DNA of 64,000 bases from the NCBI GenBank assembly GCA_965261595.1, contig CBDHDG010000004.1, positions 1 to 64,000 on the forward strand, read 5' to 3'. A program made the position numbers and the translations under genes. Each line of letters begins with the position of its first letter. Within the stretch, counting starts at the first letter, position 1. This DNA comes from a bacterium. Its GTDB lineage: Bacteria; UBA8248; JACPRG01; G963555815. The notes beneath the pieces are model-generated. The model had not been told where the DNA came from. It saw nothing but the letters and a program-made list of their open reading frames with translations, and made no database searches. Shown piece by piece: positions 1 to 64,000 of this stretch.

Positions 1-1267
1 GCCGGTGCACGGCGAGTGGCGCGGCCAGGGAGCGTCGCCCGACGCGCCGCCGGCCCTGCTCCTGATCGGAAGGCGGGGCCAGCCCGCGTGCTGGTCCCCC
101 TTCGCCAACGAGGCCGGCAACTACAACGTGGCCGTGACCGGCAAGTCCGGGTCGGGCAAGTCGGTCCTGATGCAGGAGCTGGTCGCGGGCATCGCGGGCG
201 CGGGCGGCGAGGCCGTGGTGATCGATGACGGGCGTTCCTTCCAGCACACGGCCGAGGCCCTCGGCGGCGTCTTCATCGCCTTCGGCAAGGACCCGGCGAG
301 ACTCAACCCCTTCGCCATGATCGACGCGGACGTGGCGGCCCGGGACGGGGACTACCGGGAGGAGTGCTTTGCCATGCTGGCCGCCGTGGTCGGGCGCATG
401 TGCCGAAGGCGCGGGCGCATCGACGACATCGAGGCGGCGCTCATCGACGAGGCCATCGCGCGCGCCTGGGAGGAGGCCGGCAACGGCGCCGACCTCGGGA
501 CCGTGCAGCGCCGGCTGGAGGCGGCGGGCGACCGGCGGGCATCGGACATGGCTCTCGCCCTCGGACCGTGGCGGCCGGGCGGCGCGCTCGGGCGGCTCTT
601 CGAGGGATCGGAGACCCCGGCCCTGGACGCCGCGCTCACCGTGTTCGAGCTCGCCGAGCTCAAGGGCCGGGGCGACGTCCAGGGCGTGGTGCTGATGCTG
701 GTGGTCTTCCTCGCCACCCAGCGCATGTATCACGGCCCCAGAACCCGGCCCAAGGCGATCGTCATCGACGAGGCCTGGGACCTCCTGTCGGGCGAGGACA
801 GCCGGGCCTTCCTCGAGGGCGCGGCCAGGCGGGCGCGCAAGTACCGGGGCGCGCTCGTCACCGGCACCCAGAGCGTCAACGACTACTACGCCAACCCCGC
901 GGCCCGGGCGGCCTGGGACAACGCCGACTGGACCATCTTCCTGGCCCAGAAGGACGAGTCCGTCGAGCTCCTCAAACAGGAAAAGCGCATCCACTGCGAT
1001 CCCGGCATGGAGCGGGCCCTCAAGAGCCTGGCCACCGTGGACGGGCGCCATGCCGAGCTGGTGCTGCACGGTCCGGACGGCTGGCGCGTGGCGCGGCTCG
1101 CCCTGGACCCCTGGTCGGTAGCTCTCTATTCATCGCGCGGGCCGGCCTTCGCCGCGGTCGAGCGGCTGAAGGCCGAAGGCCTCACCACCGAGCAGGCCAT
1201 CGACCGCATCGCCGACGGCGACGGTCCGGAGGCCACGACAGCCGGCCCTGCGGGCAGCGCGCCGTGA
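1..1267 (+). CDS. traC: F-type T4SS VirB4-like ATPase TraC (C-terminal part; gene starts before the window)
   Basis: Walker A GKSGSGKS, Walker B IVIDEAW, RRARKY motif; sits upstream of trbI-traW-traU. Confidence 0.9.
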   Translation, partial: PVHGEWRGQGASPDAPPALLLIGRRGQPACWSPFANEAGNYNVAVTGKSGSGKSVLMQELVAGIAGAGGEAVVIDDGRSFQHTAEALGGVFIAFGKDPARLNPFAMIDADVAARDGDYREECFAMLAAVVGRMCRRRGRIDDIEAALIDEAIARAWEEAGNGADLGTVQRRLEAAGDRRASDMALALGPWRPGGALGRLFEGSETPALDAALTVFELAELKGRGDVQGVVLMLVVFLATQRMYHGPRTRPKAIVIDEAWDLLSGEDSRAFLEGAARRARKYRGALVTGTQSVNDYYANPAARAAWDNADWTIFLAQKDESVELLKQEKRIHCDPGMERALKSLATVDGRHAELVLHGPDGWRVARLALDPWSVALYSSRGPAFAAVERLKAEGLTTEQAIDRIADGDGPEATTAGPAGSAP

Positions 1268-1300
1268 CGGCCTCCATAGCTTAAACAGAAGGAGACGCAC

Positions 1301-2035
1301 ATGAGCAAGGACAGGAACAGGCGGGCGCCATCGAGTGCTGCGACACGGGCGGAGAAGCCCCGATCCGGGGATCGGCCCCTCGCCTGGCCGGAAGATCCGG
1401 AGGGGCTGACCCCGGACGCCGTCGACTTCGAGGCCCTGGCCCACGTGCTGGCCAACACCTGCCGCAGGGGCGGCCGGCTCAGGCGGTTCCACTCGCTGGC
1501 GGCCCACGCGGTGCTGATGAGCGAGGAGATCGAGGCCTTTGAAGGATCCGGGGACCGCCGGGAGGCGGCCCTCTACGCCCTTCTGGCGGACGCGAGCGTC
1601 GCGTGGCTGGGAACAAAGGCCGCTTCCTCCCAGCGCGGGGCGGAGCGGCTGAAGCGGCTCGGCGGGACCATCGACCGGGCCGTGCGCGAGTCGGCCGGGC
1701 TCGATGCGGAGCCCTCCCCGGAGCAGGCGGAACTGCTGCGTTTCGTGGCCCGCATGGCCGAGGCCGCGGAGGACCGGGACCTGCCGGGCGCGCGCGACGG
1801 CGCGGCTTCCGCGGTCGCCTTCCCGCCCCTTAAGCGCCGCATCCGGACCGTGGTTCCCGATCGGGCGGCCAGGCTCTGGCTGGACCGCTTCCGGGCCCTG
1901 AAAGGGCAGGAGGGCGCGGGACGGGGCCCCATCGCGTCCGCCCAGAGGGAGTCCCGTGGCACGCACGACCCCACCCCACCGGAGGAGCTTCATGTCACGC
2001 GCGAACAGACGGCGCCGGAACGGGCTGCGTCATGA
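1301..2035 (+). CDS. HD-superfamily (YfbR/YfdR-like) phosphohydrolase-like protein with degenerate HD motif
   Basis: DFEALAHVLANTCRRGG...HSLAAH...ALLADA resembles the IAHAL..CRF.G..YSVAQH..LLHDA pattern. RBS AAGGAG; ATGA overlap with trbI. Confidence 0.6.
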   Translation: MSKDRNRRAPSSAATRAEKPRSGDRPLAWPEDPEGLTPDAVDFEALAHVLANTCRRGGRLRRFHSLAAHAVLMSEEIEAFEGSGDRREAALYALLADASVAWLGTKAASSQRGAERLKRLGGTIDRAVRESAGLDAEPSPEQAELLRFVARMAEAAEDRDLPGARDGAASAVAFPPLKRRIRTVVPDRAARLWLDRFRALKGQEGAGRGPIASAQRESRGTHDPTPPEELHVTREQTAPERAAS

Positions 2036-2412
2036 GCGGGCCCACGGCGTTGGCCGCCGCGCTTGTGCTGAGTGCCGGGGTGGCCGCGGCGGTCTCGGCC
2101 GTCACGGCGCGCATGGCCCTGGAGAGGGTCCCGCGCATCGCGAGCGTGCGGCTTGCCGAGCTCACGGCAGACTACATGGCCAAGGCCGCCCGGGAGCACG
2201 GCGACCAAGAGGAGGCCGTAAAAGCCGTGCGCGGCTGGGCGCGCCGGTTGGAGGAGGCGCTCGTCCGGACGGCAGCCCGCCACCGCGCGGTGCTGCTGCC
2301 CGCAAGGGCGGTCGCCGCCGGCGCGCCGGACCTCACCGCCGAGATAAAGGCGGCGATCCAGACGGCCCTGTCCAAAACCCATCCCCCGACGAACACGGAG
2401 GACGAACGATGA
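2032..2412 (+). CDS. trbI: F-type conjugative protein TrbI
   Basis: N-terminal TM segment, C-terminal AVAAGAPDLTAEI motif, position between traC and traW. Confidence 0.75.
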   Translation: MSGPTALAAALVLSAGVAAAVSAVTARMALERVPRIASVRLAELTADYMAKAAREHGDQEEAVKAVRGWARRLEEALVRTAARHRAVLLPARAVAAGAPDLTAEIKAAIQTALSKTHPPTNTEDER

Positions 2413-2984
2413 GAGAGACCCTGCACGCCTTGCCGCGTGCGCCCGGACGGCGTGCGCCTGAACGAACCGGACGGGGCCGCAAGATCCTGCTCTGGATGGC
2501 CATGCTGGCCGCCCTGTGGCTCGTCGCGGTCTCGCGCGTCTACGTCAACGCGAGCTGGTCCGACGGAGCCTGGGGGTATTTCGTGCTGCCCCTCGTGGGA
2601 GAGTTCCAACGGGGCGACGCGGTCCTGTTCGACCCACCCGAGGAGGCCGGCTCGGGGATCCCCTACCTCAAGACCGTGCGCGGCCTGCCCAGAGACCGGG
2701 TGGAGGTGGACAGGGAGCGCCGGGTCTCGGTGAACGGCGCGGTCCTCGGCGTTGCCAAGACGCATGCGCTTGATGGGCGCAGGCTCGAGGCGATCGGGCC
2801 GGGCGTGATCCCGCCGGGCCGCTACTACGTCCACGCCGATCACGTGGACAGCCACGACAGCCGCTATTCGGAGATCGGGCTCATCCCGCAAGAACGCATC
2901 CGGGGCCGGGCCTGGGCCCTGCCCGACGTCCCCTGGCTCGGGCTCAAGGGACCGCTCGCCAAACCCGAGGAGGCGCGGCCATGA
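2409..2984 (+). CDS. S26 family conjugative signal peptidase (TrhF/TraF-like)
   Basis: VNASWS, YLKTVRGLPRD, HVDSHDSRY motifs; ATG at 2409 overlaps the trbI stop. Confidence 0.8.
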   Translation: MRETLHALPRAPGRRAPERTGRGRKILLWMAMLAALWLVAVSRVYVNASWSDGAWGYFVLPLVGEFQRGDAVLFDPPEEAGSGIPYLKTVRGLPRDRVEVDRERRVSVNGAVLGVAKTHALDGRRLEAIGPGVIPPGRYYVHADHVDSHDSRYSEIGLIPQERIRGRAWALPDVPWLGLKGPLAKPEEARP

Positions 2985-3652
2985 CGCGGCGTGTTCTCCT
3001 GTCCCGTCTTCGGCTCATCGCGATTGCCTGCGTGCTGATGCTCGCGGCGCGGCCCGTACCCGCGAAGGACCTTGGCGTGCGCGGCGCGGTGTGGCCCATC
3101 GCCGAGCCCGACCTGCTCGAACGGATCGAGGCCCGGCTTGAAGCGCTGGAGTCCTCGGGCGACCTCACCCGCATGCGCCGGGAGGCCCTGGACCGGGGCC
3201 GGGAGCGCATCGAGGCGCCCGGGCGCGTCGAGGGCATCGGGCCCGCGCGCGTCCGTCGCACCCGGCTGTTCGATCCTTCGATCACGGTCGAGCAAGACGT
3301 CCGGGCGCACGATGGGACCCTGATTGCGGCCCGGGGCGCTCGGATCAACCCCCTCGAGGTGTACCCGCTGACCCGGGATCTGCTGTTCATCGACGGCGCG
3401 CGGCCGGCCGAGGTCACCTGGGCCCTCGGCCACGAACGGCCCGCGAAGATCGTGCTCCTGGCGGGCCGCCCGCTGGACCTGATGCGGCCCCACGAACGGC
3501 CGTTCTTCTTCGACCAGAACGGCCGGCTTGCGAAACGTTTCGGGCTCCGCGCCACCCCGTCCCTGGTCGCGGCCGAGGGATCCATGCTCAGGATCACGGA
3601 AGTGCCGCTCGACGACGAAGCCAATCCCGCGACCATCGGAGGGCGGCCATGA
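2981..3652 (+). CDS. traW: F-type conjugative protein TraW
   Basis: DLGVRGAVWPIAEPDLL, FDPSITV, NPL, FFDQNGRL motifs. Confidence 0.9.
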   Translation: MTRRVLLSRLRLIAIACVLMLAARPVPAKDLGVRGAVWPIAEPDLLERIEARLEALESSGDLTRMRREALDRGRERIEAPGRVEGIGPARVRRTRLFDPSITVEQDVRAHDGTLIAARGARINPLEVYPLTRDLLFIDGARPAEVTWALGHERPAKIVLLAGRPLDLMRPHERPFFFDQNGRLAKRFGLRATPSLVAAEGSMLRITEVPLDDEANPATIGGRP

Positions 3653-4650
3653 GATCCCTGAAGACCGTCTGCACGGCGCTGGTCCTTGCCGGAGCCCTGT
3701 CCACGGGGACCGCTTCCGCCCAGTCCTGCACCGGGCGTTTCGTGAACCCCGTCACGGACGTGTGCTGGGAGTGTCTTTTGCCGATCTCGATCGGGCCGAT
3801 CCGCATGGGCAGCGCCACGGGCGCGCCGGACACGCCCAATCCGGGATCGCCGATCTGCCTCTGCGGCAAGCCGATCCCCCGGATCGGACTCTCCCTGGGC
3901 TTGTGGGAGCCGGCGCGGCTGATCGACGTCAGCCGCGCGCCCTGGTGCTTCCCCAATCTCGGGGGCATGACCATCGACCCGGGCCTGCCCGCGGGGCGCG
4001 GACGTACTGGCTCCTCGGGCGGCGACGGCGCCTCGGGCTCTGTGTGGCACGTCCATGACTACGTCTATCCGCTCCTGTCCTGGATCGGGGCCCTGCTCGA
4101 CATCGGCTGCCTTGAAAGCGGGGGGCTCGACATCGCCTGGGTCTCCGAGCTCGACCCGGCCTGGCTCGACGACGAGCTGTCCTTCCTGTTGAACCCGGAA
4201 GCCGCGCTGTTCGCGGACCTGCCGGCCCAGGCGGCCTGCGCCGCCGATTGCGCCGCCGCCTCGGCTGGCCTGCCGCTCGACCCCCTGTTCTGGTGCGCGG
4301 GCTGCCAGGGCGGGATGTATCCCCTGACCGGCAACGTGGCCGCCCACGTGGGCGGGGTCCAGGCCTCGCTCCTCGTGGCCCAGCGGCTCGTGTTCCGTCT
4401 TCACCGGCTGCTGCTCGCCTGGGGCACGTCGGGGCCGGCGGCGCTCTGCGGGCGCTATCCCATGCCCATCATGAAGAAGTCCCAGTACCGCTGGCAGATG
4501 ACCCAGCCGGTCCCGGCCACGTCGCCCCTCACCGGCTGCAACCCCACGGGCCGGTCCTCGGTGATCTGGGAAGCGCTGCGCGAGCTGCCGGTGGCGGGCG
4601 AGAACTTCGGCTATCTGCTCTGGCGCAAGCGCAACTGCTGTCTGCTCTGA
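3649..4650 (+). CDS. traU: F-type conjugative protein TraU
   Basis: CTGRFVNPVTDVCWECLLP, WEPARL, C-terminal WRKRNCC. Confidence 0.93.
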   Translation: MRSLKTVCTALVLAGALSTGTASAQSCTGRFVNPVTDVCWECLLPISIGPIRMGSATGAPDTPNPGSPICLCGKPIPRIGLSLGLWEPARLIDVSRAPWCFPNLGGMTIDPGLPAGRGRTGSSGGDGASGSVWHVHDYVYPLLSWIGALLDIGCLESGGLDIAWVSELDPAWLDDELSFLLNPEAALFADLPAQAACAADCAAASAGLPLDPLFWCAGCQGGMYPLTGNVAAHVGGVQASLLVAQRLVFRLHRLLLAWGTSGPAALCGRYPMPIMKKSQYRWQMTQPVPATSPLTGCNPTGRSSVIWEALRELPVAGENFGYLLWRKRNCCLL

Positions 4651-4660
4651 GGAGGCTGAC

Positions 4661-5374
4661 ATGAACGATAACCCGATTCGTAAGACCATCCCGGCTCTCG
4701 CCTGCGCGCTCGTGATGGCGGCCTGGTGCGGCCCGGCCCGGGCCCAGGGAAAAGCCAAGGACTTGGCGCGCGATACTGTCGATCAGGTCCTGCGGCAACC
4801 GGCAAAAGTCCGTGACGGGGACCTGGACGCCTGGTCGCGCTCGGTGATCGAGCGCGCGCTGGAACGCGCGGGCAAAAACGCCCCCGGGGCCTCCGGCCCC
4901 CTCCCGGCCGAACGTCATGCCGGCCGCGTTGCCCGCGGCCTTTCCGAGCGTCCCCATGGCCCCGAGGTCATCGTCTTCATGAGCCTCTCGGCGCCCGCGG
5001 CGAGCTGGCGGCAGTGGAGCCGCGAGGCGGCGCGGATCGGCGCGCCGCTGGTGCTGCGCGGGCTCGGCCCGGACGGGTTGCAGGCCACGGTGAAACGCAT
5101 CGGCCCGTACCTGGGCCGCAAGTCCGGCGCAACAATCGATCCGCGTCTGTTCCGGATCTTCGGCATCGAGGCGATCCCGGCCGTCGCGGTGGTCCCGGGC
5201 GGGGTCCCGCCCTGCACTAGCCGGGGTTGCGCCGCGGATCCCGCGCCGCCCCACGACCGCATCGCGGGGAACATCGGCCTGGAAGCGGCGCTCGAGGCCA
5301 TCGCCGCCGAGGGAGGGCCGGGCCGCGCGGCCGCGCGCCGCCATCTCGCAAGCCTGAGAGGAAACTTGCCATGA
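4661..5374 (+). CDS. trbC: F-type pilus assembly protein TrbC
   Basis: VFMSLS, LVLRG, IDPRLF..FGI.AIPA, DRIAGNI motifs. Confidence 0.85.
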   Translation: MNDNPIRKTIPALACALVMAAWCGPARAQGKAKDLARDTVDQVLRQPAKVRDGDLDAWSRSVIERALERAGKNAPGASGPLPAERHAGRVARGLSERPHGPEVIVFMSLSAPAASWRQWSREAARIGAPLVLRGLGPDGLQATVKRIGPYLGRKSGATIDPRLFRIFGIEAIPAVAVVPGGVPPCTSRGCAADPAPPHDRIAGNIGLEAALEAIAAEGGPGRAAARRHLASLRGNLP

Positions 5375-6570
5375 ACCGCAAGGACGACACGAACGAAAAT
5401 CCGGAACCCGGTTCCGATCGCAGCTTCGAAGCCCTCATGGAGGCGAAGCGGCCAAGGCTTCAGATGGCGCGAATCGAGGCCTGGGGACGCTTCCCTTGCT
5501 GGACGATGGCCGCGAAGGCCTTCGTCCTGGCCCTGGTGGTCCTGACGCACCTCGTCAACGGCCCCGCCCGGGCCGAAGACCCGGCAGCGGCGGCCCGCGC
5601 GATCGGCCAGGCGGGACAAGCCGCGGCGGGCGCCATCGCGAAGGATGCGGATTCCGCCGCCCATGTGCCGGGCTACGGTGGAACGAGCCTGCCAGAGAGG
5701 GGCCTGGGCGCGGGCGAACTAAGAAACGCCGCGAACCGGGTGATAAACGATCCCGCCGATCCCGGGGGCCAAGCCGGCCGCGCGGTGATCGAGGGTACGG
5801 TCAAGCGCCCGGACGCCCCGGTCAAGGCGGACGATCCGATGGTGAGGCGCGGGGACGGGATCCAAGGCGACGCCCATTCCCCCCTCTGGGGCGCGGACGG
5901 GATCGCCTCCGGATCGGTGAACGACTGCAAGGCGGGACTCGAGCGCGCCGGGGCCGGCGGCCATTGCGGCTCGGTCTCCTGGTGCGTGGGCGCCGAGTGC
6001 GGAACCGCGGCGTCCCGGGCCAACACCGGGTTCGTCGATTCGGCGGCCCGGCTCAACATGGCCATCGAGCTGGGCGGAGAGGAATTCGACCGCCAGACCC
6101 TCCGGTTCTTCAGGGGCGATCGCCAGTCCTGCCGGATCCAGTGGGGAGGCCTCGCCGATTGCTGCAAGAACTCGGGCGCGCTCGTGGGCGTGGCCGGCTG
6201 CACCAAGGAGGAACGCCTCCTGGCCGAGGAGCGCCATGCCGGGAACACGCATTACCTGGGCAAGGGATGCGCGAAGCGGATCTTCGGCGTGTGCATCCGC
6301 TGGAAACGTTCCTGGTGCGTGTTCGGCTCCAAGCTCGGGCGCATCCTGCAGGAAGCGACACGCGGCCAGCTCGGGATCGGCTGGGGCAGCTGCCGCGGCT
6401 TCACGGTCGATGAGATGGAACGCATCGACTTCGAGGCCGTGGACCTCTCCGAGTTCACCGAGAATCTGACCGACGGGTCGTATGAGCCCTCGATCGAGCT
6501 TCCGGAAGCCGGCCGAACCGGCGCGGTGATGCGTGAGCGCATCCACGGCTTCTACACCAAAAGCAAGTGA
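5371..6570 (+). CDS. traN: Mating-pair stabilisation protein TraN (short form)
   Basis: Cys-rich C-terminus DCC...HYLG..C...WCVFGSKLGRILQE..CRGFT..E...IDF..VDLSEF; start codon uncertain. Confidence 0.85.
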   Translation: MNRKDDTNENPEPGSDRSFEALMEAKRPRLQMARIEAWGRFPCWTMAAKAFVLALVVLTHLVNGPARAEDPAAAARAIGQAGQAAAGAIAKDADSAAHVPGYGGTSLPERGLGAGELRNAANRVINDPADPGGQAGRAVIEGTVKRPDAPVKADDPMVRRGDGIQGDAHSPLWGADGIASGSVNDCKAGLERAGAGGHCGSVSWCVGAECGTAASRANTGFVDSAARLNMAIELGGEEFDRQTLRFFRGDRQSCRIQWGGLADCCKNSGALVGVAGCTKEERLLAEERHAGNTHYLGKGCAKRIFGVCIRWKRSWCVFGSKLGRILQEATRGQLGIGWGSCRGFTVDEMERIDFEAVDLSEFTENLTDGSYEPSIELPEAGRTGAVMRERIHGFYTKSK

Positions 6571-7415
6571 AGGGGGCAGCCATGACCATCCCGTACGCCC
6601 TCGCACTCGCCTGCCTCCTCGCCGTCCTCGCGGCGCTGCCCGCGGATGCGCGGGAATGGCGGCCTTGGTGCGGTCCCCGATCGGGCCCAAATCGGGAGAC
6701 TGAGCCCTCGCTCGGCTGGCACTTCTATTGCGACCGGAACGAGGAAGACGCGGAAGAGGACGCGCCGGCGGCGCAAACGCCTCCCGCAAGACCCTCTTCG
6801 CGGCCCGAGACCGCAATGGAGCGCCTCCTGGGGATGCGCCGGGCCCTGGAGGAAGCCCGGGCCAGGGCGATCCTGGACCCGAGCCCGGAGAACGTCACGG
6901 CCTACCTGCGCCTCCAGCAGGAGACCCTGCAAAAAGCCGCCTCCTTCTCGGACGCCTTCCGCCGCACGGTCTGGGCGAGCCCGGATCTCGATTACACGCT
7001 GAAGCGTCCGGTGGGCGCCCTGGCCAAGCAGGTCTGGTCGGAGCAGCGCCGGGCCGAGCGCGACGCCGTCCTGGCCCGGCTCGGCGAGCGTTACGGCCTC
7101 ATCTATCTCGGCCATGCGCGATGCCCGGGATGCCGCGTGTTCGGCCCCCTTCTGCGCGCCTTCGCGCTGCGCCACGGCCTCGACGTGCTCGCGGTCTCGA
7201 TGACGGGCGAGCCCCTCGATGGGTGGCCCGAGGCGGTCCCCGACCAGGGCCGCGCCGCGCGTCTCGGCCTCGAGGCCCCGGTGTTCCCCGCCCTTGTCCT
7301 CTACGACACGCGAACCAGGCGGGCGCTTCCGGTTTCCTTCGGCGTGGTCGCCAAGGACCAGCTCGCCGAGCGCATCTTCACCCTCACCGCACGGGAGATC
7401 GGACATGACTATTAA
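6567..7415 (+). CDS. traF: F-type conjugative protein TraF (thioredoxin-like)
   Basis: GWHFYCD, AILDPSPENV..Y, CPGC, FPALVL motifs. Confidence 0.88.
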   Translation: MKGAAMTIPYALALACLLAVLAALPADAREWRPWCGPRSGPNRETEPSLGWHFYCDRNEEDAEEDAPAAQTPPARPSSRPETAMERLLGMRRALEEARARAILDPSPENVTAYLRLQQETLQKAASFSDAFRRTVWASPDLDYTLKRPVGALAKQVWSEQRRAERDAVLARLGERYGLIYLGHARCPGCRVFGPLLRAFALRHGLDVLAVSMTGEPLDGWPEAVPDQGRAARLGLEAPVFPALVLYDTRTRRALPVSFGVVAKDQLAERIFTLTAREIGHDY

Positions 7416-8844
7416 GCAAAGGATTGCGGGCATGACCATGGCTGCCCGCGAATTCGTGCTCGTGTGGGCCATCTCGCTCTGCCTCGCCCCGCCCGCGGGC
7501 GCGGACGTGCTCTCGGAGATGGAGAGCTTCTGGAGGGGCGCGGCGGTGAACACCACCGGGCCGACCGCCTTCGACGGCCAGGCCTCGGGCCACTGGACCC
7601 TGGGCAACCTCTACCTGCGCGCCCCCGTGCGCTCCGAGCCCATCGCCACGGTGAGCCTGCCCTCCTTCCGGGCCGGCTGCGGCGGCATCGACACGTTCGC
7701 CGGCGCCTTCTCCTTCATCAATTCCGACCAGCTGATCGCCTTTGGCCGCGCCGTGGCCCAGAACGCCGCGGGCTTCGCCTTCGAGCTGGCGCTCGAGACC
7801 ATCTCGCCGGTGATCGCCGAGACCCTGTCCAAGCTCCGGGCCCTGGCCCAGTGGGTGAACAGCCAGAACCTCAACTCCTGCGAGACCGCCCAGGCCCTGG
7901 TCGGGGCGGTCTGGTCCAAAAACGACCGGGCGAGCGCGGCGATCTGTGCGGCCATCGGCACGCGACAGGGGATCTTCTCCGACTACGCCGCCGCCCGCCA
8001 CGGCTGCGGCGCGGACGGCAAGCGCCACTCGACCCTGGCCGCCGCCTCGGGACCGCTCAAGGACCAGGCCCCGGTCAACGTCAACTACGCCTGGCGCGCG
8101 GTGAGGGCGTCGGGCTTCCTGGCGTCCGACCGGGATCTCGGCGAGTTCGCCATGTCGATCTCGGGCACCGCGATCGTCACCGCCCCGGTCTCCGACGGCG
8201 ACACCTCCGGCCCCAGGATACGCATCCTGGAGCCGCTGGCCCTTGACCGCCGGGTGACCGAGATCCTGATGGAGGGGGGAGGCGACCTCCCGGTCTATCG
8301 CTGCGACACCTCCGTCGACTGTCTCAACCCCGTCCTCGGACGGCTCACCGTGCCGGCGGCGCGGGGTTTCCGGGACCGGGTGGCCGGCCTGCTCCGCCGG
8401 CTGGTCGAGGCGGTGCGCGCCGACACGGCGCCCCCGGCCGACGCGCTGGGGCTCGTCAATCTCACCACCCTGCCGGTCTACCGGGTGATCAACACGGCCG
8501 CCGCCTACCGCGGGGCGGTGGTGGACCAGGAGGTGGACGCGCTGGCCGAGGCGGTGGCCCTCGACGTGCTCCAGGTCTGGATCTCGGACCTCCACCGGAC
8601 GGTCGAGGAACGCGCCGGCACCCTGGACATCGCCGACGGCGACCAGTTGGAGCGCTGGCGCGAGGGGCTGCGCCGGAACCGGGCCGCCCTCGCCAAACAC
8701 CGCCACGAGGGGCTGGAGCGGTTCAACACCGCCCTCGCCGTCGTGGAGAAGCTCAGGCTGATCGAGACCGAGCTCGCGGGCGCGCTCTCGGCCGATCTCA
8801 GGGCGGCGCTCGCCTTCTCCCGGGGCGGCGCAGGAGCCCGGTAG
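7405..8844 (+). CDS. traH: F-type conjugative protein TraH
   Basis: PSFRAGCGGIDTFAGAFSFIN and NSCETAQALV motifs. Confidence 0.92.
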   Translation: MTIKQRIAGMTMAAREFVLVWAISLCLAPPAGADVLSEMESFWRGAAVNTTGPTAFDGQASGHWTLGNLYLRAPVRSEPIATVSLPSFRAGCGGIDTFAGAFSFINSDQLIAFGRAVAQNAAGFAFELALETISPVIAETLSKLRALAQWVNSQNLNSCETAQALVGAVWSKNDRASAAICAAIGTRQGIFSDYAAARHGCGADGKRHSTLAAASGPLKDQAPVNVNYAWRAVRASGFLASDRDLGEFAMSISGTAIVTAPVSDGDTSGPRIRILEPLALDRRVTEILMEGGGDLPVYRCDTSVDCLNPVLGRLTVPAARGFRDRVAGLLRRLVEAVRADTAPPADALGLVNLTTLPVYRVINTAAAYRGAVVDQEVDALAEAVALDVLQVWISDLHRTVEERAGTLDIADGDQLERWREGLRRNRAALAKHRHEGLERFNTALAVVEKLRLIETELAGALSADLRAALAFSRGGAGAR

Positions 8845-8855
8845 GGGCAACGACC

Positions 8856-11726
8856 ATGTACGAGCTCTTCACCCTGGGCGGCGGGACCTATCTGGTCGAC
8901 CTGCTGAACGCGGTCGCCGCGATCACCGGCGGCGGGGCCTTCGTGACCCTGGCCCGGATCGCGGGCGTGGCCGGGCTCGCCTGGGTCCTGTTCCGCACCG
9001 CCTTCGGCGGCTCGTGGAAGGACAACGCCAAGTGGATCCTCCTCTTCATCGCCGTCTGGGGCGCGATGGTGGTCCCCAAGGCGACCGTGCGGGTCGTGGA
9101 CCGGCTCGACCCGGCGCTGGCGCCCGCGGTCGTGGCGGGCGTCCCGCTCGGCCTGGCCCTCTTCGCCTCCCTGACGAGCCAGGTGGGCGACGGGTTGACG
9201 CGGCTCACCGAGCAGGCCTTCTCCCTTCCGGACGACCTGACCTACCGCCGCCACGGCCTGATCTTCGGCGCGAGGCTCGCGGCCGCCGCGACCCGCATGG
9301 AGGTGACCGACACGGTGTTCGCGCGGAACCTCCGGGCCTACGCAAGGCAATGCGTGTTCCACGCCCTGCTCCTGGGCCACGTCTCGGCCGACGATCTGCG
9401 CGAGAGCACCGATATCTGGCGGCTCGTCACATCCACTGGATCGCCTTCCGCCGGGGCCTCGCCCGCGCGCATGGTGGAGTACGCGACCCGGGGGACGCCG
9501 TCCGGCACCGGCGCCACGCCAATCGATCGCGAGATCGTCACCTGCGCCGAGGCCGCCCCGCGGCTCAACGCGCTCTGGGGGGCCGAGATCGCGAGGGCGT
9601 CCGGCATCTTCGGATGGAGACTCTTCCCCGGTGCGGCGACCGAGGCGCTGGCCCGGGCCGAGCTCATGGCCGCGCTGCCCGTGGCCCACGACTACCTGAT
9701 CGGCGCCTCCAGGACCGCGGCCGAGATCCTGCGCCAGCAGATGGTCCTCAACACCCTCCACGGCGCGGGCGAGCAATGGGCCGCGGAGGCAGGCAACGCC
9801 GCCGCGCTCAGGTCCTATACCGAAGCCCGGGCCGAGGCCCAGACCGTCTCGGCCTACCGGGCCATCGGAAGGCAGGCCGAGACCTGGGTCCCGATGCTGC
9901 GCATCGTGTTCGAGTGCCTCTACGTGGGCGCCTTCCCCATGGCGGTGCTGCTCATGCTCACCCCCGCGGGCGGCGGGCTCTTCCGGTCCTACTTCGCCGG
10001 GATCGTCTGGATCCAGAGCTGGGGGCCGCTCTACGCGATCCTCCACCGGATCTCCATGGGCGAGGCCGCCGAGCGCATGAGCGCGGGCGCCCTCATGCCG
10101 GACGGCGAGAGCGGCGTATCGCTCGTCGCCCAGGCGGGGATCCGGGCCGTGGCCTCCGACGTGGCCGTGATGTCGGGCTACCTCTCGATGTCGGTGCCCT
10201 TCCTCGCCGCGGCCCTGGCCTACGGGGTGGGCAAGGCGACCATGCTCGCCACCTCGGTGCTCGCGGTCGGCCAGGACGCGGCCTCCTCGGCCGCCCACGA
10301 GGGCACGACGGGCAATATCTCCCTCGCCAACACCCAGGCCGACGTCCACCGCTTCGCAACGCTCGAGGGCCGCCAGCTCCGCACCTCCATGCACGTCGAT
10401 ACGGACCGCTATACCGGGTTCGCTCCCGAGGGCGCGGCCTTCACCGTGACTGGAGACGGTACCGCGGTCATGGACGCCGGCTCCGCCACCAGCCGGATCC
10501 CGGCGGCGGGCGTCAGACTCTCCGAATCCCTTGCGGTCAGCCACGAGAGCCGGGCAGGCGCCGCCCGGGAGCAGGCCCGGCACTGGTCGGCCGAGGCCGA
10601 CACGGCGCGCACGGCCGTTGCGACCGATTCGGCGGCCATGGTCGAGCGGTTCTCCCGGGACGTGCACACGGGCCTCGCCCATTCGAGGGGCGTGACGGAA
10701 AGCGAGAGCACGCAAGTCCAGGCCCTGGAAAGCCACATGAAACGCCTCTCCGAGGCGGGCGGGATCTCGAAGGAGGAGGCGGCCGTTCTCATGGGCGAGG
10801 CCAGGGTGGGAGGGGGGTTCGACTTCATCGTGAAGTTCGGGGCCGACGGTTCGGCGAGCTGGCGGGGCCAGACCATCGGCCGGGAAGCCTGGAACCGGAT
10901 GACCGACTATGCCGAGCAGAACCAAGTGATCGATCACTGGTCCCGGGTCGCCGATGCCTCCAGGCGCTACTCCACCGCCTCGGGCGAGAGCGAGCTCAAG
11001 AGCCTGGAGGAGAGTTTTGGCGCCAACCTGACGCGGATGCGCCGCTTCGGCGAGCAGGAGGCCCTGAGCCACCGGGAAGCCGAGAGCTGGAGCTCTCAGG
11101 CGGCCGAGGTGCGAAGCCGGTCCCGGGCCGTCGACCAGGAGCTGGGCCAGCCCTTCTTCGCCTGGCTGACCGCCCGGCCTGGCGCCGACGGGCGCGAGAT
11201 CGGCGTGGGGGGCGCCATGCGGCTCGCCTCGCCCCAGACCCCGGAGGACGCCGAAGAGCTGCGCGCGCATGCCGCCGCCTTCATCGCGGAGCGCTTCCCG
11301 GCGCCCGAGGGGGTGGATCCGGCCTCGGTCCCGGGGCTGGCGGACTACGAGCGGAGGAGAGACGGGCTGAAAGAGTATCACGCGGGCGAGACCGAGGCGG
11401 CCTGGGGCGGCTGGTCGGCCTCGGTGCGCGACCGCGGACGCGGGGCCGGGACGCCCGGGCCGGGAAAGGTCGAGAACCGGGCAAGGCGCGAAAGCGCCAG
11501 GACCGAGCATGATCTGAGGGTAAGGGAGGCGGGACGAGAGGAGCGGGCCGGGATGACGGACGAACGCATCGAGCAAGGCCGCGCGAAGGTCGCGGCCGAG
11601 GCCGACAAACCCTTCGTCGAGCATGCCACCGAGGCGGTCCCGTTCATCGGGAAGTGGCTCGGCGGCAAGCTCTACGGCACCGCCAGGAACGCGGCGCCGG
11701 ACCCGGGGAAGAAGGACGACCGCTGA
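8856..11726 (+). CDS. traG: F-type conjugative protein TraG
   Basis: MYELFTLGGG..L..LLNAVA start, VPLGLA, WIQSWGPLYAIL, multiple TM segments, long polar C-terminus. Confidence 0.92.
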   Translation: MYELFTLGGGTYLVDLLNAVAAITGGGAFVTLARIAGVAGLAWVLFRTAFGGSWKDNAKWILLFIAVWGAMVVPKATVRVVDRLDPALAPAVVAGVPLGLALFASLTSQVGDGLTRLTEQAFSLPDDLTYRRHGLIFGARLAAAATRMEVTDTVFARNLRAYARQCVFHALLLGHVSADDLRESTDIWRLVTSTGSPSAGASPARMVEYATRGTPSGTGATPIDREIVTCAEAAPRLNALWGAEIARASGIFGWRLFPGAATEALARAELMAALPVAHDYLIGASRTAAEILRQQMVLNTLHGAGEQWAAEAGNAAALRSYTEARAEAQTVSAYRAIGRQAETWVPMLRIVFECLYVGAFPMAVLLMLTPAGGGLFRSYFAGIVWIQSWGPLYAILHRISMGEAAERMSAGALMPDGESGVSLVAQAGIRAVASDVAVMSGYLSMSVPFLAAALAYGVGKATMLATSVLAVGQDAASSAAHEGTTGNISLANTQADVHRFATLEGRQLRTSMHVDTDRYTGFAPEGAAFTVTGDGTAVMDAGSATSRIPAAGVRLSESLAVSHESRAGAAREQARHWSAEADTARTAVATDSAAMVERFSRDVHTGLAHSRGVTESESTQVQALESHMKRLSEAGGISKEEAAVLMGEARVGGGFDFIVKFGADGSASWRGQTIGREAWNRMTDYAEQNQVIDHWSRVADASRRYSTASGESELKSLEESFGANLTRMRRFGEQEALSHREAESWSSQAAEVRSRSRAVDQELGQPFFAWLTARPGADGREIGVGGAMRLASPQTPEDAEELRAHAAAFIAERFPAPEGVDPASVPGLADYERRRDGLKEYHAGETEAAWGGWSASVRDRGRGAGTPGPGKVENRARRESARTEHDLRVREAGREERAGMTDERIEQGRAKVAAEADKPFVEHATEAVPFIGKWLGGKLYGTARNAAPDPGKKDDR

Positions 11727-11740
11727 CGCGACGGTCCCTT

Positions 11741-12109
11741 CTACGGGGACCGGGTGCTCGGGCCGTGACCGCGAAGGCGCCCGTGGTCGTGGAGATCCCG
11801 GTCCTCGACGTCGCGGAGCCAGGCGTAGCGGCCGGTCTTGGTCGACCAGTCGAACCGGTCGCCGCCCTCTTCCGGGAGCCCGTAGCGGCCGAAGGCCGAC
11901 CAGTCGCCATAGCGGAACCCCCGCCACAGGGCGCACGCGAGGGCGGCAAGGACGGTCCAGAGCACCGCCCAGAACCAGATGGCCCCCAGGAAGCGGGCAC
12001 CGATCGCGATGACGACGGAAAAGACGGTGACGGCAAGGGCGAGTGCGATCCCGCCGAGGACGAAGGCCCGGGCGCGCCAGCCGTTGGATGGGTCGGATGG
12101 ATTGGACAT
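11741..12109 (-). CDS. Small 2-TM membrane protein; candidate entry-exclusion protein
   Basis: 122 aa with two hydrophobic segments and an RBS (GGAGGA); convergent on the traG 3' end. Function inferred from position only. Confidence 0.5.
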   Translation of the reverse strand: MSNPSDPSNGWRARAFVLGGIALALAVTVFSVVIAIGARFLGAIWFWAVLWTVLAALACALWRGFRYGDWSAFGRYGLPEEGGDRFDWSTKTGRYAWLRDVEDRDLHDHGRLRGHGPSTRSP

Positions 12110-12280
12110 GGGTCGTTCCTCCGGGGTTGCGGTTCAAGTTCAAGCCTCTCGGGCGCCGGCCTCTCCGGTCCCGGCGTCCCGCGCCCTTGACCCCGCCTTC
12201 CTCGGCCTCCCGCCTGGCGCATTGCAACGGAACGGCGCCAAGACCGCCGCTATCCACACAACCTTGAATGGGAGAACCCG

Positions 12281-14362
12281 ATGATGTTCGGCAACGCAAC
12301 GCTCAGGGGCGGCCAGACCCTGGCCCACGACGTCCACATGTGGGGCCAGCTGGTCCGCTGGGGGCTTTTGGGCATCGCCCTGACGGTCGTCCTGGTCCCC
12401 GCCGTTGCCTTGTTCCGCACGACCGCCGCCCATGAATGGCGCCTCGTCGGAACGGGCACCCTCGCCCAGGTCAAGCTCGCGCTCGGGTATCCACGTCATT
12501 CCCTCCAGGCGTACGAGTGGCGAGAGGGCCAAAAAACGGCCCTGAGAATCGTGGATATCGCCCAGGACCCCAGGATCGAAAGGATCCGGAAACGCATGCT
12601 CCATACCGTCTACGCCAGGGCGTGGCTCGGCCTCTGGATCGGAGTGGGGGGCGCGGTCCTCTGTACGGTCCTGTTCTCGGTCCTGGGAAGGCGCCTGGAC
12701 CGCGCCCAACGGGTCCGCGGCGCGGAAATGACGACGGCCCGGGAGCTGAGAAGGCGCGTGCAGCCCGTGTCCGCGCGCTTGGCGGAGGCCCTGTTCCCCG
12801 CCGCGCGCCGCGCCTCCTGCCGCATCGCCGGGATCCCCTGGCCCAGGCGCGCCGAGACCCAGCACACCATCGTCTCCGGCACCACCGGCTCGGGCAAGAC
12901 CGTGCTGATCTCCGACCTCGTCGCCCGGCTCCGCGCCCGGGGCGAGCGCTGCATCCTCTACGACAAGATGGGGAGCTATACCCGCTCCTTCTTCGATCCC
13001 TCTTGTGACGTGCTGATGAACCCCCTGGACGCCCGGGCGCCCCGCTGGTCCCCCTTCTTCGAGGCGAGGACGCCCCGGGACTTCGACATGATGGCCGCGG
13101 CCCTCATCCCCCAGCAGAAGGACACGGTGGATCCCTTCTGGGTCACCGCCGCCAGGCAGCTGTTCTCCAACGGCGCGGGCGTGCTCTGGAAGAAGGGCGT
13201 GACCGAGAACCGGGTGCTCGTCGACCACCTGCTCAAGACCGACCTGACGGCCCTGGCCCGGGCCATGGAGGGCACGGTGGCCCAGTCCATCGTGGACCCC
13301 GAAAACCCCAAGACCGCCCTCTCGGTCCGGGCCATGCTGACCGCGCACCTGGGAGCGCTCGAGTTCCTGCCCGATACGGGAGAGCCCTTCTCGATCCGGG
13401 ACTGGGTGGGCCAAGAGGACGGGACCGGGTTCCTGTTCCTGACCTCCCGGGGCGACCAGCACGCGAGCCTGAGAGGGCTCATCTCCACCTGGCTGGAGAT
13501 CGCGGTGAACGCGCTCCTCTCCCTCCATCAGGACGACGCGAGAAGGGTCTGGGTGGTCCTGGACGAGCTGCCCACCCTCCACCAGGTGCCGAGCCTCCAG
13601 CCGGGGCTGGCCGAGTCCCGCCAGTTCGGAGGGTGCTTCGTGCTCGGGATCCAGGTGATCTCGGCCCTGCGCGACCTCTACGGAAAAAACGGGGCGGAGA
13701 CGATCTCCGGGCTGTGCGGCACCCGGGTGGTGCTGGCCGCGCCCGACCAGGAGACGGCCCGGTGGTCGGCCGAAAGCCTGGGGCGGGGCGAGGTCGAGGA
13801 ATACTCCCACGGGATGAGCTACGGGGCCAGCGTGCTGCGGGACGGGGTCTCGCTGACCCAGCGCCGGGAGATGCGCTCCCTGGCCCTGCCGTCGGAGATC
13901 ATGCGGCTCGAGAACCTGCACGGCTACCTGAAGTTCCCCGGGCCCTGGCCCGTGGCCCGGATCGGGCTCGACTACGTCAAGAGGCCCAAGGCGGCCGAAC
14001 GGTTCGTGCCCAGGGAGGATGGCGACACCGTGGAAACCCCGGAAAACACAGCGGAGGAGGCACCGGTAATCGGAGACCATCAAGGGGACATCGATCTCAA
14101 GAAACCCCAGGGTTCCGGCCCGGCGACGCGGGAACGGGTCGAGACAACGGAGCCCAGGCAGGCCTCAGCGACACCCCGTGGAGAATCCACGAGGCAGCCT
14201 CACAAGAAATCCGAAAAGGACGAAACGGGTGCGGCCGATGATCATGGGACCGACACCGAAGGCGTCCCGGCCCTTTCGCTTCCGGGCAAGAGCGGGAACA
14301 GCACGCCCGGGTGCGGGGAACCACGACCAAAGCCGCCTCAGGGCCGTTTGAGGCGCCTCTGA
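12281..14362 (+). CDS. traD: Type IV coupling protein TraD
   Basis: Two N-terminal TMs, GTTGSGKT, NPLDAR, LDELPTL, RQFGGCFVLGIQ, disordered C-terminal tail. Confidence 0.92.
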   Translation: MMFGNATLRGGQTLAHDVHMWGQLVRWGLLGIALTVVLVPAVALFRTTAAHEWRLVGTGTLAQVKLALGYPRHSLQAYEWREGQKTALRIVDIAQDPRIERIRKRMLHTVYARAWLGLWIGVGGAVLCTVLFSVLGRRLDRAQRVRGAEMTTARELRRRVQPVSARLAEALFPAARRASCRIAGIPWPRRAETQHTIVSGTTGSGKTVLISDLVARLRARGERCILYDKMGSYTRSFFDPSCDVLMNPLDARAPRWSPFFEARTPRDFDMMAAALIPQQKDTVDPFWVTAARQLFSNGAGVLWKKGVTENRVLVDHLLKTDLTALARAMEGTVAQSIVDPENPKTALSVRAMLTAHLGALEFLPDTGEPFSIRDWVGQEDGTGFLFLTSRGDQHASLRGLISTWLEIAVNALLSLHQDDARRVWVVLDELPTLHQVPSLQPGLAESRQFGGCFVLGIQVISALRDLYGKNGAETISGLCGTRVVLAAPDQETARWSAESLGRGEVEEYSHGMSYGASVLRDGVSLTQRREMRSLALPSEIMRLENLHGYLKFPGPWPVARIGLDYVKRPKAAERFVPREDGDTVETPENTAEEAPVIGDHQGDIDLKKPQGSGPATRERVETTEPRQASATPRGESTRQPHKKSEKDETGAADDHGTDTEGVPALSLPGKSGNSTPGCGEPRPKPPQGRLRRL

Positions 14363-14363
14363 C

Positions 14364-17255
14364 ATGGTCGCCTCGATCGGCGTTGTCTCGGCCCCGTCCC
14401 AGGGCGCGGGCTACTACGAGCGGGACGGCTACTACGCGAAGGACGACCCGGCCCACAGGGAAGCGAGCGCCTGGGCCGGCAAGGGCGCGGAGGATCACGG
14501 CCTCTCCGGCCCGGTCGATCCGGACCTCTTCCGGGCGGTGCTGGAGGGCAAGGCGCCCGACGGCTCCGGACAACAGCTCGGACGCAGGGGGCCCGATGGG
14601 GCCCTGGAGCACCGGCCCGGGCGGGATCTCACCTTCTCCGCCCCCAAGTCCGTCTCCCTCGCCGCGCTCGTCGGCGGCGACAAGCGCATCGTCGAGGCCC
14701 ATGACCGGGCCGTGAAGCGCGCCCTCGACTGGGTCGAGAGGAACGTCGCCGAGACCCGCATGAAGGACCCGGAGACCGGACGTATGGTAAAGAAGGGCGA
14801 TCAGAAGATGATCGCCGCCACCTTTCGCCACGACGCCTCGCGCAATCTCGATCCCCTGCTTCATACCCATTCGGTGATCGCCAACATGGTGCAGGGCGCG
14901 GACGGCAAGTGGCGGACCATGTCCAACGAGAAGCTCTATGCCTCGAAGATGCTGATCGGCGCCATGTACCGAAGCGAACTGGCGCGCAATCTGGGCAGGC
15001 TCGGCTACGGGATCGAGAAGACCCATGCTGACGGGCGATTCGAGATCGCGGGCGTTCCCCGCGAGGTGATCGAGACGTTCTCGACACGGCGGGCGGAGAT
15101 CGAGGCGGCCATGGCCGAACGGGGCGTGGACACACCGGCAAAGAACCAGCGCCTCGCCCAGCGGGCGGCGCTCATGACCCGGGCCCGCAAGCGGGACGTG
15201 GACAAGGCCGAGTTGCGGGGGATCTGGGAGAAGCAGGCCGCCCATCTCGGGTTCGACGCAAAGGCCCTTGCGGCCGAAGCGATCTCGAAGGGCGCCGTAT
15301 CGCGGGACGCCGGCCGGGAAGGCGCCGGTGCGGCTCGCGAGACGTCTCGGGACCGGCGGCTGGCCGGGGAAGCCGTGGAATGGGCCGTGGCGCATCTCGC
15401 CGAGCGCGAGGCGGTGTTCTCACGCGCCGATCTGCTCGCCGGCGCGCTCGCCTGGGACCCCGGCGCGGTGGCCATGCCGGAGGCGGAACGGGAAGTGGGC
15501 AGGCTGGAGAAGGCCGGAACGCTGCACGCGGCCGGCCCGCCAGGGGCAAAGGACATGCTCACCACGAGCAGGGCCGTGGCCGACGAGCGGGAAACGATCG
15601 CCCTGGTGGAGGCCGGCCAGGGACGGGAAGCGGTCCCGATGCGCGCCCGGGCCGTGGACAAGGCCCTCAGAAAGGGTCCGCTGACACAAGGCCAGCGGGA
15701 CGCCGTCAAACTCATCCTGTCGGACAGGGACCGCGTTATCGGCGTGCAGGGCTATGCCGGGACCGGCAAGACCACCATGCTGAGCCGCGCCCGCGCGCTC
15801 CTCAAGAAGCGGGGCTACGAGGTCAAGGGCCTCGCGCCCTCGGCCTCGGCCGCGCGGACCCTGGAAACGGAGGCCGGGATCAAGAGCGAGACCCTGCAAC
15901 GCTTCCTTGCCAGCAACGCCGGGGTGGGCGAGGGACGGCTGACGAAGAAGGGCGAGAGGGAGATGCGAGCCGCTTATCGGAAGACCGTGCTGGTGGTGGA
16001 CGAGGGATCCCTCGCCTCCACGGTCCAAGCCCGCAACCTCCTGAGGATCGCCAACACCTTGCGCCTTCCCCGGGTCGTGCTGGTGGGCGATGCGAAGCAG
16101 CTCGACGCGGTGGATGCAGGCAAGCCGTTCGCGCAATTGCAGCAAGCCGGCATGAAGACGGCGACCATGGAGGAGATCATGCGCCAGCGCGACCCCGACC
16201 TGAAAGCCGCGGTCGAGGCGAGCCTCGCGGGCAACGTTAGGAAAGCCTTCGAGAAGCTCGGCTCCAACGTGGCGGAGGTGAAGCCCGACAATCTCGCCGG
16301 CGCGGCCGCCGCACGGTGGCTCAGGATCTCGCCGGAAGCGCGCGCCAGGGCCGGACTGATGGCGCCGAGCCATACGCTTCGGGAGGAGATCAACGCCATC
16401 GTCCGCGATCGCCTGGTCCGCGACGGCATGGTCCATGGCCCGGCCATGAAGTCCGGGCGACTGGTCTCCCACGGCTTCACTCATGCCGAGAAGTCGCTCG
16501 CGGCCAACTACGGCCCGGGCGACGTGGTGGCGTTCCACCGCCCCTACAAGCGTCTCGGCGTCGAGAAGGGCGACGAGTTGCGCGTGGCCGGGGTCGATCA
16601 CGAGGCACGCGCGGTTAGGCTTGAAGGCAAGGACGGGCAATCCGTCCTCTGGGAGCCCGGCCGTCTCGCGGCGCGGAGCGGCGGGGTCGAGGTCTACAAG
16701 GTCGAGCAGTTGGAGTTGCGCCAGGGCGACCGCATCCGCTGGACCCGCAACGACGCGGGGCTCGGTCTGGTCAACAGCCAGACCGCCGAGGTCGCGAGCG
16801 TGAAGGACGGCCGCGTGACCTTCCGTCTGGAGGACGGGCGCATGCTCGACATGAAGGCGGGCGATCCGCAACTGCGCCATATCGATCGCGCCTGGGCCTC
16901 GACCGTGCATGCGTTCCAGGGCCGGACGGTGGACAACGTCATCGCGGCCATGGAGGCGGGCCACCCGCAACTGACCACGCAGAAGAGCTTCTACGTCGAG
17001 ATCAGCCGGGCTCGGGACCGGGCGGAGCTCGTGACTGACAACGCCAAAGCGCTGAGGGAGCGGCTTGAGGCCGCGACTGGAGAGCGGATATCGGCCCTGG
17101 AAGCGGTCGCGCCGGAGAAAGCGAAGGCACACGAGGGAACTCTGGAGAACGGCCAGGATATCATGCAAGGAATGGGAATGCCGGGGCAAATGCCTGGGTC
17201 AGATGCGGACAAGGCCAGGCAGCCGAAGGGCGTGGAACGCGATCTTGGACTGTGA
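14364..17255 (+). CDS. traI: MOB-F relaxase-helicase (TraI/TrwC-like)
   Basis: GYYERDGYY tyrosines, DLTFSAPKSVS, HDASRNLDPLLHTH 3H motif, helicase GYAGTGKT, VVDE, STVHAFQG. Confidence 0.95.
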   Translation: MVASIGVVSAPSQGAGYYERDGYYAKDDPAHREASAWAGKGAEDHGLSGPVDPDLFRAVLEGKAPDGSGQQLGRRGPDGALEHRPGRDLTFSAPKSVSLAALVGGDKRIVEAHDRAVKRALDWVERNVAETRMKDPETGRMVKKGDQKMIAATFRHDASRNLDPLLHTHSVIANMVQGADGKWRTMSNEKLYASKMLIGAMYRSELARNLGRLGYGIEKTHADGRFEIAGVPREVIETFSTRRAEIEAAMAERGVDTPAKNQRLAQRAALMTRARKRDVDKAELRGIWEKQAAHLGFDAKALAAEAISKGAVSRDAGREGAGAARETSRDRRLAGEAVEWAVAHLAEREAVFSRADLLAGALAWDPGAVAMPEAEREVGRLEKAGTLHAAGPPGAKDMLTTSRAVADERETIALVEAGQGREAVPMRARAVDKALRKGPLTQGQRDAVKLILSDRDRVIGVQGYAGTGKTTMLSRARALLKKRGYEVKGLAPSASAARTLETEAGIKSETLQRFLASNAGVGEGRLTKKGEREMRAAYRKTVLVVDEGSLASTVQARNLLRIANTLRLPRVVLVGDAKQLDAVDAGKPFAQLQQAGMKTATMEEIMRQRDPDLKAAVEASLAGNVRKAFEKLGSNVAEVKPDNLAGAAAARWLRISPEARARAGLMAPSHTLREEINAIVRDRLVRDGMVHGPAMKSGRLVSHGFTHAEKSLAANYGPGDVVAFHRPYKRLGVEKGDELRVAGVDHEARAVRLEGKDGQSVLWEPGRLAARSGGVEVYKVEQLELRQGDRIRWTRNDAGLGLVNSQTAEVASVKDGRVTFRLEDGRMLDMKAGDPQLRHIDRAWASTVHAFQGRTVDNVIAAMEAGHPQLTTQKSFYVEISRARDRAELVTDNAKALRERLEAATGERISALEAVAPEKAKAHEGTLENGQDIMQGMGMPGQMPGSDADKARQPKGVERDLGL

Positions 17256-18049
17256 TGTTCCTATGGGATAGTGGAAAGACGTGTGGGAACATCTGTGGGG
17301 ATGCTCCCCAGCACGGGCGTCAATATATTTGTGCCACCTGTTTCGGCGATTGTAGGCTGCGGAGGGCCGTGCCGCACGTCGATGGTAAACTCTTCCTCGG
17401 TCGTATGAGACTTGAGACAAACAACGGTAGAGGCACCATGCCCCGTCGAACGAGTGGTGGAAATTGCTGGCGGGAATTTGGGTCCTGGCAGCGGTAGGAA
17501 GGCTGGTTCGGGTTGGGACTGCACCGGCGTACGCTGGTCACTGGCGGGAGATATGGGGATGTTCGCCAAGGGGCTGTGAGATTCGCTCAACCACTAACGT
17601 GGAGACGTACGCGGTTTCCGGTCGTTGGAGAGATTGAATCGACGTTGGCGAGCAGCGTGACTTATATCGACGGCTGTCGATCTATGGGGACGGCATGGCA
17701 AACCCTGAACATGTAAACTGGCTGCGAGAGGGCGTCGGACCTTGGAACAATAGGCTGAGACAGACCCCATTCCATCCCGATCTTGGTTCGGAAGATATAC
17801 GCTAGATTTCTGTCAATCTAAAGGGTATCAATCTGTCCGGCGCTGATCTAAGTCACTCCACGCTCAGAGACACTGATTTGACCGACGCGCATTTTCTTGA
17901 CTCCAACTTTACGTGTGCCAAGCTGACCGGATCCAATCTATCTGGAACAATGGGCGTGGCAACGCAGTTGCGCAACGCCATACTCCCCCGCTCTAGGGTT
18001 TTGTTGGACACTCGATTGATCCATGATTCATGGAGAAAGGGGTGTCGCG

Positions 18050-18436
18050 ATGAACGAACAAAAGCAAGAGGGGGCTTTGGCGGAGGGCGCCCGCAGGGCG
18101 AACGGAGCCAAGGCCCCAGGGCATCGCAGTGAGCGGGGTCGGTTCTCCTGCCAGCGCAAGCGGGAGGCGGTCCTGCGTCTTTTGCGGGGCGAGAGCCTGG
18201 AGACGCTCTGCCGCGAGTTGGGCACGACAGCGGCTCGGCTTTCCGCCTGGCGCGAGGCGTTCCTTCGCGGGGGCGAGGCGGCGCTCAAAGCCCGCCCGGC
18301 GGATGAGCGGGACGAGGAGAACGCCCGGCTCAAGGCCAAGGTGGGCGAACTCACGATGGAGGGCGAGGTCCTGCGGGAGAAGATCGACCGTCTGGAGGCC
18401 GGCCGCCCTTTAGCCGGCAGGAGGTGGAGGCGATGA
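18050..18436 (+). CDS. IS3 OrfA (HTH + leucine zipper)
   Basis: RFSCQRKREAVLRLL...LKAKVGELTME. Confidence 0.85.
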   Translation: MNEQKQEGALAEGARRANGAKAPGHRSERGRFSCQRKREAVLRLLRGESLETLCRELGTTAARLSAWREAFLRGGEAALKARPADERDEENARLKAKVGELTMEGEVLREKIDRLEAGRPLAGRRWRR

Positions 18437-19341
18437 GTCAGGCCCGCTTCACCTCCACGGGCAGAGCCTACGGCCTGAAGCGGGTGTGCGCCCTTTGGGG
18501 CTTGGCGCGCTCCACGGTCTACGCGCAACGGCGGCGAGAGGCGGTCCCCGTTCATGAACGCCCCACGCCCAATAAGCGCGGCCCTGTGGGCCCGTGCACC
18601 GATGCGGAACTCCTCGGCCACATCCGGCAGGTCCTGGAGGACTCTCCCTTCCATGGCGAGGGCTACCGCAAGGTGTGGGCGAGGCTGCGCTTCGCGGGCA
18701 TCCGCACCAGCAAGGAGCGGGTGCGTCGCCTGATGCGGGAGGCGGGGCTTCAGGCTCCCCACCGGGTGGGCAAACCCCGAGGTCCCAAGGCCCACAACGG
18801 GACCATCCGCACCGAGCGGCCCGACCGAATGTGGGGCACGCACATGACGACGACGGTGACCACCGAGGAGGGGATGGCCTCGGTGTTCGTGGCGGTGGAT
18901 CACTGCTCGGTGGACTGCGTGGGGATCCATGCGGCCAAGAGCGGCAACCGCTTCGAGGCCCTGGAGCCGATCCGGCAGGGGGTCGCCGAGCGCTTCGCCG
19001 GCTTGGAGGCGGACGTCGCCGAGGGGCTTAAAGTTCGTCACGACCACGGCCCCGCCTATCTGTCCGATGACTTTCAGCGGGAGATCGCCTACCTGGGCAT
19101 GACCAGTTCGCCCAGCTTCGTGCGGGCGCCCGAGGGAAATGGCTACTGTGAGTGGTTTATCCGCATCTTGAAGGAGAATCTCCTGTGGGTGCGCTCTTTC
19201 GCCACCGTAGAGGAACTGCGGTGGGCGCTGCTTGAGTTCAAGAACCTGTACAACCATCATTGGATTCTCGAGGGCTACGGCTACCGAACGCCGGCCCAGG
19301 CAAGGCAGGAAAAACTCGCTCAAGTTGCGGAGGCCGCATGA
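18433..19341 (+). CDS. IS3 OrfB DDE transposase (first catalytic Asp changed to His in this copy)
   Basis: WGTHMT here versus WGTDMT in copies 2 and 3; RHDHG; PEGNGYCE. Confidence 0.85.
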   Translation: MSQARFTSTGRAYGLKRVCALWGLARSTVYAQRRREAVPVHERPTPNKRGPVGPCTDAELLGHIRQVLEDSPFHGEGYRKVWARLRFAGIRTSKERVRRLMREAGLQAPHRVGKPRGPKAHNGTIRTERPDRMWGTHMTTTVTTEEGMASVFVAVDHCSVDCVGIHAAKSGNRFEALEPIRQGVAERFAGLEADVAEGLKVRHDHGPAYLSDDFQREIAYLGMTSSPSFVRAPEGNGYCEWFIRILKENLLWVRSFATVEELRWALLEFKNLYNHHWILEGYGYRTPAQARQEKLAQVAEAA

Positions 19342-20659
19342 GGTCGAATACCCTCACCCGAGTGTCCAATAACCCAGGGGCGGTCCAATACTTCACTCGG
19401 CAAAACTTGTAAGGTCGCACTTCATCAATTCCGTTTTTTCCGCCGCCCAGCTTGTGGGTGCCGATTTGCAAGCGGCCGTGTTCTTCGGCTGCAGGTTTGA
19501 CGAAGCGCATCTCTACAGTGCCAATATGGTCGGAGCCGACTTCATTCTGTCGAGGCCGTGGACAGCTCGTCTTTATTTTCCATCCAATCAGGACTCAATC
19601 GATACTGTATCGTTCGAGAGGGAAGGAGTCGGAGGCATCAACGATCTTCTGGATGGATGCCGCGAACTGAGGGAATTCTACTGAGAGGACGCCATCCTGT
19701 ATTTCAGAGGGGAAGGTTGCTTCTCTTGGGAGCTGCGTCCTTCCGTGATGAGAGTCTCTCAAGATGACCGATACGCTTTCCGGTCGGCAGAAGCCGAAAT
19801 GCTAAACGATCTCATGACTCGTCAACCGGATGCGTTTAACGGAGTGGGCTCGGCTCTCGCGCAATGGGTCTTTGCACAACATCACAGATTGAAGACACGT
19901 CTTCTCGACATCAGCCGCAATCCGCTGGTCGCACTCTTCAACGCCTGTATCGAGAAGGAACAGGAGGACGGCAAGCTACACGTATTTGCTGTGCCCAGGT
20001 CTCTCATCAAGCCGTTCAATAGCGACACGGTCAGGATCATTTCGAACTTTGCAAAACTGCCGCGCAGCGAGCAGAATCTTCTTTTGGGCAAGACAGTGGC
20101 GGACGCAAGAGGAGATGTCTTCCCTGCTGAGGCGAACAATGTTCTCACCTGCCGAGAGTTGTTTTCCCGAGCCAAGGCGCGTCTGCATGCCATTATTCGC
20201 CAGGAGAGCCCGAACTTCGAGGAGAAGACCGATTTGCGAGATCTTTTCCGGGTCCTGGTCGTGGAACCTCAACGTATGTTTGATCGCCTTAAAGCACAAT
20301 CGGGCGCATTTCTTATTTCGGCGTTCCATGAGAGGTTCGAACGTGACGAGGTATTGAAGTGGAATGCGGAAGTGCCGCTTTACGGGCATTACGTCTTGAG
20401 GGTGCCCAGTGGCCAATAAGATCTCGATTCTCAACGAACTCCAACTGCTGAACGTGACGCGTGAAGTCCTCTATCCGAATGTCGACGAGGCTGCTCGCGC
20501 AATTACTGAACAGCGTCTGGATCGGAAAGGCGGATCCGCATATCCGTGACTGGTGGAAGGCGTCAGCGATTGCCTGTTAGTGCTAGCACCGGCCAGTTCG
20601 CCCCGTCGAGGAACTGTTGGCCGTGACGCCAGAGCTCTTCCGGCCAAGGTGTTTGCCGG

Positions 20660-21404
20660 GAAGCTATAGGCTGGGCGATGTGGTCGCCTTTCATCCTCCG
20701 TGCAATCGGCTAGGCATTGATATGGGATGCGCGGTGCGGGCCACAGGCGCCTGTCGCGCCGCCTGCGCGGTGAGGCTGGAAGGTACGGTGGGTTGGGCTC
20801 CTGGGAGCGCGGGTGGTTGGCGACCGGCATGGAGGGGCGTCGAGATCTACTGCGCAGGCGACATTGAGCTGCTTGCGAGCGACCGCAATCCCGAAACTAC
20901 AACGATATGGGTCGGAACTTGGTCAACAGCCAGACCGCCGAGGTCGTCGGGGTGAACGGTGGCAAGGTGACGTTCCGTCTGGAGGACGGACGCATGCTCG
21001 ACATGAAGGCGGGTGATCCCCAGTTGCGACATATCGACCGAGCCTGGGCGTCGACCGTACGTGCGTTCCAGGGCCGGACGGTGGACACGGTCATCGCGGC
21101 GATGGAGGCCAACCATCCTAATCTCACCAACCGGAAGACGCTCTACGTGGAGATCAGCCGGGACAGGGACAGGGCGGAACTGGTGACCGACGATGCCAGG
21201 GCGTTGCGGGAGCGGCTCGATGCTGTGACCGGGGAGCCGATCGCGGCCCTGGAAGCGGTCGAGCCAGAGAAGGCGAAGCCCATGGACATCGGTCCGGAGG
21301 TGACCCACAGTCTTGACAGGGACGGCACCGCGCGGGAGTCCAGAGAGCAGACACCAGGGACAGAGAAGGCACGTGAGCCGCGGGGGGTCGAGATGGAGAT
21401 GTAG
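20660..21404 (+). pseudogene. Degenerate second copy of the relaxase 3' end
   Basis: Paralogous to about 16500-17250 (GDVVAFH..RLG; LVNSQTAEV..FRLEDGRMLDMKAGDPQLRHIDRAWASTV); frameshifted and lacks the relaxase domain. Confidence 0.85.
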
Positions 21405-21612
21405 GCTGACATGATTTCAATTGGGTCGGGTTTGCCGAATCGCGCATAAACTGTTAAAGTCGGGAGGTTGACTCCGAAAAGTGACGTTCGAGCGAAATGC
21501 TGGGCCGCTGTCGGCATTGCTCTGCAGGGTCTGGACGATGGAATCCTACAATATTATTGTTTTTCGCCAATGTTGATGTTTAGCGGTAAACTGCTTAGGA
21601 GGTTGACCGGAA

Positions 21613-21840
21613 ATGCCTATTATGCCTGAGCAGTGCCGCATGGTTCGGGCAGGCTTGCATTGGAGCCATGTCGAGTTGTCACGTCGATCGGACGTTGCGC
21701 CAGCCACCATAGCGGCATTCGAGAAAGGTCTCAGGACGCCCTATCCCAGAACCGTTCGAGATCTGGAAGCGGCCCTTGAGACAGCGGGAGTTAAATTCGT
21801 GAACGGCGTAGCATCCGTTAATAAGGATCGCGACGAATGA
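21613..21840 (+). CDS. XRE-family HTH regulator
   Basis: QCRMVRAGLHWS..ELS..SDVA..TI..FEKG; RBS AGGAGG; ATGA overlap with the next gene. Confidence 0.85.
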   Translation: MPIMPEQCRMVRAGLHWSHVELSRRSDVAPATIAAFEKGLRTPYPRTVRDLEAALETAGVKFVNGVASVNKDRDE

Positions 21841-22482
21841 GCAATGAAGTTGCATCGCCGGATATGCCGCCCTTGGCGTCGGTCACCACCGTACCGGTTG
21901 AACGGCTGGTGCTGGATCATAGCAACCCGCGTTTGATAAGCGTGGACGGCGATACAAACGATGTGGAAATCATCGCGCAACTCTACCGCGCGGAAGATCT
22001 TGGCGAGTTGCTCCAGTCGATCGCGTCCAACGGCTATCTGGACATCGAGCCTCTCATCGTCCTAGAGGAGAATGGGTGTCTAACTGTGCTTGAGGGCAAC
22101 CGCCGTCTGGCGGCTATCCGCCTATTCCGGGAATCGGATCTCACCGCCCGTCTCTCTGAGCAAGGAAAGATCAGGATCACGCTTCCGGATATCCCGGATC
22201 AATATCGAAACACGCTCGACCAAGTTTCGGTCTACCGCGTAGCCAGCCGTGAGGATGCGCGTTCGTTTATCGGGTTCAAGCACATAAACGGCACTGCTAA
22301 ATGGGAATCTTACGCCAAGGGCAAGTTCGCCGCTGACTGGTATCGCGGCGGCGGGGTTACGCTCAAGGGCGTAAACCGGATCTATAGCCGCGGGAAGGAT
22401 CGCGCCAAAGACGAAATGGATGACGGGTTGACCTACGGCGCATACTCCAGGTTTCGTGACCGTTCAAGAAAGGAGTCCGACC

Positions 22483-22953
22483 GTGAAGAAGAGAGTTTAC
22501 CTGGCAAACCCCTACGGGTTTTCACAACAACAGCAGCACGGGCTGCTTCCCGCCTTTGTAGAGGCGATTGGTTCGCTGGGAGCGGAGGTGTGGGAGCCCT
22601 TTCAGCGAAACAATCAGATCGACTTCACCGCGTCCGGATGGGCATACAAAGTGGGGCAAGCCGACCTGAAGGACGTTTTCGAGTCGGACGGTATTTTTGC
22701 CATCGTGAACGGCACCCCGCCCGACGAAGGAGTCATGGTAGAGCTCGGCGTCGCGATCGGCCTCGGGAAAAAGATCTTTCTCTTCCGCGACGATTTCAGA
22801 AGATGTACAGAATCGGAAGTTTATCCCCTGAACCTCATGCTCTTCACCGGTCTCCCTGAATGGGGGTGGGAAGACCATTACTATACGTCCGTGAGCGAGA
22901 TCCCTTCTCCGAAGAAGGCGCTGGCCCGGTGGCTGCGTGGTGAACTCGACTGA
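22483..22953 (+). CDS. Nucleoside 2-deoxyribosyltransferase family protein
   Basis: VYLANP.GF, DL..V.ESD.IFA.VNG.PPDEG..VELG.A, NLML motifs; AAGGAG RBS before GTG. Confidence 0.85.
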   Translation: MKKRVYLANPYGFSQQQQHGLLPAFVEAIGSLGAEVWEPFQRNNQIDFTASGWAYKVGQADLKDVFESDGIFAIVNGTPPDEGVMVELGVAIGLGKKIFLFRDDFRRCTESEVYPLNLMLFTGLPEWGWEDHYYTSVSEIPSPKKALARWLRGELD

Positions 22954-22983
22954 CCTGATACGCGACGCTATGATAGATGTTGA

Positions 22984-24651
22984 CCGGAATTTCCCATATC
23001 AACTTGCTTGGGTGGTTTCCGGTCCCCTTTCCCGATGAAAACCAGTTGATCCCCTTCCGATGGGTCTGTCAAGAGCCTTCCAACCCTCCGCAACAAGGTG
23101 CTGACGGCCATCGACTGCCCCAAAAGGCGGACCCTCGCCCTTCGGTCCCCTTTATTCGCGGTTCAACCCGTTAACCAATCACCTCATGCTGCCGGGAACC
23201 CTCTGCACAAGGTTAGACCGGCACCGGCCGTAATCGGTTGATTCGGTCCAGGATGATGGCGAACTCTTCCCTGGATACCGCTACTTCGGCCAATTGAAAG
23301 ATGATCTGCCGGGCGTGCCGCACAATCCTCCCGCCCATTTTGATGAGCTTGACCTGGAGGCTTCGCAGCGACCAGTGCTTGAGCCCCCTGGGCAAGGCTA
23401 GCCTGCGCAGGAAATTGCCCAGGTTGTACGCCAGGACGAAGAGAAGGAGCCGCACCTGGTTGCACACGAACCGGTGACAGGAAAGGCGTGTCCAGTTCAG
23501 GGCGTACTTGCCTTCCTTGATCCATTGCTCGGCTGTGCCTCGCTGGTTGTAGAAGTGCACGACCCCCTCGGGTCGAGCCGTCAGGTTCGTGACAATGAAT
23601 CCGACGCGAGGGAAGAGTTCGCCTGAGTGCCATTCCACCTTCGCCACGACCCGCCGGGAACGGTCCCAGCTTCCAGCCTGATACCGGAAGTCGTAATAGA
23701 AGATGATGGGTCTCTTGGGCGGGCGACCGACCGGGCGGGTGAGGAGGAAGTCGATCTCTCGCTGCACCACGTCGTTGGCGGGAAGGCGGATGGCGTAAAG
23801 GAAGCTGTGCGCTTCCAGGCACTCATAGACCTCCGGGCGCGCAAAGGCGGCATCGGCTCGGAAGTAACGGCGAACACCCGCCCGCTCATACCGGGCCGCG
23901 ATGGGCGAAAGCAACTCGCGCCAGCCATCGGCGCTGTGCACGTTGCCGGGGCGCAACATCGCCCCTTCGCAGTCCCCGAACTGGTTAAAGCAAAAAAGAG
24001 GGTGATAACAGGTGCAACGAAAGTGGCCGTTGTAGGCCGCACCTTCCTGCTCCCCATGGACGGGGCTTTCCGAGCTGTCCATGTCCAGGATGATTCGCTG
24101 ATGGGGTGAGTGTGCCATGGCCCGGTCCACCCACTCCCGGTTCAGCTCGCTCCGGCCCCTTGAGATTCTCCTCCCTGGTGAGAACCTCGGTCTCGAACCG
24201 GCTCAGGGTGTTGGCGCCCGCCGCCTGCTTCTCAAGCGCTCGGCGGCCGACCACGGCTTGCATCGCGGGGTCCTGGGCCAACCGCTCGGCATCGTTGGTG
24301 TCTTCATACCCTGCCAAGCGGCTATAGACCGACTGGCGCAATAGCGGCGCCAACTCATGCTGGATGTTCCGGCCATGACGGATCTCTTGCAATTGCACTG
24401 GCGCTCTCACCGTCAAACCCAGCGCATCATCCAGCTCCCGGCAGGCCAGCAATCCCGCATCCGAAGTGATTCTGGTTCCGTGAAACTCAAGCCTCAGCCG
24501 ACGGTCAAAACGGATCTTCAAAGCCCCCTTCTTCGCTTCACCCATTGGGTCCCCTCGCAAGATGATGGCAGGGAGAGGCCAACACCTTGATCTTACACGA
24601 GAAAACGGCATTCGGTCCGACAAAACTTATGATCCATATGGGAAATGCGGG
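22984..24651 (-). mobile_element. IS1380-family element, copy 1
   Basis: IRs CCGGAATTTCCCATAT / ATATGGGAAATGCGGG enclose the transposase. Confidence 0.9.
23213..24545 (-). pseudogene. IS1380 DDE transposase, frameshifted near 24155
   Basis: ITSDAGLL, GYEDTND, LDMDSS, FRADAAF, YNQRGTAEQWIKEGK. Confidence 0.85.
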
Positions 24652-25267
24652 TCAAGAAGATTGCCGATCGAATCGGCGGCAAGCACGACACGGTCAAGCG
24701 CATGGTCAATGCGATCTATGTGCTGGAACAGGCTTAGGATGAAGGAATCTTTCGCATTGATGATCGGGCGAGCACGCGGTTCAACTTCTCGCACCTTTAC
24801 ACGGCGTTGTCTCGTGCGCCTTATATGCAGTTTCTCGGTCTGGAAGCTGCCTGGTTCCGCTACGATCCGAATCCGGATCCGGTTCCCGCTGATGGACTGG
24901 AACCGCTGCGCGAAGTTTTGAAGTGGTTGTATGGATCACGGGAGGCAGACGTGCTTCCGGTGGTTCAATCTCAAAATCCGGACATCAAGCATCTGGGAGA
25001 AGTCCTCGCCAGTAGCGAGGGACTGACGGTTCTTAGGGGGACCGGCTCGCTCTCCGAAGCCCATGCGAGCACACAGCCTGCCGACCGCAAGTTCTCCGAG
25101 TCGTTACTGAGAGCGAGGAGGGAAGTTCGTGAGGCATCCAACAGTCTGCGCGGATTTGATGGCCGCGATGTGGCGCTTGTCGACATCGCTGAAGACATTT
25201 TCGAGACGGCCCAGACGATTCATGACCGAATGAAAAAGAAAATGCGAGACGCCGCGATGGGTGGCGA

Positions 25268-26269
25268 ATGAGCGCTGCGGTCTATCTTCCATCCGATGAA
25301 TTCGGCGGCACTCAGCCTCCTGATTTGGACCTTGCGTCGGACTACCTTGAGTTGAAGGCCATTTTCTCTGCAGACAGACAGTCCTTCAGTGAGGACATCG
25401 TTGACGCATTGGAGCTCGCGGCCGAGGCTGAATTCGATGATGTCAACGCCGAGATAGAGGCTCGCGAGGATGTCGCAGCCGGTGCGGTGGCTCGCATGAC
25501 ATCGCGCAAACGCGCGCTTGCGACGGCCTACCCGTTCGACCTCGATGACCGTGGAGACGCGATTTTCTTCACCGCCGAACAGCCGGACCTCGGACAGGCT
25601 GCCTATCTGGTGTCGCTCTTGCTATCCAACCTTCGCGCGCTATCCCCTCTGCTCGACGGTTCCGAAATGCATCCGTCGGACCACGAGGTGCGCCAGCTTC
25701 GCCAGCATTTTCAATATTTCGCAACAGCCGCGATCGCAGCGGAGATCGGTGGACCTGCCTGGTCCTTTGGACATCCGCGGCCTGACGGTACGGGGTTCAT
25801 CAGAAAGCTCTCCGAAATCTGGGCCGTGCTGAAAGACGGAAGCGTCAAAGCCGACCCCGCTGCGCCAGCCGCCCCCAAGGACGATCAAGTGGACGTCTTC
25901 GCTTGGCGTGAGCAAAGAGACGGCTTACCCGGATTTCTCCTGGTTGCTGCGCAGGTGGCAACGGGCAGGAACTGGAGAGACAAGACGATCAAGTCCCATA
26001 TTGACCGTGTGTTTGCCGCTCGCTGGTTCGATCGTCCTCCCGCAACCGAGATGGTCGTGTACCACGTTGTTCCATTTGCTCGGCCGGATCACAAGTTCCG
26101 CGACGATGTATTGGTGCTGGGCAATGTGCTGCATCGCCTTCGCGTTCCGCGTCGGGTGACTGAGGCTGTTGACCTTGCCCAGAACGGCGTAACGATCGAG
26201 GCGATCGACAAGTTGGAAGCAGCGACGGAATGGATCAGGTCATACATGGAACGGGCGAGGGGCGCATGA
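25268..26269 (+). CDS. Hypothetical protein with putative PD-(D/E)xK-like nuclease core
   Basis: KDDQVDVFAW...AAQVATGRNW resembles a restriction-endonuclease-fold variant (inference); ATGA-coupled on both sides. Confidence 0.55.
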   Translation: MSAAVYLPSDEFGGTQPPDLDLASDYLELKAIFSADRQSFSEDIVDALELAAEAEFDDVNAEIEAREDVAAGAVARMTSRKRALATAYPFDLDDRGDAIFFTAEQPDLGQAAYLVSLLLSNLRALSPLLDGSEMHPSDHEVRQLRQHFQYFATAAIAAEIGGPAWSFGHPRPDGTGFIRKLSEIWAVLKDGSVKADPAAPAAPKDDQVDVFAWREQRDGLPGFLLVAAQVATGRNWRDKTIKSHIDRVFAARWFDRPPATEMVVYHVVPFARPDHKFRDDVLVLGNVLHRLRVPRRVTEAVDLAQNGVTIEAIDKLEAATEWIRSYMERARGA

Positions 26270-27357
26270 GACACCGTTTCCATTCCATTTGCCCGTATTT
26301 CGCGATGTTCCCTGAGACCTTCGTCGAGAAACATCTTGCGGCGACGAGATTCGATGGTGTGGTCTTTGATCCGTTTTGCGGGCGCGGCACCACGGTCTTC
26401 GAGAGTCTCATACGCGAACGGAAAGCCGCCGGATGTGACGTGCACCCCGTTGCCGTTTGTGTGTCCGGCGCCAAAAGTGATCCGCCGACGCGTTCCGAAG
26501 TCTTCGAACGGCTATCCACGTTGGAGGGAGAGAGCTTTTCGTTCAGAGCCAGCGACAACGGGGGGGAACTGGCCGAGTTCTTCAGTCTCTGTTTCGAACC
26601 GGCAACTTACGACCAGGTTTACTTTCTGCGGAACAACCTCGATTGGCGCAAAGATCGCACCGACCGCTTTATTGCCGCGCTGTCACTTGGGGCGCTACAC
26701 GGAGAATCTCACCGGAGCCTCAACTACTTCAGCAATCGAATGCCGAGGACGATCAGTACGAAACCGGCTTACTCAGTACGATGGTGGCGTAAGAACGGGT
26801 ATGAGCCTCCAACAAGGGATGTGTTTTCGATCCTGAGGCGCACGAATGACTACCGTTTCAAAACCAGTCCGCCCGACCGACGCGGTGAAGTAGCCCTGTC
26901 GGACGCGAGAGATGCGGCCGGAAGTTTTCCTCATCTGGCCGGAAAGGTAACGGACGTCATCACGTCGCCGCCCTATCTGGACACAACGAACTATCGTGAA
27001 GATCAATGGCTACGATTGTGGTTTCTTGGTGGAGAGGCGACCGTCAGCCATCGGCGCTATGACGGCCGTCACTACAATGTCGACAAGTACCGAACATTTC
27101 TGACCGAAGCATGGGCGGGCATGGCCCCGCTTCTGGCCAACGAAGCACGCATGGTCGTGAGGATCGGAGGACGAAAGCTCAATAGGGATGAGATCCTGGA
27201 AGCTCTCAGAAACTCGCTCGAATGCGGAATCAAGCGAAGCGTTCACCTTATTGATGCCGGCGTATCGTCGCCGGTCAGGCATACGCAGGCCAATGCATTC
27301 CGTGGCTCGAAACCGTCGCCGACGGTTGAGCACGACTTCTGTTTTCTGCTGCGGTAG
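26266..27357 (+). CDS. Amino (probably N4-cytosine) DNA methyltransferase
   Basis: Motif I FDPFCGRGTT precedes motif IV ITSPPY; ATG at 26266 overlaps the upstream stop. Confidence 0.88.
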   Translation: MRHRFHSICPYFAMFPETFVEKHLAATRFDGVVFDPFCGRGTTVFESLIRERKAAGCDVHPVAVCVSGAKSDPPTRSEVFERLSTLEGESFSFRASDNGGELAEFFSLCFEPATYDQVYFLRNNLDWRKDRTDRFIAALSLGALHGESHRSLNYFSNRMPRTISTKPAYSVRWWRKNGYEPPTRDVFSILRRTNDYRFKTSPPDRRGEVALSDARDAAGSFPHLAGKVTDVITSPPYLDTTNYREDQWLRLWFLGGEATVSHRRYDGRHYNVDKYRTFLTEAWAGMAPLLANEARMVVRIGGRKLNRDEILEALRNSLECGIKRSVHLIDAGVSSPVRHTQANAFRGSKPSPTVEHDFCFLLR

Positions 27358-27482
27358 TAGGCCTGCCCTGCATCGACGCAATCGCCGTCGGACAGGTGCG
27401 GTGACAAGCTCCGAGCAGAAAAGGTCCATGAACAGGGCGGCCGGACATTAACCCTGATTCTCCGGCACGGATCGCTTAGGCG

Positions 27483-28701
27483 GTGAACTCGACCTATCGA
27501 GATTGGCGAGAATATCAAGAAGCCGTGGCCAGCTTTTTTCGGGAACGCGGCTGCAAGGTTAACGTTGAAGCCAAGATAACAGGTGTTCGCGCAACGCACT
27601 GCATCGATGTGGATATCACCTTCCGTCAGCATGGCATTGAGTGCCGCTGGATAGTCGAGTGCAAGCTGTGGAAGGGACGCGTGAAGAAAGAGAATGTCGA
27701 AGCCCTGAAGAGCATCGTCGACGATATCGGAGCCGATCGCGGGATCCTCTTTTGCGAGAACGATTTTCAACCAAGTGCGCGAGATGCCGCTCGCAACACA
27801 AACGTCCTTCTCCAAACGTCCCTTGAGGAGTTCAAACGGACGGTGTGTCTTGACAAGACGCGCGCTACCCTCGTCTACAAGGAGTCCGACGAGCCCGACG
27901 CCTCGCCGGTCCAGTTGTTCCTGAACGGCGACCAGCCACACCATCTCCTGCTGTATGGCGGTCGCGTGTTCGTCGGAAACTGGGGAACAGGCAACATTTC
28001 AATAGTTGATCCCGCGACCAAAACGATCGAGAGCACAATCGCTCTGGACAAGTACGAAGCCTCGCCGTCCGCCGGCAACGGGCGGGTGATCAGATCATAT
28101 CTGCCCGGCGACATGGCGTGTGCCAATGAGAAAATCTTCGTTGGACAGGTTTTTTCTGATTTTGTCCTCGCCATCGACATCGACACGCAATCGATCGTCA
28201 AGCGAATCATGATCCCAGGGGGCGGCGAAGGTGCGATCGCTGCCTCTCAGGATGGGCGATGGATCTATTTCGCCAGCAACCAAGTGAATGGCTTCTTCAT
28301 CATCAACAGCGCAACCTACGAGTATCGGAAAGTCGATTATCCGACGGGAGGCAAGGGCAGTTTGTGTGTTCTTCCACATCCATTCAAACCGCTTCTCTAC
28401 GTCGGTATCCAGCGGGGCGGCAATCTCAACGGTAGAACCTACCGTGGTGGCAATTGCTTTCTCGCCACGTATGATCTGGCCGAGGACCGTTATGTCGAAT
28501 CACTCTATCTCGCAGAAGTTGAGAACGGCCGAAGCGACGACTCGATGCCGATCTGCTTGATATACGATGAGGAAGAAGAATGTCTCTTCGTAGGTATGTT
28601 TCAGTCACGGCAAGGTATCTGCCGCGTCGATGAGCGTGGCCGAGAGATTCTTGCGAACATCCGCTTCCTGCCAAACGCGAGGAACAAGCACTTTCGTTGG
28701 G
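27483..28701 (+). pseudogene. Mrr-like restriction endonuclease fused to a YncE/YVTN-like beta-propeller, 3'-truncated by IS3
   Basis: WREYQE.VA..F, IDV, IVECKLW, DIGADRGI motifs, then repeats such as VFVGNWGTGNISIVD and IFVGQ..SDFVLAID; runs into the IS end at 28702. Confidence 0.75.
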
Positions 28702-28743
28702 TGGACTTACCCCGGTTTCGTGGAGAGTTAAGCACTTGGGTTT

Positions 28744-29595
28744 TCAGGGTGTGCGTTGTTGTCTCCTTTCGTAGTTAACGGGTGACAGGTTGTCGATGGA
28801 GGAGTGCCGACGATGCGGGTTGTAGAAGCCCTCGATGAACCCGAACACCTCCATGCGCGCCTCGGCCCGGGTGCGGAAACTGTGGCGAGCGAGGAGCTCG
28901 CACTCCAGCGTGGCGAAAAAGCTCTCACACAGCGCGTTGTCGTAGCAGTCCCCGACCGAACCCATGGAGGGACGCCCGCCCGCCTGCCGGCAGCGCTGCC
29001 CAAAGGCGACCGAGGTGTACTGCGTGCTGCCCTGGTCGGAGTGGTGGATGACGGCCCGGGGACGGCGCTTATACAGCGCCATGTCGAGCGCGTCGAGCAC
29101 CAACTCGGCCCGCAGGTGTGTGGCCATCGACCACCCCACGATGCGCCGGCTGAACGCATCGAGCGCCACGGCCAGATACAAAAACCCCGCCCATGTCGGA
29201 ACGTAGGTGATGTCGGCCACCCACAGCCGGTCGGGGGCCTCGGCCGTGAAGTTGCGGTCCACCAGATCAGGGGCCGGCCGCGCCTCCTGCCGGCGCTGCG
29301 TCGTGCGCGCTCCCTTGCGCCGACTGACGCCCGCAAGTCCCGCCCCACGCATCAGCCTGGCGACGCGCTTGCGGCCCACACGCACTCCCTCAGCCTCCAA
29401 CTCGGCATGGACGCGCGGCACGCCGTAAGTCCCCCGAGAACGCTCGTGGATCGCCTGAATGCGTTTGGTGAGCGCCCGATCGGCACACGAGCGGGCACAC
29501 GGCGCGCGCCTGCGCCACGCGTAGTAGCCGCTGGAGGAGACGCCCAGCACCCGGCACATGGTGGCGGTCCGATACATGGCCTGGTTCGCCCTCAC
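28744..29595 (-). CDS. IS3 OrfB transposase
   Basis: LWVADITY, HHSDQG, CYDNALCESFF. Confidence 0.9.
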   Translation of the reverse strand: MRANQAMYRTATMCRVLGVSSSGYYAWRRRAPCARSCADRALTKRIQAIHERSRGTYGVPRVHAELEAEGVRVGRKRVARLMRGAGLAGVSRRKGARTTQRRQEARPAPDLVDRNFTAEAPDRLWVADITYVPTWAGFLYLAVALDAFSRRIVGWSMATHLRAELVLDALDMALYKRRPRAVIHHSDQGSTQYTSVAFGQRCRQAGGRPSMGSVGDCYDNALCESFFATLECELLARHSFRTRAEARMEVFGFIEGFYNPHRRHSSIDNLSPVNYERRQQRTP

Positions 29596-29906
29596 GAACC
29601 CGTAGATCCGGACGGGATCGAATCGGTATCCCGAGCAAACCAGGCCGCGGCTTTTGCTAAGATCTCCCGCTCCTGGCGGAGCTGTCGGTTCTCGCGGCGA
29701 AGTCGGCGCAACTCCTCCCGCTCATCGCTCGTGAGCCCGTCTTTGCGACGCCCCTCGTCAACGTCGGCTTGATGGGCCCAGGTGCGGATCGTCTGCGCCG
29801 AGGGCTCGAACTCGTGCGCCAGCGCCTCGGGCGTGCGTCCCGCCCGGACCAACTCTACCATCTGGCAGCGGAACTCCATTGGATAGCGTGGGTGAGTCTG
29901 TGGCAT
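29592..29906 (-). CDS. IS3 OrfA
   Basis: RYPMEFR...EELRRLRRENRQLRQEREILAKAAAWFA. Confidence 0.88.
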   Translation of the reverse strand: MPQTHPRYPMEFRCQMVELVRAGRTPEALAHEFEPSAQTIRTWAHQADVDEGRRKDGLTSDEREELRRLRRENRQLRQEREILAKAAAWFARDTDSIPSGSTGS

Positions 29907-29964
29907 CGTGAACACCTCCTTTACCCCCAAATCATCAGGTGTCCACCAAACCGGGTCAACTCCA

Positions 29965-30002
29965 GCGGTGACCCGAATGTTCTTTTGTTGTGTCTGCACC
30001 AT
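29965..30002 (-). pseudogene. 5' remnant of a paralogue of the RHH gene at 32407-32787
   Basis: MVQTQQKNIRVT versus MAQTLQKNIRAT; cut by the IS3 end. Confidence 0.7.
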
Positions 30003-30158
30003 CAGCTCTCCCGAGAGCCTTTTATCATATTGATATTATTAGGAAATATACATTATTCCAAATCTTTTTCGGAACCTGCCTTCAGTTGTAGTATAATCCG
30101 CAGTAAATGGAGAGGTCGGCGTCAACAATTTCCTTATGTCCTTGTTCAGGAGTCGTTT

Positions 30159-31129
30159 CTACTTTTCTTCGATCTTCAATTTCTTCTTCGTTCGACAGCC
30201 TGATAGAAATAGTTTTGTGTTTCCGAGTTCCAGATCTCTGGGTTCCCAGAGCGCGCTGGCTCGTTCAGTTTCCAACATATCTTCTGTCTTTTGGTCTTTA
30301 CTCGTTTGGAAATCAAATCCTGTCAGCTCTTCGATTTCACGGATCGTAGTCAGGTAGCGCTCATGTCGGTACTCTGTATGGCGTTCTGTGTACCCTGGTC
30401 CCACCTGTGGATACAGGAATGCTAGGACTTTCGTCACTCCCGAAGCTTCGTCCTCCCGCACTACAACTTTGAACAGCGCATCCGTATTGCGACTTGGTAC
30501 TCGCCTTCCTCCCCGATCCAACCTGATGGCGTCTTGTTTCCAAAGATTGGCCCTTGGATTACCCAGATTCGTCGGTATTTCTGTGCCCAGGCTCCGGTCA
30601 GTAGCTCCAATTTCTGCCAGATCCCGCGGTTGAACTCACCTCGCTGCGGAACCGCGTTCAGCATTGTATGGGTCTTTCGGGCCGCATCCTTGCCGATTCG
30701 TTCGACCAGCAGCTTCATTGCCATGTGTCCACGGTCGAACCCGCTTCCGCGGTAGCTCTCGTCCGTCGGGGCTGTGCCCGCCTTCACCAGTCCTCGGTCG
30801 CTAGTCCACCGCGATGGCCGTTCGCCCGTGTCTAGACACCATAGTCGTGCCTCTACCTTGTCCGTTCCAGGTGGCTCCCAACGCCGAATCTCCTGGCTTA
30901 CCCATTCAGGGACCCGCCGGATGTCTGGTATTCCATCCTTGTTGTCGTCGTCCTTCGAGTCGAAGCTCACTGTAAACCCTTCGAACTCGCGGATGATATC
31001 TCCTTGGGGTGCGAAGCGCTGGTGGTCATACCCTGGTGGTGCTTTAGCAGCGTTCGCTGCTGTGCAGATGAGGGCTCCTGCCAGGATCGTCCAGAGTGCC
31101 CATCTTCCCGGCTGTCTGGATGCTTTCAC
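30159..31129 (-). pseudogene. Secreted DNA/RNA non-specific endonuclease (NucA/EndA-like), 1-bp frameshift near 30484
   Basis: Signal peptide, YRGSGFDRGHM, NAVPQ..FNRGIW..LE. VAI(P)DALFKVV is restored by adding one C, so this may be a sequencing error. Confidence 0.8.
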
Positions 31130-32058
31130 CTCTGAGTCTCCTCTTTTGCCGGGCTGAAGCGCTTCGCAATGCCCTCACTAAGCGTCTCGAAGGCCTGGTA
31201 GATCGGCTTCACTGAGAGGCCCACCGTAAACGCAGCAACAATCGTTCCCATCTTTAGTTCGCCGACTGCGAGCGAATCGACGGTTCCGCCTGTCCCGAAT
31301 AGAAGGATGTCTATCACGAGTCCCAGGATCGCTCCGAGGAAAATCCGGGCTGCGATACCCTGCATTCGGTTCACCTCGTAGGACATCTCAAAGAGCTTGT
31401 CGGAGATCCTCTTTGCGAGGAATGTGCATGCTCCGATGGCGCCCCATAGTGCCGGTACGACAAATGGTACAAGGCTCCGTGTTGCTTCGTAGATGAAGCC
31501 AGCGATTCCTGTCAATTCGTTCTCCGGATCTGAGATTCCACCTACCCATGCTTTCAGGTATTCGAAGATCAGGGCTATGACAAAAAATCCAATCCCTAAC
31601 AGAATTGGTATATTCTTCTTCTTCCAGATTGCTCCTTGCCTCCCGTTCAGTGTATCTAGGATGCTCTTGCCGGAAACGCCTCGCTCTTGGTACAAGGCAC
31701 CAGATACTCGTGAGTACGCCTTGAATAGCCCTTGCCAGTTTTTTGCCGACGCTTCTACCGAGGCTTCTGCAATTGCTTCAATCAAGTCGGAGTGTCCCGG
31801 AAATAGTGGCGGACATAGCTTTGCACTGCCATCGGCCTTCTTCGGTTCTCCATTATCCGTTGCCTTATCTTCTTCGTTTACTAATGCTCCGCCGTGCCGC
31901 GCTAGGTATTCGTTGAGTACTTTCGCTTCATCGAGGAGCTTCCTCATCTCTTTTGGTTCCCAGTTATTCTGGTCGTCCTGCTTCGCCGCGATCTCTCCAT
32001 CGTCGTCTGATCCGGTACCTCCGACGTTCGGCGTCGCTTCCTGGGCTCCATTGCTCAT
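31126..32058 (-). CDS. Hypothetical multi-pass membrane protein
   Basis: Acidic soluble N-terminus and about 4 TMs (LWGAIGACTF, RIFLGAILG, AFTVGLSV); GTGA overlap with the nuclease gene. Confidence 0.7.
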   Translation of the reverse strand: MSNGAQEATPNVGGTGSDDDGEIAAKQDDQNNWEPKEMRKLLDEAKVLNEYLARHGGALVNEEDKATDNGEPKKADGSAKLCPPLFPGHSDLIEAIAEASVEASAKNWQGLFKAYSRVSGALYQERGVSGKSILDTLNGRQGAIWKKKNIPILLGIGFFVIALIFEYLKAWVGGISDPENELTGIAGFIYEATRSLVPFVVPALWGAIGACTFLAKRISDKLFEMSYEVNRMQGIAARIFLGAILGLVIDILLFGTGGTVDSLAVGELKMGTIVAAFTVGLSVKPIYQAFETLSEGIAKRFSPAKEETQR

Positions 32059-32221
32059 CCGGTTTTCCTCCCTTCGTTTCGTTCTCGTTGACGTGATGTT
32101 ACTGAGTCCTTTGTACCAAGTGCCCTGGTACGGTACATCCCACACGCATCGCCCAAAGTCCTAGTTATGCTGCATCAAAAAAGGCGCAAGACGCTCCAGA
32201 ATCCGGACAACGCGCGAACTC

Positions 32222-32300
32222 CCCAATGACTCGAAATTCCTTGATTTTGTCGAAGTAATTTTCGATCGGGTGTGGTGCCAGCCATACATAGCATTGTCGT
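32222..32300 (-). pseudogene. Short IS5-family transposase remnant
   Basis: H.IENYFDKIKEFRVI resembles the IS5-family RH.IE..F.K.K.FR motif. Confidence 0.4.
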
Positions 32301-32406
32301 AATTGATTTAAAGTTTCCAGCGGGCGGCGCGCCGGGTTCACCGCATAGGTCGTGGACTGGTTGGGGCGCGGGCGGTGGTGCGGCAACGGGGGACTCCATG
32401 TCCCCG

Positions 32407-32787
32407 CTAGCATGGGTCGCTGCAGTCTTTCGCGGGTGGAGTGAAAGGCCGGGTAATGAACTCGTCGTTCAAGTCAGATACAGGCACCTTCGCCGACTTG
32501 CCCGGCAATTCCGGCGCAACTTCGGAAATATTTCTGCTGATTTCCTCGATCTCGTTCCTCCGTCCGGCCCTTTCCATGTCGCGCGCAATGGCCTGGGCCG
32601 CGAACATGGCCGACCGAAGGAGCTGGATTTCATGCTCCGTGCGGGGCCACTCCCTGTGGTCGAGAGCCTCCATCGCGAGCTCGACCACGAGCTGGTTGGC
32701 CGAAACACCCCGATCGTCCGCCTCTTTTTCGATCCTCTTCCATTGCCCGGGCGTGGCCCGAATGTTCTTTTGCAGTGTCTGAGCCAT
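32407..32787 (-). CDS. Ribbon-helix-helix protein, probable relaxosome accessory factor (TrwA-like role)
   Basis: KNIRAT..QW.RIE..A...GVSANQLV RHH-like pattern; next to the candidate oriT. Confidence 0.55.
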   Translation of the reverse strand: MAQTLQKNIRATPGQWKRIEKEADDRGVSANQLVVELAMEALDHREWPRTEHEIQLLRSAMFAAQAIARDMERAGRRNEIEEISRNISEVAPELPGKSAKVPVSDLNDEFITRPFTPPAKDCSDPC

Positions 32788-33168
32788 CCGTTCTGCCGAT
32801 CCTTTTGTGAAGACTTCAGTCCATTTTGGTCCAGGAAACGACCGAAATGGTCCTTGCTCCTGGACACCGGACGCCCTCGTCCCGGACTGTGAAGGCCTCC
32901 GAATGATGCGACCTCATGAACCACCGAATTGGTAGCCATCATAGCGCAGCGCGGATCCGCGCGCGACCAGTCTGGTATCGGGCGTATGCCGCTTGAGATC
33001 TCACTCGAACTCCGGGCGCGATGCGCACTTGAATAAATGTAAGAATATCAGTGAGATAGCGCCGTATACCTACGAGCTACCAGATTGGTAGGACTTTTTC
33101 CGGCATCACAGAGATACCGCAGGTCGTTGATTGCGCACAAGAATGCAGGACAAGCGCGCGCATGGAGT

Positions 33169-33200
33169 ACGCATGCAGCCTGCTGCGTCGGGTGTGAGAG
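33169..33200 (+). promoter_or_regulatory. Candidate oriT nic site (MOB-F type), nick predicted at 33195^33196
   Basis: GCTGCGTCGGGTGT^GAG matches the TGCGT-NN-GGTGT^ pattern of F and IncN nic sites. Preceded by imperfect IR ACGCA..TGCGT; lies between the RHH gene and leading-region genes. Confidence 0.65.
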
Positions 33201-33469
33201 TAAAAGCGCCGACCGGCGTCCGACAGACCAAAATGCGAGGAACGAACGAAGGGAAGATCTCCGCGGGCGCGTGACGCGCGGGGGAGCCGCCGCGGCGATT
33301 GAGCGGTCGGCCGTGCGGAGCATGGTGCATGGAGCAGTGCGGGACGGAGTCAGCAGTGGGGTCCGCACCGGTGCGGTACGAAGTGCGGCGGGCGGTGCGG
33401 CAGCGGGCAACGCGGAAGAAGAACGGGCCGCGCCGCCGGGTGGCGACGCGACCCGCGAGGTCGTTGGGA

Positions 33470-34393
33470 TCAGGCGGCGACGCACTGGACCGGGATACCG
33501 AGCTTGCGCGCCTTGTCGACCAGATTGTCGGTGATGCCGGAACCCGGGAACGCGATGACGCCCTTTGGGAGGAGATTGAGCAGCTCGTCATTGCGCCGGA
33601 AGGGCGCCGCGCGTCCGTGTGCGTCCCAGTTGGGCTTGCAGACGATCTGGTGGACGCCGTTGCGGTCCGCCCACTTGGCCGCGACCTTCTCGACGCCCGG
33701 ACCGCCGCCGTGGACCAGGACCACATCGTCGTACTTGGCCTTGAGCTTCTCGAGGGTGCGGATGATGGCGCCTGCGTCGCCGGCGTGCTTGCCGCCTGCC
33801 ACCGCGACGAGCGTTCCCTGGGGCAGGAGCGCCTTGTTCTCGCGGTCCCTGCGGGCACGCTGGAAGTCTCGGGCATCGATCATGGCCGAAGTGAGCTTGC
33901 CGGTCTGGGAGGTGTGGGACCCGCGCCGGGGCCGCCAGAGGTCTCCGGTCTCGACCCGGTAGGCCTCGGCCGCTGCATCTCTGAGTTGCTCGAAGGCGTC
34001 CCGCCGGTCCGTGAGGTTCTTGGTTCGGTCGGTGACGAGTTCGAGCTCTCGGGACCGGATCTCCGAGCCGTCCTGCTCTCGCTGGAGGTCGCGCATGTCG
34101 GGGAGGAGCCTGTCGGCCGCGCGGTCGAGGCGTTGGGTCTGGGCGTCGAGCATGTTGACGAATCCCCAGAGCAGGCTCTCGCGCTCGTCGGCGAGTTGCG
34201 TTCCGTCGGGCGCGACGCCGTGTGCCATGATGCGGAAGGCTTCCGTGACGGCGGAGATCGCGTTCTCCGGGTCCCAGACCTCCCGGTTGTCGAACTCGTC
34301 GCGCTCCGGGGTTGCGCCGAAGAGAGCCGCCTGGTCGCAGACGGTGGCGGTGACGGACTGGTTCTGTTCTGAGATGTTGTCGATATCGTGCAT
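33470..34393 (-). CDS. DUF2493 (YspA/SLOG-like) plasmid protein
   Basis: LLWGFVN, GDLWRPRRGS, VAVAGG, LVHGG, AAPFRRND, FPGSGIT motifs; RBS AAGGAG. Confidence 0.8.
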   Translation of the reverse strand: MHDIDNISEQNQSVTATVCDQAALFGATPERDEFDNREVWDPENAISAVTEAFRIMAHGVAPDGTQLADERESLLWGFVNMLDAQTQRLDRAADRLLPDMRDLQREQDGSEIRSRELELVTDRTKNLTDRRDAFEQLRDAAAEAYRVETGDLWRPRRGSHTSQTGKLTSAMIDARDFQRARRDRENKALLPQGTLVAVAGGKHAGDAGAIIRTLEKLKAKYDDVVLVHGGGPGVEKVAAKWADRNGVHQIVCKPNWDAHGRAAPFRRNDELLNLLPKGVIAFPGSGITDNLVDKARKLGIPVQCVAA

Positions 34394-35101
34394 GATGCTC
34401 TCCTTCCGGGTAGAGGGTTGAGAACCGTTATGGTTCGTTGTGCGGAGAGAGTCTCCGAACGTGATGGTTGAGTGGCCCACGCGCGCGCAGCAAAGTCACC
34501 GTGGCCGCAAGGCCTGGCGCGGCGAGGGGCGCGAGTGGTGCGGGCGCACAAGCGACCGCAGGGAGCGCGGAGCCTCGGTCGCGGTTCTTGTCGCGCCTAG
34601 GCGCGCAGCGCCGTAGCCTTGCGAGCCAGGGCCGGAACGAAGAGGAGGACCCCGCCGGAGGCGGGGTTGGCGCAGCGAGCACGTGTGGGACAATGGTCCA
34701 TCACGTCGAGAGGGATATTGTTTGCCACTGTCCCGGACGCCCTGTGCGGTTCCGGGATTGAGACGCGGGTCTCGGGCGCCGGCCCGGCAAGCGTAGCGCG
34801 CAGCGAGCGCCAGCGAGCGGAGGCGATAGGGATGGAAGCGCAAATCGGAGCGGAGCGGAGATTGCAGCGGAGAGCCCGGCCCGAAGGGATCGCCCGAAGG
34901 CGGCATGGCCCGTCACCGCAACGGACGCGTATCGACGAGTGGCTCCGCAACCTCGCAGGCGAGATTGCCATCGTGGTAGACCCTCGACTCGTACGGACGA
35001 TGCTCCTCAAGGTAACGGATTGCATTTCGGTTCTCCTTCCGTGTTGCTGGTGCCCGGGGCCCTCTCTCTCCCTCCTCGCGGCGTTCGCCCTCTCTCCCGC
35101 T

Positions 35102-35418
35102 TCACTCTCCTCTCCGTTCCGCCAGAACGGAGGCCGCCCATGCCGCGCGGCGCGGGCGAGGACCTGCCCATGGCAGGCCAGCGGCTTTCCGTGAAGGGCG
35201 GCGAGTTCGTCGAGCCCGACCTTGGCGGCGCGAATGCGGCGCCAGAGATCGGCGCGATAGCGCGCGATCACTTCATCGCGCGGTCCGTCCGGGCCGATGC
35301 GGAACCGGTTTCCCCATTGAGAGCGACGGTCGATCCGCACGGTCCCGCCGTGCTCCGCCTTGCCGTCGAGCGCCGCCCGCAGGGCGGGCGCATGCCTGAG
35401 ATTGACGATGTGCGCCAT
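35102..35418 (-). pseudogene. DUF4326 protein, degenerate
   Basis: RIDRRSQWGNRF..G.RDEVIARY; the LACWC..CHG motif has collapsed to LACHG; frameshift near the 3' end. Confidence 0.7.
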
Positions 35419-35460
35419 GCTCTCTTTCTCCTTTGGATCCGTTCATCCCTCCCCCGCTCT

Positions 35461-36474
35461 TCACTCCCTCTCTCCGACCCGCTGCGGCGCGGGGAACAGG
35501 GCGGCGAGCCGAAGGGCCAGGGCCCGGGGTCCGAGGGCGACCAGATCGTCGTTGAAGTCGCCGTATTCGGAGACGATGACGTGGGCGGCGACGCCCGCCC
35601 GCGCGCAGCGCCGGGCGAGGCGTTGGGCGGCCCGTTCGCCCTCGGAATCGTTGTCGCGGGCGATGACGAGCCGTTTGAGCCCGCCAGGTGGAGCGAAGGC
35701 GCCGAGGCTTCCGGCCGAGAGCGCGGCCGCCGAAATGACCCCGGGCGCCGCGGTGACGATCGACAGCACCGTCTCGATGCCTTCGCCGACGAGCAGCGAA
35801 GCGCCGTCGGCGGGCTTGCCGAAGCACACGGCGCGTCCGTGGATGCGGCCGAGCGCCTTGCGCGGGGCCGCGACGTCCGCCTTGGCGGGCAAGCGCGAAT
35901 CGAGCCAGGTGCGCTGCACGCCTTGGATGGCGCCGTCGTCGCCGGTCACGGCGGCGACCAGCGCCGGAAAACGGCGCAGGGAAGAGCCTTCGCGATAGCG
36001 AAGCTCGGGATGGAAGCGCAATGCCGGGAACCGGCAGCGCGCGAGTCCGCGGGCGTGGAGGTAGGCCTCGGCATGGGTGCCGCCGATGGCGCGGCAACGC
36101 CGCCAGAGGCGGCGGGCCGCTTCTGTTGCGTCGTAGCCCTCGCCCGGCGCCGGCGGAGCCGGCAGGGCGAGGAAGGCGCGGGCCTCGGCGAGCGCCGCGC
36201 GAAGCGTCGGCGCGCCCGAGCGATGCCGAACGAGATCGAGCAGGTCCCCGTGCTCTCCGGTGGCCGCGTCGGTCCACTTGCCGGGGACGCCGGGACCGTG
36301 CAGGCGGACGAAGAGCGAGCGCCCGCGAGCGCCTTCGAGATCGCCGGCGACCCAGTACCGGCCTTGCTTTTTGCCCTGGGGCAGGTAACGCCGGCAGACG
36401 GCCTCGGCGCACGCGCCGAGCGCGGCGGCGATGTCGGCGGCGGGAGATGCGGAACGGGACGATGGGGGCGGCAT
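35461..36474 (-). CDS. Toprim-domain primase-like plasmid protein
   Basis: GKWTDAATGEHGDLLDL, AEAYL.ARG, VGEGIETVLS, IARDND, GDFNDDL. Confidence 0.82.
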   Translation of the reverse strand: MPPPSSRSASPAADIAAALGACAEAVCRRYLPQGKKQGRYWVAGDLEGARGRSLFVRLHGPGVPGKWTDAATGEHGDLLDLVRHRSGAPTLRAALAEARAFLALPAPPAPGEGYDATEAARRLWRRCRAIGGTHAEAYLHARGLARCRFPALRFHPELRYREGSSLRRFPALVAAVTGDDGAIQGVQRTWLDSRLPAKADVAAPRKALGRIHGRAVCFGKPADGASLLVGEGIETVLSIVTAAPGVISAAALSAGSLGAFAPPGGLKRLVIARDNDSEGERAAQRLARRCARAGVAAHVIVSEYGDFNDDLVALGPRALALRLAALFPAPQRVGERE

Positions 36475-36668
36475 GACGGGCCTCCTCTGGATGGACGGGG
36501 AAGGCCCGATACCGGCCGGCCTCCGCCTCCGGCCGGCGCCGGAGGACGAAGCGCCGCGCGCAGCGCTGGCGCGAGGCCCGAACGGGCGCTGTCTCGGAAC
36601 GGGCAGCAAGAAAAAGGGCCGACGCGCGAAGCGCCGGCCCAGGTAGAGGGAGGAAACGGAATGCGCGC

Positions 36669-37094
36669 TCAGAACGGGATGTCGTCGATGGGCGCTTCGG
36701 CGGACGGCGTCTCCGCCTCCGCGACCGGCGCGCCGTTGCCGTTGGGCTTGTCGAGGAACTGCACGCGCCCGCCCGGAACCAGCAGGATCTCGGTCGAGAA
36801 CCGGTCGGAGTCCTCCTCGTCCTTCTTCCAGCGACGGGTCTGCAGCTTGCCCGCCACATAGACCAGCCGGCCCTTCGTCGCGTGCTTCTCGAACATGTCC
36901 ACCAGCCCGGGCTGGAAGGTGACGACCCGGTGCCACTCGGTCTTGTCGACCCGATCGCCGGTCTGCTTGTCGATGTAGCCCTCGTCGGTGGCGATCGACA
37001 GGTTGGCCACGCGTCCGCCGCTGGTGAGGTGGTTGACGGTGACGTCGGCGCCGAGGCGGCCGATCACTTCAGCGCGATTGAGTCCGAATGCCAT
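36669..37094 (-). CDS. ssb: Single-stranded DNA-binding protein
   Basis: LNRAEVIGRLG.D, KTEWHRV, G.LQTRRW, C-terminal DDIPF. Confidence 0.93.
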   Translation of the reverse strand: MAFGLNRAEVIGRLGADVTVNHLTSGGRVANLSIATDEGYIDKQTGDRVDKTEWHRVVTFQPGLVDMFEKHATKGRLVYVAGKLQTRRWKKDEEDSDRFSTEILLVPGGRVQFLDKPNGNGAPVAEAETPSAEAPIDDIPF

Positions 37095-37180
37095 GATGAA
37101 TCTCCTTCTGCGTGAGGGTGTGGAAGACAACGGGTGATGGAAGGGGGGAGAGCCTCTCTCCCCGGCCCCTTCGGTTCACC

Positions 37181-37321
37181 CTATGAAAGCTCCTCTCCTT
37201 CGCCGGTGTCGGCATGGACCGCTTCGGTGAGGATCCTGCGGATGGTGTAAGAGTCGAGGCCGATCTCGGCGAGCAGTTCGTCACCTGTGGGGAGTTCGAG
37301 GTCGAGGTCACGGTCGAGCAT
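37181..37321 (-). CDS. 46-aa acidic small protein (not in the ORF track)
   Basis: AGGAG RBS; MLDRDLDLELPTGDELLAEIGLDSYTIRRILTEAVHADTGEGEELS*; same strand as and upstream of ssb. Confidence 0.5.
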   Translation of the reverse strand: MLDRDLDLELPTGDELLAEIGLDSYTIRRILTEAVHADTGEGEELS

Positions 37322-37583
37322 GGGCTTGTCTCCTGTTCCGGGATTGCAGTTCCCGGCATCGGGACCGGGAGACCGTCTCCCTCTTCCCTGCCGGGCGTTT
37401 GCCCGGCCCTTGCTTCCCTCTGACTCGAAGGACGGTGACGGGACCCGGGGCGAGCTCAGAGGGCGCGACGGACGCCGGCAGCCGCTCGCCGACCTTGCGC
37501 GGTCTTCGCCCTCGCCCGGCTATCGTCGAACACGGATCCGCCCGGGCTTGCGTGCGGTGTGAGATTCGAGTCGGATAAGGAGC

Positions 37584-37850
37584 ATGGACGACCAGGGACG
37601 CATCAAGCGGCGCGGGTTCTGGCTGCTGGCCCTTCTGTGGCTGCCCGCCGGGGTGGTCGCGACGGCGGCGGTGCACTTCGCGCCGGAGGCGGGGCCGGAG
37701 GTGGAGCCCCGAATGTGGCTGTCGATGCTGCTGATGTCGACGGCGTCGCTGATGGCGGGACTGCTTGGCCCAATCGTCATCGCCGACTACGCGATGGTCT
37801 TGAGCCTTCTGGTGTGGATCGCGTGGTGGTGGCTCGCGCGGCGGGGTTGA
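37584..37850 (+). CDS. Small hydrophobic membrane protein
   Basis: AAGGAG RBS, three hydrophobic stretches. Confidence 0.5.
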   Translation: MDDQGRIKRRGFWLLALLWLPAGVVATAAVHFAPEAGPEVEPRMWLSMLLMSTASLMAGLLGPIVIADYAMVLSLLVWIAWWWLARRG

Positions 37851-38188
37851 GGCCGGATGACGTCAGGCCGGCTGCGTAGCAATGCAGTCGGCTCACTGCA
37901 CGGTCTTGCTATCCGGTGCGCCGTTCTCGGCGCGCATGGACCGTGCGGCCAGGGTGATGGGAATGTAGCCGCTTATGTCGTGGATAACGATTCTGATCTG
38001 CTGTAGATCGTTGTCGAGGTCGTAGGCCGGGGAGAAGGCGTAGTAGGGGTTCTTCGGCAGGGTGTGCGCGGTCATGTGCGGGCCTCCCTTGAGGGGTCGA
38101 CGGTGCGCCGGGGGGCGCGGGTGATGGTCCCCCCGCTGGCGGGCGGCAGGTCGGCAGTACGTACCCCCGGCGAGCCGGCGCATAGAGG

Positions 38189-38998
38189 TCACTGCCCCGT
38201 AAAAGACGCCATCGGTGACGTATCCGAAATAATCTCCACCTGTTGGTGGGACAGCCGCGCGAAGGCCAGACACATGGCCACCTCCTCCCAGCTGTCCCAG
38301 ATCCCGTGGTCCTCGCCCGTGGCGACCTCGATCACGGTGTAGCGAGGCGGAAGGATCGGAAGGCCCCGATGCCAGCCCGACCGCACCCAGGACCGGTGCG
38401 CGCACGGCACGCACCGCGCCGCTCCCTGAGAGGGTTCGCCACAGTCCGTGCAACGCCACCTCGCACGCCTATGGGCGTAGCGCCTTCGGCTGGCCGCGTT
38501 CTTCCGTGGATGGCGCCCGGCCTCGAGAGCCGCGCAGGGACCGCAGCGCGAGGCGTGGTCAAGGATATGTCTTCCGCACCTGCCGCACCGTCCCTCGGCC
38601 CTGCGGGCGGCATACTGCTCTTGTTCGGCCGCTTGCCGGGCGTCACGGCAAGCCCGGCAGGTCGCCCCGTCCGGGACGGGAGGACGGTTCCCGCATCGCG
38701 TGCACAGGCCGGCGGCCCGGCATGCCCGGAGGCGCTTCCTCCTTTTCTCCCGCCCGAGCCTGCGGCAGTCCTTGGGATCCCGGCCTCCGTAGAGCCTGCC
38801 GGCGGCCTTGCCCTTGGCGTACCGGGCGCGCTCGGCCTTGCGCCGCTTCTCGCCGCAGGAGCGGCACAGACTACAGTCGGGAGGAAGGGGATCTCTTCCG
38901 CATTTGGGGCACAGGCCTTGGGCGAGGCGCTCTTTGGTGAGCCGGCGGTAGCGTTCCCGGTCATGCTCGCGGGCCTTGTCGGGGTTCTTGTAGGACAC
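38189..38998 (-). CDS. Arg/Cys-rich protein with four tandem CxxC-x-CxxC modules
   Basis: CPKC/CRSC, CTRC/CRAC, CGRC/CGPC, CTDC/CVPC; start (GTG 38998) uncertain. Confidence 0.65.
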   Translation of the reverse strand: MSYKNPDKAREHDRERYRRLTKERLAQGLCPKCGRDPLPPDCSLCRSCGEKRRKAERARYAKGKAAGRLYGGRDPKDCRRLGREKRRKRLRACRAAGLCTRCGNRPPVPDGATCRACRDARQAAEQEQYAARRAEGRCGRCGRHILDHASRCGPCAALEAGRHPRKNAASRRRYAHRRARWRCTDCGEPSQGAARCVPCAHRSWVRSGWHRGLPILPPRYTVIEVATGEDHGIWDSWEEVAMCLAFARLSHQQVEIISDTSPMASFTGQ

Positions 38999-39486
38999 CT
39001 GTGGACGCCTCCCATCGGGGCTGGAATCGGGACGACGGACGCCCGGCCGGCGCCGGGCCGGCAGGACGTCCTGATAGAGAACGTCAATCAGTGCTTCTGC
39101 TTGCGGTCGCAGAACAATCCCGTTGCCATCCAGCCCATATGTTGCATCGATGACAATTCCTTCTGTCCAGCAGGAGGTTGAGTAGAATTCATGCAACATA
39201 ATTTTTCGGCACCTATGCACGTAATCGTGCCTCCACCAACAGGGAGACGCGACTATGTCCAAAGAACTGTTCACACAACCGGACACCATCAAGGCATACC
39301 AGGCGGCACCGCTCGCTCGGGGGTGGCGATATCTTCACCATCGCACGGAATGCAGTACCAGACCGCTTGCGTTGTAAAGATTGCCGGGACCCGATTGCGC
39401 TCGGTTCGCCTTCCTGAAATCCCTATGATTGCAAAAGGTTATGTTGCGGCGATCCGGACTTCTTCCATAGCAGTCAGAAGAATCTG

Positions 39487-39804
39487 TCATCGCTGCAACA
39501 TATTCCGCCAGATAACATTACAGCCCCAGTACTGGACCCCGGAGTTCCGGAGGTTGATTCCGGTTGCAATGATGATCTCGTCCCGCACGGGCCGCATCTT
39601 CCGGACCGCCTGCCGGGACGCGACCGTCCCCGGCGCCTTGCGCCGGCCCTTGGTCCTTGGTCCCCCGGTGCGCAGGGGCCGGATGTCGCCGTCAGCCATT
39701 GACTGGAAGCGCTCGACCACGTAGCGGTCGTCATCGAGACCTTGGCCGAACAGATGGGTGAGGAAGGTGCTTGCGTTGCCGGGATGGGTCTGGACCGTGC
39801 GCAT
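39487..39804 (-). CDS. Hypothetical protein
   Basis: AAGGAG RBS and a 105-aa ORF; no recognisable motif. Confidence 0.3.
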   Translation of the reverse strand: MRTVQTHPGNASTFLTHLFGQGLDDDRYVVERFQSMADGDIRPLRTGGPRTKGRRKAPGTVASRQAVRKMRPVRDEIIIATGINLRNSGVQYWGCNVIWRNMLQR

Positions 39805-40459
39805 GATTCCGTCTCCTTACGGGCCGGTGGTTGAGAGAGGCGGAGATGTCCTCCCCGCGGGACATCCGTCCGCCGCCCCGCTCACGGCCCGGCTCGGCCT
39901 CTTCGCGGCGCAGAGCGCGTCGGGAAATTGCGGCGGTGAGTTGTCGTTGCGGTGAATGTTTCGGTGGGTGGGAATGCGACCCCCTCGGCCACCACCGGGC
40001 TGCCCGTGGTTCGGACGGGGGGTATCCTAATCTACCAATCTTGGGGAAGTCTTACGTCCACGGGCTGTCGCCCACCTCATGGCGGGGGCAAAAACCACCA
40101 TCAGTCCAAGAGCCCTTCCTGGGGTCTGCAATCTCTATTTGGAATTCGAGCGGCAGGGCATTGTTGAGAATAGTAATAGTGTCCCATACGACGCGAAAGA
40201 TTTCCACAGCATTCGGATCGTTCCGATGCAAAAGCTCACTTAATCTGTGATCGATCTAATCTTTAAGTTTAACTCGAAACTGGTAGAATAGGAATTGTGC
40301 ACATCGCTTGAAACCGTGATAGATGGGAGACACAGGCGGGGAACAAAACGTAAACTTGGGTCTCGTCGATGTGATGTTCAACTTCTCGCACTTGCGGTCA
40401 TCGCAGTCCGAGTGACACGGTGATTCCGGGCTAGGCCGACCACCCAAAAGGCCCATTGT

Positions 40460-42140
40460 CCCGCATTTCCCATTTGGGTCATAAGATTCGACAGACCGAA
40501 AGGCGCTTTCTCATGTAAAATCAGCGTGTTGGCTTCCCCCTGCCATGTTCTCGCGGGGGAACCCTATGGGTGAAGCGAAAAAGACGGCATTGAGGGTCCA
40601 TTGTAACCGTAGGCTGAGGCTTGACTTTCACGGAGCCAGAATCACTTCAGATGCAGGATTGCTGGCCTGCCGGGAGTTGGATGATGCGCTGGGTTTGACG
40701 GTGAGAGTGCCAGCCCACTGGCACGAGATCCGTCATGGCCGGAACGTCCAGCATGAGTTGGCGCCGCTATTGCGCCAGTCAGTCTATAGTCGCCTGGCCG
40801 GGTACGAGGACACCAACGATGCCGAGCGATTGGCGAGAGACCCTGCTAGGCAAGCCGTAGTTGGCCGGCGGGCACTTGAGAAGCAGGCGGCCAGTACCAA
40901 CACATTGAGCTGGTTCGAGACGGAAGTTCTCTGCAGCGAGGAGAACCTGAGTAGGCTGAGGCAACTGAACACGGAATGGGTAGAGCGGGCCATGAGCCGC
41001 ACGCCGCATCAGCGGGTCATCCTGGACATGGATAGCTCGGAAAGCCGGGTGCACGGACAGCAGGAAGGGACTGCCTATAACGGTCACTTCGGTTCCCTGT
41101 GCGACCATCCCTTATTCTGCTTCAACCAGTTTGGGGACTGCGAGGGGGCGATGTTGCGTCTGGGCAACGTTCACAGCGCCGATGGGTGGCGAAAGTTGTT
41201 GGAGCCCATCACGGCCCGCTATGAGCACGCTGATGTTCGCCGTTCCTTTCGGGCCGATGCCGCCTTTACGAGCCCCGAGGTCTATGAGTACGTTGGAAGA
41301 GCGTGGCTTCCTCTACGCCATCCGGCTCCCTGCGAACGAAGTGCTCTACCCACGGATCGACTTCCTGCTGACTCGCCCGGTCGGTCGCCCGCCCAAGAGA
41401 CCCATCATCTTCTATCACGACTTCCGGTATCAGGCTGGAAGCTGGGACCACCCCCGAGGGGTGGTGGCGAAGGTGGAATGGCACTCAGGCGAACGCTTCC
41501 CTCGCGTCGGATTCATTGTCACGGACCTGACGGCTCGACCCGAGGGGGTCGTGCACTTCTACAACCAGCGAGGCACAGCCGAGCAATGGATCAAGGAAGG
41601 CAAGTACGCCCTGAACTGGACACGCCTTTCCTGTCACCGGTTCGTGTGCAACCAGGTGCGGCTCCTTCTCTTCGTCCTGGGGTACAACCTGGGCAATTTC
41701 CTGCGGAGGTTAGCCTTGCCCAGGGGGCTCAAGCACTGGTCGCTGCGAAGCCTCCAGGTCAAGCTCATCAAAATGGGCGGCCGGATTGTGCGCCATGCCC
41801 GGCACATCATCTTTCAGTTGGCCGAGGTAGCCGTATCCAGGGAGGTGTTCGCTCTCATCCTGGACTGGATCAACCGATTGCGGCCCGTACCTGTCTAACC
41901 GCTCTCAGCGCAGTCCACCCGAGGACATAATGGTGAATGTTCTGTCCCTTCCAGATGACCTGCTGGGAAGGCTCGCCTACCCGGAGGGGTGGCATGATTT
42001 TCAATGGCGGATAACGCTCCGATTAGGGTTTCAGGCACCTGAAATGGGATTGACAGGTCCGGGAGAGAGGGGTCTAATTGAGTTAAACAGTAACGAGGGG
42101 TCGGTACAGGCCTGTCCGGATTTGATATGGGAAATTCCGG
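40460..42140 (+). mobile_element. IS1380-family element, copy 2
   Basis: IRs CCCGCATTTCCCAT / ATGGGAAATTCCGG; transposase related to copy 1. Confidence 0.9.
40566..41898 (+). pseudogene. IS1380 transposase, frameshifted near 41292
   Basis: Same motifs as copy 1; frame switch at YEY|LEERGF. Confidence 0.85.
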
Positions 42141-42772
42141 TTATAAGGCGTGGCGGTGAATGTCGGTCATTGTCGATGGCTGCGACGATGGCTTGGTGAA
42201 ACTGGAGTTACTCCCCGCGTCCGCCGCCTAGACGTCGCGGGCGCGTCGCTGACATGCGAAGCGCCTCCAGCCGACTGTACGCACTTGAACTCTCGCCTAG
42301 GATTTCATCATACTGCTCAGTCCAGGTGTCCTGAATCGGAGATCGCCGCGACCTTTGTCCGCAGTTGATAGACGGGCTACTTACCGCTCGGACATGGGAA
42401 CGCGTACCGGCGCTTCTACGGAGAAAAGACAATGAGGGCTATCGCTACCGACGAACTCGCTAACCCCTTATTTGTCCACGACTTCCGATCTGTCTTCCAC
42501 GGGGATAATCCCCAGTACTGTATCGCAAATCGGACGGCAATCACGGATCCCGCCCATGCACCGTCAAGTTGGACGAATCTCCCATCCCCTTCGTCAAGGT
42601 CCATACACGGGCCTAGCCCAGGACCGACAGGCCTTGTAACACTGTCCCGATGGGCTTCGTCGGTGCGGAGATCGCACGGCCCAAACTGTTGGGGCCGCTC
42701 CTGGCTTCTATCTTTGGTTGCCAAGCCAAACCCCTCACCGCCGCCCAGATACCACCTGAATGAGGCCACATA

Positions 42773-43795
42773 ATGAACGATACAGCATATTACTATCCGG
42801 CACCCTACTGGACCCTACGGGAAACTGACTGGATTAAGTCTCTATTGTTGTTTTTCGACGATATTGCCACTTTACTGCCTGACTACATGTATGGTCGCCA
42901 CGTTCATGCAGACCCGGTTCTTGCCGCACCCCTTGAGGAACGTGGTCTACTCCGCGTACTTGAACCAAAAGATTGGCTCGATGAAGAAACGACGAATCAT
43001 CTCGCAAACATTATCGTTAAATTGATCACAAACGGTGCATTCGACGATCTTCCGAAGACAGACTATTTCGCCGAACTGTCCCAATCCCGAATGGGATATG
43101 GCGCCGACGTTAAATTGGCGCAATTCTTGGTCGACGAGCTTCAAACTAAAGGACTGGCCAGACCCAGTGAAGACGGTGTATCCATCCCTCTTCATCCAAC
43201 CGTCCGTACTACTATTCTCGTCATCCTTGCACAGTTGTCACGAAGAGCAGGCCAAAAGCGGGGAATGACAATTCATCCCACAACTGACAATCACGCCGCA
43301 GTGTCGGATCTCATTCAAACGTTATCCATGGAATCGATGCCATCGAGGCAAAATGTAGTCCAATTGGATCTCGAGCCTGTGACTTTCGATCTCTCATCCA
43401 TTCCTCTTGATGATGTTTTGCAGTTTCGTGCGGAACACCAAATTGCCTACCGTTCCTACATGCGCGACCTCCGTCGCTTCATGATTGAACTGGCTGAGGT
43501 CGATGAGCCTAGTGAACGAGAAACCCTGTTACTAGAGCGACGGCAAGAAATTTCGGACGCAGCTCACGACATACAGCGAACGACCCATCGCACACTCCAA
43601 AAGAACTTGTCCTCTTGGTCTCTAGGAATTACTGGCGTTGTGTGGTCATTTTCCACTGGTGATCCGATAGGACTAATTTTGTCTGCAATCGGATTGATTC
43701 CTGGCTTGGTGTCCGGTGGACCAGAAAAGGTTGGTGCGTACTCCTATATTTTTGACATTGGCGGAACCTTCGGTGAGAAATCCGTGCGTTATTAG
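42773..43795 (+). CDS. Hypothetical protein (possibly DUF6236-like)
   Basis: 340-aa lower-GC ORF with N-terminal YYP...WIKSLLLFFDDI and a hydrophobic C-terminal hairpin; family call tentative. Confidence 0.6.
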   Translation: MNDTAYYYPAPYWTLRETDWIKSLLLFFDDIATLLPDYMYGRHVHADPVLAAPLEERGLLRVLEPKDWLDEETTNHLANIIVKLITNGAFDDLPKTDYFAELSQSRMGYGADVKLAQFLVDELQTKGLARPSEDGVSIPLHPTVRTTILVILAQLSRRAGQKRGMTIHPTTDNHAAVSDLIQTLSMESMPSRQNVVQLDLEPVTFDLSSIPLDDVLQFRAEHQIAYRSYMRDLRRFMIELAEVDEPSERETLLLERRQEISDAAHDIQRTTHRTLQKNLSSWSLGITGVVWSFSTGDPIGLILSAIGLIPGLVSGGPEKVGAYSYIFDIGGTFGEKSVRY

Positions 43796-44400
43796 AAGCC
43801 CAAGGCCGACATCGGCGTCCAGACCGCGCCGCCACTGCTTGCCCGCAGCAGCCCCAACCCGAATTTCCGTCAAGTCCCGGAGTTGACCATCAACGACAGC
43901 GTAGACAAGCCTGCGTTGTCAGGTTCTCGTGGAAGACACGCTGGAGACAATGCGCAAGCTGCCCGTACACGCCTTGGAGGCTGATCCCCGTCTTACGTTC
44001 AGACGAACCGGGCTTGCGTCGTTCCTGTTCGCGATCGTTCGTCCTCCCCCGCTCTAGGGTTTTGTTGGACACTCGATTGATCCATGATTCATGGAGAAAG
44101 GGGTGTCGCGATGAACGAACAAAAGCAAGAGGGGGCTTTGGCGGAGGGCGCCCGTAGGGCGAACGGAGCCAAGGCCCCAGGGCATCGCAGTGAGCGGGGT
44201 CGGTTCTCCTGCCAGCGCAAGCGGGAGGCGGTCCTGCGTCTTTTGCGGTGCGAGAGCCTGGAGACGCTCTGCCGCGAGTTGGGCACGACAGCGGCTCGGC
44301 TTTCCGCCTGGCGCGAGGCGTTCCTTCGGGGAATTACAAAGAAAGGTTGACATTTCCGCTCTCAATCCCTATATTTCAAGTATTGGAAGGGAGAGCGGAA

Positions 44401-45369
44401 ATGGCGAAAAAAGCACCCGGAAAAGCGCACCGCAAGGGGATCACCATCGTTCAATTGATGGATATGTTTCCGACCGAGAAAGCCGCCACGGCGTGGTTCG
44501 AATCGGTAATCTGGCCGGACGGTCGCCACTGCCCCAAGTGCGGATCGCTCCGCACCAGCGAGGCCAGTCACGCGAAAATGCCCTATTGGTGCACCGATTG
44601 CCGATCCTATTTCAGCGTCAAGACGGGCACGGCCATGCAGCGGTCGAAAATCCCACTCCGGAAGTGGGCCATCGCCATCTATCTCTGTCTGACAAACCTC
44701 AAGTCGGTTTCGTCCATGAAGCTGCAACGCGACATTGGCGTTTCGCAGCCCACGGCTTGGTTCATGCTTCACCGTATCCGGGAAGCATGGGGCGGGGATG
44801 GCGAAGGCCCGTTTGACGGCCCGGTCGAGTTCGACGAAACCTATGTCGGCGGGAAGCGCCAGAACATGTCGAACGCGAAGCGCAAGGCGACGACGGGGAG
44901 CGGACCGGTGGACATGGTGGCGGTCGTGGGCGCGAAGGACCGGGCGACGAACAAGGTCAACGCCCGCGTGATCGAGAGCACCGACAAGGCCACGCTGCAA
45001 GATTTCGTGGCCGAGAACGCCGAGCCGGACGCGGTGGTCTACACCGATGACGCCGCTGCCTACGAGGGCATCCCGAACCCGCACGAAAGCATTAAGCACT
45101 CGGTCTCCGAATACGTCAACGGCATGGCGCACACCAACGGGATCGAGTCCTTCTGGTCGATGCTCAAGCGCGCCCACAAGGGCACCTTCCACAAGATCAG
45201 CCCGAAGCACATGCAACGCTACGTCTCCGAATTTGCTGGCAAACACAACGTCCGCGACTCAGGAACGCTTGCGCAGATGCGGCACACCGTCGCTCGGCTG
45301 GTCGGGCGCAACCTTCTCTACCGCGACCTCATCGCGGACAACGGGCTTTCGTCGGGCTCCGGGGCGTAA
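44401..45369 (+). CDS. IS1595 transposase
   Basis: Zn ribbon CPKC/CTDC, VEFDETYVGG, VYTDD, HTNGIESFW. Confidence 0.92.
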   Translation: MAKKAPGKAHRKGITIVQLMDMFPTEKAATAWFESVIWPDGRHCPKCGSLRTSEASHAKMPYWCTDCRSYFSVKTGTAMQRSKIPLRKWAIAIYLCLTNLKSVSSMKLQRDIGVSQPTAWFMLHRIREAWGGDGEGPFDGPVEFDETYVGGKRQNMSNAKRKATTGSGPVDMVAVVGAKDRATNKVNARVIESTDKATLQDFVAENAEPDAVVYTDDAAAYEGIPNPHESIKHSVSEYVNGMAHTNGIESFWSMLKRAHKGTFHKISPKHMQRYVSEFAGKHNVRDSGTLAQMRHTVARLVGRNLLYRDLIADNGLSSGSGA

Positions 45370-45481
45370 CGGTTCCGTGCGGCGGAACAGCGCCTTTGCC
45401 AGCGTCTCCGGAGTCGCGCCCGCCAAGTCCACCCTGGGGTCAAGCTTGGAGCGATACGGCATAGCAGTCGACCTCCACCCG

Positions 45482-45919
45482 TTAGGTAATTTCGTCTTGG
45501 TGCGCGACGAGACAGCGCGCCGCATTTTTCTGGAACCACTGGTGTAGAAGCTGGCCGTTGTACTGATCTCCGATCTGCGCACCAACCACCTTGTCAAACC
45601 TTGCGAGAATTTGCGCTCGCACGGCGATCAACTTGCTCGATGCCATGGTTTCATCGGGGTCGACGTAGCGATTCGCGATTACACAGGCCGTCGTATAATC
45701 CACTTCCAATGAAACCCCCGGTTGGGCGATCTTGGATCGCCTTCTCCGTATTTGACGGTAAACTACCGGCGTGTAGATGGCGAGGATGCCTAATAGCCCG
45801 ACGCCAGCGAGAATGCCCCATCTGTAATCGCCTAACGGGAACATCGGTTCCGTCCAGAATCCGACGCACAATACGACTGTGGAGAAGAACGTTGACACGA
45901 CAGGGCCTCTCCAATCCAT
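45482..45919 (-). CDS. IS1595 passenger: 2-TM hypothetical protein
   Basis: 145 aa, inside the IS IRs, convergent on the transposase. Confidence 0.6.
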   Translation of the reverse strand: MDWRGPVVSTFFSTVVLCVGFWTEPMFPLGDYRWGILAGVGLLGILAIYTPVVYRQIRRRRSKIAQPGVSLEVDYTTACVIANRYVDPDETMASSKLIAVRAQILARFDKVVGAQIGDQYNGQLLHQWFQKNAARCLVAHQDEIT

Positions 45920-46145
45920 CCGTCAAGCATGCGCGCCTCCCGCGCTGGCGTCAACCAATCTTTGTAATTCCCTTCCTTCGCGGGGGCGAGGCGGCGCTCA
46001 AAGCCCGCCCGGCGGATGAGCGGGACGAGGAGAACGCCCGGCTCAAGGCCAAGGTGGGCGAACTCACGATGGAGGGCGAGGTCCTGCGGGAGAAGATCGA
46101 CCGCCTGGAGGCCGGCCGCCCTTTAGCCGGCAGGAGGTGGAGGCG

Positions 46146-47054
46146 ATGAGTCAGGCCCGCTTCACCTCCACGGGCAGAGCCTACGGCCTGAAGCGGGTGT
46201 GCGCCCTTTGGGGCTTGGCGCGCTCCACGGTCTACGCGCAACGGCGGCGAGAGGCGGTCCCCGTTCATGAACGCCCCACGCCCAATAAGCGCGGCCCTGT
46301 GGGCCCGTGCACCGATGCGGAACTCCTCGGTCACATCCGGCAGGTCCTGGAGGACTCTCCCTTCCATGGCGAGGGCTACCGCAAGGTGTGGGCGAGGCTG
46401 CGCTTCGCGGGCATCCGCACCAGCAAGGAGCGGGTGCGTCGCCTGATGCGGGAGGCGGGGCTTCAGGCCCCCCACCGGGTGGGCAAACCCCGAGGTCCCA
46501 AGGCCCACAACGGGACCATCCGCACCGAGCGGCCCGACCGAATGTGGGGCACGGACATGACGACGACGGTGACCACCGAGGAGGGGATGGCCTCGGTGTT
46601 CGTGGCGGTGGATCACTGTTCGGTGGACTGCGTGGGGATCCATGCGGCCAAGAGCGGCAACCGCTTCGAGGCCCTGGAGCCGATCCGGCAGGGGGTCGCC
46701 GAGCGCTTCGCCGGCTTGGAGGCGGACGTCGCCGAGGGGCTTAAAGTTCGTCACGACCACGGCCCCGCCTATCTGTCCGATGACTTTCAGCGGGAGATCG
46801 CCTACCTGGGCATGACCAGTTCGCCCAGCTTCGTGCGGGCGCCCGAGGGAAATGGCTACTGTGAGTGGTTCATCCGCATCTTGAAGGAGAATCTCCTGTG
46901 GGTGCGCTCTTTCGCCACCGTAGAGGAACTGCGGTGGGCGCTGCTTGAGTTCAAGAACCTGTACAACCATCATTGGATTCTCGAGGGCTACGGCTACCGA
47001 ACGCCGGCCCAGGCAAGGCAGGAAAAACTCGCTCAAGTTGCGGAGGCCGCATGA
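46146..47054 (+). CDS. IS3 OrfB transposase (copy 2)
   Basis: WGTDMT, RHDHG, PEGNGYCE. Confidence 0.88.
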   Translation: MSQARFTSTGRAYGLKRVCALWGLARSTVYAQRRREAVPVHERPTPNKRGPVGPCTDAELLGHIRQVLEDSPFHGEGYRKVWARLRFAGIRTSKERVRRLMREAGLQAPHRVGKPRGPKAHNGTIRTERPDRMWGTDMTTTVTTEEGMASVFVAVDHCSVDCVGIHAAKSGNRFEALEPIRQGVAERFAGLEADVAEGLKVRHDHGPAYLSDDFQREIAYLGMTSSPSFVRAPEGNGYCEWFIRILKENLLWVRSFATVEELRWALLEFKNLYNHHWILEGYGYRTPAQARQEKLAQVAEAA

Positions 47055-47442
47055 GGTCGAATACCCTCACCCGAGTGTCCAATAACCCAGGGGCGGTCCA
47101 CCTTGCTCGTATGCCTCATTGAGGTCTGGGTCAAACCACATTGCAACAAAACCTTGTTTGGAGTCGACCATAACCTTCTGCAAGTGTTCTACATGAATCC
47201 ATCCCTCATGGGTAATCCTTGCCCGATCTGCCGAAGAATATTCAACGTAGCGCTTATTCTTAAGAAGTGCCACCACGGAAGTTACTTCTCGTCTGTTTTT
47301 CCCGTGAATGGCCGATATGCAGTGTGGGTGAATTGCGTTCACTTCGCTATCATAATGCTGATATTCTTTGGCAATGTCCCCCGCTCTAGGGTTTTGTTGG
47401 ACACTCGATTGATCCATGATTCATGGAGAAAGGGGTGTCGCG

Positions 47443-47829
47443 ATGAACGAACAAAAGCAAGAGGGGGCTTTGGCGGAGGGCGCCCGCAGGGCGAACGGAG
47501 CCAAGGCCCCAGGGCATCGCAGTGAGCGGGGTCGGTTCTCCTGCCAGCGCAAGCGGGAGGCGGTCCTGCGTCTTTTGCGGGGCGAGAGCCTGGAGACGCT
47601 CTGCCGCGAGTTGGGCACGACAGCGGCTCGGCTTTCCGCCTGGCGCGAGGCGTTCCTTCGCGGGGGCGAGGCGGCGCTCAAAGCCCGCCCGGCGGATGAG
47701 CGGGCCGAGGAGAACGCCCGGCTCAAGGCCAAGGTGGGCGAACTCACGATGGAGGGCGAGGTCCTGCGGGAGAAGATCGACCGCCTGGAGGCCGGCCGCC
47801 CTTTAGCCGGCAGGAGGTGGAGGCGATGA
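47443..47829 (+). CDS. IS3 OrfA (copy 3)
   Basis: Near-identical to 18050-18436. Confidence 0.85.
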   Translation: MNEQKQEGALAEGARRANGAKAPGHRSERGRFSCQRKREAVLRLLRGESLETLCRELGTTAARLSAWREAFLRGGEAALKARPADERAEENARLKAKVGELTMEGEVLREKIDRLEAGRPLAGRRWRR

Positions 47830-48734
47830 GTCAGGCCCGCTTCACCTCCACGGGCAGAGCCTACGGCCTGAAGCGGGTGTGCGCCCTTTGGGGCTTGGCG
47901 CGCTCCACGGTCTACGCGCAACGGCGGCGAGAGGCGGTCCCCGTTCATGAACGCCCCACGCCCAATAAGCGCGGCCCTGTGGGCCCGTGCACCGATGCGG
48001 AACTCCTCGGCCACATCCGGCAGGTCCTGGAGGACTCTCCCTTCCATGGCGAGGGCTACCGCAAGGTGTGGGCGAGGCTGCGCTTCGCGGGCATCCGCAC
48101 CAGCAAGGAGCGGGTGCGTCGCCTGATGCGGGAGGCGGGGCTTCAGGCCCCCCACCGGGTGGGCAAACCCCGAGGTCCCAAGGCCCACAACGGGACCATC
48201 CGCACCGAGCGGCCCGACCGAATGTGGGGCACGGACATGACGACGACGGTGACCACCGAGGAGGGGGTGGCCTCGGTGTTCGTGGCGGTGGATCACTGCT
48301 CGGTGGACTGCGTGGGGATCCATGCGGCCAAGAGCGGCAACCGCTTCGAGGCCCTGGAGCCGATCCGGCAGGGGGTCGCCGAGCGCTTCGCCGGCTTGGA
48401 GGCGGACGTCGCCGAGGGGCTTAAAGTTCGTCACGACCACGGCCCCGCCTATCTGTCCGATGACTTTCAGCGGGAGATCGCCTACCTGGGCATGACCAGT
48501 TCGCCCAGCTTCGTGCGGGCGCCCGAGGGAAATGGCTACTGTGAGTGGTTTATCCGCATCTTGAAGGAGAATCTCCTGTGGGTGCGCTCTTTCGCCACCG
48601 TAGAGGAACTGCGGTGGGCGCTGCTTGAGTTCAAGAACCTGTACAACCATCATTGGATTCTCGAGGGCTACGGCTACCGAACGCCGGCCCAGGCAAGGCA
48701 GGAAAAACTCGCTCAAGTTGCGGAGGCCGCATGA
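47826..48734 (+). CDS. IS3 OrfB transposase (copy 3)
   Basis: DDE motifs intact. Confidence 0.88.
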   Translation: MSQARFTSTGRAYGLKRVCALWGLARSTVYAQRRREAVPVHERPTPNKRGPVGPCTDAELLGHIRQVLEDSPFHGEGYRKVWARLRFAGIRTSKERVRRLMREAGLQAPHRVGKPRGPKAHNGTIRTERPDRMWGTDMTTTVTTEEGVASVFVAVDHCSVDCVGIHAAKSGNRFEALEPIRQGVAERFAGLEADVAEGLKVRHDHGPAYLSDDFQREIAYLGMTSSPSFVRAPEGNGYCEWFIRILKENLLWVRSFATVEELRWALLEFKNLYNHHWILEGYGYRTPAQARQEKLAQVAEAA

Positions 48735-48960
48735 GGTCGAATACCCTCACCCGAGTGTCCAATAACCCAGGGGCGGTCCAAATGTGCTTTATTAAACTGT
48801 CCGCCTTCTCCAGAAGCGAAAGCGAGGGAATTGACCGAATTTGTTCTAGAATCTCGGCAGTTAAGGTTGGGGTTAATTCCAAAGAGTTTTGGTCGTAAAT
48901 CCAACCGCTGACCTTATATGGTTCTTCCTCGTTAAAGTCATCCATCACACGGCGGCCAAT

Positions 48961-50403
48961 GAGGGTGTCCCGAATTCAGTTGAAGGTTTGAGGCGGCGGT
49001 CCGTGTGTGGTTCACCTTATGCGACCTCCTCTCGGGTGTCAAAGCGGGGCTCGTCCAGAACGGCCTTCAGGATCCACAGGTCCCGGTAGCCGTCCAGGCG
49101 ACGGAAGTTCTTCTCGGTGGCGAGGAAGGCGGAAGCGGCCCACCTTTTCACCATCGCCCCGTCCCGCCAGCGGCCGACGCGCCGGGTGCGCATCCGCACC
49201 CCCGAACAGGGACTCTCGATCAGGTTCGTGCTCACCAGGCAGCGCCGAAGGCCGGGCGGAAGAGCCAAGCGGTTGACGGTGAAGATCTCCTCCAGACCCT
49301 CCAAAAGGCTGGCGGCCGCGTCCGGATGCTCGATCTGAAGCCACCGGGCCTGCTTGCGCAGACGGGCAATCCCCTCCTTCGGCGCCAGCCGCCAGGCCGC
49401 CTTCATCGTCGCCTTCACCGGATCCTTCAACTCCTCGGGCAGGTGGTCCATCACGTTCTTCACCTTGTGGTTGCGGCACCGCTGCACCGGATTGTCGTCC
49501 CCGTACACCCGGTCAATCGCCGCACGAAGCGCCCTCGAGCCGTCGATGACAAAAAGCCGACGCCGCCCGGGCCGCACGCCGCGCTCCACCAACTCCTCAA
49601 GAAGCGCCGTCACGACCGTGGCGTTCTCGGTGGCGCCCGACCTCAGGCCCAGAACGTGCTTTTGGCCCCGTGTGTCCACCCCAACGGCCACGATGACGTG
49701 ATGCGCGCCGAAGCGCAGACCGTCCAGGTAGAGGATGAGGAGGTCGATGTCGTCAAAACGCCGCTCACAAAGACGCCGCAGCTTCGCCTCGGCCGCCTCG
49801 ATGCTCTCCCGGCTCACGGCCGACTTCGACACCCCCACCGTCTCGGCCAGCTCGGGAAGAACGGCCGCGTAGTTCCGCGTCGAGACCCCTCGCATCAGCA
49901 AATCCAGCATCCGCTCCCCCAGCCCGGGGTCGGCCTGCATGGCCGCATACGCCGGCACCTCCACCTCCCCGCCCCGACCCTGGCCCCGGCGGCGAAGCCG
50001 CGGCTTTCTCACCTTCAGCTTGCGCCCCTTCAGGGTCACCCGGCCCCCCTGGCTGCCGTGCCGGCGGACCTCGCCACCCCGCTTGCCTGGATGCGGCGCG
50101 CCCGTCAAGCCCTTGGCCGACAGCAAAAGCACGGCCTCCAGGCCCGCCCGGCCCATGACGTCCATCAGGTCCTCCACCGCCAGTTGGGACTGCTCCACCA
50201 GCGACACCAGAGGAAAAAACGCCTGCCCGTGCTCCGCCACAAAGGCGGCCAACCTTTGGGTCTCTTTCTTCTCGATGATCTGGTAAGCTTCACTCATGGC
50301 GGTTCCTCCTCTTTGAATGTTTGCCAACCCGATTCTAACCGAGTCGGCAGGAGTGAACCGCCACCTCTTTTTCTCAACCTTCAACTATGAATGGGACAGG
50401 CTC
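48961..50403 (-). mobile_element. IS256-family element
   Basis: Imperfect IRs GAGGGTGTCCC..AGTTGAAGGTT; 8-bp TSD CGGCCAAT (48953-48960 / 50404-50411). Confidence 0.92.
49017..50297 (-). CDS. IS256 transposase
   Basis: GVSTR, LYLDG, FVIDG, VQRCRNHK, STNLIES. Confidence 0.92.
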   Translation of the reverse strand: MSEAYQIIEKKETQRLAAFVAEHGQAFFPLVSLVEQSQLAVEDLMDVMGRAGLEAVLLLSAKGLTGAPHPGKRGGEVRRHGSQGGRVTLKGRKLKVRKPRLRRRGQGRGGEVEVPAYAAMQADPGLGERMLDLLMRGVSTRNYAAVLPELAETVGVSKSAVSRESIEAAEAKLRRLCERRFDDIDLLILYLDGLRFGAHHVIVAVGVDTRGQKHVLGLRSGATENATVVTALLEELVERGVRPGRRRLFVIDGSRALRAAIDRVYGDDNPVQRCRNHKVKNVMDHLPEELKDPVKATMKAAWRLAPKEGIARLRKQARWLQIEHPDAAASLLEGLEEIFTVNRLALPPGLRRCLVSTNLIESPCSGVRMRTRRVGRWRDGAMVKRWAASAFLATEKNFRRLDGYRDLWILKAVLDEPRFDTREEVA

Positions 50404-50538
50404 CGGCCAATTTCAAACTCTCCACAGCGATCACAGTTGACGTGCCAATGAAAGTCAGAAATTTCCCTTTTCTCTCTTAGATTCGCCCCACAAACAGGGC
50501 AGCGATTCGTAGCCATTTCCATGTTAATTCCCTTTAAA

Positions 50539-51165
50539 CGGGAATTTCCTATTTCTACTTCCGCCGAGATCCTTCCGGTCCCTTTCGTAGTTCGAAAACA
50601 TTAGACCCCCTCCAATGGGCCTGTCAACGGCTTCTCGAATTCCCCAACTGGGAGCTGATCGACAACTGCCATGGAGAAACGCGGAGTCCCGCCCTCGGTG
50701 ATCCTTCCCGACGGTTCAACGAGTGAGGAAAAATATCCTCCTTCCGCCTACGGGGACTGCTCCGCTCAAGGTCAGACAGGCACAGGCCGCAATCGGTTGA
50801 TCCGATCCAGGATGAGGGCGAACACTTCCCTGGATACAGCAACCTCAACCAACTGAAAGATGATCTGCTGGGTATACCGCACGATCCGGCCCCCGATTTT
50901 ATCAGCTTCACCTGGAGGCTTCGCAGCGACCAGAGCTTGAGCCCCCCCCTCCCGGCGGGCCGGCAATCCCGCATCCGAAGTGATTCTGCCTCCGTCAAAC
51001 TCACGCCTCAGCCGACGGTCAAAACGAACCTTCAATCCCCGCCTTTTTGCTTCACCCATTGGACGCCCCCGCGAGAAGGTGGCAGGGCCATCCCAACACG
51101 CTGATTTTACAAAAGAAAGCGGCTTTCGGTCTGTCTAATCTTATGATCCATATGCGAAATCCAGG
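50539..51165 (-). mobile_element. Internally deleted IS1380 derivative (about 630 bp)
   Basis: Degenerate IRs at both ends; the transposase 5' end (MGEAK..ITSDAGL) is fused directly to the 3' end (..NRLRPVPV). Confidence 0.75.
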
Positions 51166-51350
51166 CTGCATATGATTGGCCGCTTGGCGTCATCTCAGAA
51201 GAATGGTTGATTGCTCTCTGGTTAGGCACTACACTTTCAAAGGAATGAAGCGATTCCCCTGGCCCGTTTGGAGGCGGGGAAAGCCGGAGGTTTTTGGCAG
51301 GTTCGGCCATATGTGATTGAAAATTATTGGTTAACACCCCTGGAGTCGAG

Positions 51351-54167
51351 ATGTTCGAATTAGTCAAAAAGATGGTGGGCACCAAGAACGACCGGCAGTT
51401 GAAGCGCCTCGCACACTACGTCGAGCGGACGAACGCGCTTGAGGCCGGGATGAAGGAGCTTTCGGACGAGGAGATCCGCGCCAAGACGGATGAGCTCCGG
51501 GGACGGCTGGCGGACGGTGAAACCTTGGAAAACCTGCTGCCGGAGGCCTTCGCGGCTTGCCGGGAGGTCGCGCGCCGCAAGGTCCATATGCGCCACTTCG
51601 ACGTCCAGATCCTCGGCGGCGTTGTCCTGCACGAAGGAAAGATCGCCGAGATGAAGACCGGCGAGGGCAAGACGCTCGTCGCGACGCTTGCGGTTTACAT
51701 CAACGCGCTGACCGGCAAGGGCGTCCACATCGTGACGGTCAACGACTACCTGGCCCACCGCGACGCCGACTGGATGGGACCGGTCTATGAAGGACTCGGT
51801 CTTACGGTGGGTGTGATCCAGCACGACATGGCCGACGAGGATCGCCAGGCGGCCTACGCCTGCGACGTTACGTACGGGACCAACAACGAGTTCGGGTTCG
51901 ATTATCTGCGCGACAACATGAAGTTCACCCCGGATGAAATGGTCCAGCGGAAGCTCCACTACGCCATTGTGGACGAGGTGGACAGCATCCTCATCGACGA
52001 GTCCCGCACACCCCTCATCATCTCCGGGCCGGCCGAGGAATCGACCGACCTGTACCACAAGATCGACCGCCTGATTCCTCCCATGCTCAAGGAGAAGGAG
52101 GACGCCGGGGAGGATGCGCCGCCCGAGGAGGAGCTTCCCGATTCCGAGAAGGACGCCATCAGCAAGATCAAGTACGCGTATCTCACCGTGGACGAGAAGA
52201 GCCGCACCGCCACGCTGAACGAGCTCGGCATGCCCGAGATGGAACAACGGCTGGAGAAGGCGGGGCTTCTGAAAGGGGACAGCCTCTTCGACCTGGAGAA
52301 CATCGAGAGCCTGCACCACGTCAATCAGGCGCTCAAGGCGCACGTCCTCTTCCAGCGGGACGTGGACTATGTTGTCCAGAACGGCGAGGTCATCATCGTC
52401 GACGAGTTCACCGGCCGGACGATGCCCGGCCGCAGATACAGCGAGGGGCTTCACCAGGCCCTCGAAGCCAAAGAGCACGTCAAAATCGAGAACGAAAACC
52501 AGACACTCGCCACCATCACCTTCCAGAACTACTTCCGGATGTACGACAAGCTGTCGGGCATGACCGGAACGGCCGACACCGAGGCGGCGGAATTCGCCCA
52601 GATCTATAACCTGGACGTTGTGGCGATCCCCACCAACGTGCCCCTCGTCCGGACCGAGTTTCCCGATGTGGTCTACCGGACGGAAGGGGAAAAATACCAA
52701 GCGGCCATCGACGAGCTCGCCGATTGCCATGAGCGCGGCCAGCCCGTTCTGGTCGGGACCGGCTCCATCGAGAACTCCGAGAAGGTCAGCAAGCTGCTCA
52801 AAAGACGCGGGGTCCCCCACAACGTGTTGAACGCGAAGCACCACGCCAATGAGGCCGACATCATCGCCCAGGCCGGCCGCCTGAAGGCCATCACGATCTC
52901 CACGAACATGGCCGGACGCGGGACGGACATCCTCCTCGGGGGCAACCCCGAGTTCCTGGCCAGGACGGCGGCGGACGCCGGTGAAGACGCGGATTACGAG
53001 AGGGAGCTGGAGAAGTATCATGCCGTCTGCGCCAAGGAGCACGACGACGTTGTGGCCCTCGGCGGTCTGCACGTCCTCGGCACGGAGCGGCACGAGAGCC
53101 GCCGGATCGACAACCAGCTCCGGGGCCGGTCCGGCCGGCAGGGGGATCCGGGCTCGTCCCGGTTTTACCTGTCGCTCGAGGACAATCTGCTCAGGATCTT
53201 CGGCTCGGACCGGATCAGCGGGATCATGGATAAACTGGGCATGGAGGAAGGAGAGCCCATCGAGCACAATATGGTGAGCAAGGCCATCGGCAACGCCCAG
53301 AAGAAGGTGGAGGCCTACCACTTCGATATCCGCAAACACCTCCTGGAATACGACGACGTGATGAACAAGCAGCGGGAGGTGATCTACGAGCAGCGCCAGC
53401 AGATCATCGCCGGGGAAAACAGCCGCGAAATGCTCTTCGGCATGATTGAGGACGTGGCCGAGTCGGCCGTCGGGCTGCACCTCAACGACACCCTTCACCC
53501 CGACGACTGGGATCTCGATGGGCTGGAGCAGGCCCTCGGGCGTCTGTTCGGCCTTCAGGTCGAACGCAAGGGGTTCATGCTCTCTCTGGACGGCAGCCCG
53601 GATTGGCTCAACATGGAGGAATCCTCCCCGGAGGAGGTGGCCGAGCAAGTCGTCGCCGCCGTTGAAAGGGCCTACGAAAAGAAAGAGTCCGAAATGGGCG
53701 CGGACACCCTGCGTTTTCTCGAACGCATGGTCATGCTCCAGATCGTCGACGACCAGTGGAAGGACCATCTGCTGGCCATGGACCACCTCAAGGAGGGGAT
53801 CGGCTTCCGGGGCTACGCGCAGAAGAACCCCCTCAACGAGTACAAGCGGGAAGGGTTCGATCTCTTCTCGGCCATGATGGGGCGGCTCAAGGAAGAGATC
53901 CCCCAATACCTTCTCCGGATTCAGGTCGATCCGGATGATGAGCAGTTGGGCGACGGATTTCTCGGCCGGCGGGCGGCCCGGATGGTCGAGCACCGGGGGG
54001 AAGAAATGTCGGTGGAGTCCTACGGCGGCGATGAAGACCTGATGACCAACACCTCCGAGCCCGGCGCCGTCCAGACTTACCGGCGCGAGGGGCGCAAGGT
54101 CGGCCGCAATGAGCCTTGCCCCTGCGGAAGCGGGAAGAAGTACAAGAACTGCCACGGAAGGAGCTGA
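51351..54167 (+). CDS. secA: Preprotein translocase ATPase SecA
   Basis: [71 protein letters not shown]. Confidence 0.98.
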
Positions 54168-54171
54168 GCCT

Positions 54172-54990
54172 TTGGGATTCAAGATCGCCGGCGTCCAAAT
54201 GCGCTGCACGCCCGACAAGGACCGAAACCTCAAACGGGCGATCGAGTTGGGCGACCTGGCCGCGGAGCAGGACGCCCGCGTCATCTGCTTTCAGGAGTTG
54301 TTCCACACCCACTGGTTTCCCCGCAACACCGACCCCGACGCCCACGACCTGGCCGAGTCCATCCCCGGCCCCTCGGTGGACCGCTTGGCCGCCGAGGCCC
54401 GGCGGTGGAACGCGGCCGTCATTGCGCCGATCTATGAGCGGGACGGCGACGGACGAGGATTCAACGCGGCCGCCGTCCTCGACGCGCAAGGGGACCTCAA
54501 GGGCGTCTACCGGAAGGTCCACGTGCCGCATTTCGACCTCTGGGAAGAGCGCTCCTATTTCGAGGCGGGAGATTCCGGGTTCCCGGTCTTCGACGTGGGG
54601 TTCGCCCGGATCGGCGTCCAGATCGGCTGGGACGTGTTCTTTCCCGAGGTCTCCCGGGCCCTGGCGCTGAACGGCGCGCAGATCATCGTCACCCCCACGG
54701 CCGCCGCCTTCGCCAGCCACCAGCGCTGGGAGACCGTCCTGCGCGCGCACGCCATCACCAACGGGGTCTACATCCTCCGGGTCAACCGGGTGGGAAGCGA
54801 AGAGGCGCACGACTTTTATGGGTCGAGCTTCTGTGTCAACCCGGAGGGAGATCTGATCGGAGAGCCCAGCGGCATGACGGACGGCGTACTTCTGGCCGAG
54901 ATCGACCTGGATGAGATCGACAGGGTCCGGAGCGAGTGGACCTACCTGGACGACCGCCGGCCGGACGCCTACGGCGCGCTTGTGAGTTGA
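54172..54990 (+). CDS. Carbon-nitrogen hydrolase (nitrilase superfamily; N-carbamoylputrescine amidase-like)
   Basis: FQELF, YRKVHVP, QIGWD..FPE (Cys replaced by Gly), VNRVG.E, FYGSSF; TTG start inferred. Confidence 0.85.
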   Translation: MGFKIAGVQMRCTPDKDRNLKRAIELGDLAAEQDARVICFQELFHTHWFPRNTDPDAHDLAESIPGPSVDRLAAEARRWNAAVIAPIYERDGDGRGFNAAAVLDAQGDLKGVYRKVHVPHFDLWEERSYFEAGDSGFPVFDVGFARIGVQIGWDVFFPEVSRALALNGAQIIVTPTAAAFASHQRWETVLRAHAITNGVYILRVNRVGSEEAHDFYGSSFCVNPEGDLIGEPSGMTDGVLLAEIDLDEIDRVRSEWTYLDDRRPDAYGALVS

Positions 54991-55053
54991 GGATCCGCGA
55001 AATCTGTGTAATCCCCACCTGAGTTTGGACGGGGTCAGTGGATTCCATTTTTT

Positions 55054-55146
55054 GTCATTCCGAGCGAGGGGAGGGGTCGCCCCCGACGAGGAATCCCGCC
55101 GTGTGTGTCTTGACCTTCTCTTCTTCAATCTGTGTAATCTGTGGAT
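55054..55146 (+). repeat. Composite intergenic repeat, copy 1
   Basis: GTCATTCCGAGCG..hairpin..CGACGAGGAATC, pyrimidine tract, then AATCTGTGTAATCTGTGGAT. Confidence 0.85.
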
Positions 55147-55221
55147 TGCCCGGGCCTTTCGGTTTTTAGCCTCTCCCCATCCGTGTAATCTGTGGATAAA
55201 ACTCTGCACCCTGGAGGTCCC

Positions 55222-56469
55222 ATGAAATCCACCAAACATCTCCTCATCGGCGCCGGTCTGGCTTCCAACCGGGCGGCCAAGCAGCTTCGGGACAAGGACC
55301 CGGACGCCTCCATCACGCTGGTGGGCGAGGAGCCCGCCGCGCCGTACAACCGGCCCCCTTTGTCCAAAGAGTTCCTGCGCGGCGAGAAGGAAGAGGAAAA
55401 GCTCCTCCTCGATCCCGAGCGGATGTACAACGACAAGCGGATCGACCTTGTCCTCGGCGCCCCCGTCGAGGCGCTCGATCCGGCGGCCAAGACAGCAAAG
55501 ATCGCGGGCGGCGAGGAGATCCGGTTCGAGAAGGCCTTCATCGCGACCGGCGGCAGACCCATCCCCCTGCCGGTCCCCGGGGGCGATCTCCAAGGGGTTC
55601 ACTCCCTGCGGACCCTCGCGGACACGAAACGTATCGCGGCCGAGGCGGGTCCGGACAAGCGCGCGGTCATCGTCGGGGCCGGGTTCATCGGCATGGAGAT
55701 CGCCGCCTCCCTGACGCTGATGGGCGTCAAGGTGGACGTCATCGAGGCCGAATCCCGCATCTGGTCCCGCTTCACCGATGAGTCCCTGTCGGGATTTTTC
55801 GAGGGCTATTGCTCCGAACGGGGCGTCACGTTCCACACCGGCGAGCGGGTGGCCGAGATCCGGGGCGGGGGGGGAGGGGGGGGACGGGCTTCTTCGGTCG
55901 TCACGGAATCCGGCGTCGAGCTTCCGTGCGATTTCGTGTGCGTCGCCATCGGCATCGTCCCCAACGTCGAGCTGGCCCGGGACGCCGGCCTGGAGGTGGA
56001 GGACGGAATCGTCGTCAACGATCTCCTTCAGACATCGGACCCGGACATCTACGCCGGGGGCGACGCGGCCAACTACCCGGACCCGGTGTTCGGCAAGCGG
56101 CGGCGGGTGGAGCACTGGGGCCACGCCGGGTACTGCGGAACGCTCGCCGGGCAGAACATGGCCGGCGCGGAGAACCGGTATGACCACCTGACCTCCGTCT
56201 GGTCGGACGTCTTCGACCTCAAGCTCCTGTTCGCCGGCGACGAGAGCGAGTACGACCGGGTGCTCGTCCGGGGGAAATACGAGGACGGGTCCTTCACGGT
56301 TTTCTACCTGCGGGAAAACGTCATGCGGGCCTACTTCGGAATCAACGCCAACTTCAAAGAGCTTCGCACCTTCCAGGGGTTGATCCAATCGGGCCGGGAC
56401 CTCTCGGGGAAGGAAGCCCGGCTTCAGGATACGGCCTTCGATGTGAAAGATCTCCTTCCGGCTACGTGA
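55222..56469 (+). CDS. NAD(P)/FAD-dependent oxidoreductase (ferredoxin reductase-like)
   Basis: IGAGLA, PYNRPPLSK, IATGG, GAGFIGME, IYAGGD, RVEHW. Confidence 0.9.
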   Translation: MKSTKHLLIGAGLASNRAAKQLRDKDPDASITLVGEEPAAPYNRPPLSKEFLRGEKEEEKLLLDPERMYNDKRIDLVLGAPVEALDPAAKTAKIAGGEEIRFEKAFIATGGRPIPLPVPGGDLQGVHSLRTLADTKRIAAEAGPDKRAVIVGAGFIGMEIAASLTLMGVKVDVIEAESRIWSRFTDESLSGFFEGYCSERGVTFHTGERVAEIRGGGGGGGRASSVVTESGVELPCDFVCVAIGIVPNVELARDAGLEVEDGIVVNDLLQTSDPDIYAGGDAANYPDPVFGKRRRVEHWGHAGYCGTLAGQNMAGAENRYDHLTSVWSDVFDLKLLFAGDESEYDRVLVRGKYEDGSFTVFYLRENVMRAYFGINANFKELRTFQGLIQSGRDLSGKEARLQDTAFDVKDLLPAT

Positions 56470-56483
56470 TTAAAGGCTTTCTT

Positions 56484-56576
56484 ATCCACAGATTGCACAG
56501 ATTGAAGAGCAGGAAAATTCATAAGGGTTTGAATCACTGATTCTTCTCTTTTCTAAAATCTGCGTAATCTGTGGAT
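56484..56576. repeat. Inverted pair of the 9-mer tandem motif (20-bp arms)
   Basis: ATCCACAGATTGCACAGATT ... AATCTGCGTAATCTGTGGAT, 18/20 complementary. Confidence 0.8.
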
Positions 56577-56609
56577 CAAAAGGGTCTGCCTTTTGTGGCT
56601 TGAAATGAT

Positions 56610-57368
56610 ATGAAATCCGCGGACCGATTCATCCTTCTCCTCACCGCCGCGCTCGTTCTGGCGGGGGGCTGCGCCGGCGTCGGGAACGTCCGGTTCCGGG
56701 TCGGGGAGAGGGAACACCAGGCCCTCATCAGCGTACCGAAAAAGGCAACGCCGCCTTATCCGGCGGTCATCTTCAACCACGGAATTCTTGTGGACCTCCA
56801 CGGCCTTTCCGGGGCGAAAGCCCGCGGCTATTCGCTGAACGCCTTTTGCCAGGCCCTCGCCGGGGACGGCTTCCTCGCCTTCCTTCCCGTCCGCAACGGC
56901 TTGGAGGCGCTTTCCACGCAGCTCGCGATCGTCTTGGGGGCTTATCGTCACGTCGGCGAGATGAAGAACGTGGACCCCGGCCGGCTTGCCGTGGCGGGTT
57001 TCTCGCGCGGGGCGCTTTTGACGCTCATCGCCGCCCGGCACGGCCTGGAGGCGAAGGCGTTCGTCCTCATGGCGATCGCTCCCGGCCCGAGGTCCGAGCT
57101 GGCCGCCGCCGGGGAGGATGTCTCACGCGTCCGCGCGCCCGTTCAGATCCTGCTCGCGACCGGGGATGACCGCTTCATCGTCAACGGCAGCCAGCGTTTG
57201 GCCGCCGCCTTCCGGAGGGTCGGCAAGCCCGTCGATTTTCACGAATATCCGGGCGGCCCGTTGAATTGCAAACCCGGCCCCGGCGCCCCGTGCGCCCACA
57301 AGCTCTTTTACACCGTCGGGGCCTACTGGTCCGACGTGAGGGATTTCCTGCAAAAGACCCTGAGATGA
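56610..57368 (+). CDS. Alpha/beta hydrolase lipoprotein (dienelactone hydrolase-like)
   Basis: Signal peptide with LAGGC, PAVIFNHG, GFSRG nucleophile elbow, later Asp and His. Confidence 0.8.
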   Translation: MKSADRFILLLTAALVLAGGCAGVGNVRFRVGEREHQALISVPKKATPPYPAVIFNHGILVDLHGLSGAKARGYSLNAFCQALAGDGFLAFLPVRNGLEALSTQLAIVLGAYRHVGEMKNVDPGRLAVAGFSRGALLTLIAARHGLEAKAFVLMAIAPGPRSELAAAGEDVSRVRAPVQILLATGDDRFIVNGSQRLAAAFRRVGKPVDFHEYPGGPLNCKPGPGAPCAHKLFYTVGAYWSDVRDFLQKTLR

Positions 57369-57493
57369 TTCGCGGATTAAGGACGAAGTGAAATTCTCCG
57401 AGAACCCCGGGTTCTTGCTTTTTTCCAATCTGCGAAATCTGTGTAATCTGTGGATAAGTATCTGTTGGTGGCCGTTCTGTGGATTTCATTCTT

Positions 57494-57595
57494 GTCATTC
57501 CGAGCCAGAGACCGGCAGGGTCGCGACGAGGAATCTCGCCTTGCGCTTCTTGTTCTTGTCTTCCCCCATCTGCGCAATCTGTGTAATCTGTGGAT
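57494..57595 (+). repeat. Composite intergenic repeat, copy 2 (extra 9-mer array at 57427-57455)
   Basis: Same architecture as 55054-55146. Confidence 0.85.
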
Positions 57596-57629
57596 CTAGA
57601 ATTGGAGGTTCCTCTTAAGGGCCGGGATA

Positions 57630-57920
57630 ATGGAATTAGACGAGATCCTGAAGCGGAAGCGGGCGGAGATCCTCCGCATTGCCGCCCGGCACGGGGCGCA
57701 CAACGTACGCCTTTTCGGCTCGGCCGCAAGGGCCGAGGCCGATGCGGCCAGCGACATCGATATCCTGGTGGACATGGCGCCCGACCGGAGCTTGCTGGAC
57801 TTGGGCGCGCTCTGGAGGGAGTTGAACGACCTTCTCGGCGTCAAAGTGGACGTAGTGACAGAGAAGGGCCTCCGCGACCGCATTCGCGATCGCGTCCTGA
57901 AGGAAGCGGTGTCTTTATGA
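57630..57920 (+). CDS. MNT (minimal nucleotidyltransferase) antitoxin
   Basis: LFGSAAR...SDIDILV...KVDVV. Confidence 0.9.
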
Positions 57921-58039
57921 GGGATGAGCGCGAGCGGCTTCGACACATCTTGGAGGCCATTGAGCGGATTGAAAAATATGCCGTGCGTGGAGAGGAGGGA
58001 TTTCGGCGGGACGAGTTGGTCCAGAACTGGATGGTCCGG
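57917..58039 (+). pseudogene. HEPN/DUF86 toxin, truncated by an IS3 fragment
   Basis: [21 protein letters not shown]...F..DELVQ..VR; stops before the RxxxxH motif. Confidence 0.8.
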
Positions 58040-58375
58040 TGGACTTACCCCGGTTTCGTGGAGAGTTAAGCACTTGGGTTTTCAGGGTGTGCGTTGTTGT
58101 CTCCTTTCGTAGTTAACGGGTGACAGGTTGTCGATGGAGGAGTGCCGACGATGCGGGTTGTAGAAGCCCTCGATGAACCCGAACACCTCCATGCGCGCCT
58201 CGGCCCGGGTGCGGAAACTGTGGCGAGCGAGGAGCTCGCACTCCAGCGTGGCGAAAAAGCTCTCACACAGCGCGTTGTCGTAGCAGTCCCCGACCGAACC
58301 CATGGAGGGACGCACGCCCGCCTGCCGGCAGCGCTGCCCAAAGGCGACCGAGGTGTACTGCGTGCCCTGGTCGGA
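58040..58375 (-). mobile_element. Fragment of IS3 element B (one end only)
   Basis: Near-identical to 28702-29040. Confidence 0.9.
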
Positions 58376-58501
58376 ATTGAAAAAAGAGAAAGGCAAGACA
58401 TACACGGCGGGATTCCTCGTCGGGACCCGGCGGCCCATGCGTCGGAGGACGCCACGCGTCGGTGGATGCTTTGCATCGGTGGATGCCTCGCTCGGAATGA
58501 C
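58376..58501 (-). repeat. Composite intergenic repeat, copy 3 (inverted, truncated at the IS3 junction)
   Basis: Reverse complement matches 55054-55129, with a longer internal loop. Confidence 0.85.
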
Positions 58502-58585
58502 TACAAACCTTCAGGGGCGCATTGCGGAATGCGGGTATAATGACAGACGTGCATGGGCTGGCGGAAGGGGGAGGGGGGAGGAGAA

Positions 58586-58885
58586 ATGACGGGTGACGGG
58601 GCGGCAATCCTCGAAGAGCTGAAAAAACGCAAAGACGACCTGGCCGGGATGGGTGTCCGGCGGCTGGGGCTGTTCGGCTCCTCGGCAAGAAATCAGTCGG
58701 ATGAGACAAGCGACCTCGACTTCGTGGTTGAGTTCCACAAAAAATCCTTCGACGCATACATGGACCTGAAAGCCTACCTGGAAGAGCTTTTCGCCCGCAA
58801 GGTGGACCTGGTGCTCCGGGACGCCATCAAGCCGAGGCTCCGAGAACACATCCTGGCCGAGACCGTCGATGTCCCGGGACTATAA
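58586..58885 (+). CDS. MNT antitoxin, second copy
   Basis: LGLFGSSAR....SDLDFVVEF...RKVDLV. Confidence 0.9.
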   Translation: MTGDGAAILEELKKRKDDLAGMGVRRLGLFGSSARNQSDETSDLDFVVEFHKKSFDAYMDLKAYLEELFARKVDLVLRDAIKPRLREHILAETVDVPGL

Positions 58886-58977
58886 GGGTTTATCTGGAAG
58901 ACATCCTCGATGCGGCGAAAAGTGTCCGCGAGTACACGGCGGGCATGTCCCCGGAAGGGTTCTCTTCCATAGAATGA
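58869..58977 (+). pseudogene. HEPN/DUF86 toxin remnant
   Basis: MSRDYK|VYLEDILDAA..VREYT.GMS.E.F; frameshifted and ends at the repeat. Confidence 0.7.
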
Positions 58978-58979
58978 AA

Positions 58980-59204
58980 GAGGCGAAAAACAAGGCAGTT
59001 TATCCACAGATTTCGCAGATTGGGGAAAGAGAAAATCAAGGCATAAAGTGCGAGAATCCCCGTCGGGGCGTACTCCCCCCTCGCTCGAAATGACAGGCGG
59101 TAAGGTGGGTTTTGGTTGATTCATAAATCTGCGTAATCTGTGAAATCTGTGGATCGCCATGGCCTTTCGGTTTTTCGCCTCCCCCAATCAGTAATCTGTG
59201 GATT
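58980..59204. repeat. Long imperfect inverted repeat enclosing composite repeat copy 4 (59001-59094, minus strand)
   Basis: 59002-59021 versus 59135-59154 are 19/20 complementary, with outer arms GAGGCGAAAAAC / GTTTTTCGCCTC. 59144-59204 is a direct repeat of 55136-55197. Confidence 0.8.
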
Positions 59205-60159
59205 CAGGTTCTCCGTTGGCCTTCGCCGATGAGCGGGAGAACCGCCCCGAGGGGGCCGGCGTCGTCGCCCAGGCGGCCGGGCAGGACCTCCAAGAATTCG
59301 GTGACGGCCGGGAAAGCCCTGCGCTTCATCTCCGCCCGGGCCGGGTCCAGAATCGCGTCTCCCGCCCGGGAGACTCCGCCCGTCACGACGATCTTCTCCG
59401 GGTTGAACAGGTTGGCGAAGTTGGCGAGACCGATGCCGAGATATCTCCCGGTGTCCCGGAGGATGTCCGCGGCAAGGGCGTCCCCGCGCGCGCGGCGTCG
59501 GCGATCTCCTGAACGCCCAACTCAGGGCCGGGGGCGAGACCGCTTGCCCGCCCGGAGGCGAGGGCGTCGCGGAACCGGCGGAGGATTCCGTACGCCCCGA
59601 CGAAGGCTTCTAGGCACCCCCGGTTTCCGCACCGGCACGGAGGACCCTCCGGGTCGATCGTCGTATGGCCCCCTTCGCCGCCCATCCCGGCCCCGCCGCG
59701 CCAGACCTCGCTGTCGAGGATGAACCCCGTCCCGACGCCCGTCCCCAGGGTGACGACGACGAGGGCGCCTTTCCCCCCCGTCCCCGCGCCGCGCCAGCCC
59801 TCGCCGAGGGCGATGGCGTTGGCGTCGTTTTCGAGCAGGGTCGGGACGCCGAACGTCTCTTCGAGGAAGGGGCGGAGCGGAAAGCCCTCGAACGCCGGTA
59901 GGTTCGGCGAGGCCAGGATGGCCCGGCGGTCGCCGGACAGGACGCCCGCGCACCCGATCCCGGCGATCGGCTTCCCCTCCGCCGCCGATTCAACCAGGGC
60001 GGCGAGAGCGGCTCGGATCTCGGCGTTTCCTTCATCGGTTCCGACGGCCTCGGGCGATAGCCGGTGGACGCGGCTGAGGACCTCGCCGCCGGAGGAGATC
60101 AGCGAGGCTTTCAAGTTCGTTCCGCCGATATCGAGTCCGATATAGACCTTCTCGCGCAT
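59204..60159 (-). CDS. ROK-family sugar kinase (glucokinase-like); apparent 1-bp frameshift near 59483
   Basis: IGLDIGGT, LENDAN, TLGTGVG, EGGH...CRCGNRGCLE. One extra G restores DALAADIL..LFNPEKIV.GG, so probably a sequencing error. Confidence 0.85.
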
Positions 60160-60313
60160 GGCTGAATTCCTTTGCGAGTCCGGAACGGAGGAGCGGCGAT
60201 GGCGCCCGGAGCGGGGGGTGGGGGCGGCCCTTTGACGCATCTTGGCGCGAAGGCGTGATGTCGCGAAGGTGTGATATATAACACCCCGGGCGGATGAGGG
60301 GAGAATCCCGACT

Positions 60314-60922
60314 TTGGAAGTTCTACTCAATTTTTTTACAAGCCACACCGGGTGGCTGGTTTACGTCCTCCTGTTCGCCATTTTGTTCCTTTCCGGACTG
60401 GGCCTTCCGGTTCCCGAAGACGCGGTGCTCTTGTCCGGCGGGTTCCTGATCTATTTCGGTTACACGGAATATCTCCCGACCGTCGTGGTGATGTTCGTCG
60501 GGGTTTTGGCCGGCGACGTTCTGATCTTTACGATCGGCCGGAAGTGGGGGGCCGACGCCGTCCGCCACAAGAGCGTCAAGCATCTCCTCACGCCGAAACG
60601 GCTGGCCCGCGTTCAGAGACATTTCGAGAAATCCGGGACGATGACGATCCTGCTGGCCCGGTTTCTGATGGGGCTTCGGGCGGCGACGTACCTGTTGGCG
60701 GGGTCGATGCGGATGCCGTTCCGGCAGTTCTTCTGGCTGGATTTTCTGGCGGCCCTGGTGAGCGTGCCGCTGGTCAGTTATCTGGGTTACGTGTTCGCCC
60801 CGCAGTTGGAAACCCTCCTGGGGTTTCTCCGCCGCGTCGAGGTGCTCATCCTCATCGCTGTCTTGGTGGGGGCGGGCGTCTTTTACTGGCGCCGCCGCTC
60901 CAGAAAGAGTGAGGCCGTCTGA
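60314..60922 (+). CDS. DedA family membrane protein
   Basis: GLGLPVPEDAVLL.GG, LAGD...F.IGR, LARF..GLR. Confidence 0.9.
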   Translation: MEVLLNFFTSHTGWLVYVLLFAILFLSGLGLPVPEDAVLLSGGFLIYFGYTEYLPTVVVMFVGVLAGDVLIFTIGRKWGADAVRHKSVKHLLTPKRLARVQRHFEKSGTMTILLARFLMGLRAATYLLAGSMRMPFRQFFWLDFLAALVSVPLVSYLGYVFAPQLETLLGFLRRVEVLILIAVLVGAGVFYWRRRSRKSEAV

Positions 60923-60986
60923 GCAACGGGGCGGCCGTCCAGGGGGGAAGGGGGAGGGGGGGGGCGACAGTCCCGTGAGAGTCGGA

Positions 60987-61775
60987 TCAGCGCAGGGCTT
61001 TCAATTCTTTGCATCCGCCGGAGCCGTCTGCTCCCGTTGGCGCGGCCTCGGCGGAAAACTTGATGAAGCCGACCGAACTGTCCGCCCGGACCTTGAGGGT
61101 CGCCGTATCGGTTTGCACCGCGACGGACACGACGTCGGGGTTATCGTCCGTTTTGAATATTTGGCGGTAATCCTCCGCCAGGTTCCTTGATTCGGTGATC
61201 CAGGCGTCCAGCGGCGTCTCCTTGTTGCGCAGGACGACGTACCAGGTGATAGGCACCCCGACCACGCGCAAGGCCTTTCTCGTCCAGAAGGACCGCTCGG
61301 AGGGCGAGATGATGTAGCCGCAGCGCGGGGCTTCGGCGTCCCATAGATAACCGATGGCCCTGAGTTTCCCTGCTTTCCCGCGTTTGAATGTCACGTAGAT
61401 GTTCACGGACTGGTCATCTTTGTAATAGTCCCGGGCGTCCGCGCCGCTGACGGGCAGACGGGTCTTCCACCGCCAGGTCAAAACGGGGGTTTCGGACATG
61501 GAGACGTTGAGCTTTTCCTTGCTGAGAAAATAGGATTTGTCGTTCGCTCGCAGACGCAAGACGGCTTTGTCCCCATCGGTTTCCACCGTGATGTCGCCCG
61601 GCGCCACGGTTCCCTTGAACTCCTTCAGGGTCCAGCCATCCGGGACGCCCTGCTTGCCGGCGGCTGTTGGCCATTCATCGACGATCGCAAAGCCCGAATC
61701 CTGCCCGAACGCCGGCGTGAATCCCGCGAGGAGCAAGACCAGGAAACTCGGCATGAACATTCGCATCGCATCCAT
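60987..61775 (-). CDS. DUF3047 family exported protein
   Basis: Signal peptide, TPVLTWRWK, DD....YV.F, YLWD, W..ESRNL..DY..IF, A.QTD. Confidence 0.75.
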   Translation of the reverse strand: MDAMRMFMPSFLVLLLAGFTPAFGQDSGFAIVDEWPTAAGKQGVPDGWTLKEFKGTVAPGDITVETDGDKAVLRLRANDKSYFLSKEKLNVSMSETPVLTWRWKTRLPVSGADARDYYKDDQSVNIYVTFKRGKAGKLRAIGYLWDAEAPRCGYIISPSERSFWTRKALRVVGVPITWYVVLRNKETPLDAWITESRNLAEDYRQIFKTDDNPDVVSVAVQTDTATLKVRADSSVGFIKFSAEAAPTGADGSGGCKELKALR

Positions 61776-61816
61776 CCCTCCACCTTTTATCTGAGCGCGC
61801 CGCAACTTCATTCTGA

Positions 61817-62473
61817 CTAACGGACCTCCACCTCGATAATTTCCTCCACCTGCCGCAGGGCGTTGGCCAGGTCAACGGGACGTGAATTCGGCGGGGTGTC
61901 GAGGACGGCCCGGATTTCGATCCGGCCCAGCGAGTGATCCCGCCGAAAATCCAAACTGTTCACCGTTGCGCCGAAGCCGTCAAAAACGTCCTCCACATCT
62001 TTCATCAATCCCGGAGTGCTCCGGGCGCTGATGTGTACGCTCCGGGAGCCCCGGCCGGACATCAGGAGCGGCTCGATGCGGCGAAGGATCACCAGACTCA
62101 GCAAGAGGAATCCAGTCGCCACGAACGCCCCCCAATAGACCCCCGCCCCGACGGCCATGCCGATCCCGCCCGTGGTCCAGATGCTGGCGGCGGTTGTCAG
62201 GCCCCGGACCGAGATCCCGTACCGGAAGATGACGCCCGCGCCCAGGAATCCGATTCCCGTGACGATGTTGGCGGCAATCCGGGCGGGGTCGCTTCCGGTG
62301 CGGCTCCCCATCTCGAGGGAAACCACGGTCGTCAACGCGGCGCCCAGGCTCAAGATGAGATGGGTTCGCAGACCGGCGGGCTGGTTCCGCCACTCGCGCT
62401 CCATCCCCACGATTCCGCCCAAAAGGGCGGAAAGCAGGAGTCTCAAAAAGATGACGCCCGAACCCAAGTCCAT
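61817..62473 (-). CDS. MgtC/SapB family membrane protein
   Basis: GMERE...PAGLRTH, DPARIAANIVTGIGFLGAG, GLTTAASIW. Confidence 0.92.
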   Translation of the reverse strand: MDLGSGVIFLRLLLSALLGGIVGMEREWRNQPAGLRTHLILSLGAALTTVVSLEMGSRTGSDPARIAANIVTGIGFLGAGVIFRYGISVRGLTTAASIWTTGGIGMAVGAGVYWGAFVATGFLLLSLVILRRIEPLLMSGRGSRSVHISARSTPGLMKDVEDVFDGFGATVNSLDFRRDHSLGRIEIRAVLDTPPNSRPVDLANALRQVEEIIEVEVR

Positions 62474-62513
62474 GGTGGATTTGAGAACCCTCCAGGTTCT
62501 GCGGTCATGCGGG

Positions 62514-64000
<1,487 letters not shown>

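Follow-up and report, generated by a model that had tools for sequence, protein, structure and literature searches.

A decayed gene cluster as the probable remnant of a widespread restriction–modification-like module that joins a ParB-fold protein to an uncatalogued partner

The window analyzed here is a stretch of 64,000 nucleotides of bacterial DNA (contig CBDHDG010000004.1, positions 1 to 64,000). On its forward strand, a compact operon carries an XRE gene, a split gene for a ParB-like protein, a gene for a 333-aa protein referred to here as P333 (25268..26269), and a gene for a 363-aa DNA amino-methyltransferase (26266..27357), in that order. The genes can be read from the sequence as a chain of ATGA overlaps. 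The XRE stop and the ParB-like start share 21837–21840, the ParB-like stop and the P333 start share 25268–25271, and the P333 stop and the methyltransferase start share 26266–26269. A first-pass annotation had described this chaining, with an insertion in the ParB-like gene removed, and all three overlaps are present. It was also right that the ParB-like gene alone is disrupted, split by the insertion and interrupted by an in-frame TAG, while the P333 and methyltransferase reading frames are intact.

The two remnants of the ParB-like gene can be aligned piece by piece with intact relatives, where the three corresponding segments are contiguous in a single 381-aa reading frame according to tblastn of the sub-pieces. 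The N-terminal fragment (21837..22367, forward strand, 177 aa) aligns to residues 1–177 of the intact homologs, contains NPR (Box I) and EGNRR (Box II), and matches TIGR00180 parB_part (3.1e-5). The C-terminal fragment (24657..25271, forward strand) holds the helix-turn-helix (HTH) and a helical C-domain in the same frame. It also carries the premature in-frame TAG at 24735–24737, at a column where homologs have sense codons (Q/E/K/A/D). Homology to intact ParB-like genes breaks at a TCAAG target-site duplication, the left copy at 22363..22367 and the right at 24652..24656, and deleting the insert and one TCAAG repeat restores the frame. The ParB-like gene is therefore dead in this window, and the restriction half of the module, as interpreted below, is probably inactive as a consequence.

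The insertion occupies 22368–24651 (2284 bp), as first described, but it is more than an insertion sequence. On the reverse strand, 22984..24651 is a 1668-bp insertion sequence recognized by its transposase match, its inverted repeats, and a second copy. Its ends were set by comparison with that second copy (40456–41900) and with fragments at 50538–51160 in the window. The transposase is encoded as two overlapping reading frames, 24623..23985 and 24130..23213, that match DDE_Tnp_1_4 (PF13701; 8.5e-97 and 3.6e-30), and the CC-ended terminal inverted repeats lie at 22980–22999 and 24636–24655. Elements of the IS1380 family have CC ends and generate a duplication of 4–5 bp, and the transposase, terminal repeats, and short target duplication found here assign the element, by sequence, to that family. 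The remaining 616 bp (22368..22983, forward strand) are a passenger segment that the other copies of the element in the window lack and that carries an intact nucleoside 2-deoxyribosyltransferase gene (22456–22953, 165 aa; PF05014, 1.1e-26). The insertion is thus a composite transposition unit of insertion sequence and passenger; one-ended mobilization is known from ISEcp1-style elements.

At the head of the operon, the 75-aa XRE-family HTH protein (21613..21840, forward strand) matches Pfam HTH_3 (6.9e-6) and the PADLOC Control_protein model (2.5e-8). The latter match to restriction–modification (R-M) controllers bears out its initial description as an R-M-type regulator, and it is a candidate controller (C) protein. 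Two operator-like boxes, ACAATATTATTGT and CCAATGTTGATG, lie at 21548..21578, about 35–65 bp 5′ of the XRE start. An AAnnTT-centered palindromic core is found at the same upstream position in nine aligned XRE-bearing loci, with perfect palindromes in two of them (L035 and L018), and the boxes are putative C-boxes. An XRE homolog is found in only 8/63 related loci, each time abutting the ParB-like start. The genes are chained as the four-gene proposal claimed, but the XRE gene is an optional accessory of the module and not one of its conserved members.

The ParB-like protein had been proposed as a ParB/Srx-type protein with NPR and EGNRR motifs, and both the motifs and the fold are upheld. NPR and EGNRRL, the counterparts of the Box I (NPR) and Box II (GxxRxxA) nucleotide-binding motifs of the ParB/Srx fold, are invariant in homologs down to 24% identity. 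At E<=1e-3, a Foldseek search with the structure model returned 27 PDB structures, every one a ParB, Noc, or KorB CTP-binding protein, and these matches span the N-domain and HTH. The best of them (7bnk, 6sdk, 7ol9, and 8qa9) have a probability of 1.00, a group that includes ParB structures bound to CDP or CTPγS. There is also a PDB sequence match to 4umk (2.7e-4). The protein is predicted to fold as a ParB/KorB/Noc CTPase domain followed by an HTH, with its nucleotide-binding boxes intact. Members of the ParB fold are reported to bind CTP, ATP, or GTP, with a choice among these that is not predictable from sequence (PMC12704722).

The likeness to the ParB/KorB/Noc clamps covers the N-domain and HTH fold, the Box I NPR, and the Box II GNRR. 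The clamps differ in having ParA or KorA as partner, whereas the ParB-like protein is paired with a nuclease-like protein and ends in a private helical C-domain. A canonical partition ParB has a ParB_C domain and a parA partner; no PF23552 match was found in 35 ParB-like members, and no parA gene was found among the neighboring open reading frames scanned. As a positive control, a genuine ParB near one of the related loci (L034) shows all three ParB domains.

P333 is matched by nothing in Pfam, NCBIfam, PADLOC, or the PDB sequences, which agrees with its early designation as atypical. Nine P333-like proteins and the P333-like half of a natural fusion (P0393) likewise hit no PADLOC model at E<=1. 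P333 appears from these searches to be a new, uncatalogued family, and it is a large one, with 672 homologs at E<=1e-3 among 8000 candidates scored and 984 representative clusters. The D..VD..W...QVATG motif noted at the outset is borne out by 75 homologs with identities down to 25%, among which D205, D209, and Q229 never vary and A231, G233, and K239 are near-invariant.

The proposal that this middle protein is a nuclease fared less clearly. The structure model is confident (pLDDT 95.6), and almost every top match among PDB and viral structures is to a restriction or PD-(D/E)xK nuclease, with weak scores throughout; these include FokI, MspJI, HindIII, N.BspD6I, NgoMIV, Ecl18kI, EcoO109I, and Mrr-like proteins. 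However, the best Foldseek match reaches an E-value of 1.5e-3 at a TM-score of about 0.25 (range 0.15–0.29), with none at E<=1e-3, and the motif is noncanonical, with an alanine in the usual place of the PD-(D/E)xK lysine. The nearest named Atlas cluster, RE_HaeII (0.83), is a lead only. These matches hint that the C-terminal half of P333 is a PD-(D/E)xK-like core (D205/D209 ... Q229-x-A ... K239), and P333 is treated here as a putative divergent nuclease of that type.

The methyltransferase has an AdoMet motif near its N terminus and SPPY at residues about 234–237, and matches PF01555 (7.4e-11) and PADLOC MTase_II (1.2e-27). The SPPY in the translation together with the N6_N4_Mtase match fits the SPPY-type enzyme first proposed. 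A DNA methylase is adjacent in 58/67 related loci, often translationally coupled to P333, but its type varies across three architectures and two Pfam families. An SPPY N6_N4 ortholog lies directly 3′ of P333 in 46 of these loci, a D12 class methylase lies downstream in eight and upstream in three, and a large N6_N4 protein lies upstream in one. In each of the three P2-like phage triads examined, the methylase is of the C5 family. As happens in R-M systems, the methylase partner has been exchanged for one of another family. Two modules, one with a D12 (L010) and one with an N6_N4 methylase (L027), are 82.9% identical in the ParB-like protein and 77.1% in P333 and have no hypervariable segment, and the HTH recognition helix of the ParB-like protein is invariant across D12- and N6_N4-partnered modules. 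No methylase was found in the other nine loci (L001, L008, L011, L015, L017, L034, L047, L058, and L065) in a scan that covered the immediately flanking open reading frames. The two closest relatives of the window, L001 and L034, are among these nine.

The ParB-like and P333 genes are more constant companions. The expectation that the neighborhood would be conserved is confirmed by the ParB-like gene lying directly upstream of P333 in 63/67 related loci from many phyla, and in phages as well. Both reading frames could be called in 56 loci, and in 40 of these the two genes overlap by exactly 4 nt from stop to start, in four by 8 nt, and in three by 1 nt. The recurrence of the adjacency and of the overlap exceeds what chance would give. 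The pair is found in Vibrio campbellii at about 25% P333 identity and in three P2-like phages (hhalign probabilities 97.7–98.3%). In the phages, the triads lie between the portal gene and gpA of P2, in a variable slot that Vassallo et al. termed a defense hotspot (PMC9519451).

Fused forms of the genes also exist. P0393 joins a ParB-like protein to a full-length P333 (residues 373–714, E 5.5e-70), P0391 is similar, and P0392 joins a D12 methylase to a ParB-like protein. Each fusion is a single predicted metagenomic protein, and with genes that overlap in different frames, a one-base sequencing error could produce such a fusion. The module occurs in mobile settings, with insertion sequences and a relaxase fragment in this window and phage and plasmid loci elsewhere.

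Such settings, along with the nine loci in which no methylase was detected and the presence of KorB, Noc, and ParB (proteins of silencing, occlusion, and partition) among the best structure matches, would suit a module for maintenance or epigenetic control of mobile elements. The ParB-like protein would then be a DNA-binding protein of KorB/ParB type that serves silencing or partition, accompanied by its partner and a traveling methylase. A role of this kind outside defense is improbable. No ParB C-terminal dimerization domain was detected, nor a parA gene among the neighbors scanned, and defense is a better fit to the variable P2 slot, to the swapping of methylase families, and to the likeness of the P333 matches to restriction enzymes.

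The closest named and validated system appears, from PADLOC models and supplementary tables, to be PD-lambda-5. According to Tables S1/S2 of PMC9519451, PD-lambda-5 comprises ParB/HEPN and methyltransferase proteins encoded by two CDS in 2461 bp, and the same study gives its source as a P2-like prophage of E. coli ECOR7. The two share a protein with a ParB-type N-domain, a DNA methylase, and the P2-like prophage context. In PADLOC, the operon yields PD-Lambda-5_A, Control_protein, and MTase_II matches, with P333 unmatched. The ParB fragment in the window matches 23 PD-Lambda-5_A models (best E 5.7e-20), and the ParB-like proteins of the module match 23–25. The D12 partners match PD-Lambda-5_B (L023, 1.9e-42; L068, 6.6e-95; P0392, 3.1e-97). 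The A-model matches are N-terminal only, covering 150–230 residues and ending at about residue 160–234 of models 428–613 residues long. PD-lambda-5 protein A is about 430–610 aa with a C-terminal region labeled HEPN, whereas the ParB-like protein is 381 aa. Its C-domain showed no conserved R-x4-6-H motif of the HEPN type, and an R/K-x4-H string there is not kept in distant homologs. The PD-lambda-5 methylase is the D12-like PD-Lambda-5_B, while the methyltransferase in the window matches MTase_II models only. By the models and tables compared, PD-lambda-5 lacks P333, which here is a third conserved gene, placed between the other two or next to them (63/67 loci). The earlier statement that the set is not a recognized system holds for P333 but has to be qualified by a named relative that shares the ParB N-domain and sometimes the methylase. 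The effector of this validated relative is a different one.

This kinship raises the alternative of R-M combined with abortive infection of the PD-lambda-5 type, with the ParB-like protein as effector or sensor and P333 not a nuclease but an accessory adaptor, specificity, or toxin-neutralizing subunit. Apart from the matches to both PD-lambda-5 models, the annotation of ParB N-domains as nucleases in the past would favor it. PD-lambda-5 also works with ParB/HEPN and methylase alone, as listed in the supplementary tables (PMC9519451, Tables S1/S2). The alternative is nonetheless unlikely, if slightly less so than a role outside defense. The A-model matches stop at about residue 160–234 of 428–613, the R-x4-H-like string is not kept, and P333 is conserved as much as the ParB-like protein, with its invariant acidic residues on the restriction-enzyme-like core.

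The region is better explained, with a confidence modestly above even, as a decayed copy of a widespread, unnamed three-component defense module that resembles R-M. The best reading of its composition is a methylase plus a restriction half made up of a ParB-fold NTP switch and the new putative nuclease P333. The methyltransferase would mark host DNA. The ParB-like protein would bind DNA, with nucleotide binding or hydrolysis as the switch that recruits or licenses P333, and P333 would cut DNA without the methyl mark. In a minority of loci, the present one among them, an XRE controller with operator-like boxes would head the operon like the C-proteins of Type II R-M. The analysis establishes the gene anatomy and its disruption, the conserved triad, the exchange of methylases, the fusions, and the ParB fold with its motifs. 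From these we infer nuclease activity, NTP dependence, a physical complex, methylation sensitivity, and antiphage function for this module, and the gating of a nuclease by a ParB-type NTPase suggested by the first-pass annotation may describe it. Co-occurrence, the ParB fold, and methylase swapping support that annotation's label of an R-M-like system, but the structural matches behind the nuclease fold are weak and the XRE gene is optional. The nine loci without a methylase also count against R-M because a free-standing lethal restriction pair is unexpected, and the near-alike L010 and L027 modules with their different methylases are hard to fit to sequence-matched R-M unless the methylases share a target.

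Resemblance to Type II R-M with a C protein extends to the leading XRE/HTH gene for a candidate controller, putative palindromic boxes upstream, translational coupling, and a methylase beside a PD-(D/E)xK-like protein (by weak structural match). The module differs in that its restriction half pairs two obligatorily linked proteins, of which the ParB-like one has an NTP-switch fold, and in that the controller occurs in only 8/63 loci. Separate nuclease and NTPase subunits encoded next to a methylase are known from CglI/NgoAVII (R plus N proteins), LlaJI, and McrBC, where the NTPases are P-loop or AAA+ proteins; the putative NTP-binding partner here has the ParB/Srx fold instead.

A ParB/Srx-fold nucleotide-binding domain coupled to a nuclease (putative here) in defense is also the architecture of GmrSD, BrxU, and SspE. 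In each of these, one polypeptide carries both a ParB/Srx-like NTPase (DUF262) and an HNH-type, His-Me nuclease (DUF1524), and the enzymes target modified DNA without a cognate methylase. The ParB-like protein and P333 might accordingly form a modification-dependent, Type IV-like pair beside methylases that have no tie to it or serve other systems, as the loci without a methylase and the near-identical modules beside different methylase families would allow. The frequent adjacency and coupling of the methylase, the methylase::ParB-like fusion, and the lack of any Pfam match to DUF262 or DUF1524 in the module proteins make this very unlikely.

Within the preferred R-M-like reading, the ParB-like protein may be a nucleotide-switched DNA clamp of the ParB/KorB kind that a restriction enzyme has adopted as its subunit for sensing and loading. 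Such a clamp would settle on DNA that is unmodified, would close once NTP is bound, and would deliver or activate the P333 nuclease. This more specific proposal is tentative and perhaps one chance among several. If true, it would describe the first class of R-M in which a ParB-CTPase switch takes the place of a P-loop motor. With 984 P333 clusters, many phyla, and P2-like phage hotspots, this would be a widespread class, and HMM-based defense finders would at present file it wrongly, or in part, under 'PD-lambda-5', since two of the three genes match those models. The defense context of the module extends to other loci, where a Type ISP enzyme, SIR2, SNF2/PLD, and Fic are among its neighbors.

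The four genes of the operon lie on the forward strand of the window. A 75-aa XRE regulator (21613-21840) is followed by a split ParB-like gene (21837-22367 and 24657-25271), by the ORF for the 333-aa protein P333 (25268-26269), and by an SPPY amino-methyltransferase gene (26266-27357), whose homology and overlap begin at 26266 and whose longest ORF begins at 26230. The chaining by ATGA overlaps proposed in the first-pass annotation is borne out by the ORF list and the raw sequence, in which stop and start codons overlap at 21837-21840, 25268-25271, and 26266-26269. Candidate C-boxes precede the XRE gene at 21548-21578, in the form of two operator-like boxes, ACAATATTATTGT and CCAATGTTGATG. 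Their AAnnTT-centred core is kept in the 9 XRE-bearing loci, and in L035 and L018, two of the related loci from other genomes, the boxes form perfect 12-14-bp palindromes. A promoter and terminator scan of 21300-27700 gave no signal above shuffled expectation.

The ParB-like gene carries two independent lesions, an insertion and a premature stop, as had been noted before. Homology breaks off after codon 177 (AAG, 22365-22367) and picks up, with the frame modulo 3 unchanged, at 24657, and an in-frame TAG follows at 24735-24737. The window copy is a pseudogenised remnant in which all invariant residues of P333 are retained and the methylase ORF is full length. Such decay is common in relatives; the ParB-like gene of L022 and the P333 gene of L035 are each split by an insertion, L049 and L061 carry frameshifts, and L058 and L065-L067 have fragments.

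The insertion itself has the extent originally given, 22368-24651, but is not a plain IS, since it consists of an IS (22984-24651) plus 616 bp of passenger DNA. The IS is bounded by inverted repeats (22980-22999 and 24636-24655), and comparison with a second copy (40456-41900) and with fragments at 50538-51160 sets its termini at 22984 and 24651, each ending in CC. The DDE_Tnp_1_4 transposase of the IS (E 8.5e-97 and 3.6e-30) is split between two overlapping ORFs. The second copy is 86% identical across 1446 bp in the opposite orientation, and the two fragments of the same IS family show 73-83% identity. The left 616 bp (22368-22983) is missing from these other copies and holds an intact nucleoside 2-deoxyribosyltransferase gene (22456-22953; PF05014, 1.1e-26). 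The 5-bp duplication TCAAG is found at either side of the entire 2284-bp unit, and the IS1380-type element appears to have moved jointly with the passenger DNA. A unit of this form would be left if an IS1380-family element mobilised adjacent DNA in the one-ended, ISEcp1-style manner, and by analogy the insertion looks like a case of this kind of passenger-gene transposition. The window copy would serve as an example of an IS1380-type element carrying a passenger gene into a defence operon.

The genes of the operon co-occur widely, as a gene-neighbourhood comparison shows. Of 8000 candidates scored, 672 are P333 homologues at E<=1e-3, and a profile search recovers 984 representative clusters (50% identity), 431 of them at E<=1e-10 and 111 at E<=1e-30. 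Sixty-seven related loci were obtained in a single scan of species-representative genomes, and they include Alpha-, Beta-, and Gammaproteobacteria, Binatia, Acidobacteriota, Chloroflexota, Rhodothermales, Nitrospirales, Gemmatimonadota, and Cyanobacteria. By tblastn with the window proteins, the ParB-like gene sits directly upstream of P333 in 63/67 loci, and the window's methylase family sits directly downstream in 46/67 (truncated or frameshifted in 5 of these). In intact loci the three ParB-like pieces are contiguous in a single 381-aa ORF, and a Bryobacterales MAG (L004) repeats the window's four-gene operon with identical 4-nt overlaps. Among the 56 loci with both ORFs callable, the ParB-like gene and P333 overlap by 4 nt in 40, by 8 nt in 4, and by 1 nt in 3, the remainder being mostly longest-ORF artefacts.

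The XRE gene is found by tblastn in 8/67 loci. An HMM detects it in only 8 of the 63 loci that carry the ParB-like gene, each time directly adjoining the start of that gene, so it is an operon member in the window and these relatives but an optional head rather than a fixed component. Three other genes near or within the window operon, encoding a Mrr_cat/beta-propeller protein, the deoxyribosyltransferase, and an FRG-domain protein, are rejected as system components because each has 0 tblastn matches in the 67 loci.

Other defence-related genes neighbor the ParB-like/P333 pair in several relatives, including a Type ISP-like restriction enzyme (L034, 1832-4945), a 1272-aa SIR2_2 protein (L037, 1943-5761), an SNF2/PLD protein (L049, 2408-5590), and a Fic protein (L010, 8170-9585). 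The surroundings in these four loci are defence-island-like. P333 is identical in L040 and L057, and nearly so in L025 and L063, though the MAGs are labelled as different phyla; either the gene was transferred horizontally very recently, or the MAGs contain binning errors.

The ParB-like protein belongs structurally with CTP-binding ParB-family proteins, which upholds the fold assignment of the first-pass annotation. The model built for the intact protein of L004 (pLDDT 84.6, pTM 0.73) has 27 PDB matches at E<=1e-3, all of them CTP-binding ParB-family proteins, including Myxococcus and Bacillus ParB (with CDP or CTPgammaS), Noc, KorB, Caulobacter ParB, and Spo0J. The alignment of ~255 columns spans the N-domain and the HTH, and the sequence profile matches Helicobacter Spo0J (2.7e-4). 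The NPR (Box I) and EGNRRL (Box II) motifs are invariant in 35 close homologues, and together with GF(K/R)H..G..W..K they are invariant in 10 homologues with identity down to 24%. The last 170 residues form a helical region that is private to the family. A HEPN domain in this region, suggested by an R-x4-H-like RFNFSH motif, is rejected given that neither the Arg nor the His is kept in distant homologues; no HEPN structure is among the listed fold matches.

P333 is nuclease-like but not a demonstrated nuclease. Its model, built with 75 diverse homologues, is of high quality (pLDDT 95.6, pTM 0.94). Residues D25, E28, R80, Y88, P89, Y113, L117, D205, D209, Q229, and R290 are invariant, and A231, G233, and K239 nearly so. 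D209 precedes a modeled strand at 210-214 and Q229 ends another at 224-230, a predicted topology that is the 'D ... (D/E/Q)xK' of PD-(D/E)xK enzymes with Ala at the usual Lys position. The best PDB matches, nearly all of them restriction enzymes or PD-(D/E)xK nucleases, are FokI (1.5e-3) and MspJI (5.4e-3, probability 0.97), then HindIII, N.BspD6I, NgoMIV, Ecl18kI, EcoO109I, EcoT38I, Can2, and SduA; the best named viral structural matches are 'restriction endonuclease', Mrr-like, and PD-(D/E)XK proteins. The nuclease assignment made from the sequence is therefore kept only in this weaker form, because Foldseek finds nothing at E<=1e-3 in PDB or BFVD and the matches have TM scores of 0.15-0.29. 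The nearest named Atlas cluster, RE_HaeII at 0.83, falls under the Atlas's own reliability line. Searches of Pfam, NCBIfam, PADLOC, and PDB sequences with P333 gave no match.

The methylase partner of the pair can be exchanged. The window's family is absent at 21/67 loci. Eight of these, all Rhodothermales, have a D12-class methylase downstream; L010, L013, and L020 have one immediately upstream; and L055 has an 898-aa N6_N4 protein upstream. This gives an adjoining methylase in 58/67 loci. The scanned flanking ORFs of L001, L008, L011, L015, L017, L034, L047, L058, and L065 hold no methylase; P333 is truncated in L058 and L065, and the window's nearest relatives, L001 and L034, are among these nine. 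A quick maximum-likelihood tree of P333 (61 rows, with seven loci of short or uncalled P333 left out and L055 labelled 'none') groups the eight D12-downstream loci as one clade (support 98) and places the three D12-upstream loci at three points within N6_N4 clades. Close relatives can differ in methylase, with D12 upstream in one and SPPY N6_N4 downstream in the other: in L010/L027 and L013/L007 the ParB-like proteins are 73-83% and the P333 proteins 76-77% identical, without a hypervariable region in either protein. In the L010/L027 comparison, where the modules are 77-83% identical without a hypervariable segment and the HTH helix is invariant, either the two methylases target the same site or the pair reads no methylase-matched sequence. 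In L038, L042, L046, L055, and L056, an ORF of ~900-980 aa with an N6_N4 domain lies directly upstream of the ParB-like gene (about 2200-5900); it may belong to a second system or add a component to this one.

Deeper relatives are found in Vibrio and in phages. In Vibrio campbellii a 372-aa ParB-like gene is followed by a P333 relative (25% identity) and a convergent D12 methylase that matches the PADLOC model PD-Lambda-5_B (6.6e-95). Sixteen phage records contain a match to the ParB-like protein. This match sits between the portal gene Q and gpA in vB_EcoM-12474III and Wphi, and it adjoins tail genes in the Pseudomonas phage vB_PaeM-D14A. Each of these three phages has, after the ParB-like gene, a hypothetical protein of 299-369 aa and a C5 cytosine methylase in the opposite orientation (PF00145, E 1e-57 to 4e-62). 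While tblastn of P333 against the phage collection gave no match, profile comparison identifies the three hypothetical proteins as nearly full-length P333 homologues (probability 97.7, 98.3, and 97.8%; E 1.5e-12, 1.6e-14, and 8.5e-13). Yersinia phage L-413C has kept only a shorter ParB-like gene. That the pair is accompanied by three methylase families in three gene orders is the pattern to expect if a restriction module travels with a protecting enzyme.

A search for longer ParB-like relatives found three fusions, which support functional coupling of all three parts. P0393 (718 aa) joins a ParB-like part to a full P333 (residues 373-714; probability 100, E 5.5e-70), P0391 (814 aa) is a ParB-like::P333 fusion with P333 residues at 409-663, and P0392 (672 aa) joins a PD-Lambda-5_B-type D12 methylase (3.1e-97) to a ParB-like part (residues 313-660, E 8.1e-66). 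Each is represented by one cluster of proteins predicted from metagenomes, in which a one-base error could join overlapping genes. P0133 (729 aa) is rejected as a P333 fusion, given that its extra part matches neither the methylase nor the ParB-like protein; this part is read as a putative read-through into inserted DNA.

The closest named system is PD-lambda-5, listed as 'ParB/HEPN, methyltransferase' with two CDS in 2461 bp (Vassallo et al., PMC9519451), where it gives broad protection and a mrr-deleted host is required. The window's ParB fragment matches 23 PD-Lambda-5_A models (best 5.7e-20) and the candidate PDC-M38A, over the first 150-230 positions only, and its methylase matches generic MTase_II models rather than PD-Lambda-5_B. 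PDC-M38A (715 positions) is rejected as a ParB-like::P333 fusion, because P0393 matches positions 57-199 only. PD-lambda-5 as listed has no third gene, whereas the triad of ParB-like protein, P333, and methylase does, and nine P333-like proteins plus the P333-like half of P0393 match no PADLOC model at E<=1. This makes the triad a PD-lambda-5 relative whose effector is different and separately encoded. Genes of the D12-methylase loci match both PD-lambda-5 models; HMM-based finders would probably call these variants PD-lambda-5, and published PD-lambda-5 counts may mix two effector architectures. According to a 2025 survey of the ParB-CTPase fold (PMC12704722), mobile elements carry many orphan ParB-fold proteins, and members of the fold bind CTP, ATP, or GTP; the portions of it considered here do not describe the triad. 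A non-exhaustive coverage of the literature on PD-Lambda-5, PDC-M38, and ParB-like defence or restriction did not turn up a description of the triad, and the main text of Rousset et al. 2022 mentions neither ParB nor a methylase. The earlier suggestion of an uncharacterised system thus stands in that no description was found, but is tempered by the kinship with PD-lambda-5. The system is best filed as R-M-like and PD-lambda-5-related, not as categorically new.

The most economical reading of the triad is an R-M-like system. The methylase would protect self DNA and the ParB-like/P333 pair would restrict, with the ParB-fold protein providing DNA binding and a nucleotide switch and P333 cutting the DNA. 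In outline, this interpretation from the first-pass annotation now has comparative evidence behind it. It fits uneasily with the weak evidence for a nuclease, with the nine loci that lack an adjoining methylase (the nearest relatives included), and with the different methylase families partnered by the closely similar modules of L010 and L027. If the triad restricts DNA, it would represent a mechanistically distinct R-M class that combines a ParB-fold nucleotide switch with a nuclease of a family so far in no domain library, and it would give a concrete function to the 'orphan' ParB-CTPase proteins that were recently surveyed on mobile elements. Intact copies in the cultivable E. coli phages Wphi and vB_EcoM-12474III make the triad directly testable. 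The value of the window copy itself is as a pointer to the family.

The operon's surroundings in the window are rich in IS. Transposase-like ORFs on both flanks (18424-19341 and 28744-30002) look like IS3-type OrfA/OrfB by eye from their translations, and G+C there is 0.64-0.70 vs ~0.55 in the operon. A tRNA scan of the window found none. Just upstream, a 165-aa ORF (20907-21404) is a fragment that matches only the C-terminal helicase part of conjugative relaxases (TraI/TraA, UvrD_C_2), which suggests a decayed conjugative element. The FRG-domain gene (PF08867; 19745-20419) matches the PADLOC single-gene candidate PDC-S15 (E 1.7e-44) and may be 5'-truncated, since the match begins at model position 66 of 300. 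On the other side, the 431-aa Mrr_cat/beta-propeller protein (27483-28778) begins with a Mrr_cat restriction-endonuclease domain and has a beta-propeller in its C-terminal part. The picture is of a degraded mobile or defence island.
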